DNA of 64,000 nt, from positions 186,001 through 250,000 of the forward strand of contig NW_026865168.1 of assembly GCF_026571515.1 (NCBI RefSeq), read 5' to 3'. The stretch is from Ruditapes philippinarum (Eukaryota). The notes beneath the pieces were generated by a model. It saw only the letters and a list, made by a program, of their open reading frames with translations. It was not told the DNA's origin and did no database searches. Made by a program: the position numbers and the translations under genes. This document shows, piece by piece, positions 1-64,000 of the stretch. Each line of letters starts with the position of its first letter. The first letter of the stretch is position 1.

Positions 1-769
1 CTCCATGTTATGTCAGTTGTTAAGATTTGCATGTAAACGTGTTATTTAAAAGCGGGTGCCTTCAATTAAAAGATTGGATTAAGAGGCATATCATTTGCTG
101 TGCACGAATGCAATAAAAAATGCTAGACATGCATGTTCGCATTTTCAAAAGTAGTTTTCAAAAGGAACACATTACATGTCTGTATTTTGGCAACGATCGC
201 CCTCCATAGTACTCTGCGATATTGAATGACTTCCAAATATACTGGTACAGGTATTCCAGTATTAATACTGCATAAGTTCGCAAGTATAGTACTGGTACTA
301 AACATATATATATATACTATATTCCAATTTGATATTTGAAAATATTGATAATTGCTACATACTCTGTGTCTTTGTTAATGTTAATCAACCTGTTTTGACA
401 TCAAGCTAGGTAGATTCATTATGTTTTATAAACGCTATAGGTGGACATAATTTTAATATATAGCATCATTAAAAGTTGGTATTATTTATTTTAAGAAAGG
501 ATACATTTTTAACTTAAAGTAGGAAATGCATCTTCCAATACATAGTTTGTACATTCTTTTCATATTCAAATTAGATTTATTTCCTAAGAATTTCATAGAT
601 TTCAATAGAAACTATATATTTAATTTTATTCTACAATAAGATATTTTACTCAAAGATAAGCGTAGTATTTCTTAAAGCGCTATATCACTAGTTCTCCTGC
701 TTTTCAGATCTTAATTTATTACACATCTTGCACAATATCCCCTAAGTAAATTGTAACAATAACGCATCC

Positions 770-1070
770 TTGTATCATATTTTGGAGACCTTTCTGTTGT
801 AAGAGTTGTGTCAGAGTTAAATCGTTTACATATACATGCACAGTGCGTTAAATGGAGTGCAGGTATTAGTTACCCGCACACAAAAGCATAACCATTGATT
901 GGCCCATTTTTGTCTGGCGTTTACATAATGTGACGACAGAGAAAAAGGTAACGATAGAAATGTCATATTCAAATGCTCGTTGATTGGTTACTTTTCTCTT
1001 GTGGTTCATATTGTAACAACAGGGAACGTGTTTTTATTATTGCCTTTGATGCAAAAGAGGAAGAACATCA
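770..1070. repeat. Partial copy of a ~350-bp interspersed MITE-like repeat (fuller copy at 22382-22730)
   Basis: Colinear similarity with 22440-22720 (GACCTTTCTGTTG...TCAGAGTTAAATCG...TTAGTTACCCGCAC...CAGGGAACGTGTTTTTATT). Confidence 0.75.
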
Positions 1071-1830
1071 AAACACTCAGCAATCTGATTTATACTCGTG
1101 GGCCCCTTGTATAAATCAAATAGCCTCGTGTTTCGAATCTCTTACTATTACTTAAAAACATTTTCAAGGAAAATGTAGTACAATGAAAAGTCGCATGTTC
1201 GCATGGACATTTAAAGCATCTCCAGTGGTAAAAGCAATTTACTATATACTTATATCATATTTCATATCACCCGATTACAAGTAATCCCGCATCAGCAGAA
1301 AAATATGTAAGTATTGACAATATCTATTTCTAAAATATTTCCAAGATATGGAACTTTTTGTGTAATAATTTAAAAAAAAATATAATTATATATTCTTTAG
1401 GATTTACACTTTGAACAGTCTTAATTAGATTCTACATGATTGTACGTAAATTCTTAAAAGATTATTGGTTCATGCATCTATGTGCAACTTAATGTTATGG
1501 AGAGAATAGTCTGCAATTCATTTTATTCATGATTTGTTCTCCCTTTGTATATTACATGTATATGTAAGTGTTTATTAAGTGAAATTTTAACAGTCAAAAA
1601 CCCAAAACGAAGTGACCCGTAGGGAGTGACCATCATATCGTAAATATGATGCTCAAATTAAGATCTATCAATTTTGTAAAATCCAAAAAGCATTATTTAT
1701 AAATATATTACCGAATCTAACATTTCATGTAAATAAAGGGAGGTAATAAAAAAAATATTTTATAAAGTCTAAGACAATTTTTTAAATAAGAAATGAATGC
1801 ATATATTTTAATGATTACATATAATATTAA

Positions 1831-2086
1831 CAAATATTTGCAGTACATATTTTACATATTCTTCGATGTTTGAAAATTGTTTTATAAGCATAATTATATA
1901 CATGTACATATTAATAATTTTACGTGTGGTATACAACCTATATATATATTATTGTTATATTATTACCAAATATTTGCAGTACATATTTTACATATTCATC
2001 GATGTTTGAAAATTGTTTTATAAGCATAATTATATACATGTACATATTAATAATTTTACGTGTGGTATACAACCTATATATATATT
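1831..2086. repeat. Local direct duplication, 2 copies, ~136-bp period
   Basis: CAAATATTTGCAGTACATATTTTACATATTC...ACAACCTATATATATAT starts at 1831 and again at 1967, nearly identical. Confidence 0.9.
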
Positions 2087-2402
2087 GAAATTTTCTTCTT
2101 ATTAAATTGACCTGTTATAAAAGACGGTAACTGCTATAAACGTCTTGGCCATTTTTAAAGTAAGTGCATTTTAACAATTAAATTTTAGTACTTAAACTTA
2201 GTATGGGATTGCCCCCATCTTCCTCCCATGGCAGAGGTTTTACGTAGAGACTTCCCTGTCATGGGGGATATGGTATGCACATAACACATGTACGGATATA
2301 ACAATAAGTAAAGAAACATCAGCTCCCCTATTATAAGGTTATAAATGAAGTATATTGCTCGCCCATATGGTCTCTTTCCGGTGGCGAGGGTAAATAAACG
2401 CA

Positions 2403-2423
2403 AACACACACACACACGCACGC

Positions 2424-2483
<60 letters not shown>

Positions 2484-2494
2484 ACACACACACA
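2403..2494. repeat. (CA)n/(CACG)n microsatellite
   Basis: Read directly; source of the spurious VCVCV/THTHT ORFs. Confidence 0.95.
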
Positions 2495-4299
2495 ACCTCA
2501 ATTACAGCATACAGGATCTTTAACACTAGTTAAATTCTTATGAATTATCAAGCTCTGGAACACAAAGTGGTGTAGTCGTTGTCTATCACAATATTCGGAT
2601 TTCGATGGTTCGAACCCATCGATTTTTTTAAGTAAATTTCAGTCCAAGGCAATTCGAATAATCGGGGTTGGACTATACTATGCTCCTCTTTGAATAAAAT
2701 ATTTTTATTGCAGAAATTTGTTGAAATCTATAAAATCCTGCTGAATATGTCTTATTCAAATAAAATAATGTACAAACTATTTTTAATGGGAATCTGCGTT
2801 CCTTATGACGGGTCAAGTAAAGTTGGCCCTTTCTAAAAAAAACTAAAAAACCTGCCAGTTATTTGAATTGCACTATATAGTCATTACTTATTGTGTGTAG
2901 GATTTAAAGCATAACATATCCACTTTGTGTGAAGTCAAATCATGTTTATTTTATATTTACAAAAACGACTGTGTAGCAATTTTCAATATTTTCAAATATC
3001 AAAGTATATCTTTAATGTAATTTCTGTGCAAAGACCATGCATAAGACTAGGTTTATGTTTTTGTATATTTCACAAGAGTATTTCATAAAACTTAACAAAT
3101 ATCTGGCGCCGTACACAAGCTACCTAAAATGAGATATTGTGTATGATATTATATGTTATAACACGGACTGTAATTAAAGTCTGTTGTAATTATAGATTGT
3201 AATAGAAAAAAAGAAGAAATAGATTGGCGAGTTCATTTAAGTGTACGAAAATTTGTCATTTATGTATGTATAAATATTTTTAATTTGATTTATTTCTAAA
3301 AGAATAAAGTGATCACTTTACCAGTGACATATTTATGATCCAATAATTTTATAAAGTATAAACTTTAAGCACTATTTGTGATAGAGGATTAGTTCAATGT
3401 CGTTATACGGGCTAAATTACACATCTTAGACATACTTTACGTCCGTTTTATGATAACAAATAACATAAAATCCTGTTTTAAAAGCCATAAATCATTTCAA
3501 GAACCGTATAATTAGGTAAATTTAACATGTTGTAAACTCTTGATTTAACATGGAGGTTATTTAAGAGTACCACATAAGAAGGGATAAATTAAATGCCATG
3601 TCTCCGAGGCCTCTTCATAGTGGTAAACAAATATTTAATGTTTTTTAACGGTCATAATATAAGAGCCAATATAACATCTTCACATTATATTATGTCAGTT
3701 TAGAGCAATTTTTAATTATAACTAGAAAACATATTTCACTAAACACATGGTTGCCTATCTACGGAAAAGTATACTGACCCCTTTTATATATTTTATATGA
3801 CTTAAAGAAAAAAACAGATTTTGTAAAATACATACATTTGTATCTTTAAAAAACCTTGACAGGTTATATGATATATAAAATAGATCTTAAAGAGTTCTAT
3901 TTCAAAACATAATTATTTATCTAATAAGGTAACTAAGAATAAGTTAAGTTTTCGTCTTATACTTACTACTTAATAAATCAAATGTTATTCTTTTGTTTAC
4001 AGTTCATCATACAAATATTCATTCCTTTTTTCATATACATTGATCAAACAAATTGTTTATCAAAATAACTTCTACAGCAGGCCTCCAGAAAACACTAATA
4101 CGATATTTTTCACAATGGTAGATACGAGTATATTTAAATAATTGTATTCTCAATGATTATTTTAGGTCGAATGGTTCATTTGTTTTCATAAGTTTCAACT
4201 ATATAGCGTGAACTAAACAAATGAAATATATCTTCCCTTAGCAACCAAAGAAGTGTCCTCTGCTTCCTACTTCCACTACTTCTACTACTCCTTCTATCA

Positions 4300-4352
4300 C
4301 CAACACCACTACTACTACTACTACTACGACGACGACGACGACGACGACGACG
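4300..4352. repeat. Compound (CTA)n(CGA)n microsatellite
   Basis: Read directly. Confidence 0.9.
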
Positions 4353-4509
4353 AAGAAACCAACTTGTACAGTCCCGCCCCACAATAACCACAATCATTAC
4401 GAGAGTGACGGTTATTCCTTATTACGCGCGTATAGACACATCCAGCTCTGCTTAGACACCACCTCGAACCGTCCAGAAAGCATAACAAATTAAAATCATG
4501 TTGAACTAT

Positions 4510-4792
4510 TGTTTTGTTTTGTTTGTTTGTTTGTTTGATTGGCTTTTACGTCACACCGACACAGTATAAATCATACGGCGACGTTCAAGCTTAATTTACT
4601 GATGGAGGAAGACCTCATGTGAGCTTCCGTGCATTATTTCAGGCACGGACTGGCACCTGAGTAGAATCACCGGCGTTCCGTAAGCTAGCTAGATAGATTT
4701 CTCACATGAAAGTCCCTATCGGGATTCGAACCCACAGCGGTGAGGGGCAAGTTGTTTGAAGACAACAACCTTAACCACTGGGCCCCGGACGC
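4510..4792 (-). mobile_element. tRNA-derived SINE, V-SINE type, near full length
   Basis: On the minus strand: tRNA-like head with A-box (CAGTGGTTAAGG) and B-box (GGGTTCGAATCCC), a central domain resembling the V-domain (CTTACGGAACGCCGGTGATTCTACTCAGGTGCC...GAAATAATGCACGGAAG...GAGGTCTTCCTCCA) and a (CAAA)n tail. Family assignment is from recall of bivalve V-SINEs. Confidence 0.8.
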
Positions 4793-5358
4793 TTCGGCTA
4801 TTGGGTAATGTATTGTTACAGCATGCATGTTATAAATCCCTAGAATACTTACTTATTCAAATACCATTATAAAATGAGTAAGAAATATGGAACACCATAA
4901 CTGCCTCATGTTCTTACATTTCGTTTTATCTTCCCTAGAAAGCGTCCTATAATGTCAAATATAAGTGTTGTGTTGTCCAATTTTTTGACTTGTCTAAGCA
5001 TTGCCTTATTATTGCAGCTATGACGTTCCATAAGTAACGTCTGTATATATTGAAGACGGGAGTATAATTATCAAAAAGACGCAATAAAGCCGCGTTTGCA
5101 GTTCTGCTATACTTCATAGGATAATGCATTTATAAAATTTTGACAACTAGTCCTCTGTGTTCAATTTTACAATTTGTGGCATTGGTATTCCCGGTTTTCA
5201 GTTGTTGTTGTTGTTGTTGTTTAGGATATCAAGGCCACACTGAAATTGTATAAAAAAAGACAGTATGGAGTTTGGTTCTCAGCCAATTCTAAAAGCAAAT
5301 GTGAATTAGCTCTATACTTGGTGATCGTACGACCGTTGATAAGACGAGCCCCAGAGTA

Positions 5359-5467
5359 TTAACCCTTAGCATGCTGGGAAAGTTGTCGTCTGCAAAAATG
5401 TCGTCTGCTATATGTAAGATTTTATTCAATTTTCTAAAAAATAACTGAATGTAAACCAGATTGGAGC
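5359..5467 (+). mobile_element. Left end of a piggyBac-like non-autonomous element running into the 34-bp array
   Basis: TTAA followed by CCCTTAGCATGCTGGG matches the TTAA|CCC terminus pattern. No matching right TIR found. Confidence 0.45.
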
Positions 5468-6695
5468 AGGACAAAGCGGTAAGTCACTGGGCGTATAATA
5501 TAGCATCAAGCGGTTAGTCACCGGGCGTCTAATATAGCACCAAGCGGTAGTTCACTGGGCATTTGATATAGGACCAAGCAGTTAGTCATTTTGCGTCTTA
5601 TTTAGGACCAAGCTGTAAGTCACTGGGCGTCTGATATAAGACCAAGCGGTTAGTCACTGGGCGTCTTATATGGCACAAAGCGGTAAGTCACTGGGCGTCT
5701 GATTTATGACCAAGCAATAAGGCACTGGGCGTCTGATATAGGACCAAGCGGTTAGTCACTGGGCGTCTAATATAGCACCAAACGGTTAGTCACTGGGCGT
5801 CTTATATAGGACCAAGTGGTAGGTCACTGGGCGTCTGATATAGGACCAAGCGGTTAGTCACTTGGCGTTTGATATAGCATTAAGGGGTTAGTCACTGGGC
5901 GTCTGATATAGGACCAAGCGGTTAGTCACTGGGCGTCTGATATAGGACCAAGCGGTAAGTCACTGGGCGTCTGATATAGGACCAACCGGAAAGTCACTGG
6001 GCGTCTGATTTAGGACCAAGCGGTAAGTCACTGTGCGTCTGATATAGGACCAAGCGGTAAGTCTCTTGGCGTTTGATTTGGGACCAAGCGGCAAGTCACT
6101 GGTCGTCTGATATAGGACCAAGCGGTAGGTCACTTGGCGTCTGATATAGGACGTCCAAGCGGTTAGTCACTGAGCGCCTGATATAGGACCAAGCGGTAAG
6201 TCACTGGGCGTCTGATATAGGACCAACCGGAAAGTCACTGTGCGTCTGATATAGGACCAAGCGTAAGTTACTGGGCGTCTGATATAGGACCAAGCGGTAA
6301 GTCACTGGGCGTCTGATATAGGACCAAGCGCTAAGTTACTTGGCGTTTGATATAGGACCAAGCGGTAAGTCACTGGGCGTCTGATATAGGACCAAGCGGT
6401 AAATCACTTGGCGTCTGATATAGGACCAAGCGGTAAGTCACTTGGCGTTTGATATAGGACCAAGCGATAAGTCACTTGGCGTCTGATAAAGGACCAAGCG
6501 GTTAGTCACTTGGCGTCTGATAAAGGACCAACCGGAAAGTCACTGGGCGTCTGATATAGGACCAAGCGGTAAGTTACTGGGCGTCTGATATAGGACCAAG
6601 CGGTAAGTCACTTGGCGTCTAATATAGCACCAAGCGGTACGTCAATTGGCGTCTGATATAGCACCAAGCGGTAAGTCAATGGGCGTCTGATATGG
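5468..6695. repeat. Minisatellite, 34-bp unit, ~36 copies
   Basis: Consensus GTCACTGGGCGTCTGATATAGGACCAAGCGGTAA repeated head to tail with scattered variants and no spacers. Confidence 0.95.
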
Positions 6696-7210
6696 TACTG
6701 TTAGCTGCTATACAACAGATATATAGCTTTAGTCACTTCAACTAATTTATCTACATATTTTTCAAATTGAATAACTAAACAATACCTGTGAAAATAGATT
6801 GAAGTTGATGTCCAATCATTTTATTGCATGTAATTGATTAAAATGTTAAAATTTGAGAATCTGCTATAAAAGAATTAAGTAAAAGTTATCAACATTCTTG
6901 TAAACAAATCAATGGTATTATGCTGAATAAATATATGTTCAAAGTTGACTTTGAGAATTATAATCTGTTGATAAATTATTGTGTTCCTTTTTAAGTTTGG
7001 ATCGTTAAGTAAAAAATGCATTTGGAAACGGGAACCAAAATTATTTTAAGGCGTAGTCGGTTTGCAAGAATTACGTATTCATCCGTCAGTCATGAATTTA
7101 TTTCTTGACAACTTCATTTCATTTTCTGAATAAAACGAAAAGGTATATAATAAAAGGAAAATCATGTTGTAGAAGCTTTCTTAGACTATATATTTTTCTA
7201 CTCGCAACGT

Positions 7211-7263
7211 TGGAAAATTGATATCTCGCTCGACCATCGGTCTCTCGAGATATCAATTTTCCA
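7211..7263. repeat. Hairpin inverted repeat (18-bp arms), probably part of a non-autonomous element
   Basis: TGGAAAATTGATATCTCG ... CGAGATATCAATTTTCCA. Confidence 0.75.
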
Positions 7264-8384
7264 CCGCTGCTCAGCCTCAGAAACCTACTACAACATAATA
7301 TTCCAAATTTATTTCATGCTTTCCAGTGTTTTATAGAAATATATCAGATGATTTTATTCTGATAAACCACTAGTGGAATTTATAAATTATAATTATCACT
7401 GTAGCCGAACTATACCTGAATGCGATGAAAAAAAATCAAAACTAAATGGAATAAAAGGCAGAAATTAATGCTGTCATACGTAAATATGCTTCTCTAGGAA
7501 AAGACAATCGATGTTATCATACATCATGTTAAAAAATGTAACAAAATGAGAGAAATTTAACAGACCTTCGTTTCAAAATTGATGATGTGACATCATTACA
7601 TCATGACTTCACAAAGAAGAAGAAATAAAGAAGTTAGTGGGCGGTGCCGTGTTTTCCTTCAGTTTTATTGAGTGAAACGGGTTTTATACCTCGCCATCAT
7701 TAAAAATCCAAGGGAAACGACTCTGGCAATGTACAAAATATAAAAATCCCAATTACTGCCCCTGTTACATATGATTATGAACGAAATAGTGATACACGTA
7801 TGATCAATGTGCTACCTCTATCATTTTGATATTGTACAAGAAATAAGAACTATTTAGTATATGTAGGATACACGGGCAAAAACTCCGTGGAATCATGATC
7901 TTGCAGCTCCTTGATTATTTCGAACGGATGGCACGGTTTGTATCATATTTTATTGTATATTTATAAATGAAATTTTGAGACATATAAGAGAATTGAAATG
8001 CGTATTTTCAATTTCCCGTATTTTCACTATAAAACATAATTTTTCACTGCAGTGAAACATATATTTTTCGTATTTTCAGTGGTGACTTGCCGGACTACTT
8101 TTTTCTAAATTCAGACAGAAGACAAAATTCAAGGGGAAATCTTTCAAATTGTAATGTTGAAAAGAGAAAAATGTATATAAAAAACAGAAAATTCATTTTT
8201 TTATAAAAAAAAAAAACAGGAATTATATTCATATACTGGTATGAAAATTATCATATTTCACTCGTGGCTATCGCCACTCATGAATTTTTTTTATACCACT
8301 AGAAAAAAATTGAATATCCTCTATTATATAAGTTAAAAAGATTTTTGACAGGTTATATGGCCCTATATAAACGGTTGTCTATGT

Positions 8385-10562
8385 TAGCCTTCAGTCCGTT
8401 GAGGTGTTAAAGGGTGATAGCCTACAGTCCGCTGTGGTATTAAAGGGTGATAGTCTACAGTCCGCTGTGGTATTAAAGGGGCGATGTCCTATAGTCCGCA
8501 GTGGTATTAAAGGGCGATAGCCTACTTCCTGCTTTGGTATCATAGGGTGATAGCCTACTTCCCGTTGTGGTATTAAAGGGCGATAGCCTAGTTCCTGCTG
8601 TGGTATTAAAGGGCGATAGCCTACTTCCTGCTTTGGTATTAAAGGGCGATAGCCTAGTTCCTGCTGTGGTATTAAAGGGCGATAGCCTACTTCCTGCTGT
8701 GGTATTAAAGGGCGATAGCCTACTTCCTGCTTTGGTATCAAAGGGTGATAGCCTACTTCCTGCTTTGGTATTAAAGGGCGATAGCCTTCTTCCCGTTGAT
8801 GTATTAAAGGGCGATAGCCTACTTCCTGCTGTGGTATTAAAGGGCGATAGCCTACTTCCTGCTTTGGTATCAAAGGGTGATAGCCTACTTCCCGTTGTGG
8901 TATTAAAGGGCGATAGCCTAGTTCCTGCTGTGGTATTAAAGGGCGATAGCCTACTTCCTGCTTTGGTATTAAAGGGCGATAGCCTAGTTCCTGCTGTGGT
9001 ATTAAAGGGCGATAGCCTACTTCCTGCTGTGGTATTAAAGGGCGATAGCCTACTTCCTGCTTTGGTATCAAAGGGTGATAGCCTACTTCCCGTTGTGGTA
9101 TTAAAGGGCGATAGCCTACTTCCTGCTTTGGTATTAGAGGGCGATAGCCTACTTCCCTTTGTGGTATTAAAGGGCGATAGCCTACTTCCTGCTGTGGTAT
9201 TAAAGGGCGATAGCCTACTTCCCGTTGTGGTATTAAAGGGCGATAGCCTACTTCCCGTTGTGGTATTAAAGGGCGATAGCCTACTTCCCGTTGTGGTATT
9301 AAAGGGCGATAGCCTACTTCCTGCTGTGGTATTAAAGGGCGATAGCCTACTTCCTGCTTTGGTATTAAAGGGTGATAGCCTACTTCCTGCTGTGGTATTA
9401 AAGGGCGATAGCCTTCTTCCCGTTGTGGTATTAAAGGGCGATAGCCTACTTCCCGTTGTGGTATTAAAGGGCGATAGCCTACTTCCTGCTGTGGTATCAA
9501 AGGGTGATAGCCTACTTCCCGTTGTGGTATTAAAGGGCGATAGCCTACTTCCCGTTGTGGTATTAAAGGGCGATAGCCTACTTCCTGCTTTGGTATTAAA
9601 GGGCGATAGCCTACTTCCTGCTTTGGTATTAAAGGGCGATAGCCTACTTCCTGCTTTGGTATTAAAGGGCGATAGCCTACTTCCTGCTGTGGTATTAAAG
9701 GTCGATAGCCTACTTCCTGCTTTGGTATTAAAGGGCGATAGCCTATCTCCTGCTTTGGTATTAAAGGGCGATAGCCTACTTCCTGCTGTGGTATTAAAGG
9801 GCGATAGCCTACTTCCCGTTGTGGTATTAAAGGGCGATAGCCTACTTCCCGTTGTGGTATAAAAGGGCGATAGCCTACTTCCTGCTTTGGTATTAAAGGG
9901 CGATAGCCTACTTCCTGCTGTGGTATTAAAGGGCGATAGCCTACTTCCTGCTGTGGTATAAAAGGGTGATAGCCTTCTTCCCGTTGTGGTATTAAAGGGT
10001 GATAGCCTTCTTCCCGCTATGGTATTAAAGGGCGATAGCCTACTTCCTGCTTTGGTATTAAAGGGCGATAGCCTACTTCCTGCTTTGGTATCAAAGGGCG
10101 ATAGCCTACTTCCTGCTGTGGTATTAAAGGGCGATAGCCTACTTCCTGCTGTGGTATCAAATGGTGATAGCCTACTTCCCGTTGTGGTATTAATGGGCGA
10201 TAGCCTACTTCCCGTTATGGTATTAAAGGGCGATAGCCTATTTCCTGCTGTGGTATTAAAGGGCGATAGCCTACTTCCTGCTGTGGTATCAAAGGGTGAT
10301 AGCCTACTTCCCGTTGTGGTATTTAAGGGTGATAGCCTACTTCCCGTTGTGGTATTAAAGGGCGATAGCCTACTTCCTGCTTTGGTATTAAAGGGCGATA
10401 GCCTACTTCCTGCTTTGGTATCAAAGGGTGATAGCCTACTTCCTGCTGTGGTATTAAAGGGCGATAGCCTACTTCCTGCTGTGGTATTAAAGGGCGATAG
10501 CCTACTTCCCGTTGTGGTATTAAAGGCCGCTGTGGTTTTAAAGGGTGATAGCCTTCAGTCCG
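8385..10562. repeat. Minisatellite, 33-bp unit, ~66 copies
   Basis: Consensus GTGGTATTAAAGGGCGATAGCCTACTTCCTGCT; identical TAGCCTTCAGTCCG at both ends (8385-8398, 10549-10562). Confidence 0.97.
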
Positions 10563-11667
10563 GATAGTTACCGATCAGACTTATTCTCGTCTGGGAATGG
10601 CATAAAATAGCAGCAACTTTTTTATAAGAAAATAAATTATTCAGAAAAAAAACTCCACACTCAATACTTTTTTTTAGTTGGTCAACCAAGCTTATAATAC
10701 TTTATTATTTTTATAGAAATTGTTTCAAAGAACGAATTCAATACCTCTTTTGCAAAAACATTTCATATGTTACTTTACTGTAATTCACTTGTTGTTTGAA
10801 TCTCTATTACGCACTTACTGTTAATAGTATTTGTCTTTTAATGATTTTTTTTTTGTTTGATACAGACCCCAGATAAATGCATGCAAAAAATTATATATGT
10901 TTAAAAAAAATGCAATATGTACTTTTGCATAGTTAATTTGTTTATAGAACAGAACAGAAATTGTATTAAGACTAGTACAAAGTACATCATCTACAATACA
11001 TTATATTTACTTATATTTTAGCTGCATGAAAATTTACAAACAAAATCTTGATATCTTTTTTAACGTTTTCAATGGTTTCATGATAATAAATAAGTAGATA
11101 AACAAATAAACAAACAAACAAACAAACAACATGCATATAGCTATGAAAAAAGATGTGCATTTATCGATACTTTTATAAATAATAAGTTATTGGAATGGAA
11201 ACAAATCATTTGGAGAATGAACATTGATTCAATTTTAGACATTATTAGTTAAAAATGTAAATAACAATTGAATTTAATACCGGTATGTAACTTTGTTGTA
11301 TATTTAACTTAGTGTGGTTAAAGAAACCTAACATGTCGATAGCATTATCAGTCTTGTTATCTGAGTCTTGATACAAAATGATATATTATAAAATAATATT
11401 GTTTGGAATTAAAATGACATTGTCCTGTAATTGATTAATATTTTTGATAATATAACTATACAATATCTGTTAATAGCTTTGTTTTAAACACATGCACGCA
11501 CATCTTGCAGCAGTTGAGTTGTTATTTAAGACACAGCTGGCGCACAGAAAAGTTATACATTGTACTGTACAGTATATCAATGTTTGCATCAGGAAAAACG
11601 ATATTTTGATAATATAAGCGTAAAATGTCAAAATTATCCCCTTTTAATAACCGGAATCATATGATAT

Positions 11668-12141
11668 TCAATTTCTAGCGTAAGGTGGGGGATTATCATA
11701 ATGTTTGTACGCTGGTCGTTTACCGGTATGTACGTTACATTTGTTCCCTTGGGGAGCAGGAATCACTGGGGGAGCCGATGGCGATATTATACCATTCGTT
11801 CCAGTATTAGGACGGAGCATTTCCGGTTCAACTGTAGACATGCGTGTTGGTGTTTGCATCATTTCCGGTCGAGTGCAAGCCACTGATCCATACAGATTGT
11901 CTGATTTGGAATCATATTCCTTCAGTATTTTAAAATAATCACCTTCTTCATTTTGTAGAATTACAATTCCGGGTTCAATTTCATGAGCATACACCGGTTT
12001 CATCATAAGTCGTTCATTTTCTTTCTTGTTTGACTGAGACTCGCTTGAGTTGTCGTTGCACCATTTACAAAGTGCGTATAGTGTAAGAATACAAAATCCA
12101 AACAACAAAATACCGAAGAGTAAATTACTCATCTTGAACAT
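11668..12141 (-). CDS. 157-aa single-pass membrane protein with PSAP and PPxY motifs, uncharacterised
   Basis: Non-repetitive ORF, more GC-rich than its flanks. N-terminal hydrophobic helix LLFGILLFGFCILTLYAL then CKWC; tail contains SPSAPP and NPPPY. A splice acceptor (TTTATTTTATTTTTAG) ends 7 nt before the ATG. Confidence 0.75.
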   Translation of the reverse strand: MFKMSNLLFGILLFGFCILTLYALCKWCNDNSSESQSNKKENERLMMKPVYAHEIEPGIVILQNEEGDYFKILKEYDSKSDNLYGSVACTRPEMMQTPTRMSTVEPEMLRPNTGTNGIISPSAPPVIPAPQGNKCNVHTGKRPAYKHYDNPPPYARN

Positions 12142-12329
12142 TTCTTGTCTAAAAATAAAATAAAGCCATTGTTACATTCATTATTTTGTATTTTTTATCA
12201 TAAAAATGCTTGGAATTGCCGTTCAGACGGCTATCCAAAAATCATTTTAGTAAAATAGATTCAAATGATGTTTTTTAAGAGAAATATTTCATATCTTGTT
12301 TAGCCCGTAAGAGCCTACGCACATCGTAC

Positions 12330-12420
12330 CTGAATATAGAATTTAATTTCTATAAATTTATGGGTAACCCGGCAAAAAAATGGCGGGGTCCCGTAGGCGC
12401 CAGTTTCGTCTTTTGAAGTC
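12330..12420 (-). promoter_or_regulatory. Probable non-coding first exon / TSS region of the 157-aa gene, with YY1-type motif
   Basis: Minus-strand donor CAG|GTACG at 12330/12329; GC-rich patch with CCGCCATTTT at ~12377-12386; pairs with the acceptor at 12150-12149. Confidence 0.45.
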
Positions 12421-12542
12421 CATTCATGTGTTTTTTCATGTGTAAGTACATTCTTCATTTAGATTAAGGGTACATGTAGAAATGGTCAAATCTTGTTAAC
12501 TGTTTATGTCATCGTCCAGGAACATTAGATTGAAATGTTTAC

Positions 12543-12636
12543 GTTGGATTTTACGTTACACCAACACTGTCAAAATCTTTTGGTCACTTGTTAAAAAAGG
12601 CCTCAGTTGCCACTCCGGAAATTATTTGAGTAGTAC
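12543..12636 (-). mobile_element. 3' part of a degenerate V-SINE split by the foldback element
   Basis: GTTGGATTTTACGTTACACCAACAC...CCTCAGTTGCCACTCCGGAAATTATTT...GAGTAG aligns with the SINE at 4540-4665. Confidence 0.6.
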
Positions 12637-14719
12637 CACGCCTACTAAACGGTGGCTCTTTTACATTTTGGTGATCTGTTTAAATGAGAGCCATCGACAC
12701 ATCCGTTGCAGAGCCCTCGATGAAAACAAGACTGAAAAAGGTAATAAATTTTAGTAAAAATATCAATTTAAAAAGATCATGCTTGTTTTTCAAAAATCGA
12801 AGAATGTCATGCCACGTAGAACATTTTTCTCATCATGTTGGGTGAAGTTTCGATAAGAAATACCCTAAAATGACGTTGCTAGAACTTTTACCAAATATAA
12901 CCTTTTGGGTTTTCTTTTACGAGGATACATTTTTTTAGTGATTTCCCTACCGTAAAGTAGATGATGACCCACTTAATCGTGTATATAGAATTGTCCCAAC
13001 CGCCTCTTTGGACCAACACAAAAAATAACTTACAGAACTTTCTTGAAAACCAAATAATCAAATATTTATTATTGTGATCGAGCCATCGACAAGGTGCTGG
13101 CGCCATCGGCAATGTGAATGAGCCCTCGAAAATGTGATGGAGCCAACACTATCATTAATTTTGTGATAACATGACGGAGTTTAACCGTTACTTAACATAT
13201 ACAATTTCGCATGCATCGTATCATTGGGTTGACGTATTGAATTAAAATACGCGATCTGATTATTCGAATTCATGAACATTGAAGTAAAACCTCTTTTTAT
13301 AAAATATTAACATATTAGCACACAAAAATAGTTTTTTACTTTTAGTCAGTAAAATTTCAGTTTTTAATTTTGAAATTTATGAAACTTTCAGGTGGAATAT
13401 CGACATGAATAAGGGGATACAAAAAAGATTTTCATGTGGTGTGTGTAGAAAGACGTACGCCAATAAGGCCATGGTTAAATTTCATATAAAAAAACTATCA
13501 TGAGCAGGCGGCCTCTCGACTACAGAACTGTTTGGTACAATAATTGCATGTGTGGTTCTTCTTTATACTTTTTTCGCATCTTTGGAGGTGTCGTTTTAAG
13601 TTGCGTTCATAAGTAAAATGTTTCTCACACTTCCTACAATTCAGCTCATTGACATTGTGTTTTTTTTTTCGTATGTGGTCCGTCCTGTCTTTTTGTGTAG
13701 AATGAACTATTGCATTCTTTAATCGTGCACACAAGTTCCCTTTCTCGTGTATTTACACGATCAACGTGCCTTTTAAGAGAAGATGGTGTTGCGTATCGCC
13801 CATCACATATACCACATAATGTACTGGTCGCCGCCTGCTCATGATAGTTTTTATATGAAATTTAACCATGGCCTTATTGGCGTACGCCTTTCTACAAACA
13901 TCACATGAAAATCTTTTTTGTATCCCCTTATTCGTGTCGAGATTCCACCTGAAATTTACATAAATTTCAAAATTAACAACTGAAATTTTACTGACTAAAA
14001 GTAAAAAAAACTATTTTTGTGTGCTAATCTGTTAATATTTCATACAAAGAGGTTTTACTTCAATTTTCATGAATTCGAATAATCAAATCGAGTATTTTAA
14101 TTCAATATGTCAACCCAATGATACGATGCATGCGAAATTGTATATGATAATCAGTTAGGTATAATAACGGTTAAAATCCATCATATTATCACAAAATGAA
14201 TGCTGGTGTTGGCTCCATCACATTTTCGAGGGCTCATTCACATTGCCGATGGCGCCAGCACCTTGTCGATGGCTCGATCACAATAATAAATATTTGATTA
14301 TTTGGTTTTCAAGTAAGTTCTGTAAGTTATTTTTTTGTGTTGGTCCAGAGAGGAGGTTGGGACAATGCTATGTACACGAATACATGGGCCAGCATCTACT
14401 TTACGGTAGGGAAATCACTCAAAATGTGTATCCTCGTAAAAGAAAACCCAAAAGGTTATATTTTGTAAAAGTTCTAGCAACGTCATTTTAGGGTATTTTT
14501 TATCGAAACTTCACCCAACATGATGAGAAAAATGTTCTACGTGGCATGACATTCTTCGATTTTTGAAAAACAAGCATAATCTTTTTAAATTGATATTTTT
14601 ACTAAAATTTATTACCCTTTTCAGCCTTGTTTTCATCGAGGGCTCTGCAACGGAAGTGTCGATGGCTCTCATTTAAACAGATCACCAAAATGTGAAAGAG
14701 CCACCGTTTAGAAGGCGTG
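12637..14719. mobile_element. Foldback non-autonomous DNA transposon, CAC...GTG termini, 5-bp TSD AGTAC
   Basis: Arm 12637-13512 is the reverse complement of 13830-14719, with a 317-bp spacer. Ends are CACGCCTACTAAACGG and CCGTTTAGAAGGCGTG. AGTAC flanks both sides (12632-12636, 14720-14724). Confidence 0.9.
13513..13948 (-). pseudogene. Frameshifted, truncated tandem C2H2 zinc-finger exon inside the foldback element
   Basis: After acceptor TTTCAG, with two frameshift corrections: FSCDVCRKAYANKAMVKFHIKNYH, LCGICDGRYATPSSLKRHVDRVN, LVCTIKECNSSFYTKRQ..DHIRKKKH, LNCRKCEKHFTYERNLKRHLQRC, HTCNYCTKQFCSREA (cut at the arm junction). Confidence 0.8.
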
Positions 14720-14818
14720 AGTACCGCTTCCGACAATCTTAAGTCCCTGGCGAGATTTGGACCCACAGCGGTGTGGGGCAAGTGGTTTAATGTCAGCAAC
14801 ATTAACCTGACGGCCACT
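14720..14818 (-). mobile_element. tRNA-like head of the interrupted V-SINE
   Basis: AAGTCCCTGGCGAGATTTGGACCCACAGCGGTGTGGGGCAAGTGGTTT...TTAACC matches 4710-4785. Confidence 0.75.
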
Positions 14819-15454
14819 TACGCTGCTTAATACGAATGATATACATGAAGTTGTGTTAAAGTCTCGGATAGTAGTGACCGTATTATACCGGTATGTAGTT
14901 AATATAACATTAGGAAACGAACATTCTTTAAGTGTATAATCGTCATAGATAAATGGTATATTGCTGTTCTTGACCAATATAATTTTGTAAATGTAACCTA
15001 CACTTAATATTTTTTAAAAAGCTGGTTTCTTACGTTTTAAAAGTGTTGTACAAGTTATTAAATACAAATAGTTTAACTTACTGTTGCGCTAGAAAACTTT
15101 CCGTATCCATACTGGATTGTAAATATTTTCAGAATAAAATAATAAAAAATTCTTTAATTTTAAACAAAGTAACAGTATTTATTAGTAAGTAAAAAAGCGT
15201 CTTTTATATGTATGATCCTGAAGTTGTTTACATTTCTCCATCGACAATTGTTATTCAGTTTTATAATACATGTAAATGCATTAATATAAAGTACGTAGTT
15301 AGTACAATATTGCACACATTTTCTTAAATCAATGAAGTTTTGTGGTAACACGTGTTATTGAATATAATTGATTTGAGATTTGCGTGACGGCATAGTGAAC
15401 TATGTCATATAACTGTATAAAAATATATTACATATACAATGTAATATCATTTAT

Positions 15455-15651
15455 ATTACAGCACGTTTGTAACGTCGCTTTTCATAGGATAATCGTTAAT
15501 TTTATATAAACTTTTCAGATTCCCGACTGCTGACATTTTATGAATTATTTAACCTTATATCTACGGTTGTTTGAAATATAACCCACGCCTGGTGACTCAA
15601 ATTATATATGCAAACGATCGTTTAGGACCATGTAACCTGTCAAAAATCTTT
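15455..15651. repeat. Member of a dispersed hairpin-bearing repeat family (related pieces at 8337-8380, 23335-23410, 55335-55616)
   Basis: Shared motifs ACGTTTGTAACGTCGCTTTT..CAT and AAAGATTTTTGACAGGTTATATGG or its reverse complement. Confidence 0.65.
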
Positions 15652-18102
15652 ATGAACAGAACAGAACAAATTTTTTTATACATGTATCTTGTTAATACAA
15701 CAACAAATTAAATACCTACTGCACTAATGAGTGTATGTGTAGTGTTCTAAATAGAACCAACCCTTAAAGGGATTGTTTGATAACACAGACCCTAAGGATA
15801 GTTTCTAGCTTTTTATGTCTACTGTTCAAGTGTATTGTAAGAACTCACTACAAGTATCAGAGAGGCAGACCATGCGCATTATATTGGAGGCGGGGCATAT
15901 CAGAACTGACATCAGCACGTTACAGTATGGAACTGGGGCCCGTATTATCAACGGTCGTACGACCGTTTTTATCATACGATTGTCGTACGTTAATCGTACG
16001 ATAGTAGCTGTGTCTTATTAAACGTCGCAGGTTTTCTTAATCGTACGATTATCTTACGATAAAGGCGTTTTTACTACGATCGCCGAAAAGCAGACGTAGA
16101 TCAAAGACAATGACCGCCATGCTTCAGGTAAGTGCTAAAAGGCCGAAGAAAAAACTCGACCGTTCAGGCATCGAAAGCACAGTTGGATAGCCCGAGTTGT
16201 CTACTACTACCAGAACGGGCTACACGACGACGTCTGCTACGACTAGGGTGACTACGACTTAGACTTCGCCGACTTCGATGAAAACTACAACGATGGCGAC
16301 GACTTTGGTCACACCTAGAACAATGGCAAGAGCGGCAACTCCGATTATAACGACTGGGGCCATTTTCTTACCACATTCTGCAGGCAAAATAGTTCTTTAG
16401 TTTTTGATTGAACAATGTAAGTATATCGTACCGTACTCTTAATGTAGGCATCATGGGTACAGGATGGGGGGTCAAAGAAGATATCGAGACCGAGACGGAG
16501 AACAACTGTTCAAGATCCGCCAGATGAGGGAACCAGTTTATGGCTTAGCTTAAAACTGGAGTGAATTGTCCGATACGCATGTCTGAGATGCCGATTAGAT
16601 AACAACTGACCGAAGCACCCTTGCTTCCGTGTGTCTGTCCGTATGGCTAATGTCAGTACACCGTGCACGTCCGCTTAATAAGATCCTTTATTTAGGCAGA
16701 AATACACATATCGCATTAATATATATATATATATAAAAAAAAAACACACAAAATCATTTATTTGTCTACCACTATAAATGCTATTTTAAATCAAGATTTT
16801 ACAACATGTGGAATTTATCTTTTATACGGTTCTTGAAATGATTTATGGCTTTAAAACAAAATTTTATGTTATTTTTTATTATAGAACGCACATTAAACAT
16901 GTGTATTGTGCGTATTTAAGTAAGATAATAAAACCTAACTAATTGCCCCCCAGTAAGTAAGTTTATATTTTATCATAAATATGACAATAGTGAAGTGACA
17001 ACTTTATTTTACACAAAATAATCTAAATGGAAAAAGATATATAAAAATATTACAAGTAGACTAGTATGAAACATGTTATCAACTTAAATATGTTTAAATA
17101 AACAAGCGAGTTATGTTTTTACCTACTATAACCCCATAATCATACAACATCTATCTTAAAGCGTTTACCTCCAACAGTTTGTTAAGTTTTGATAAAATCT
17201 CTTGTCAAGTGTACAAATTACATGGTAGAACACAGTTTATGCAGAAATAACTTATAACTTGTCAAATATAAAAAAACCCGTACTGTGATACTAATGGGGT
17301 AAAAACTAAGACATAAAATTAGTATGTATACATGTACGTATACTGTTATATTGTATGACTGTGCATATTCAAAATTTCACATAAGATATAATTGTGAATA
17401 TAAATATACTATAAACTACCGATATATTTTCTCTTAAGCAGGATTCTTAAGTCCTTTATGGTTTATCTCCCCCTCCCCCGCCCCTCCAAATATTTTTTTC
17501 AAGATATCGTTTTGTCAAGACTAAACTAGAAATATTATTCTGAGTTGGATGTAGATTTGGACCAAGAGCTTGTGTGCAAATTTTCAGATCATTTCTTCAA
17601 CCAATTATTCCAAAAATCATCATTTACGTATATAGAGCACAATGACCCAAATGTACGCTTCTTACTCAAACCCTGATTAGAATCGCAGATAAAGCCGATT
17701 TTCTGGATAATTTTGAGCATATTTCAATATTATCCTTTGTAGATTTTTCTATTTTTAAGTGCTTCACTTGATCTAAGCAAGAATTTCAAATTTTAGGTTT
17801 TGAGGCGTTTTGGCCCCAGCTCCTTTAAACTGGAAATGAACATTTAATCATGGTTAAATAAGTACAATGTCTCGTTCCTCTAACATTTTATATTCATGAT
17901 TTCTTTTTTGTATTCATGATTTTCTTTTTTGTTACCCTACTTTTAATGTCGTTAACAAGTGAAGTAGAAACTATAAAGCCCTTGATGACGATATTGATGA
18001 TAAATTATAAAATAAATATGAATGATCATAATTTAGAAGATAGATATAAAAATGATTAAAGCACAAAATAACTACCAATCCATAGCGGACCATTAAAACA
18101 GG

Positions 18103-21100
18103 ATGTCGTCAAAGAGAGTGCAGAATTTCCCTGTGTTATATTTTATTTTGATAGTTTGGTGCTTCAAAACAGGTGAGTGGATTTCTTAAATGGATGCTTC
18201 ATGTTGTTTTTTTCTTCTTCATTTTGTTGTGTCGATCTTGATAGCATTTTTTATTTCTTTGAAGATATGTGATTTTAATGCTTATGGGGAAAACGATTTT
18301 GGTCTTCAACTGCTAACATTAAACGCAATGCACTGAAAACATAACTGTTGATTAAAATCAATGCTAAAAGCATTATAAATCTGAAGCTGATGGTAAGTTC
18401 ATGTCAGTAACTTAGGATGGAAAAAGCTCACAATAATTATGAGGTCTTATGATCTTATTCCATACTTGTTGTCATAACATGGAAGCCACGTCATTTAAAG
18501 GCCTGTGTATATTTTAAAACATGCATGGAATTAGATTAATATATATTCTTAAAGTACAACTCTTGCTGGGTATAGTTCACACAGAACAGAATATCTATTT
18601 GCTTATAATAATATAAACTGCAAACTCATTTCTATTTATAGGATTATATCAAGCCTTATCAACAACTGATCGCACAACAGATCATACATCATCTGCACAA
18701 ACTCCAGCCCTGTCTTTACCTTCAAACATAACGTCAAATTCCACATCAGATTTTCTGACTACCACTGCTGCTGCAGTAACTTCTACGACAGGTTAGTAGA
18801 ATATTGATTTATCTCAAATGGTATCGGTTTGAGACAGCAATAAACTTTCAATTTACAGCCGCCCTTTACAGTATTCCATTTCGTTATTCTTGAGATAATG
18901 CATTGTATCATTTCTGAACATGAACACACTATCGTATCAAATCCATTTTTGTTCTTACTGCAGCTTACAGTAACTTTTCCTTTGTTGATTATATAAGGTA
19001 ATCAAATATAATTATTATATAATAGAATGTATTATTCTACGTAATTACAGGTAGTGGAACTTGTAACAACTTAGGATACGTGTATGACATTGAAGACAGT
19101 GTTCATTACAATTTGTATATTGGAAACTGCCGTGACAGCTGGTGCAATAGCTCATTTTGGGGAGGTCGCGTACAGATTCCGTGGCAGGGAAATATCAACA
19201 AACAATGCTCAAAAAGGCCAAACGATTATTTTGCCGTGTTAAAAGGTAATGGTTATCATGCTTCTTGTATAAGAAAATACGAAACATGCATCATTTTATA
19301 GAATCAGAGGATTTGTAATACTATTTCGTACAAATCACCAACGTTTACTAGTATTTATCTTTTTTGTTATAGTTTTGTATCTTATAAAGAGCTTTAACTT
19401 ATACAAAGCAACTTTAGATATGTATTTTGAGATAAGGAAATCTAATTATATGTGAGAAATATCATGAAGTTAGCCAGACAGTCGGAACAGCCCGAGTAGC
19501 TGGAACGTTTTTTGTCTTGTCCGGCTATTCCGTCCGGAAACCGGTTCCAGCTGAACCGGATAGCCAGAGTTGATACATTTATACCTGTGTTAAACATAAT
19601 AATAAAAATAATCTAGTTTCAAATTCGATATCCTGCTATTCCGGCTGGTGTACGGACATAATCCCCTTCGGACAAAATCCCCTTCATGTATTTTTGTATA
19701 TCTGGACATAATCCCCTCCATGGGTGGACATAATCCCCTTCATGTGTGAAATTTTGAAGTGGACAAAATCCCCTTCATAAAATTGCTACCTAGGACAAAA
19801 TCCCCCTCGGAGGAATTTTTGGTTTATAAAGTGGGTATGAGAGTGACATACTGCATTATGCTGTGTGGTAAATATCTTAATGTATAAAAATGTAGAAAAT
19901 ATTTCAGCAGAAAAGCACATTCAATTAGCACATTTTAATCATGTTAAAATTGCTTTATTAAAGCATTCATAACAATCAATCAAGTAGTGCAGTGATCTTG
20001 GTTTGATTAAATTATCACTCTTTCATCAATAGAAATTGTAATCAATGAAACAATTATTGGCTAATAAAATGTTTTTCATACTAATCAATTTAAAACAATT
20101 AAAGAAATTGCCTAATCAAAAATGTGTTACGCAGTTGATAATTTACCATAATTTTAATGAAAACATCTAAACTAAATAAAGGTTAACTATTGATACATAA
20201 TGATAAATAAAAAACAAAAGTTCATTATTCATCAATTTTTAGGGAGTATAATAATACATTATTCATCAATTTTATGGAGCATAATAATACATAAGAAACC
20301 TATGAAACAAGGGGATTTTGTCCGGATAGTGAAGGGGATTTTGTCCGGCCTTGCAAAAAAAATGAAGGGGATTATGTCCACCCATGAAGGGGATTTTGTC
20401 CGGGTAGGCGAAGGGGATTTTGTCCGAAGGGGATTATGTCTGACATTCATTCCGGCTAGCTAGAATAACCGGAATCACGGCTGCTACTGACGACCAAACA
20501 AGTTCGACACAAATTTAAGGAGAATGTGTCCGTCTTAAATGATGTGTCTGTGTTATACTGGTATATGTGTGTCCGTCGGGTATACTCTGGTATTCTGCCG
20601 ACGTCCGGACTGTAAATGGTCAATTTAACTTATAATCTCGACATTTCCGGCTGGCCCCTGTGAGGCTGTGGCTTGATTCCGCAGAAGCCGATATGGTGAG
20701 ATGATTAGGAGGTAAGATTATAATATATTATATGGTTGGATAGTTAGAGGGTCATGTAATCCCGAGACTCAGTTCCACAGGAACATATTAAGTTTCATGC
20801 TTTGGGGTCCGACTGTGTGTCAGCTGTTATACTCTGGTATTTTGGTTATTATAGCTCAAATGTTGCCATTTATTTATGTAATTACACAACAACATTTTCT
20901 TAGTATTAAGGTAAATACATGTATCAAAAGTATCTCAATTTAAATAACATGATCATTTGTACTTTTGTTAAACATAGGAATATTTGTTTCGAACTGGCCT
21001 AATTTACAAATTAGATTAAATTAGATATTTGAGCTTCTAAAATTAAGATGACATATTTCAAGTTTCAGTGGTTAGTATCGTCTTTAAATCATTGGGGACA

Positions 21101-24100
21101 ATCTGGTGTTCATTTGATATATTTTGAATGAGACGTTGAGAAGCTGTCATATAAATGAATGCATGTTTTGTGGAGCAAGTTCATTTTGAAAATTTTGAAA
21201 ATATGTGGAGTGAAAAATTGAGTTGCGGTACAGCCTCTTTTCATGTTATTTTCAATGCACATGCACTGAGTTTGAACAGGAATCAGTGCAGAAATTTATA
21301 AATGTAATTGTCATAAATTAAGTCATTACCTTTAATGTATAACTATGGTATGAAATGCTAAATGAATGTAAATATTATTTTTAAAAAAATATCGTGATCT
21401 CGTGTTTTAATTCAAGGTTAAGTTCTCTATAATTGCAAAAAAGCGTAAAACAAAGGTTACCATGATTGCGAAAATATATTTTGTACATAAGGAGGCAGAA
21501 TACCTCAGTATTTCCAACGGACCGGCTTATAAAATCGGACACACGGTCAGATCCAGTAACCATCCCACCATATGGGGCTCTGTGGCATTTTGGCGTGGGC
21601 TCACAGGGACCAGCCAGAAATAGCGAGATGTGAGCTGGAATTACCATTTATAGTACGATTTTCAACTCAACGTCGTCAAAATAACCACAGTATTCTCGAG
21701 AGACACACCTATACCAGCGGACAAACTATCAGACCAGCTTATTATCCCACCGAATCGGGTTTTACGGAATTGAGCCTGGGTCTCACTTCCGCAAGCAGGA
21801 AATGTCAAGATATGAGCTAAAATGACCATTTGTGGTACGATTTCGGCTCAACGGCGGCAAAATACTAGAGTATTTCTGACGGACACACCTATACCAGTGG
21901 ACATCCGGACACACCGTTCACAACACACATATTATTAAATCTGTCAACGGATTTTTTTTCACCGTAAGTAATCTTGATTTCGGTTATTCTGGCTAGGCGG
22001 AAGAGCCAGATATCGAGTTGATGAGTACTTTGAAACTTCATTAATGAGTAAACCAATTACCTTTTGCACGTGTTTTACTGTGCAGTATTAGTTCTGGTCG
22101 GAACCGGATTCAGGCAAACCGGACTACCTACAACAGCCGGACTAGACAAAAATGTTTTCCGGCTGTTCCGACTGTCTGGTTTTACTTCAAGAACGTATGT
22201 AAAAACCCTGTTAAACAGGTCAATATTTTTCCAGTTGCAAACAAGAACGTTGAAAAATCAAAAAGCTTGTTCAAAGGTATAAGATTACAAGCGGCTTTCG
22301 ACTGTCTAAAGTCTTAAAGTAACAGAACGAGCACCGAACATTAGTCTATCTAAGTATAAATCAGATTGCCGAGTGTTTTGATGTTCTTTCTCTTTTGTAT
22401 CATAATCAAAAATAAAAACAATCTGTTGTTGTATCACAGTTTGGGGACCTTTCTGTTGAAAATTTGTCAGAGTTAAATCGTATACATATACATGTACAGT
22501 GCGTTAACTGATGTGAGGGTATTAATTAGTTACCCGCACTCCAGAGCATGCCATTTAATTGGTTCATTTTGTCTGGGGTTTACATATTGTGAAGATAGAG
22601 AAAGGGATAGCGTTAGAAATATCATTTTCAGATGCTCGTTCATTGGTTACCTTTTTTCTGGGGTTTCATATTGTGACATCAGGGAACGTGTTTTTATTTT
22701 TGACTATGGTACAAAAGAAAAAGAAAAATAGCTCTTGCTAATACTTGGTGTTTTTTTTTAATCAGAAGAGCACATGGATATATCGGATATAGGCGAGAAT
22801 GTCATTACAGCGGAAGTTTGCATATTAAATCACACTGATGAATGTATAGGAAATTTCACTGTAGAAATGAGAACTTGTAACGGTCACCTACTATACAGAT
22901 TTCCGTTGGGCTCTGACTACAACATTTACTACAATACTTACGTTTGTTTTGGTATACTTTCGTTTTGTTTCCTTTATAAAACAAATTGGAAAATAAGTTA
23001 TTGCGAGAATTTTTTTATTATAACCATTAATACTGTGGAATATTTATATAAGTTAAATGTAAAAAGAATGTTCACATCTCGAGCCTCTGATGATACCTTT
23101 GTTTATAGACAATTGATTGTTGTGAATTATGAGGCAAGGTGCAAGCTCGTTATATTAGTGGATATAATATAATATCTCAAAAATTTTGATTTTATGCTGG
23201 CAAAAATTCTAAAACTTTTCATTTATTATTTTGCAGATAGAGTAAATACAGATTGTAAGTATCAGGTAAAAATTATTAAATGATATTTTCTAAAATTAAA
23301 CTTGTTGTCAGATAGTTATATATGTATACCTGTATGATACTGCACGTTTGTAACGTCCTTTTTTCATTAGATAATCGTAACGTTTATATAATCTATATAC
23401 ACGGCTGCAGTCGATTTATGATGTTATTTCATGTTTTCTTGCATATCAGACAGGATTATCTACAGTTTGCACCGGTACTAGAAAAACCTGTCTTACATGA
23501 GTGTGTAAGACAGGTTTTTCTAGCACCGGTGCAAACGGTAGATAATCCTGTACTTTAACTGACGTCATTGTCTCGCGCCCTTTATGAATCATATGCGTTC
23601 TTAGGATGACGTCATTTTACTGTTATGAATTAACTTGTAAGTCTATACGCAACTATAAGAAACAAGTGCTTAATGAGAATATCAGTTTTCGTAATTTCTG
23701 TTCTGAAAATAATTGATATGTATTATGCAATATTAAGAATCAAGTACAGACGGGAATATCTAGCTCTCGGGTAACTGTTTCGGCAGAGCCTCGTTACCGC
23801 CGTAAACAGTTACCCTCGAGGTAGATATTCCGGTCTGTACCGGCAGCCAGTTTTAAATTCTTATATTCTCGAGTTAAAGAAATTTGCAGTCTTATAACAA
23901 AGATTCATTTAAGATCGTATATAAAAACAGTTATTTGCATCATAGCCCTCTCCTACCGGCTCATATAGGACACTATAACATGTGCAAATAATTTCATAGT
24001 GTAGATCTAGATACACTGTTATATCAGTTTTGTTGAGAACACGGGTACAAAGTTAACAATCAACATATAATATAAAGACCAAAACAGAACACTATTGTTG

Positions 24101-27100
24101 AAAGTGTATAACACAACTTGTTTACCTAAATATGAATATTATTTTCAGCTTGCCAGTCATCAGAGTCTGTTTACTCTGCTGGAAACGTGACAGATAGGTT
24201 CCTAAACTTGCCATATACTGATGTCCAGCTTGGATGGTTAGACGCTCATCAAAAAGGGAAACAGTATGTGCTGCCTGCCTTTGACGATGTTGATGAAGTT
24301 TTCGATGAATGTATCGGTATCAATTATTGGCATCCCGACGTTTTCTTTCTGAAAGGTGCATTTTGCAAATGGTCATACTTACAACAAACGTACTTTCTTG
24401 ACAATTAATCGAATTAGATAAATAGTCTTAAATGTTGATGTTAATAACGGCATATATGTAAAGTTATCAAATGCGTAAAAGTTCATGCTGATATTTTGTT
24501 TTTGCTTTCATTTTTTCAGCTATCCAGCTGGCCCTAAAAAAGCCAAGCTTACATAAGCGTTTATTCTGAGGGACGTTGAAAAGTTAATTAAACAGTTTTA
24601 AGCATTATTCAACTTTGATGAGTGTATACATCAATGCGTCATTTATTTTCAGAGAGAATATTTCTAGATATACCAGAGAACATTCCTGTCAAGTATGCAG
24701 TTTGCTATGTTTACAAACGTAACTTAGACTATGATTATTACGATAACTATGTTGATGGGGAATATTATTATGATGAGTATTGTACTCGTTACATTTATGC
24801 AAGAAAATGTGATGGGAAAATCCAGTTTGATGTATCATTTTTTCCCTTTTATGGTCATTTGTGTCTCAGTAAGTATTCTTTCAAATCAAATATAGTCAAG
24901 TTTAGAATTTTTATCCATATTAAGATCGAATTATTTCAGATAACATTGTTTTAAAGAAGAAGCCGCTTTCGTGTCTATCTTTTCTCAGAATATTTTCGCA
25001 ACGTGTTTTCCACTCTTGGCGTTATAAAATAAAACATCCAATATAGTGCCTCGCATACTAGAGACCGTTATCCTTTTCAAATTATAAAAACATTTCGTAC
25101 ACTTTCAAATGTAATTACATTTTGTTTTATTAAAAATATCAAATATTGTATATAATTAATTTGTTCTTTGAATGTTTATTTTAGTTAAAGTTTCAATAAT
25201 TGTTTAAAATGCCGTTGAAATGTCAGTCGAAAAATAAAGGATCAAAATAATGAAATTAAATTCGTTAAAAAATTTTAAAAATACACTAAAGCCGTGGAGC
25301 TTGAATGAGGAATTTTGGCGTCGGAGACCATCATCTGAGTTTCCGAAGAAAAACAACTTTCATTTACTACATTGTTTTTAGCTAATTGCATCATTTTCCC
25401 GGTTTTTTTAATTACATATTTTATAAAAATATGATAGTCTAATATAAATTCTGGCAAATCTTAATAAGAGATTTCAGTAAAAACATGTGCCTAAAAATAT
25501 GTTGAAAGGGACATTTATTTAGCTTATCTAAATGTGACATTTAAGAAACTTGACTAGATGAAGATGCGGCCTTAAGTAGTAGTCCGTACAGGTAGTACTC
25601 AAAAAAATCATAAACTGTTTAAGTAGTCACACATTAAGAACGGAACTTTATAATAACGTAAAGTACTCATGGGGGTCTAGTATATAATAATAGAATAAGT
25701 CAGTATTCAGTATTTAAGCAGAACTCAGTTGACACCTTCAGAACTCTTGTAACCCAAAGTGCGTTGATATGTAGCATATTAACGCACTTTGGGGTCAATT
25801 TCTCGATTTTGACCCTAAAGTGCGTTGCACCCAAAGTGCGTTAGACCCTAAAGTGCGGTGTTACAAAGCATATATGACAGTAAAATCAAGATTAAAACCT
25901 TAATTACATAATAATAATAATAGTAATAATAATAATAATAATACAATGTAATAATAATAATAATAACAACAACAATAATAATGAATATATACTAATTTTG
26001 TCAGTTCATTACAACAATGTGAAAGTAAAACCAGAAATAAAACACAGAGAAGACAGAGTCAGTGGTGATAGAATTATATATAGAGCATACATTCAGTTCA
26101 GATGTTCATTTGTGATAACTGGCGATACTGCATACAAAGTGAAATGGTAAAAACACCATTATATAATTATTTGATTTCTGATATTTTATATTTATTTTAT
26201 TATATTGTTTTGGATAGCTTTATTGCTGAGATTTTTTTTATTTCCAAGACGAATGGCAATGGTTGTTAACAATGGAACAATTAGTTGAATTACAAAATAA
26301 ATCATTCCGTTACTATATTTCATTAATGTCCTTATGTACACATAAATCATTGGATACTCTACAATTTTTTCTTTATCACTAAACATTTGATGTAATATAT
26401 GCTCGAACGTTTACTAAAATATAACTGATTAATATACGACATAGTAGTACTTTGCACAAACAAAATATTTTTTTCATGTAAATTATTATTTCATTTGTTA
26501 TAAACAACATGTCTTTTGGTGTTTTAGTTTTGAAAATTGTACGTTGTGTTGTTTAAAAAGACAAAAGGGAGAAGTTTTCCTAAGTATGTAAATGATCATC
26601 ATGCTATGTATATATAAAAACGATAAAATGTCCTTAACATCTCTTTCAAAAAGGTATATCAATGGAACACTATGGGATGAGACAGGATTTTCATCTAATC
26701 CGGATGACCTTGTATTAAGCGGAGATTCTTTAAATCAATTACGACTTGGATATGAGGTAGATAAAATCAGGGGCTAAATATTTTACCTTTTATAAATCTG
26801 CCATAGATATACATATTATAACCGTTGATGGATAATAGTATGTTATTTTAAGTTTTGTATGCGATTTATTGGACGATTCAATAACAATTGTATTGTTCAT
26901 CCACACTTTAAATACATTCCATGCTTAATGTTAATTTGTTATACTGTGCTCCTAGTGTTGTATTATTACTAATACATGTATATATAATTATATTGCCTTA
27001 ATAAAACGAGATTAAAGTGTCTTTAAAGTGTTCATAAACTATCTTTGCAACAGCAGTGTAATTTCTCTACGGATAACCACTTTAACCTCGGCATGGCGGA

Positions 27101-28547
27101 GTGGTTAACGCGTCGGACTAGTAATCTAGCCGCATGAGTTCAAACCCCATCAGGGGCAAGTCGTTGTTTCTTTGAGCAAGAAACTTCACACTCATTGCTC
27201 ATTTTCTCGCTCAGGTTGGTTCCAGGAACGGATTCGAAAGTGTGGCTTTAAGCTTATAGCTTCTACACAATCGAACTACAATAAACTCAAACTGTATAAA
27301 TCAAAGTTGACCTCTCTAGATAAACACATTTCAGTAATAACCAAACTCTTTGTCAACTAAAGGGTGTTACCTTTCAGAAGTTTTACCGTACTTTGAAGAC
27401 TTTAGAGTTCAAAAATAGTTGTTACATTCATTTACTTATCAAACTATCGTTGGGAACTTATAAGTCTCTTTGAAAACGGGGATAAAACATTTCGTTTCAG
27501 GTGAAATGCGGTGTCATTGCAGCTGGGACAACAGATGAAAAATTAAGCAATAATTTTTTCGCAGGTTGGAAGGTAATATATTAACGATATTATTTGTATA
27601 AACATTAAATGCATAATTTGTGTACAACTTTTAAAATCTATTATTTAGATATTCGCATCCAGGCTTACTTAATTTAGTATTCCGAGATTGTGATATGAAT
27701 GGTTAAAACGATATATTATTTTTTTCTTGATACACCTACTTGGTAAGAATAATGCAATTGTTAATAAAAAGATTATCGAAACACGACACTAAATGATTTG
27801 AACGGGGGAGCGTCACCGATTGTTTTGGTATTGTTTTTTCTCTCCTTTGTATCAAATCAATTTCCCTGTCGTCTCAATATGAAACCCCAGAATAAATGAA
27901 CCAATGAAAGAGCATCGGATCATGATTCTCCATCATTTCCCATTCCTTGTTATCACAATAAGTAAATCCCAGAAAATGTAGCCAATCAACGAGCTTGCTT
28001 ATTTATATTAGACTGACAGCTGCATTCCATTTAACGCACTGTGCTTTTATGGTTATACGATTTAACTCATGACACTTTTTCAAAGGAAAAGTAGTCTAAA
28101 CTATGATACAATAAACAGTTAGCGGATTATCATCTTATGCATGTGATCGGTAAAGATTTCAGACACATCCAGAAGACTTCCAAAGAATGGATATGCTATC
28201 ATTGAAGTTGAACAGACAGTGCCTTTAGGTTGTACATACATCAATACTGGAGAAGAAGTGTGCGAGGAAACGCTTTCGATTTCAGACGTTAACCGTGAAA
28301 TTGATGCATGCAACGCTGGAATACACGTGATGAACGCTGATAATAACAGTACATCTTCTCACAAAATAAAGGTTCGTTGATAAAAACTGTATACTCAATG
28401 TGTTAATGTATGTTTAAAACTGAATTGCAGTTCATCTCGAGGTGATATTTATTTCTTCTTTAAATACATATTCTTCCAAATAGAATTATTGTCAGTATTC
28501 CCATCATCGAGACATAAATGGTTAGACGTAAAAGGTTTATATTTAGG

Positions 28548-28613
<66 letters not shown>

Positions 28614-31600
28614 CTTTATTGAACTACATTAAGTAGAGGATAAAAGGTTATAATTTTACTAAGGTATATATCTATATTGAACATATGTCAATTTCTACAA
28701 TATATAAAGGATAAAGAGTTAATGTTTATCTAGTTATACATCTATATTTAAAATGAGTGTTTTTCTACATTATTTAGAGTTTGATGGTAGGTGATGTTTG
28801 GAACTCCAGCATCAAGTATAGATTTAGATTAACTACAATAGATCATGACTACGATGACAAACTGAACTTTGACATGGAGTTGCTTGTAACTAAGTCTGAA
28901 CTGACAGAAGTAGTAAATACTGAGGTAAGATTTTATTGTTGAGCTTTACATGAAGGTGCTTCATACAAAACCAATATAATTTGTTATTACTGAGGTATGA
29001 TAAAATTGTTGGCGTATACATAGAGGTGTTTGTCACAAAATCTGTACTTACGGAGTTGGAAGATAAAAATGTAAAATAAAATTGTTTGCCCATACATGGA
29101 GGTGATTCATACGAAACTGATTTTGATGACAATTACTGATGTTAGATAAAATTGTTTGCATGGACTGTAGCTAGATCTGCACTGACAGAAGTGGTTATTA
29201 CTGAGGTAAGATTAAGTTGTCGAGCTATACATGGAGGTGTTTGCAAAATTTGTCCTGACAGAGGTGGTAAAGTGGTAAACTAAAATTGTTTTCCTATACA
29301 TGGAGGTGCTTGTTTTCACTGCCAGAGTTGGTAAATAAGGAGGTTAAAATAAAATTGTCAGCCTATACTTGGAGATGCTAACTGACAGTGTTGGTTAAAA
29401 CAATTGTTGAGGTGCTTCTTATATAGTTTACAGACAGAATTTGAAGAAACCAAATAAGGTAGAATTGATGACATAAACATAAAGATGCTTGTAACAAAGT
29501 TTACAATGACCTTTTCTCTCCATTAATGATTTGTAATTTAGAAAACTTATAAGGTGTACACCAGTTCTAAAAGAAAATGAAGCACTATTATAAAATTTTA
29601 AAATTACAATCATCCATTTCACTATTCTTTTTTATAGTTCAATAGTATATTACACATGGTATATCTTTAATTATTTCAGCGCATTGGAATCATTGCGGTA
29701 AGAACAAAATCAATACAATTCTAAGGATCATATCATTTTAATATCGAAATGCTTTAAAAAGTATTAATAACTTTTTATGCTTTATAACGTACATGTATTA
29801 AAATGTGTACACTTTTATGCATCTGCAGATGGAAGTGCATGAAACAATGTTGCATTTACCTTTTATTGTCCTAAACAACTGCAATCCTATGTAATATTTT
29901 GTTCAAGACAGCTTTTTGTTTTCAATATTTTTTATCATGTTTTTATTTACTTATTTATTTATTGTTTTTTTGTTTGTTTTTTGGAAGGGGTGGATGTGAT
30001 TTGTGGTATTTGTTTCTTTGTTTTATTTGTTATTTTATTGTAAGCATGTAATGTTGTTTTTCCTTGTAAGATTGTAAGCATTTAACTCAAGGTTTAGATG
30101 AACAATATTCTTATGTAATATAAAGGTTGAAGTGACACACTCGGCAATACACAGATACAAACGATGCTACTCGCATGCTGATCCCCACGTGCGAACCGCC
30201 GACGGAAGGTAAGTGTAGCTTGGTCACTTATTATAGAGAGACATGAGGTACCAGGGTTGCGTTTCATAGAATGTGAATAGTCCGAATTCTTAAGACCAAA
30301 ACTGGGATAGTTGTGTGTTTCAAAGAAAAAAAATGTCCTGACCTATGACTCTTATATCATGAATGATTCTGAATAGCATTGGTATTTACACATTGCGAAT
30401 AAAAAGGTTTGTAATTGAAGTGGCTGCAGTACTTTTAGTTATTTCTATTTGGCTTCTGGTGCTTACGGTACTCCTTATTCGAATCGTGTTTAATCACCCA
30501 TAGTATATTTTGGCTGCTTTTAAAATGTGTATTTTGACGTCTTGTGTGTGAAATGCATGCTTCATAACATCTGATCCACTTTAAAAATCCATTTTATTTA
30601 GTTTCGTCCATTGTTTCCTTGCATTCCTTTAATTAAGAATAACACGCCGCCCTTCATGGAATGGCACTAACATGTCACATTGAAAAGTCCATTATAACCG
30701 CCGTGCGATCACATCTGAAGTAAACATTTTACCATTTCATGTTAATTGTTGAATTCTTCTCTGGCCGATGATGAATTTTATAAGAACTTCATCCGACTCA
30801 TATTAAAAACAAGGAACGTAATAGTTCCTAATAATATTTGAATGTACACATAAGGATTTTATCATTTCAAATTGGATAAGCTTTATAAAATTTGTATATA
30901 TCTAAATCAACACCAGACTTAGACTGTTTTTTGTATGTTTGTATAGGTATTTCGGGCAACAATTGGTCGGTGATCACATGTTTTATAGAAACAAGGCATA
31001 TCAGACAGAGGTAAGTTTTGATTGATCATCTATAATCAAATATGTTGATCTGTCTAAACATGCGTGACTCGAATAATTCAAACTGAATTTACATTGCCTT
31101 GAACAGTGAAGTTGGACTAAAATATTACATATTGATAACGTCGCTTTTCATTTGACCTTAGTTATGTTATATTATCAATATATCTGGTGTACATTTTCAT
31201 TTAAAATGTGCTTGAATACATGCTTACATATTAACATGCATGAGCAGAACTATGACAATTTACAATACATATTAAAATGATATTTGTAATATCAAAGAAG
31301 TGTAATTAATGCGTTATAAACACTTTTGACATGGTATATGACCAATAATAGATTAACTATGTAACATTATTATCTAATAATACAAAAATTGTAACCGTTG
31401 ACACGCGGCCACATAAACATAGTCAAAATATTTCAACATCAAAAGTTAAATTCTGTGGTACTTTTTGTTCTGGGTCATAATATCGCTGGGAGATATTGCC
31501 CATACATAAAATACTGCTAATCCTACAGAAGAACGGTCGTTTTTTACATTTAGTACAACAGAATGTCGCTTTCCACAAAATACTTCCTTTTCTGCAACAA

Positions 31601-34600
31601 GACTAAACAACAATCAATTTATACTTATAATTATATTATTTGATATTAAAGGTTCATGAATATGCCAGATACTGTAATGATAATGGCGGAGCAGTGTGTG
31701 CTTGTGGTGTAGCGATCAGGGCAGGGGCTGATGTCTTTGTAATTAACAGATGTGGCAACTACACGATATTAGACTTCTTACAATGTAATGATGGAGGAAT
31801 CATTGATGTTCAACGGATCCATGATTATCGTTACAAGGTTTTGGTTTCTTTTCTTCATGTGCTGCTGAAACATTCAGGGGCTCCAAATACTATTTTGAAA
31901 GAGGAATTTAATAAACATAAAAGGACTCCATAGAGGTCCAAAACCAAATAAAATCGAATTTCTTTCATAGATCAACCTGGGCATTTAATACGGAAAGATA
32001 TGCAAAAGATAATTAAGAAATATACTCAGAAATACATTGAAACCAGCTATTTGCAGTAGATGTGAGTGAAAAACATTGAACGATTTTAAATGTTGGGCCA
32101 TCTTTCATAGTTGAAATAATTATTCTGGTAAAACGGAGTAAGTGAATGATCTGAAATTGTGCTTACAAGTTTTTGTTCTTCATCTAATGGAGAATTCATC
32201 CCGAACAATTAAAAGTCCCGTCACGGCAAAAAACCTGAGAGCAGTCCCTTTATAATGGTTTAAGCGATGGCATCAGTAAAAATGAGGAACACACCCCTGT
32301 TCGGTGTATCTTGATTTTCCGTGTATATGAATTTCATGTATACATAATTTGGCTGATATGTTTTGTTCCTGTAATTTGGATTCAATTGTTTTAAGTCTAT
32401 TGTTTCTGTTGCATGATTACTGTTGTATTTTGAGCATAATGTTTACAAATTTATTGAAATGCAATCGAGTGTATGTTTGTTGTTAAGATGCAATGAAATC
32501 TATGTTTTATTTATTTTGCAACTGAGCTTGGTGTATGTACAGTTCTTCTATTTGTGATGTAAATGAGCTCTGTCTATGTTTGGTAGGTAATAACACCAAT
32601 AGGAACTGTGATCATTGTAAATCTTCACTCCTGGGGGAGGACGATGGATATTGATATTTACTTATCTGCCAAAGATTTTCACAACACTGACGGACTTTGT
32701 GGATATTTTGATGGAGATAGAAACAATGACTTTAGGCACAGAGATGGCTCCCAATCGTCTCCATCACATGACTATTATGGTTATAATGACTTTATAAAAA
32801 GTTGGAGGTATACAGCAATAATTTAGTTGCTATTTGTTATTGTTTAACACTTGTCTCAATCAAATTTTTCCCCAAATGTTAAAAGATCGAAAGCACAAAA
32901 TGTTTTTACAAGTTTATTCTTCATTGAAAGATGTAATGTTCTTAATATTTTTGCTTCATTTTTTTTTACATACATGTTTATATCTATTTTACATTAATTT
33001 ATATATCTATTTTACATTAAATTATATTTCTATTTTAATTTATATATCTATTCTACATAAATGTATATACCTATTCTACCTATTATACATTAGTTTATAT
33101 ATTCATCCTACATTTATTTATATATCTATTCTACATTGATTTATATTCAAAATGTTAGTATGTCTGAAGTATCACTTTATAAAAATAGATTACTAGATGA
33201 GGAAAACTTCTTACATAATGCCAGCCGTGTCTTAGAGAAATGGAATGTTAACAATGGAGCATCCATGGATCCAGCTTGTTCGAACGGTAACTCGATATCT
33301 AAGAATAAATGTCAGTTTGGCGGAGAGAAGAGAAAACGGCGAGATGTCGTCACAAGAATTGGAAAAGAAATAATGTCAAGTATCAATAACATGAGAGAAA
33401 AGGTAAGTTGCCTAAGCAACATGTAAATGTAACTCAATGCACAAATGGTAGGTTCATATTATTACAATGGTTACAAAATACATTTATGCATAATGAGATA
33501 ATTAATAAATAACTGTTGATGTGTTATCTATTCATGCTACATATATGTTTAGATATTTAGGCTCGCTTTGCAGTTTGATTTTTTTTGCCATTCACTTCCG
33601 TTTAATAATTAATAACGACGCATTAATTTAGATTAACTTATATTTTACAGATCATTAGAAAAACATTTTTAATACCTTCACAGAGATATTGAACAATGAA
33701 ATTAAACGAAAATCTTTATCACCAAGCCACAACAGTTTTCAAATGGAAACAAAACTCCTTTACAATGATGTATTAAGTAAAAATGGAAATATAATACTTA
33801 TTTCCCAATTTTATCCAATAGAGAAGTACTGGAGGGGACATTTCAGACGATAAAGCTCGTGAAATATGTAATAACTCTATAACTGGAGCCCCATCCGTCA
33901 CAGAATTCTCGGACCAGCTTGGAGATGAAGACACAAACATTGTATTTGACCAATGCGTGTATGACATTATTGTAAGTCTACTCTTATTTCATGAAGTATA
34001 ATTTTATATATAATCATTTGAAAATTATGTAACATTGTTTGACAGTACCAACAGTTCCAAGTATCATCCCTGATACCTCAGCCGTTGAATTAAATAGTTG
34101 TAAATAAGGTATATTATTTATAGAAGGCATTAGGTAAAACATTTGTAATATAGTTTGGGCATCAGCCAACACCGATGTTCTATATAGTTTAATTACTTAT
34201 TTAACATTAGAGCATGGTAACAGTACAGTATGGGCATCAGTACATGTCGATGTTCTACATAACTTTATTACTTATTTAACATTATAGCATGGTAACAGTA
34301 CAGTTTGGGCGTCAGCCCATGCCGATGTTCTACATAACTCAATTACTTATTTAACATTATAGCATGGTAACAGTACAGTATGGGCGTCAGCACATGTCGA
34401 TGCTCTCAATAGTATAGCATCAACAGTGATCAGTCTAAGTCCTGATTTTGCTGCCAACAATTCTGAAACAGTAAAAGCATTCCTGTCACAGACATGTACA
34501 AATAACTGTAGTGGACATGGAGTATGCTCCGATTCAGGTCAATGTTTGTTTGTTTTTTGTTTTACTTTTTGTTTGTTCTGAATTTATAAGATTTGATTTT

Positions 34601-37600
34601 ATAAACATTAATTTGTTTCAGCATATGGATTAAATATAAAATGATAGTATGTGTTATTAATATGTGTTCAATAACATTTCGATTGACTCGTTGTTGTAGG
34701 GTAACAATGTAAAAGTTACCCATGCCACTCACTTGAAAAGTGCTTATTAACAATCCTAGAATGGTATAACATCCGAAGTGAAGGGTGTTATTTCAGTTCA
34801 AGGGTTGCTTATATGCACTATTACCCTGACAGACATGTTATTTTTTTTATAATACCGGACCAACATAATAATACCTCATGTAAACTGTTTTACTATACAT
34901 TCAAATGTGACGTCACATGGTGTTATATTGGATATGAATTGCAATATTTTCTAGGGGGCGAGTAATCTACTTTAATAGACTTACGAAAGGGTAATGTTCT
35001 CTCTCCTAATAACAATCAATCGGAGTAATAATGCACATAGCGATAAAAAATTGCATTAAATTATTTTTACGGAATAATAATAAGAAATAACGTGTCTGTC
35101 AGAGTGTTATATCAGTTCTCGGGTTCTTATTATGCACTTTTAATCTGAAAGACATGTGTTATTTTTATACTGTGTTTTTATCTCATAATTACATGTATAA
35201 GATTTCAAGATTAACCTATTAAAATCAATTATAAATGTAAATAATAAATGTTCGTACTAATCCAGGACTGTGCAGTTGTGAAGATGTGTTCCGTGGACCT
35301 GACTGTAGTATAGATTTGAGAATTCCACCAATTATCTATGACATAAATGACGGTGGTGTATGTGATACAGCTGATGGGAATGAATGTGATTGTTTTGTTA
35401 TACGAACTGATAACATATTTGATGGCTTCAAATACGAAATAACAACTTTTGAGGTACAAATATATTTTACTTGTGTTACTTGTCATATAGAATATGTTTA
35501 GATTTTTTTTTTATTTTTTTTTGGCAATACAGTAAATCAAAAACGCCACTCGATAATTGCCCTGCAGATATTTTTTGACAACATGGTGCCGCTTTTACAA
35601 CTTCGTACAAATTGGTATTGCACGACCGTGCATATATTTAAACGTGGCGTCTTTTGCGTTATACAAACTTAGTGTCCAGCTTTATTTGTCATCCAATGAA
35701 AACGCTGTATTTCTTAAAAATTATGTGTGTTAATTTTCATAGAAGGAAAAAAGTCGATACTATATTGAAATCCGTTCATAGTCGCCTTCTATTTTTCATA
35801 GTGCTTCATAGTACCGCGTAGTGACGTAATCAAGGGCCAAATAAAGCTTGACACTAAATATGTTAGTGTTCATCCTTAGCTGTTCTACAGAAATTAGAAA
35901 CATTCTCCTGTCGCTATCGCTCCCGTCGAAGTTTCTAATTTCTGTAGAACAGCACGGATGAACACTAACATATACATATTGTAAATGCGCGCTAAATTTT
36001 ATTGTTTTACTATAGGCGTGTCAATGAAAAAATGACCTCTTTTCACTTTAAAAGGTCTTTTGTTTGGGCATTAATTTTATTCAACTATTTCAATGAATTC
36101 AGTATTGAATTTACACTCATTAAATGTCTTCTATTTACGACACACATGTTTCTGATTTACCATTTTTCTGATAATTTATTTGCAAACGTCACAATTTTCA
36201 CTTGTTGTTCTTTGTTTTTGTTTGCTCTTTTCTTGTTTTGTTTATTCTAGAAATATGTGAAGTCTTCCTGTTATATTTTAGATGTTATTCGATGGCACAA
36301 AAACAGAGGTAGGTAAGTCTAATAATGTCGGGAAGTATGAGGATATATTTACCGGGGAGTGCTGCGTTCCCGTCCAGCGTTCCAAACGTTCAACAAAGAA
36401 ATCCCAACCTTCAGTACTGGTGTTTGACTTTGTTATAAGTAACGACGGAGAGAACTTCGGACAAAGCAAGTCCGTATATGTTTATGATTCCACGTGTTTG
36501 AATTACGTCATCAACGGTGATGGGGAGATTGTAGTCATAAATCTTGAGGTAGAATACAAAAAAAAGATATTTTTAGTCACATTGATTATAAATAAAATAA
36601 AACCAAGAGATGTGTTGCACTGTAAATCTGAAATTTATAGCTAAACTATTCTTACGGACATTTAAACCTCGTGAATTTTCGAATTCACCTTCGTGAATTC
36701 ACAATTCAAACTAAGCGAATTCACGGTTTCAACATACGGAATTCGAAAATGATTTCAACTTCATAAATTCACTATTTCAACTTCATGAAGTAATGTTTTG
36801 TAACTTTTGAACTTCACTATTTCAACTGCGCGAATTCATGATTTCAACTTTATGAATTCACATTTTAATGTCACGATTTCAACTTTACGTATTCACAATA
36901 ATTCGAAATCGCCTTAATCAAATTTCGCCTAAGTCGAAGAATTGACGTATTGTCAAACATAGAATGTATATGGGAAAGGAATGTCAAGTATAACGTTAAA
37001 GAGTCAGATCACGAAAATCAGTTTCCTATCAATGTAGTTTATCAAAGATATATTCATCGATTTCCCTTTCTATAAATATTTAAACACACGTAAATTATCT
37101 TTTTTCTTATATGTTGTTCATCCATGTAGGAAAATTTCTGTTACATCGGTGGATCTTGTATTACGGGAGATGCCACCCTACAAACATCATCGGACTGCTT
37201 TGTGTGCGACTCCCGGACAAACCCATACGGCTGGACTAAAGGTGTGATGTGTTTTAATTTACATTTTACTTTATATTGACAGTTAAATATCAAGTTTTAT
37301 TTTACATTTGACATTTAAAGTTACGGACTGTTGTGGTGAATGTTATTAGATTAATTCGAATCATTCGAATAAAGATGTTGGTTTCGTTTTAAAGCAGCAT
37401 GCCTCCAGATGAGCGAAACTATTTCAATAAATCAAAAATTGACTTTTAGGCAAAGTAAAAAGATCCAAAATTCAAGTAATAATTTACATATTATGAGCGA
37501 TTAATAGTGAATTTTCAATATGTGTAACTATATTACTAACGCAGGAAGGTTGTTTCGGGGCATATTTTGACCTCTTTTTGTAATAAACGTGGGTTGTTAG

Positions 37601-38854
37601 TGCTATAGTTAATGTTTAAAATGATTCCTTTTGGTTACTAATCAATAATATACATTTAATTTAATTTTCAATTTTTTTATGAAAATAAGCATTAAAAACA
37701 GAAGGCGTACTGCTTTAACTGATAGTCTGTTTTCAAAATTATGAAAAGTTTCTACTTGCGGTATTTCTGTAGGTTTCCTTTAAATTCTATGAGATTAAAA
37801 AATAGTTTTAACAAATTTTATTTTGTTTTATAAGATTTTTTAAAAAAAGTTTTAACAAATTTTAGTTTCCTGTAATGATGACGACATCGGTTTATCGTCT
37901 GCTGCACTTATCGGCATCATAGTTGGTTCAGTCTTTGTTGGTATCATAGCAACTGCTGCCGTGGTGTATGTACGATGTTACAAAGTCACGAAGAATCGGC
38001 GGTAAATATAAATTTGTATATTTTCTTTAATATACTGTAGATAGAATTGATTTTATTTTTTCTCACGTGGACAGACTTAATAAATGTGACAAATGTGTGT
38101 GTCGTGCTGCTGAATGTTGTGCTAAAGGTCGATCCAGCTTCACATACAAGCTCGACACTAACAAAAGGAGACAAAACACGTATGTCAGTCTGGTTGTGCT
38201 GAATATCGAGCCAACTGCACATCCAAGCTCAACATAAAAAATCGTTACATCTTTACATTCCATCTCAACAGTGATAAATCGAATGTCGAGCTGAATGTCG
38301 TGCCAGCATATCCCATCTCGACATTGATAATCGAATGTATAGCTACCTGTTTAATGTTGATTTCTGCGCCAACTTCATAGTCTTATTTAACCGAGGGAAT
38401 CGATTTTCAGAAAAAAATGTTTTTTTTTATTTCACTTTTTTAATATAAAATGGATTTTTTTTACGTACCGAAATGTCTTTTCTAGGTATTTTTATGGAAT
38501 TTTTATTCTTAAAGTATCTGTTTCAAGACTAAGGAAATATGTGTTATAAGTTTTGTTGTCCATCACATTTATTCATCCGGCTTTTATTAGTTCTGTTCGT
38601 TTTATCACTACTGAGTACTAAATTTTCAAGTAAAAATAAAAATTCATAATGGATAAGAATAAGCGCTGCTTTCTGTGCAGTATTTACTGACAAAACATAT
38701 AAATCCATAATTTATAGTGAACATGATCGTTTTAATTTACGTACAACTTGTTTATATTTGAAACAGAACTGTGTCTGTGGGTGATATGAATTCAAGCCAG
38801 ACGTACTTATCAGCGGGCCCAGCTCGAGAAACATGGGGTGGTGACAAACATTAA
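18103..38854 (+). CDS. VWDE-like (von Willebrand factor D and EGF domain) type I membrane protein, 25 coding exons, ~1207 aa
   Basis: Phase-consistent GT-AG exons: 18103-18172, 18642-18791, 19051-19245, 22766-22951, 23237-23254, 24149-24355, 24653-24868, 26005-26146, 26654-26756, 27501-27572, 28156-28371, 28778-28924, 29680-29697, 30126-30208, 30947-31010, 31652-31837, 32587-32807, 33189-33402, 33822-33971, 34363-34537, 35266-35453, 36282-36548, 37130-37241, 37866-38001, 38767-38854 (3624 nt incl. stop). Signal peptide, S/T-rich stretch, two Cys modules, VWD motifs (CYSHADPHVRTADG; GLCGYFDGDRNNDF; FIKSWR), KRKRR, EGF (CTNNCSGHGVC..GLCSCEDVFRGPDC), TM helix AALIGIIVGSVFVGIIATAAVVYV, short tail. 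Confidence 0.88.
19466..22188. mobile_element. Non-autonomous DNA element with long imperfect inverted ends, in intron 3 of the VWDE-like gene
   Basis: GAAGTTAGCCAGACAGTCGGAACAGCC vs GGCTGTTCCGACTGTCTGGTTTTACTTC; internal inverted matches 20520-20700 vs 21570-21910. No TSD recognised; superfamily unassigned. Confidence 0.7.
19647..20448. mobile_element. Mutator-like MITE with 9-bp TSD, nested in the previous element
   Basis: ATTCCGGCT at 19638-19646 and 20449-20457; TIR core GACATAATCCCCTTCGGACAAAATCCCC; repeated subterminal GGACA(A/T)AATCCCC motifs on both arms. 9-bp TSDs are typical of MULEs. Confidence 0.88.
22382..22730. mobile_element. MITE-like repeat with ~40-bp imperfect TIRs
   Basis: TTCTTTCTCTTTTGTATCATAATCAAAAATAAAAACA vs TGTTTTTATTTTTGACTATGGTACAAAAGAAAAAGAA; second partial copy at 770-1070. 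Confidence 0.65.
23450..23551. repeat. Near-perfect hairpin, ~48-bp arms
   Basis: ACAGGATTATCTACAGTTTGCACCGGTACTAGAAAAACCTGTCTTACA / TGTAAGACAGGTTTTTCTAGCACCGGTGCAAACGGTAGATAATCCTGT. Confidence 0.9.
23731..23865. repeat. Imperfect hairpin element
   Basis: GTACAGACGGGAATATCTAGCTCTCGGGTAACTGTTT ... AAACAGTTACCCTCGAGGTAGATATTCCGGTCTGTAC, with outer TAAGAAT/ATTCTTA arms. Confidence 0.8.
27088..27285 (+). mobile_element. tRNA-derived CORE-type SINE
   Basis: A-box TGGCGGAGTGG, B-box GAGTTCAAACC, CORE-like TTTGAGCAAGAAACTTCACACTCATTGCT, 3' GGTTGGTTCCAGGAACGGATTCGA...CACAATCGAACTACAATAAA. Confidence 0.75.
28555..28608. repeat. (TA)n microsatellite
   Basis: Read directly. Confidence 0.95.
28873..29420 (+). 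repeat. Degenerate ~70-bp tandem array copied from the exon 12 3' end and donor site
   Basis: Recurring CATGGAGGTG...CTGACAGAAGT...ACTGAGGTAAGA...AATTGTT units; the first unit is coding. Confidence 0.75.
34151..34405 (+). repeat. 75-bp tandem triplication spanning the exon 20 acceptor
   Basis: CATGGTAACAGTACAG begins at 34213, 34288 and 34363, each preceded by ATTACTTATTTAACATTA(G/T)AG. Confidence 0.9.
35858..35973. repeat. Hairpin inverted repeat
   Basis: ATATGTTAGTGTTCATCC..GCTGTTCTACAGAAATTAGAAAC / GTTTCTAATTTCTGTAGAACAGC..GGATGAACACTAACATAT. Confidence 0.85.
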
Positions 38855-39423
38855 AATATGAAAGAAAACGGATATGTCGTACAACGTTAGTGAATGGAAA
38901 TAATAATGCTGCTCTTTCTTACTTTTTGTGCGTGCGAGTGTCATAATTATATACTGCGACTTTTTTTAAACTTATACGTTTTGTATTATGAACATTTTCA
39001 ATATTCAGATTTATAATATATTTGATCACAGAGATTTTTAAAGTAAAAGTGATGAATGATGCATGTTGATGTTGTTGTTGATGTTTTTGTTGTTGTTTGT
39101 TTTGTTTTGTTGTGTTTTGGTATTGTTGTTGTGTTGTTGTTTTTTTGTTTCAATAATAATATTTTTTTGTAAAATTGAAAAAAAAATCATTTGTTGAATA
39201 TTCTCGTACATATTGTATTATATAAAGTACTCAAATTCTTGTTTACAGGCGTGGATTCAGGTTGATGGTGCTGATTCAGGGTGGGTGTGCGGATTTAGAC
39301 TGGAGGCGACCATAAAATTTACAGTTTAACCCATAATAATGTAGCTGTTGTTTTAATAATGCCCATGTTTAATGTAAATTATAGAAAATCTTTAAATTGC
39401 AACAAAAACAATCCTGGAATGCA

Positions 39424-40095
39424 TCACTTACCCTCCCGTTCCTACCCGTCTCTCCACTCCGAGCTTGTCTGCTCGTGCCGTCCTGATTCCGCTCTGGATC
39501 TCACTTACTCTCCCGTTCCTACCCGCCTCTCCACTCCGAGCTTGTCTGCTCGTGCCGTCCTGATTCCGCTCTGGATCTCACTTACTCTCCCGTTCCTACC
39601 CGCCTCTCCACTCCGAGCTTCTCTTCTCGTGCCGTCCTGATTCCGCCCTTGATCTCACTTACTCTCCCGTTCCTACCCGCCTCTCCACTCCGAGCTTCTC
39701 TGTTCGTGCCGTTTTGATTCCGCCCTGGATCTCACTTACTCTCCCGTTCCTACCCGCCTCTCCACTCCGAGCTTCTCTGCTCGTGCCATCCTGATTCCGC
39801 CCTGGATCTCACTTAATCTTCCGTTCCTTCCCGCCTCTCTACTCTGAGCTTCTCTGCTTGTGCCATTCTGATTCCGCCCTGGATCTCACTTACTCTCCCG
39901 TTCCTACCCGCCTATCCACTCCGAGCTTCTCTACTTGTGCCATCCTGATTCCGCCCTGGAACTCACTTACTCTCCTGTACCTACCCGCCTCTCCACTCCG
40001 AGCTTCTCTGCTCGTGCCGTCCATGATTCCGCCCTGGAGCTCACTTACTACCCCGTTCCTACCCGCCTCTCCACTCCGAGCTTCTCTGCCCTGGA
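39424..40095. repeat. Pyrimidine-rich minisatellite, 77-bp unit, ~8.5 copies
   Basis: TCCCGTTCCTACCCG at 39434, 39511, 39588 and onward at 77-bp steps. Confidence 0.95.
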
Positions 40096-42094
40096 CCAAA
40101 CCAAAGAAAATTACTAACTGTCAAAATACTTGTACGGTGCTGTCCAAGAAAATTTTAGTATATTATACAGTGGAAGGGAGATCATCCGTACAATAAGGTG
40201 CATATGATATGCATAAGTTATTTCATCTAAGAGGCACAGGACGCCAAACTGCTTTTTGTTAAGTTCGGTTGAGTACAACTATCATTACGTTTGGCCGAAT
40301 GTGTACATGGTCCAGTTTTCATTTTGTAGAGTCAAGTTGGGCCTAGGCTCAGTAAAATTAACAGTGTGTTGTGTCGAATTGGCATTAAACTGAGTTGACG
40401 TTATGTTAATTAAGTCAAGTTGACAGTTTGATGAGTAAACGTGTTATAAGTTGAAGTCAAAAATTACAAAAGGTTGAGTCTCGTTGATTTTAAGCCAAGT
40501 CTGCATGACATTACGTTGAGTCAATTACATATTATGTTCGGTAAAACTAGCATTTATGTTAAGCCAATATCACACAGGGCTTCCATTAGTGGAAGTTTGG
40601 GAATCATTTAGTCCTGATTTGTGCTTGTGACATCCAAAATATAATAATGTTCCTACCTTACCTATATAATATGACTTCCAATGTCAGATATTTTCAGTCC
40701 CTGGCTTCCAAATTTTGAAACTTGATGGAAGCCCTTATCACATTATGTTTGGTTAAGAATGCATTTTATTATATTTATTGAATATAATGATGCCTTGAGT
40801 CAGTTTGACATACGGGTCAAACTATCATAATGTTCAGTCAATGTTACACCATTATGTTTAAACATTTTGATATTGCATTGAGTCAACTAGGCATTATATT
40901 TGGTCGAACTGGCATCTTATTAATAATTTAAACAAATATATGTACTGTACATGTCTGTACATATACAAAATAAAATTATTTATTTTTAATTATGATTGAT
41001 GAAGACTTTCTAAATGTTGGAATATGCATAAGCCCACTGAAAGTTATAGGACTAATAATGTTCTTCTAACTGGATTTATTTTTGCATCCTTGACAGTGGA
41101 TAAATGTCTTAGAATTCTTAACCATAATGGATAAATGTCTGATTGACTTAGTTAACTATATGTAGTGGATGAATGTCTTATAAAATTCTTAACCATAATG
41201 AATAAATATCTAATAGACTTAATTGGGTAAATGTCTTATAGAATTCATAACCATAGCGGACATTGTCGCCATAATGGATAAATGTCTTATAAGCCTATCA
41301 ACCATTATTGTGGATAAACGTTGAGAAATGAATGGCCGAACATTATTTTTTAAATGAACAACTTTTTTTAACATTTTGTCCGACTATAAAATTCGTTAAT
41401 TTTCCAAAGGTTTAATCTTTGTGTAGTAATGTTACTCATTCACAATGAAAAGCCAACTATAAGATATATTTAAGTTTGTGATTGTGCAATACACTTTCAT
41501 TTAAATGCGAGGAAAACTTCAAGAGATAAAAAAAAACATTTCAAAACACACTAAATTTTATATTCATTTTTATTCAATTTAATCCTTTTATATATGCAGA
41601 AAAAACAAATTATGAACAAAATTGTCGAACGTGACGTCATTTTATATTAGAGCTCATTGTGGAGATAAGCAAAAGCTGTCGGTAGGCCAGTGTAATTGAC
41701 TGTTCGATAATAAGAGTCTGGATAATATAGAATTTTATAAGGACATAATGGGGCATGATTCAGTCAAAATCTACGTTAGAGTTATGGGCCTTGTACAGTG
41801 AGCAGCTGTTGTACCCCGAAATAGTGTGTGAAGTTGTAACCCCGTTTTCCCTTCGTTAGTTTAAGAGATACATGTACCAACTATAAAAAACTTAAACAGA
41901 GTGTGACGACGGCATCGGGGTGAGTACAAAAACTTTCCCTATTCTTTGAATAGTAGAGCTAAAAATAAGAAAGTAGAAAATGAAGCTAGGACATTACATA
42001 AAATACCAATAATCTCCATCATATTAAAATCTTCGTAACGGGAAAATGAGTTATTCGCTATAAGAAACTCACATATTTCAAGAAAAAAATCATA

Positions 42095-42980
42095 TTCTAA
42101 CACTGTCGGATTTTTTACTATATAAACAAAGAAGGCCCGAAGCGTGCATCATTCTACAACAATGCACTCGCCGTTCTTATTACCTCCCTGTGTATTTTCA
42201 CATTGAGGTCGCCATTTTGTTTAAAAAATCTGATAAATAAAAACTTTTTTTGTCGAATTTTGTTGTGAAGACTATCTGGAATGAAAGAAAATGGTCTAAC
42301 TAAGAAAATGAATCCGAACACCAAAATCTTTAATTCAGTCGTTAACGCTGTACAGACGTTTAAAGTGTTGTTTACGTGACGTCACAATGTAGCACGTGCA
42401 AAACAATCAAATCAAGTACGCTATTTTGGTTTAAACATATTTATTTTTTCATCAAGTTACAATATTCACATCAAACAAAAATTTATACAAAATCATGATA
42501 AAGTGGATTGAACTGGAAACGAGTTAAGTTTTACATTTATTTCACTTTTAATATGTTGTATTTCGCTTGAAAAATTATAGAGTGATATAAAATAAACAAA
42601 CAAAATTTTACCAACGTTTTCAAAATTCGTTATTCTCAAAATGTTTCTACACACGATAGATTTAACGACAGTTTTTTTTAACCCACTGGAACAGCCTTTA
42701 AAGAACGTTTCTATGGGAAACTCTCAGGCGAAAACAAATTTAACCACCAAACATAAAGTCCATCTTTATAATAATAATTATATTTTTTCTTGACGTGTTA
42801 GAATGGAAATAGATATTAATTCTTCGTGCATTATTGTATAATAATGCACGTTTTTCGTTCAAATGCTTTGTAATTAATCACTCAGGCCTATCGGCCTTCG
42901 TGATTATATTACTACGCATTTGAACTCAAACCGTGCATTATTCAACAACAATGCACTCAGAATTGATATCTATTTTCTAA
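42095..42980. mobile_element. ~0.9-kb hairpin-bearing insertion (possibly Crypton-like) present only downstream of paralog A
   Basis: Its flanks (ATATTTCAAGAAA.. and TATTTGTACATTCGCCACG) are nearly adjacent in the paralogous block at 52593-52650. Hairpin at 42807-42975; internal direct repeat CAACAATGCACTC. The Crypton label is inference. Confidence 0.65.
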
Positions 42981-43071
42981 ATATATTTTTGAAATATTTG
43001 TACATTCGCCACGCTTGTTGTTAATGTTAAACACAATGTCCGGATTTTTTTTTTTGTATTTGTAATAACTG

Positions 43072-46000
43072 TTATATTATGAAATATAAAAATATTGCCC
43101 GAAACAACAACATAAAGTATATTTTAGGAAATAGTCGTCCACTTCCAGAACATCTGTCGTTTGCTGTTTGTCTATAGGATGTGTACCTAAACGATAAAAA
43201 TACATGAAATGAGATTGCGTTATACATGTATATTTATAACATAATCATCCGCAGTTTTGCACATAAATGTTTTGTCGTGTACTTTCCAATAGTGTTCAGG
43301 TAAATTAAAATAAAATATTATCTTAAATATAAGAATGTTTAAACATATACTAGTACGTGTGACTTTATTTCTGCCATATCTTATCTATGAACATACTTCA
43401 CTTCATCACTTGATCTGGCCTCGGTGTTACGAGATGCTATGTCGTGGCCACGAGTTACTGAGTCTTGCCCACGAGATAATTAAGTGTTGCTTACGAGATA
43501 CTATGCCGTAGCTACGAGATACTAATTCGTGGGAACGAGATAATTAAGTCGTGTGCACGAGATAATTAACCAGTCAGATTCTGAGTTTGAGAGAAAATTT
43601 CTTTAAATCCTTCGGCACTGGTCATTGCAATATATTTATTCAATTTTGATAGAAGAACATTGGTGAAACGGGAATAAAAATGTATGGCTTATCCCATATT
43701 GTGTTCAACAGAATTTACCAAAATGATATATCAGAACAGAACAGAACAGAACAGAGTTTATTTCATAACTTGTACACACATAGGTACATCGTTATTACAA
43801 ACATTTTTAAATATAATTATAGGTCACATATTTTACAATTACACATAAAGAAAAAAACAAATCAATACAATACTGAGCAATGGGATATTTAATACATACA
43901 ATGGGATACATTACATACACTGACAAAACTCCATTAATCAATTATATATCCATTTCTTGAAATTACTTCTGTAAATAAATAATGAAGAGTACTAAATTTA
44001 AGCGGAGAACAAACTATAACTTCGCTTTTAATCGAATTTGTTTGATAAATTATTTATATAATAATATACTGAAAAAACATCAAGGTATATATAATCAAAA
44101 CTGCATCATAATACTATTGAAAATTTCTTAAGTAATCATTTCGTTTGATGTTTGCCTTTTTTAAATAATAACATAAGTTTGTAAGTACTTTATGACTTTT
44201 AGATTGTAGTAGTTCTATAAATTTGGCCATACTAGGCCTAATGTAAAAATATCGCTTAATATATTGACTACGTAGATTTTCATAAGCACTGCATTTTAAA
44301 ACAAAATGATATTCGTCTTCGAGTTCGTTAGTATCACAGAATTGACAAGTTCTTTCGTGGCGTTCTTCACGGCCTCGACCATACCTTCCGGACTCAATTC
44401 TAAGTCTGTGGAGGGACACTCGAAGGCGTGTAAGAGAGCTTCTTAAAGATTTACAATTAATCATATCTAAATATAATTCATAACAGAACTGATCTTTTAC
44501 ATATGAATATAGATGACTGAGCACACCATTACTAGATACATCTGCACGCCATTCCTGTAAATAACAATCGATAAGTCTTTGTTTAAAAACAGGTAAGAAC
44601 TGTTTTAACAATACACTATCGGGAAAATTCCATATTTCGGCAAAACCAAGTACCGCAAGCAGTTTTTTAATTTTTCATGGCCAGTTATTTGTGCCATTTT
44701 CACATTTGTCACGGGCATTTTTCGTAAATGCATTTTAATATAATGTTATCCGTATTCAGCTAATTTAAACCAATACTTTATTATATGTGTGTACCTAATG
44801 ATAAATAACGGATACCTCCTAATTCCCCGTAGACCGATACGTTACTTGTACTTAATTTAACGCCAAAATCGTTTTACAGTATTGAGATGTAAACGTTCTA
44901 ACTCTTGGACTTAGTGAAGCCCCAAAACCGGCAGGCATAGTTTAAGATAGATCCCACAAAAGCATCAAACAATTGAAGCGATATCGAAGGGCTAAGTTCA
45001 TATTGTTTTATATTATTTAGCAGTATATTTGAGGCTTTAAGGCCTTTACGACTATGTACTGGTTATTTAATACGGAATGAGCCGGTAATAATTAAACACC
45101 ACCCCTAGGTAGTTGAAGTCATTAACTATTTCGTAGAGGCACATTATTGAAATGCCAGCGCCTCATTACATTTTAGCCCACCCCTACGACGAAACACCAC
45201 TATCTTTGGTCTTAGATGTGTTGACTTGTAGGCCCCAGTACTGGCAGTACTCGTATAATTTGTCTAAACTGGCCTGCAAAATCTTCAACAGAATGGCCAA
45301 TAATTGCCATATCATCGGCGAATAGCAGTATGATAAGGCACATATCATAAATAGATAAACCTGATTTAATGGATCCTTGCAGGAAAAGTTCCAAGTCTTC
45401 AAGAAAAAGAGCAAACATGACTGGCGAATTATTTAGGCCTTGCCTCAATACAATGGAAACATTGAAAAAGTCAGAATAGGAATCAGAATGTTTAACACAA
45501 GACTTAACTATATTATACATAGATCTAAACATTTTTAAAAGTTTTCCATCCAACCCAAGATAATACAATTTAAACCACAGTGCCTGTCGATAAACGGAGT
45601 CAAAAGCCTTTTGTAGATCTACAAATGCACATGGCAAACGTGACCCTTGCGAAATAACATGTTCTATGAGGTTATGTAATGTTATGTAATGCAAATATAG
45701 CATCTACAGTGCTGTGACCCTTTCTGAAACCGAACTGGGCGTCAGATAGAATATTATATCAATGATTACGTTGTGGCAATGTGATTAAAATCAGCTCTAA
45801 ATAACGCTCCGCTACATAAAAGAAATAAGTAGATATGAACAAAGTCTGATTGGACGCAGGTGTCAAATCCGAGCACTGAGATCGAACGCCACAATGATTT
45901 ATTGCTTCGAATAATTACATGTATACTTCATACCGGAGATGGCATCAGTGATACTCGTTCAGTTGACATTAAATAGCAATACATATATCATAAACTTACC

Positions 46001-48755
46001 ATGTACCCGATTGACCGTTGTCACACTTATGAGAAACCGTGTTTAAAAAGTTTTGCCAATGTGTTAGAGACGTCCCTGAACACGCTCCATTTATCAATGT
46101 GTCTAATGTCCCTTTAAGGGTCAGCCATTCCCTGAAAAATATGTTAAATTTGGATTATATTAAAGCTACATGCCACCAGATTAGTTACTGTTTATAATAT
46201 ATTTATTTGTATACATACGCATGCAGAACTGATATATTAAAGTAATAAAGGTAAGACAATTATTGGATTTTTTTTTGGAGAAAATGAGTTTTGTATTCTT
46301 ATACCGGAAGTATGTGATACAATATGGCTGACTGAAATTACCAGGTGCTATTCTCGGATGACATCAAACTGTTATAAGTTCAAAGGTATATTATGCCTAT
46401 GATATGAACATTTTTGTTCTCTTGTATAAACATTTAATTTATAATGTTGTAACAATAGATTAAGAACATGTAAGACTCTTAACATCTGATGAAAATAACG
46501 TTGAATGTGAAGTAAGATAGGATGCAAAAAGTAAACGTAAACTGAAAGTAAAGTGGTATTTTGCTCCCATACAAAATACTGAATCACCATAAGTGTACTA
46601 ATTTCCGAAATGCAAAAGAAGCAAAGGGATAATTGCCAATGCGTAAACTTTTGACAAGTGAAATAGGACAATAGGAATATATAAAAGGAATATTAAAAGC
46701 TTTCGAAGAATAAAAATAACAGCGTTTTCAGGCTAAATTGGCCTCAAGTAAAGAAAGGCTCTTAAATTTGATTTCTTCAAAATAATGACATCACAGTGGA
46801 ATGCTTTACAAAAACGATCTTCAATAGGAAACATAAAAAACGGTTGCAAGAGGACAAGTTACCATGACAACTTACGAGCAGATCACTGTTGTGTTCTCAG
46901 TGCTAGTTGCATAGGAACTTTCAAGTGACGTCTGGAACGTACTTATAGCGTTCAAGGCGTCCTGGTTCACAACTGAGTAACCACAAGTTAAAGCGTCCGT
47001 GACCTCTGTAAAATATTCAAACACATACAAAATTAACATAATTAATAGATGCACAAGTTTACTTTTTTGTGTTCATTAATAAATATCCCTTCATCGAATA
47101 AAAGTTCTAATACAACGATCAAAAAATATTTTGCAGTTTATATGTTCGTAGCTATAATACAACTGTAGCTGGTCAGTGCATGCAAACTCAACTAAGAATA
47201 TTATAATAAATAGTATATAAAATAATTACCAGACTCGATCTGGTCACACAGTCCTAGATATGCGGCCGTCAATGCGTCACCGTTACCAATATGAACAGTA
47301 TGATCATGCGACATACATGGTTCCGCTACAAGTTCCATACAGTACGTTAGGCACGTAGTGTTACTGAAAATATAATTAAGAAATAAAAATATAAACGTAT
47401 ATATGAAATATATATAAGCGGAATCCCTAAAATAGAGAAAATAAGAATCCCTAAAGAAAGCCCAAAACGACAAACTTTAAAATGTTGCAGGCTCGGTTTG
47501 ATTAAGCCAGTTCACAGAAATAAAAACGAAAATTCACGGCACTAAAAATTGCAAGTTACCGTTCACGCTCCCTAGCACCGGTTTTAAGCAGAATTCAACA
47601 TCTAAGATTGATAACTTTGAAATTTTTAATTAAGAAACATCCGCTAACTATTAGAAAAGACAGAACTGTACAACCCACCGCACATGCTGAAACTTCACAA
47701 AAATATAAAGCATTGTTTCCAATGTAAAATGCACAGCAGGCGTATGGCGTGTTGATTGGTCACTACACCCCCACCCATCCTCTCTACCCACTCTACAACC
47801 CTCTTACCGCTCCAAAGCCATGTAAACTGCAGTATTTTTTTCATTTGAAATATGCTATTTGATATTTGCTTTAATTTTGTTCATTTAAAAAAAACATCCA
47901 AAAAAAGAAGAAAAAAAAGATATTCGTGTACTTATTTTTACTATAATATTATGTATAATATGTATCGTTTTTAATTATTTTTGCAGTAAAATAACGCATA
48001 CTTACAAACAAAGATTCCTGTAGTTGTCAGCCGAGACAATTGGGAACATGTAGTACGACAACATTTGATTGTTCATTAAACATTGGTCAAGGTCATCTTT
48101 CACAGACTCTGGTGTACACGCACTGTTTACGCATGTGCAAAAACAAAGAACTGAAAATAAATTCAAATGATATACGAACATATATAATTATAAGGTCAAG
48201 TATCCAATATATGACAGAGGTCAAAAAGCATAAAAAGATAAAATTAGAAAAATTTCTATAGATCAAAGGAACAACTTTTAATGGAAATTCTGCAAAAAGT
48301 CATAAGGAAAAATACTCTGAATTGAATTGAATATCGATTTTTTTGTGCGATTCTTAGTCTGACTTGAGCAAAAAGTGTTGCAACGCTTTTCATATTTTGT
48401 GATCGATTTGCACAATTAAATCATTATAAATATTTGGTGTCCTGCAATAGTTTCCAAAATGATACTAATTGGCCACTGGCCCGTTACCGGAACCATCGTT
48501 GGTGTCAATGACATTTTGGCAATTAGTACAGCTAAAGTGTTTTATTATTTTGTATGGAAGTCAAAATACTACTTTGTTTACATTCTGCTACTTTTATGAC
48601 AAATAATTTCACATTCAGCGTTACATATTCTTCATGTTATAAGCATCTTACATACATGAAATTAAAATTGATGATTTATGAGAAATAAAACAGAATAAAA
48701 AGAAATAAATATATAACATACCTGTATAAACCGTGTATAATAGAGTGTTTGACAT
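43072..48755 (-). CDS. Cys-rich, probably GPI-anchored surface protein, paralog A (229 aa, 6 exons)
   Basis: Exons 48755-48722, 48150-48006, 47363-47230, 47005-46876, 46131-46000, 43186-43072; phases consistent (690 nt). Signal peptide MSNTLLYTVYTVLCFCTCVNSA; C-terminus RCSGSGRLFPKIYFMLLFRAIFLYFII*. Exon structure conserved in paralog B. Confidence 0.85.
43732..45755 (-). mobile_element. 5'-truncated, frameshifted non-LTR retrotransposon (LINE ORF2 RT + C-terminal zinc knuckle) in intron 5 of paralog A
   Basis: RT motifs QFGFRKG, FVDLQKAFDSV, LRQG, LLFADD, WGLQVNTSKTK; C-terminal RLRVSLHRLRIESGRY..CQFC..EDEYHFVLKC; AATAAA plus (TTCTG)n tail; candidate TSD TATATCA (43727-43733, 45755-45761); absent from paralog B. 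Clade not resolved. Confidence 0.92.
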
Positions 48756-48783
48756 TGGTATTTTGATTCCAAATGTTTGTTTT

Positions 48784-48822
<39 letters not shown>

Positions 48823-51800
48823 TTAATTTAACATTAAATGTTCAACGTGCTATATAGCTAGTTGATTATTTTATCAACATTATCACCATTCCTTCAAAAA
48901 GTATTTACAATTTAAATTTCTTGTATTAATTTCATAAAGACGATAAAACAGTCTTTTAACACGTATTTTATTTCAAACTTTACAACTATGTTGAAATTTT
49001 ATTTTCAGCAAATAAAAAATAAAGCGTTACATTTATTATAAACTGAATATTAAAAACAAACTCCAAATTTTACACTAAAAATTACATGATTAAATCATTA
49101 ATTTTACTAGCTAATTGATTAAGTTCGTTAATTAATCCTAAAAGCAATGTTAATGTTTATCATAGACACGTGATGTATTTTGAGACAAAATGAATGACGT
49201 CGTTCGAGCGAAGAATTTATCTTTTGTTATCTGTCAGTAACTCTTTTGTTTCAAAACGTATAATTATAGTCTTAAACTAATAGATTAGTGAAAGCGTGTC
49301 GAATTTCTGCTGAATTGTTCTATATAGATAAATGTGTACATTGTATATTATTGTGGCGTGTGCATTTATATGGGCAATTATGTATATATATATATAATAT
49401 ATATATAATCATAGAACCCGGCCCAATGGCCTGAAAGTCACCAATTTAATGATTTCATAATGCATCGTATAACACATAGAATGTGGTGTTAATGGTATAA
49501 ACAACTATCAAGTGAGGTGGTTCTAATTAATGCGAAAAACAATGTCTATAAAAGGCTACAAATGTTTAACGCTCTACAAAGCTTGATAACTATACTATAT
49601 ATTTAACTTTGGTAGCATAATCGCAACAATAATATTATTATCATAAAAATGCACTTTTAACAAATAAAACCGTATTTCAGATCAAATTAATTAAATTTTA
49701 AATATGATTTATTTATATAATAGATAAATACAGAAACCCCAAGAAAGCCCAACAGACAAAAAATTAAAATTTGCAGGCTCGGTTTATTACCCGTTTAGGA
49801 CGGGACTGGAAATGCAAGTTACCGTCCACCCCTAGCACCGCTTAAGCAGAAATTTAAAAATTTTAAAAAGAAAGTAAAATTTTTAATTTAAAACATGTCA
49901 CAAAAGTTCGTCCCAGGAACCTTATTGATAAAATACCCCTAGTATTTTTCGGGAAAAAAAAATGTAAAATTTCACCAGCAACAAAAATATAAAAGCGCCC
50001 CACTACCCCCTCCACTCTTCCCCGTTGGGGGTGATGGGTAGCTAAAATAAAAGGGAATTTACACATATCCTCAAATCTTTTTTTTATTTCAATAACAGGG
50101 CAATGATGACCCTAAATCACACACCATTGTTGGGAAAAGGTCACAATTCTTTATAAACTTAGGTAATTGGGTGTATCAGTTTTGTCATAACATATATAAT
50201 TTGTGAAATATTGTAATGATGCTTTAAAACAACAGCCTAATATCCAGTTCCTCAGAATTGTTTCTCATAAGAGGACTTAAACAATTATTAATATTCATAT
50301 ATGAGTCCATATAAACTTAGTGATCCCTGGTGCACCATCTTGCGTACTATAAGGTTATGATGATATATAATTAATTCGGTTACTGTAGTTTTAGAGAATA
50401 CAAATGTATTACATAAGTCTGTGTAAAATAAATGATACCCATTTCATAGCCATTTTAATTGCAGGACATCATACAATTTTATGCATTTAGTTTAACACTA
50501 AAAGTTCTCTTATTGTATTTTTTCTACACAAGTATATATAAACCCGGGTGGCTAAATAAGCAAGATTCATTCAATATGTTAAAGACACAAGATGATGGTA
50601 CATGCTTAGTATCTATGCTCTATGCTCTGTGCATTCTGCTTAATGAGAAGACTTTTTAAACATTTTTGCTATGTACACTAAGTGATGAGACTTTAAAGAG
50701 GTCTTCTCTACTTGACAATGTTATACCGGTATGTTGAATATCTAAGTTATATGCATTGAAGGTATCCAAAAGAGGCCTATATAAGTCTTGCAAAACTAAG
50801 TGCCGCTCATGGCAGGCCCCTTATTCATGCTCTTGCAGTCTAAAATTGTTTTCCCTGGAATGTTTCTAATGTTTGCATAGACTTAAAACTGTATTGAAAA
50901 TCTTCTCCAAAACTAAATTTCCAAGAGCCGAAAAATTATCATGAAAAATCACTCTTTGATACTCAATAAAAATAATGAATTATTGGCATAGGACCAAATC
51001 ACTTAATTTATATGGACTCATACAGAAATATAACTATATGAGTCTTCTTGTGCGAAATAGTTCCTATGAGTACCTAGATATTGGGCATGTTTCCTTTGAA
51101 GCGAACCTTCACAAATTGTTCATAAATCATAGCAGTATGTGTTGAAAAAAAAAGTGTTACTCCTAACATGATCTTATCTTACTTCTGTATTAAAGAGTTA
51201 TTGCAATTTTCCATCCTGCAGTGGATCTTAGGTGAGTGGTCAATGATTGTTTAATGGGAACATGAAATTTGAATAATCTTTGACAGTTAGTTAATATTTC
51301 AAATCATCAGCAAATATATATATGGGTCAAGCGATACTATTGATATACTTGTTTCACTACACATAGATGATGTGTTGTATCAGTCGCCTTAATTTTACTG
51401 TGTGTATCTTTTGAAAATACCATGTCTAGATATGTTATTCTATAAATAGTGCTAATTCAATCATCCTAAATTACAATGACATGAAAGTAGATACATTGTT
51501 TAACTTTGAATCGTACTGTATTAAGCCTTCAGTAAGATTATGATATCTAATACAGAATTCATTGTTTCTCATTGTGTTGGTTTTAAAGCGATTTTTATCT
51601 TTTCATAAAGAAATTGTGAAGGAATTAATTGTATTCGTAAATAAGACAATATTTAACGCATGTTTTGTTAATGTATATTCTGTCTACTATCGTTAAAATT
51701 AACTGATAATATTAAGAATACTGAAACAAGTTATACCTTGCAAACAAATTTTACAACTGACTGTATACACATGAATGTATGTGCATTTTAGCACACCCTC

Positions 51801-52702
51801 TAGACCTGAATGAAGACCAAAATTCCTTACAAAAACAAAAGTTTTTAACAGTGAATATTGTCCTAAGAATTCATAGAAAGTTTAACAAAAATCAAAGAAA
51901 TAAAATTAACTTACAAACTTTGTTGTTTTTGTTTTACAATTATCAGATAAATTTTCCTCACCCACTTTGACAAAATATAAAACCTACAGACTTTATGTTT
52001 ACAATAAACGCACAGTGTTAATTAAATATCAAATGCACTATAAGAAACTAAGTAACTTTTTGAATTTTGTATAAAGACCTATTGGAATGCCATATTAGAG
52101 AAATATGCAAATATTGGCACTTTTTCTTTATTATTTTTAAAGATGCTTTTTGGATAAATAACTTAAAAAGCTTGACTTACATTGTGATTTACATATAATT
52201 TGATTATTTTTGATATGTTTATACACTTTTTATCGAAATATGCATAATTTGTGATCCAAATTATATGACAAAAGTGATATATCAGTTTTGCATAAAATCG
52301 GCGGCCATATAAAATCTACGTTAAAGTTATGGGCCTTTGACAATGAGCTTCTATTATGCTCATAAATAAGTCCGTTTTCCCTTTTGTTAGTTTTGAAGAT
52401 ACCAATTTCAAAAAACTTAAACAGCGTGTGACGCCGGGGTGAGTACAAAAATTTTCCATATTTTTCAGATAGTAGAGCTAAAAATACGAAAGTAGGAACT
52501 GATGCTAGGACATTACATTAAATGCCAGAATTATAAATTAAAGTAAAATCTTTGTAACGGGCAAAATTATTTATTCGCTGTAAGAAACGCGCATATTTCA
52601 AGAAACAAAATCAAAGTAATATTTTTAACTATTTGTACATTCGCCACGCTTGTTGTTAATGTAAAACACAATGTCCGGGTTTTTTTATATTTGTAATAAC
52701 TG

Positions 52703-55700
52703 TTACATTATGAACATTTTAGCATATAAAATTATTGTCAGATACAACAGTATAAAGTATATATTAGGAAATAGTAGTCCACTTCCAGAACACCTGTTGT
52801 TTGTTGTTTGTCTATAGGATGTGTACCTAAACGATAAAAATATATGAAGTCAGTTAGCTTTATAAATATATTCCACAGTTTCGTGTATTTTCCAAGAGTG
52901 TTCAGGTAAATGACAAATTTTGATTTTCAAAATACAAAAGAATATTTTAAACATATACTAGTACGTGTGACTTTATTTCTGCCTTTTCTTATCTATGAAC
53001 ATACATCAATACATCACTTGATTTGACCTCGTTGTTACAAAAGTTATCTCCGAGCTCGGTCTAAAATTTCAGAATTTTCATTGGTCAGTGAAAATTCTCT
53101 GTGGCTTTTTGACTAATCAAGTACTTGAGTTTTGAGTTTGAGTTAGAAAATTTCTTTAAAACCTTGGACACTGGTCATTGCATTATATTTATTAATTTTT
53201 AATGGATGAACATTGGAGAAGCGGGTAAGAATTATGACTTATTTCATAGTGTACAACAGAATCTGCTTACATGATATAAATAATGGCGGAGTCAAATCAG
53301 AGCACTGAGGTCGAACGCACAAATAATTATACTTCAAAATTATCCGCTAGCAGTGATACTCGTTCTAGTGACATTAAATATCATAAACGTACCATGTTTC
53401 TGTTTGATTATCGTCACACTTGTGAAAGACTGTATTTAAAAATTTGTCCCAGTGTTCTTCAGACTTCCCTGAACACGCTGCAGTTATCAAAGTGTCTAAT
53501 GTCCCTTTAAGGGTCAACCATTCCCTGTGAATTAAATAGCATGCATATTAATTATTTTTTCTTTCTTTCTTTCTTTTTTTCTGTTTGTTTATTTGTTTTT
53601 TTTTTTATTGTTGTTTATTTTGTTACAGTTACAATCCACGCAAATTACAAAAAGGTCTATTTCAAAATACATGTAGTCCTAACTGCGTTAGTCACGCTGT
53701 AGAAATATGGAGAAAAAATACTGCAAAAACAGTCAATAATCGCACGTAACATGTAAATTATTACTTGAATCTTTTTATTCTCCTGAAAACCTTAGTACAT
53801 TTTCTCAAGTTTGATTTTGTTGAAATAGCCTGCTCATCTAGAGGCATGCAGCTTTAATATATATAACATTATTAACATATCTATTTACATGTATATATAC
53901 GCGTATAGCAATGTGATATATTATACAATACAATAACTTTATAGCATCAAACATATTACAATGCTTATATAGCACATACAACTATATAAAGTGGCAAATG
54001 AAATCACATCCAAAAAGAGAAAGAAGCATACAAAATCGTTCAACAATTACAATTTTGTGTCAGATATTTTTTTTCTTCAATTACTACACATGAAGTAATT
54101 GAAGGTAAGAAAATTATAAGATTTGTTGCTTTTTTTTTTAGAAAAAGAGATTTTTATTCTTATATCGGACAAATTTGATACAATATGGCTGACTAAAATT
54201 ATCAGGTTGTATTTTCGGATGACATCAAACTGTTTTAAGTTTAAAGGTACATTATGCCTATGAAATAAATATTTTTGTTCTCCTGTATAAACATTTAATT
54301 CATAATGTTGTAACAATAGATTTAGAACATGTGAGACGCTAAACAGCTGATGAAAATAACGTTGAATGTGTAAAGTAAGATAGGCTCACCGCATTGTCGC
54401 AAAAAGTAAAAGTAACCCATACAAAATACTAAAATACCATAAGTGTACTAATTTCCGAAATGCAAAAGAAGCAAAGGAAGGATAGGGATAATTGCCAATG
54501 AGTAACTTTTTAACAACTGTATTACGACATCGAAAATGAGATACTTTTGAAAAGTAAAAACAACAGCGTTTTTCGGGCTTTATTTGCGTCGACTACAGCG
54601 GATGTCCTAAATTTGATTTATTCAAAATAATGACATCACAGTGGGATACGTGACAAAAACGATCTTCATTAGAAAACACAAAAACTGTTGCAAGAGAACA
54701 AGTTAGATACAATGACAACTTACGAGCAGATTACTGTTGTATTCTCAGTGCTAGCCGCATAGGATTTTTCAAGTGAAGTCTGGAACGTTCTTATTGCGGT
54801 CCAGACGTCCTGGTCCGAAACCGTACTACCACAAGTTAAAGCGTCCGTGACCTCTGTAAAATATTCATACACATACAAAATTATTACAATAATTAATAAA
54901 CAGACAAGTTTATCTTTTGTCCATAAACAAATATTCTTTCATCGAAAAAAAGTTCTAATACAAAGATCATAAATAGCTCACGTAGCAAATACAACTATCA
55001 AAATAGCTCGCAGTTTAGACGTTCGTAGCTAATACAACTATCAAAATAGTTCGCAGATTAAACGTTTGTAGCTAATACAACGATCAAAAAACGATACAAC
55101 GATCAAAAATAGCTCGAAGATTAGACGTCCGTAGCTATAAAGCAACTGTACTTGGTTTGTACTTGCAAACGCGACGAAGCCTAAGTTGCCGCCTCCAACA
55201 TTTACTATAGTACCCTTCAGCCAGATATCCCGGCATGCACCGGCAGTTGGTGTAAGATTGTTGTAGCATTTTACATGTTTTATCATATAATGCTTAACTA
55301 GAATCTAGTATATGTTAGTTATAAACAATTTTTTAAAGGTTATATGGCTCTATATAAGCGGTTGTTTGTATATACATGTATAACCAGAGCCGCTATGTAT
55401 AAGGTCATATAACTTGTCAAGAATCTTTAAAACGAATTTATATAACTATGATAATACAGCAAAAATTAATTCATTTGAGCTGGGACAAAAACATATAGCA
55501 TATTTTTATTCCAGATTTGAGATAAAAAGGAAAAAAATGACAACAGTCGTGTATATAGGTTATATAAGCGTCACGGTTATCCAATGAAAAGCGACGTTAC
55601 AAACGTTCAGTATTATAAACTTAGAATATTATAATAAATTATTGTAAATAAAATAATAAGAATCTACCAGACTCGATCTGGTCACACAGTCCTAGATACG

Positions 55701-57610
55701 CGGCCGTCAATGCGTCACCGTTACCAATGTGAATAGTGTGATCATGTGACATACATGGTTCCGCTACAAGTTCCATACAATACGTTAGGCACGTAGTGTT
55801 ACTGAAAATATTTGAGAAATAAAAATATTGACGTACATGTAAATATAAAAATAGAGAAAAACTGAATCCTGAGAGAACGCCCAAAACGAGAAACCTGAAA
55901 ATGTTGCAGGCTTGGTTTGATTGAGCCTTCTCCTGGATGGCACGGGAAATTGTAAGTTACCGCCCACGCCCCCTAGCACCAGTTTAATCAGAATTCAACA
56001 TTTAAGATTGAAAACGGTGCAATTTTAAATTTATAAACATCCGCTTACAAGTAAAAAAGAAAAGACATAACATTTAATCAACGATTGCTGTTTCTTTGTT
56101 GTTGTTGTTGTTGCTTTTTGTTATTGTTGTTGTTTTTTGTTTTGTTGTCTTTTTGTTTTTGCTTCAAAGCTAATTAGAACATATTTGTTTTAGCACAACT
56201 GTGATGGAGGCTTAAGTCACTCTCGAGTTCACTTCTTCTTTTGGACTAACTATGGTACCTTATAAGGCCAGCAGAGCTCGAATCATGATCCTTAAATAGA
56301 ATAGAATACAAGAAGGTGCTTCGTGGTGCTGTATAACCTACCCGCACATACTGAAACTTAACAAAAAATATAAAGCATAGTTTCCAATGTAAAACGCGCA
56401 GCAGGTGTTAGGGGTGTTGATTGGTCACTACACACCCTCCCTCGCCCCTTACCCACTCTACAACCTTCAACCACTCCCAAACCGTGTAAACATCAATATT
56501 TTTCATTTGAAATACTTTTTAACATTTGATATATGCTGTAATTCAATTTCCAACATTTCCCACAAAAAAGGAAAGAAAACCAACAACAACAACAACAACA
56601 ACAAAAACGATACATATTATTTTAGTATCATATTATGCATAAGAATCTTTTTGTTATTATTATTATTATTATTATTATGCCTATTATTATCATTTTTATT
56701 AGTAAAATAACGCACACTTACAAACAAAGATTCCTGTAGTCTGTAGCGTTGACAATTGGGAACATGTAGTCCGCTAACAATCGATTGTACCTTAAACATC
56801 GGTCAAGGTCATCTTTCACAGACTCTGGTGTACATGCACTCTTTGCGCATGTGCAAAGACAAAGAACTGAAAATAGATTCAAATGATATATGAACATATG
56901 ATTATTAAACACAGTGTCAAGTGTCCAATATATGAAATACAAAATATTCTTGAGGAGTTCCACTAGCTGAGGTTAAAAAGCATAAACAGATAAAATAAGA
57001 AAAATTTCTATAGATCAAAGGAACCATTTTTAATGGAAAATTCTGCAAAAAAGTCATAAGGAAAAATACCCAGAATTAAATTGAATATCGATTTTTTGTG
57101 CGATTCTTAGTCTGTCTTGAGCAAAAACTGTTGCAACGCTTTTCATATATTGTGGTCGATTTGCACAATTAAATCATTATCCTGGGGGGGGGGGGGGGGG
57201 CATGGCGAGAGAATGAGCTGAAAATTGCTGGTGTACTGATATAGTTTCCAAAGTGATACTTATTGGCCAACAACCTGAATCATCTTTTCTATCTGTTGCA
57301 CTTTTTGGCAATCATAGTACAGATATAATGATTTAGTATTTTGTATGGAAGTCAGAATACTATACTTTGTTAACATTCTGCTACTTTTATAACAAATATA
57401 TTCACATTTATCTCAACTCTCTTCGGGTCATAAGCATCTAACATACAAGTACTTAAAACCATTATTAAAACGTTACGTTTGCTGTTTAAAAAATGTTTAA
57501 AAATGTATTTGTTCATGAGGCATAATGTGCCTTTAATAAAAAAGAAGAATCAGAAACGGTTGAAAAGATAACATACCTGTATATACCGTGCATAATAGAG
57601 TGTTTGACAT
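52703..57610 (-). CDS. Cys-rich, probably GPI-anchored surface protein, paralog B (232 aa, 6 exons)
   Basis: Exons 57610-57577, 56866-56722, 55801-55668, 54853-54724, 53524-53393, 52826-52703 (699 nt); internal exon sizes identical to paralog A; ends RCSGSGLLFPNIYFILLYLTIILYAKMFIM*. Confidence 0.85.
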
Positions 57611-58004
57611 CGGTGTTTTGATTCCTAGGTTGTTGTTGTTCTTGCTGCTGCTGCTGCTGCTGCTGCTATTGTTGTTTTTGTTGTTTTTGTTTATTTGAAC
57701 ATTAAATGTTCAACGTGCTTGTTAATTATTTTCTCAACTTAAACACCATTTCTTCAAGAAGAATCTTTATACACTTTTACAATTTAAATTCCTTGTATTC
57801 ATTCTCCAAATTTTACACTAAATTTTACGTGATTACTTCATTTATTTCGTTATTTATTTTGAGACAAAATGAATGGCGTCGTCGGAGCGAATAATTTATC
57901 TTTTGTTTTCTGTCAGTTATTCTTTTGTTTAAGAACGTGTAATTATAGTCTTAATAAATAGAATAGTGAAAACATGTCGAATTTAAGATGAATTGTTCGA
58001 AGGA

Positions 58005-58210
58005 AAGTAAGGTAAGGTAAGGTAAGGTAAGGTAAGGTAAGGTAAGGTAAGGTAAGTTAAGGTAAGGCAAGGTAAGGTAATTTAAGGCAAGGTAAGGTAA
58101 GGTAAGGTAAGGTAAGGTAAGGCAAATCAAAGCAAAGTGAAGTGAAGTAAAATAAAAATAAAGTAATTTAAGTAAAGTAAAGTAAAAGTAAGTGTAAAGT
58201 AAAGTAAGTA
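58005..58210. repeat. (GTAAG)n pentanucleotide microsatellite
   Basis: Read directly; source of the spurious LTLPY ORF. Confidence 0.95.
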
Positions 58211-59914
58211 AGTAAATTGTTATAGTGACATGTACATATGCAATCATATACATGTACAATTATAGCAACCGACCCAAATGGGCCTATAAGTCACAAATTT
58301 AATGTTTTCATGATGCATCACATAAAAACATAGGATGAAGTATTCATGGTATAAACAAATATAAAGTGAGGTGGTTCTAATTAATGCGAAAACAATATTA
58401 ACCAAAGGGTACAAACGTTCAAAACGCTAGAGTTTGATAAAGATACTATCTGTTAATTTAACATTGGTAGCATTATGACAAAAATAATGTTATTCTATTA
58501 AAAACACACCTTAAATAATTTTAATAGTGCTTGAGATCAAATAATTAAAATATGATTTATTCATACAGTCGGACAAACGTTCGTCAACACATGCGCAGCG
58601 AATCGTTGCATGTGATCAAATATACCCGCTATTTTGGCGCCAAAACAAAACCACTATATTAGATAGGCAGTTTAAAAATAAACACGTGCCACACGTCTCC
58701 TGGCATCTTTATACATATCCTCAATCTTCTGTGTTTGCTGTGGGTTTTTTATAATTATAATTGTTGATATTTTATGTTTTGAGTTTTGATATAATTTTCA
58801 ACAACATTTTTTTATTCCTTTCGATTGAGGGAATGATTTGCTTATTGTTACGCTTTTTTTAGACCTTCCAGAAAAGTCCTGCCGTGTGTAACAATTTAGT
58901 GGTAAAATTTCCAATGAATTCTCCGGTCAGTGCAAGAATGTAAAATTCTTTGTAAGACTTTATCGTCTGCGTTCCGTGGAAGCCCGGTGGACGTAACTTG
59001 TTAATCATTACTCTTAAAGATTTGTACAATCTGTCATTTCAGTGCCCTGCTATTTTGTTGTAATGATGTTCGACTCATATATGGCTCAGAGTTCCTGAAT
59101 ATCTCGAACTTTTATGTTTGAGTTGACCAAACATTCAAACTTCATAAGGTCCTCTTCAAGGGTGGGTCAATGAAGTCATTGTAAGCTGGTAAAGGCGTCT
59201 TTCTAGCTGCAAGTTACCCTGTCGTATCACCTACAAACAATGTTTTTGAAATATATTTGATTGTTCTTAAGCAGTGTTGTGAACAAGGCGAGGCCTATGA
59301 CAAACATACGTTTTATCTAACAAAGCTTTTCATGTTCCTTTAAGCAAGTTTCAAGTTTTTATTGACACCACAGACTTAAAATGTCAATTAAAGTCCATTC
59401 TCATCTTGATCCCTTAAGGGCAAACTGAGCATGTGAGAAAACATATGAGAAAACAACAATATATATAACAAAACATTACAGAACATAGTAAATCAAGTGA
59501 CGTGTAGTAAAATGAAACCATGGCAATGATGTGAATATATGTTGAAACTTATAATAAAAATGAAATATAAAAAGGGAAAAAAGATAATAAAGATAATAGT
59601 GAGTTTGAAAGCGTACTGTATTTGTTTCTTCATAAACTTCTTTTTTTTCTGAAGAAAACTAGATCTAATTGTCGAAAGAATAAATTAGAAAAAAAAAACG
59701 TTTGTTTTTTATTGAACAGATTATTTAATATATATCCTACAAAATAATATCTTATCTACCTTCCCATCTCAATATTTTTAGCGTTTTTTATTAAATACAA
59801 GCCTAAAGAGACAAAGAGTACAAAGTAAAAGTAATTATACATGTATAGTATTGTTGTTGCACGGTATACAAACCGGTACGGTGATTGTACGGCATTGTAC
59901 GGTCAATGGACGGA

Positions 59915-59960
59915 AGACAAGTCGCGCATGCGTCATACCGAAACAGGAAGTATTTTTGAG
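59915..59960 (+). promoter_or_regulatory. Candidate promoter with NRF1-like and ETS-like motifs
   Basis: CGCGCATGCG and ACAGGAAGT in a CpG-containing patch ~140 bp upstream of the ATG at 60088. Confidence 0.45.
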
Positions 59961-60087
59961 TCAGAAAATAGACGATATTTAATTGGAGAAAATATCAATT
60001 TATTTTAAAATAGTAACTTCAGTTGTAAATATTTAGGTAGGCTGGTGCAACACAAAGATTATTACGTTATTTTTGTGACCAATCAAA

Positions 60088-62515
60088 ATGGAAATATGGT
60101 TGAAAGTCAACTTTATAACAACTTTATTGGCTGTGTTTACATCTAAATGGACAGGTAAACATATTTCTAAATTGAAAATTCGTGACTATTTCAAATGACA
60201 CACCCTTTTAAACAAAGTCTTCGTCAAGTAATTAAATTTTGTTTCGTGATGATCATTCAATAGGCATGGATATTTATGTACAGATTTACACAAAGAACAT
60301 ATGAAACGCAGCATGAACAATGAATTATTAAAATGAATTTATAAAAAGGTTATATAATTTTTTAGTGCAGCCCTCGAATATTTACCAGGGAATTTGATAA
60401 AGCCAATATCTAAATACCGGAAACTGTCCAATCTAACTTTTTTTTGAATGTTTGATTCATATTTAAGGAATTAAACAAACAAACAAAATTAAGTCACTTA
60501 ATTGCATAAACATGTATTATTTTACAAAGAGTTGATCAACACACTTTACACATCAAGACACTTCCCCCACCCCCTCAAAAATAAAAAAATAAATCAATAA
60601 GACTATTCATCCCACAATTTTTTTAAGACATTTAACTCAACACTTAAAATGAAAATGATCAAAGCTGATAGAAGGATGAGGAAGACAAGTAAAAAAAAAA
60701 GATCATTTATTTTGTTTACATTTTTCGATGTCAAAATGGCATTCGATATTTTATGCACTGCTTATTTTAGTTGATGGGAACCATAATAGTACAGAATAAT
60801 GTTTTCATTTTCAATCAGAACACTGCAACTATTATTGCTAACTTGTTACGAATCCGGGTCAGCTTGGCCCTAAAACGTACTCGGACCCGAGTCAGCTCGG
60901 CCCTATTCCAACTCAGCACGGGTCAACTCGGCCCACATTTCAATAATCAATATTTAGGTTTGTGTTAACACTATTTATTGTAATTATTGTAATTATTTAT
61001 AATACACGGACTGACAGTTTCAAACTAGCAGCAGACAAGCTTTTCTTATCAGTAGAATTGCGAGTAAAGATAAACGATTGCGTATCTCACTGTATTTCTA
61101 CATATTTAACTTCTGTTCTGTTCTTTATTACTTTAACTAGATAATGCACAGACAAGGTCTTTCTATTTGATAGAAGAAAAAAACGTATGACATGTGCAAA
61201 TGAATTTCGGCAGCAATCAATGCGCTTATACGGAAGATTTAATTAGAAGCTTATGATATTAAGTAAACACGTTTTTGTTTCATATTTTTTTAAATATTAC
61301 TTTACAAACACATTTTATTAGAAACTAGATCTATATTGATTTTATCGAATCTGCAAGACAGATAAATAACATTTTTTTCTAAATATACTTTATTTCAGAA
61401 GAAGTACAATGTATAATTATATAATAATAAGATATTTCTTATTATTCATTTACCTTAACAACATGCAAAGCAAAGTTAAAACGTTATATATATTTTGTAA
61501 AGTGGGCCGAGTTGACTCTTTTCCACTTGTTACTAATAAATTACATGCCGTTTATTATTGCGTTACGGTGCCCAACCATGAACTGACACTGACAAAATCA
61601 CTGATGGGATTAGAGATCTATATAAATTTACATGTATATATTAATTTTTTAAAATAATTTCCTTTTTAATATACACATGTAGCCTATAGCCTAAGCCGAG
61701 CATGTGTGGCTTTCAACATATGAACAGTAAACTATTAGGGTAGTACACTACATGTCAAATAAAGAACGAAGGAAGTGTGAAAAGGATTAAACTATCATAT
61801 ATTTTAATTTATATTTATTTATTCCAATCTCATCCATATGATATACATGTATACCAGTACAATAATAATGTACAACATGATATAAAAATGCATGTATTTA
61901 GCCATTCTATGTAAGAATTATAAAAGAATTATAAAAGAAATTAAACATCTAAAATGTAATAGCAAAAATAAAAAAAAGTATTAAGATTAAACATTACCAG
62001 TGTTCAACAAGAATAAACAACAGCTATTAAAATATTAAGATGTCATAGTGGTAGCCTTTCTTTAGAAAATAAAAACAAAATTTTTGTTTTATGATAAAAT
62101 AAAAAAAATTATATTAATACAATCAATATTTTAATCACCATCAGTACGTCTAACATATGTCACATTCAATTATATATGTAAAACACAAAATCTAAAATAG
62201 GGGGTGAAGTGTCTCAATCAGATTTCATAAATTACAAGGTGTAAAAAGAGGGGTGAAGTGTGACTTTTGGCAAAAAATGGCTTTGGGTGAAGTGTCTGAG
62301 GGGTACATCTACATATATAAGAAATAAAAGCATATTTGTGATTAAAATAAAAGTCATACCTCCTCAGTTATATATGAAATTTAATGTTGTTGTTTAATAA
62401 GACCGTCAGTTAATTAAATTAAAAAAAAATCATTGTGTCAAAATGATTTAGACTTCAACATTTGGGTCTATTTAAAGACTTTGTACGTATTGTTTTACTG
62501 CAGTTGTGGGTACAG
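60088..62515 (+). CDS. Probable first coding exons of a further secreted or membrane protein gene (partial)
   Basis: 60088-60154 encodes MEIWLKVNFITTLLAVFTSKWT then a phase-1 donor G|GTAAAC; candidate 12-nt microexon 62504-62515 (TTTTACTGCAG|TTGTGGGTACAG|GTAAC). The remainder was not resolved. Confidence 0.45.
60850..61516. mobile_element. Degraded foldback/MITE remnant with TCAACTCGGCCC subterminal motifs
   Basis: Repeated GTCA(A/G)CTCGGCCC at 60856-60935 and the inverted GTGGGCCGAGTTGAC at 61502-61516. Confidence 0.5.
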
Positions 62516-64000
62516 GTAACTGTGATTATTTCAAGTTATTAGTGCTTATTTCATTTGAAATTTACTTAAACTACATGTATAATGTTAAGATTATTTCTTC
62601 TTTTCAATGGATTTTATGTTACTGGGTAGCAGTCTATTTGTTTAATTTTGGCATTGAAATCATAACTCAAATGGACCAGCAAGAGCATTGTGATGTCATT
62701 ATATTTATATGTACATTGTACAATTGATTGTATTATTGTATTATTTGTGAACAAAACTTTATGATTTTACATAGAAATGAAGTAATCCTCACTGATAATA
62801 CTTATTAGATATGTTTGATTTATTTGTAAATATTGATAAATCTCCCATTGTCAGATAAAAAAAGAGATAAACCCCTTTCTTCACCTTACAGTATGTGTAT
62901 AGTAATAATTTTAAATTGTGTGCATGTTTTAAAGCTAAACTTGTACATGTATATGCCCATTAAACAGGGAAATTGTTAAGATCCAAACTTAGTAAAAGAT
63001 TAAAAAAAAAATTGTGTAGAATTATTATAAAGAATCTCACCAGTCCATGTGATACAGAACTAAAATTTTAGAGATGCATAAATTTGAAATTTATTAGCCT
63101 TTGCTAGCACTAACAGTACAATTGAGCCTGGTCAGACTGAAATTATTAGCCTTTTATGGCAAAGCTGTCAGATTGATTTGGAGATTAAGGCACAGCGGGA
63201 GCGCAATGCTTAAAGCGCCTGGAAAAAGGCCTGGTATAGAGTCTAGTCACTGTCAGGCTGCTGGGAAGTGAAATTGATGTCTTCGCCAGTAGTATAGAGC
63301 CTTGTTGAAACTATTATTTTCTAATTGCTTTAGGACATTTTTTTCAAACTATAAAAGTTTTTGTTGGTAATGTGATACATATTATAATGATAAAATCTGG
63401 AAGGTAAGTGTTCAAAATCAGTGTATGATCATTGAGATATAATGGTGTAATGGTCTAATAGATACAGATATGCTTGAGGTGTTGTGTGTGTTTTTTTACC
63501 ATTATAAAAATGCGATATTTGAGCAATTTTATTACATAATCATTACCCGAAATAAATTCATGTATTTAACATCTCAGTTTATAATGAAGACTATTTATTT
63601 ATTCACAAAGTCATTACTAATACTATCAAACCCAACTGGCAAGGATCACAATAAGCAACAGTGGCTGGCAAAGTCAAAATTTACAACTGTAAATTTACAA
63701 CTGAACATAATCATGATTTAATAAATGATGATTCATATGTTAAATAACAAAGATTCACCACTGTTTTTATGTGTTTCTATGTAATTTGAGTTCATTAAAG
63801 GGACTCCACTCAGAGGTTTTTGACATAATGGGACTGAAAATATTTTTTCAAGATAAATGTACCATTTGATGTAGGTTTTGATGCAAAATTTCAGATCATT
63901 CGCGCACTTCGTTTTTTTCAAATTGTAAAAGAAATGACCCAAAATAAAAAGCGTTTAAACACTTTTCACTCAAATCGGGCTAAGAAAAGCATAAAAATAC

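Follow-up and report, generated by a model that had tools for sequence, protein, structure and literature searches.

The window analysed here is a 64,000-nucleotide stretch of Ruditapes philippinarum DNA (contig NW_026865168.1, positions 186,001 to 250,000 of the forward strand), and all coordinates refer to it. It is eukaryotic DNA, AT-rich and repeat-rich. A foldback transposon holding the remains of a zinc-finger gene lies at 12637-14719, inside a tRNA-type SINE. It has the features of the foldback type, namely long inverted arms, a duplication at its ends and no transposase. The element and its insertion site are made up as follows.

12637-14719, no strand: non-autonomous foldback DNA transposon, 2,083 bp, with the parental end present twice.
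12637-13512, plus strand: left arm, 876 bp, which starts with CACGCCT and runs 2-3 nt into the GC microhomology found where the arm meets the spacer.
13830-14719, minus strand: right arm, 890 bp, with 43 substitutions in 874 aligned positions and 5 indels relative to the left arm.
13513-13829, minus strand: spacer, in which the zinc-finger gene of the right arm goes on, in single copy, through fingers 2 to 5a.
12632-12636, plus strand: left target-site duplication AGTAC; the by-chance probability of a given 5-mer is ~0.001.
14720-14724, plus strand: right target-site duplication AGTAC.
12536-12636, minus strand: tail half of the SINE hit by the foldback; the joined flanks align to an uninterrupted copy at 4532-4800.
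14725-14815, minus strand: head half of the same SINE.

The arms are 95% identical and end symmetrically in CAC...GTG. The terminal 16-mer occurs in only 2 places in the window with up to 3 mismatches allowed. When the foldback is cut out the SINE halves rejoin, as in the uninterrupted paralogue within the window. The foldback therefore inserted as one whole unit. Two 10-nt motifs of the interrupted SINE match razor clam tRNA-V SINEs in the accessible part of the PMC10294476 supplement, and the wider likeness was judged by eye. The AGTAC duplication is perfect and 5 bp long on each side of the foldback, as read from this one insertion (n=1).

The SINE carries a CAC of its own at the insertion point, which allows an 8-bp duplication (AGTACCAC/AGTACCGC) to be read instead. 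That reading needs a mismatch and a left end that is 3 nt shorter, and is less parsimonious. Because of the mismatch and the asymmetric end, we prefer the 5-bp reading. A Polinton derivative was also considered. Polinton/Maverick elements have 5'-AG termini and a 6-bp duplication, and such a derivative is ruled out by the CAC...GTG ends and the 5-bp duplication.

CAC ends with 5-bp duplications are described as the mark of Transib and RAGL elements, and the accessible parts of the same papers present Transib as transposase-only and RAGL as RAG1L plus RAG2L (PMC1131882, PMC4411706, PMC7204232, 10.1101/100735). For the whole CMCT clade, the accessible text of PMC12730594 gives CA..TG ends and 2-5 bp duplications. 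The foldback end matches the heptamer CACAGTG/CACAATG at 3/7 positions, and the A-A positions of the nonamer are occupied by TT (24-25) and GT (35-36). The ungapped match to the protostome RAGL consensus CACTWMCAAACKTYKBB is 8-9/17. The end also carries AAACGGTGGC, which matches the tail of this consensus at 9/10 positions with a 3-nt shift, a match equalled by 28/1,351 other CAC sites. Judged from these features, the foldback appears to behave as a Transib-type cut-and-paste derivative with Transib/CMCT-like ends.

A parent from another superfamily has to be weighed at this point. The zinc-finger gene would then still be element-encoded, and the parent would be, for example, a hAT5 element with 5-bp duplications or one whose 8-bp duplication has been misread. 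The departures from the Transib heptamer and nonamer fit such a parent, as does the imperfect 8-bp reading permitted by the SINE. hAT families with 5-bp duplications exist (PMC12730594, accessible text), and a 2026 preprint states in its accessible part that footprints are labile and should not override transposase-based classification (10.64898/2026.08.26.747230). A separate C2H2 ORF is reported in the MULE Spectre, and the accessible part of that source describes a C2H2 zinc-finger ORF beside the transposase in both Spectre and Mutyl (PMC6446971), which sets a precedent for cargo of this type. Unlike the foldback, these two lineages, compared here by description, have 8-10 bp duplications and belong to another superfamily (PMC6446971). 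CMC elements (En/Spm-Chapaev) likewise differ in the accessible text, with 2-4 bp duplications versus 5 bp (10.64898/2026.08.26.747230). Set against a parent outside Transib/CMCT, the 5-bp reading combines a perfect duplication with symmetric CAC...GTG ends, and the end carries the RAGL-like AAACGGTGGC. We regard such a parent as very improbable.

No transposase was found among the 99 window ORFs of at least 68 aa. The curated bivalve DDE library (PMC10294476) contained no terminus motif and no Transib entry in 354,229 characters of its 2.5-MB file. The accessible parts of PMC8355894 and PMC6431247 added nothing to the comparison.

The gene remains in the element are the following.

13511-13935, minus strand: main zinc-finger pseudogene, in which the start codon has become ACG; it retains fingers 1-4 plus the first half of finger 5.
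13405-13512, plus strand: left-arm gene start, with ATG (MNKG), finger 1 and a frameshift at the 7-A run 13488-13494.
13386-13391, plus strand: candidate splice acceptor TTTCAG of the left arm, which would close a 5'-UTR intron.
13949-13954, minus strand: candidate splice acceptor TTTCAG of the right arm.

A preliminary description of this DNA had reported TTTCAG followed by finger 1 in both arms, and an A-run of 7 A in the left arm and 5 A in the right. Both observations were reproduced, the 5-A run lying at 13848-13852. The frame restored with 6 A reads FHIKNYH, and the same reading is found in the database relatives P0025, P0153 and P0003 (database records are given by P numbers). From the right arm the minus strand reads finger 1, a frameshift, finger 2 plus half of finger 3, a second frameshift, the rest of finger 3, finger 4 and half of finger 5, where the gene is cut at 13511-13512 at the GC microhomology. 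The run through the spacer to the junction had thus been described correctly, but the "about five fingers" given for it are four whole fingers and half of a fifth, and the parent has six. The first frameshift is the 5-A run and the second, in finger 3 at 13690-13694, had been overlooked. Each A-run departs from 6 A independently, as had been proposed. We read these changes as ordinary slippage, because 3/5 indels between the arms are homopolymer-length differences; assembly error is a possible alternative. A 10-A run at 13660-13669 gives the pseudogene an extra in-frame Lys relative to P0153.

All three in-frame pieces matched C2H2 in Pfam, at E 5e-4 to 1e-2 and in every case below the curated cut-off. 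The three pieces are 86%, 81% and 79% identical to intact P0153 (183 aa), which reads through both breaks and on into a sixth finger. Six tandem C-x2-4-C-x12-H-x3-5-H units are present in P0153, P0003, P0155, P0020 and P0110. Derivation of the fragment from a real poly-C2H2 gene is supported.

The left-arm ATG (ATG-AAT-AAG-GGG, at 13405) is 13 nt past the AG of the proposed acceptor; the right arm has ACG. Any intron would therefore be in the 5' UTR. Four intact relatives start with MNKG (P0153, P0003, P0155 and P0020) and P0161 starts with MNPC. Since the intact relatives start at the same Met, the coding part would be one exon. A crude score over 6,092 AG sites ranks the TTTCAG no higher than their top 3%, and another TTTCAG lies 31 nt upstream; as an acceptor it is common among AG sites but plausible. 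Two distant relatives have YLQ-M and FICR-M directly before the start, residues that would back-translate to acceptor-like sequence. No upstream coding exon stood out in the arm: the best donor-like site before the acceptor is at arm nt 105, and none of the frames contains an obvious conserved exon.

Further copies of the foldback, as loci or alleles, are represented by ORF calls in five other records (P0002, P0005, P0017, P0006 and P0025). P0002 runs from arm nt 16 across a ~450-nt deletion into the gene, which links terminus and gene in a second record. The record lacks arm nt ~68-521, from the terminal motif to the end of the 20-bp array described below, and a TGA in it was translated as Trp by its source. 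The position near one end of the element that had been suggested for the gene is borne out by the window copy, in which the gene lies ~0.77 kb inside the terminus, and by P0002, which reads from terminus to gene. P0005 and P0017 cross the foldback junction, with the same break in finger 5 and a left arm that is ~165 nt longer. P0006 and P0025 cover the zinc-finger gene. Over the right-arm pieces that it covers, P0025 is identical at 80/81 residues; its first A-run is intact and it shares the second frameshift. The spacing at the second site is intact in P0002, P0006 and P0017, and P0005 differs again. A second frameshift older than the foldback family was ruled out, as junction-bearing P0017 is intact along with P0002 and P0006, and only P0025 shares it. 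We infer that the foldback was founded once, from a gene that was still largely intact, that copies followed, and that the window copy underwent another deletion.

A protein search of 1.84 billion representatives gave 665 matches at E<=0.001, of which the best 150 were listed, and an alignment-based search for further relatives gave 71 matches among 527 candidates. The parent-type protein is ~180 aa long, with six fingers and no other domain. Its family has at least 12 all-finger members of 150-233 aa at 32-71% identity (P0153, P0003, P0155, P0020, P0161, P0071, P0090, P0110, P0149, P0152, P0158 and P0174). The fourth finger is C2HC across the family. The TGEKP linker is found in 0/12 members versus 160/318 generic zinc-finger proteins. 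Profiles built with one group left out at a time scored 6/8 groups above all 318 other zinc-finger proteins; the exceptions were P0090, which 2 generic proteins outscored, and P0174, a truncated record that 3 outscored. In a tree with the 30 best-scoring other proteins, 11 family members form one side of a 96/89 branch (P0174 was omitted as short). Host poly-C2H2 transcription factors share the canonical finger spacing, and there is sequence similarity to the structures of ZFP568, CTCF and TFIIIA. Unlike these factors, the family has no effector domain, no TGEKP linker, a fixed C2HC fourth finger and a separate branch.

Could the fingers be an exon of a longer spliced transposase transcript, in which they would form a module for DNA binding at the N terminus, or could they be one product among several of alternative splicing? 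An acceptor-like site does precede the finger exon. TnpA and TnpD of En/Spm arise by alternative splicing (PMC1636069), and RAG1 and Chapaev transposases with N-terminal zinc modules are described (PMC4411706), each in the accessible part of the source. Most intact relatives, on the other hand, run from a Met just before finger 1 to a stop just after finger 6 (179-186 aa). No longer protein with a close version of the fingers was present among the matches listed, where genomic ORF calls would miss spliced fusions. With the 12-member alignment, the best 120 of 504 longer matches were only generic poly-finger proteins at 23-35% identity, and no transposase catalytic family was recognised by eye among them. 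This is weak evidence that a close longer or fused form is absent. We consider the exon explanation quite improbable.

The finger 3b-5a piece gave no match in a word-index search of proteins of 105-2000 aa. A scan of prokaryotic genomes that used the close alignment gave 124 pattern matches, none of them confirmed, and a terminus scan of these genomes gave 1 match, a 20-nt chance match in a bacterial contig with no similarity beyond it. Phage (tblastn) and plasmid (blastn) collections gave no match. The ESM Atlas, queried with P0020, returned generic C2H2 clusters only.

Another alternative is capture of the Pack type: a non-autonomous element would have acquired the 5' portion of a host gene, one of a small and fast-evolving zinc-finger family, and the fragment would then have been amplified passively. 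C2H2 genes are abundant among host genes. Within the arm, the element-type motifs end at nt ~516 and the gene begins ~250 nt later, which is the expected place for captured DNA, and no transposase was seen among the window ORFs. The database records argue in the other direction. An NCBI/UniRef/nr source was found for 0/11 family records versus 18/60 other records in the alignment search, and no annotated host gene appeared among these 11 or among the best 120 of 504 longer matches. Missing host annotation is weak evidence for a family borne by the element. Among the database relatives, intact homologues were not confined to an annotated host gene, the outcome that the preliminary description had named as pointing to a one-off capture. 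In a distant branch of the family, P0149, P0152, P0179 and P0190 are 82-97% identical and lie on four different contigs of 1.5-2.8 Mb, possibly from different assemblies. Three of the four are damaged: a zinc ligand is missing from P0152, while P0179 and P0190 are incomplete or carry frameshifts. The pattern fits dispersed decaying copies, and the six-finger family looks mobile rather than single-copy.

The arms also contain a repeated motif that bears on the function of the gene.

12647-12722, plus strand: terminal copies of GAGCC(A/C)(T/C)CG, one of them inverted (arm nt 11-22) and two direct (52 and 75), with mirror-image counterparts in the right arm.
13073-13145, plus strand: 20-bp x 3.7 array, unit TGTGATGGAGCCATCGACAA, based on the GAGCC motif; predicted site of fingers 3-6.
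14204-14282, minus strand: right-arm copy of the 20-bp array.

Copies resembling GAGCC(A/C)(T/C)CG occur seven times per arm, three near the tip and four in the array (arm nt 439-516). The strict form GAGCC[AC]TCG occurs 8 times in the foldback and 0 times in the remaining 61.9 kb of the window. The array folds no better than shuffled sequence (z -1.1).

The helix positions that contact DNA (-1/3/6) were compared with those of P0153. Matches were found at 16/18 positions in P0003, 17/18 in P0155, 11/18 in P0020 and 9/18 in P0161, while the other non-structural positions matched at 62%, 56%, 20% and 25%, respectively (one-sided p 0.02, 0.001, 0.0006 and 0.035). P0020, at 41% identity, keeps 11/18 contact positions versus 23/115 others. 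Among the seven most distant relatives, conservation of the contact residues was significant in only one. In the closer relatives this pattern points to selection on DNA contact. Conserved contacts also fit orthologous host factors, and to that extent they agree with capture.

The recognition code was a published count table (Table S2 of PMC1183507). The predicted target of fingers 3-6 is GTG-GTG-GAC-CCG. On both strands of the 890-nt arm, the four best predicted sites for fingers 3-6 all fall within the 20-bp array. Three are in the 20-bp register (GTGATCGAGCCA, GTGCTGGCGCCA and GTGATGGAGCCA), and the fourth is the near-palindromic reverse of GTGATGGAGCCA. By the best-three-sites measure, fingers 3-6 were equalled by 3/213 generic six-finger arrays and 2/200 finger-order permutations, each control being granted the best of four sub-arrays. 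The best single site was not significant, as 31/213 generic arrays and 22/200 permutations did as well. The 20-bp unit has a conserved TCG that does not suit fingers 1-2, and the tip copies of the motif do not have the 5' GTG that finger 6 should read by prediction. The array match was spotted by eye before the test and is a post hoc prediction. Binding of fingers 3-6 to the foldback's own array is a lead, not proof. The predicted match favours a protein adapted to the element and working on its own promoter or ends, and a predicted site in an array whose core also occurs at the element's tips speaks against capture. Taken with the database records, this makes capture rather unlikely in our judgement.

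The explanation that we lean towards, with modest confidence, is that a Transib-like (CMCT) transposon itself encodes the six-finger gene, as an accessory gene for a DNA-binding protein. The window copy, dead and non-autonomous, would stem from one end of a larger transposon of the cut-and-paste type, which had CAC ends and made 5-bp duplications. This parent would belong to the CMCT clade, closest to Transib/RAG-like elements. A gene of its own, ~0.77 kb inside the end and transcribed inwards, would encode the ~180-aa protein, which consists of six C2H2-type fingers with C2HC in fourth place. By prediction, its most likely binding site is the 20-bp array just upstream of the gene, whose core is common to the terminal motifs. 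It may act as a sequence-specific helper in promoter autoregulation, end recognition or both, by analogy with TnpA in En/Spm. The foldback probably arose once, when the break in finger 5 was rejoined to an inverted copy of the same end, and would have spread by transposase supplied in trans. The window copy would later have lost ~165 bp more of its left arm through the GC microhomology.

En/Spm (CACTA) resembles the foldback in its CAC end and in an internal motif repeated in both orientations near the end. TnpA binds the subterminal repeats of En/Spm; to our knowledge it is not a C2H2 protein. It is described as an accessory gene product that binds DNA, has no catalytic role and controls the promoter of the element (PMC1636069, accessible text). 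Accessory genes are also reported in the accessible parts of papers on Kolobok (PMC9587614) and Plavaka (10.1101/2025.02.11.637652). Transib has a CAC terminus, a 5-bp duplication and abundant non-autonomous derivatives, as does the foldback, but the accessible text gives transposase as its sole encoded gene (Kapitonov & Jurka 2005, PMC1131882); the foldback parent is a candidate for a second gene, and its heptamer matches at 3/7. RAGL/TransibSU/ProtoRAG elements, bivalve RAGL included, share the CAC ends and the 5-bp duplication, and their two intron-containing genes transcribed inwards from the ends can be likened to the layout of the foldback parent (PMC4411706 and PMC7204232, accessible parts). 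Unlike that of the foldback parent, their second gene encodes a kelch-PHD RAG2-like protein, not a six-finger protein.

The preliminary description had called the cargo non-standard for a Transib/RAG-like element. Our literature search, with Repbase, Dfam, subscription papers and preprint supplements outside its scope, agrees with this and gave no description of a six-finger gene in a Transib/CMCT element. Likewise, we found no description of the six-finger gene family itself in the literature, Repbase/Dfam entries again being outside the search. A more tentative proposal, which we hold to be possible but somewhat less likely than not, is an undescribed Transib/RAG lineage with a two-gene design independent of RAG2. 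It would pair a transposase with a C2H2 protein of six fingers that stands alone, has diverged to ~30% identity within its family and reads the internal repeat of its own element, giving programmable recognition of ends or promoter.

The best-known role of C2H2 arrays is to repress transposons on behalf of the host. If the proposal is true, a zinc-finger array would serve a transposon instead of opposing it. A layout of this third kind, with a sequence-specific zinc-finger partner, would be relevant to how RAG-family recombinases acquired accessory subunits and to how end specificity changes. A transposon-borne C2H2 family directed at the transposon's own repeats would turn host repression around, and new host zinc-finger genes and binding sites could arise from it. 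The window copy is dead, and its value lies in what it points to: one terminus, one family of genes and one specific prediction of binding.

The rest of the window was also surveyed; Rfam gave 0 matches over its whole length. At 11668-12171 (minus strand), 460 bp from the foldback, a 167-codon open frame has a hydrophobic N-terminal stretch followed by PSAP and PPPY, with no Pfam match. We take these motifs to be late-domain/WW-binding-like. A 33-bp x 64 tandem array at 8403-10526 (91% matches) has long open frames on both strands, and further tandem arrays are 34-bp x 36 (5468-6693) and 77-bp x 8.6 (39424-40089). Scattered exon-like frames at 22762-36644 (plus strand) probably belong to a host gene with a VWD domain (Pfam VWD 32587-32823, E 2.6e-6). 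LINE fragments lie at 44114-45703 (minus strand), with a reverse transcriptase match at 45215-45703 (E 6e-14) and a C-terminal-like frame. Several blocks of 71-86% identity between 41766-49717 and 52311-58565 mark an old local duplication. A MITE-like inverted repeat with internal repeats of 16 and 22 bp is present at 19655-20440, and a near-perfect hairpin at 23450-23551 has 48-nt arms that are 96% complementary and a 6-nt loop.
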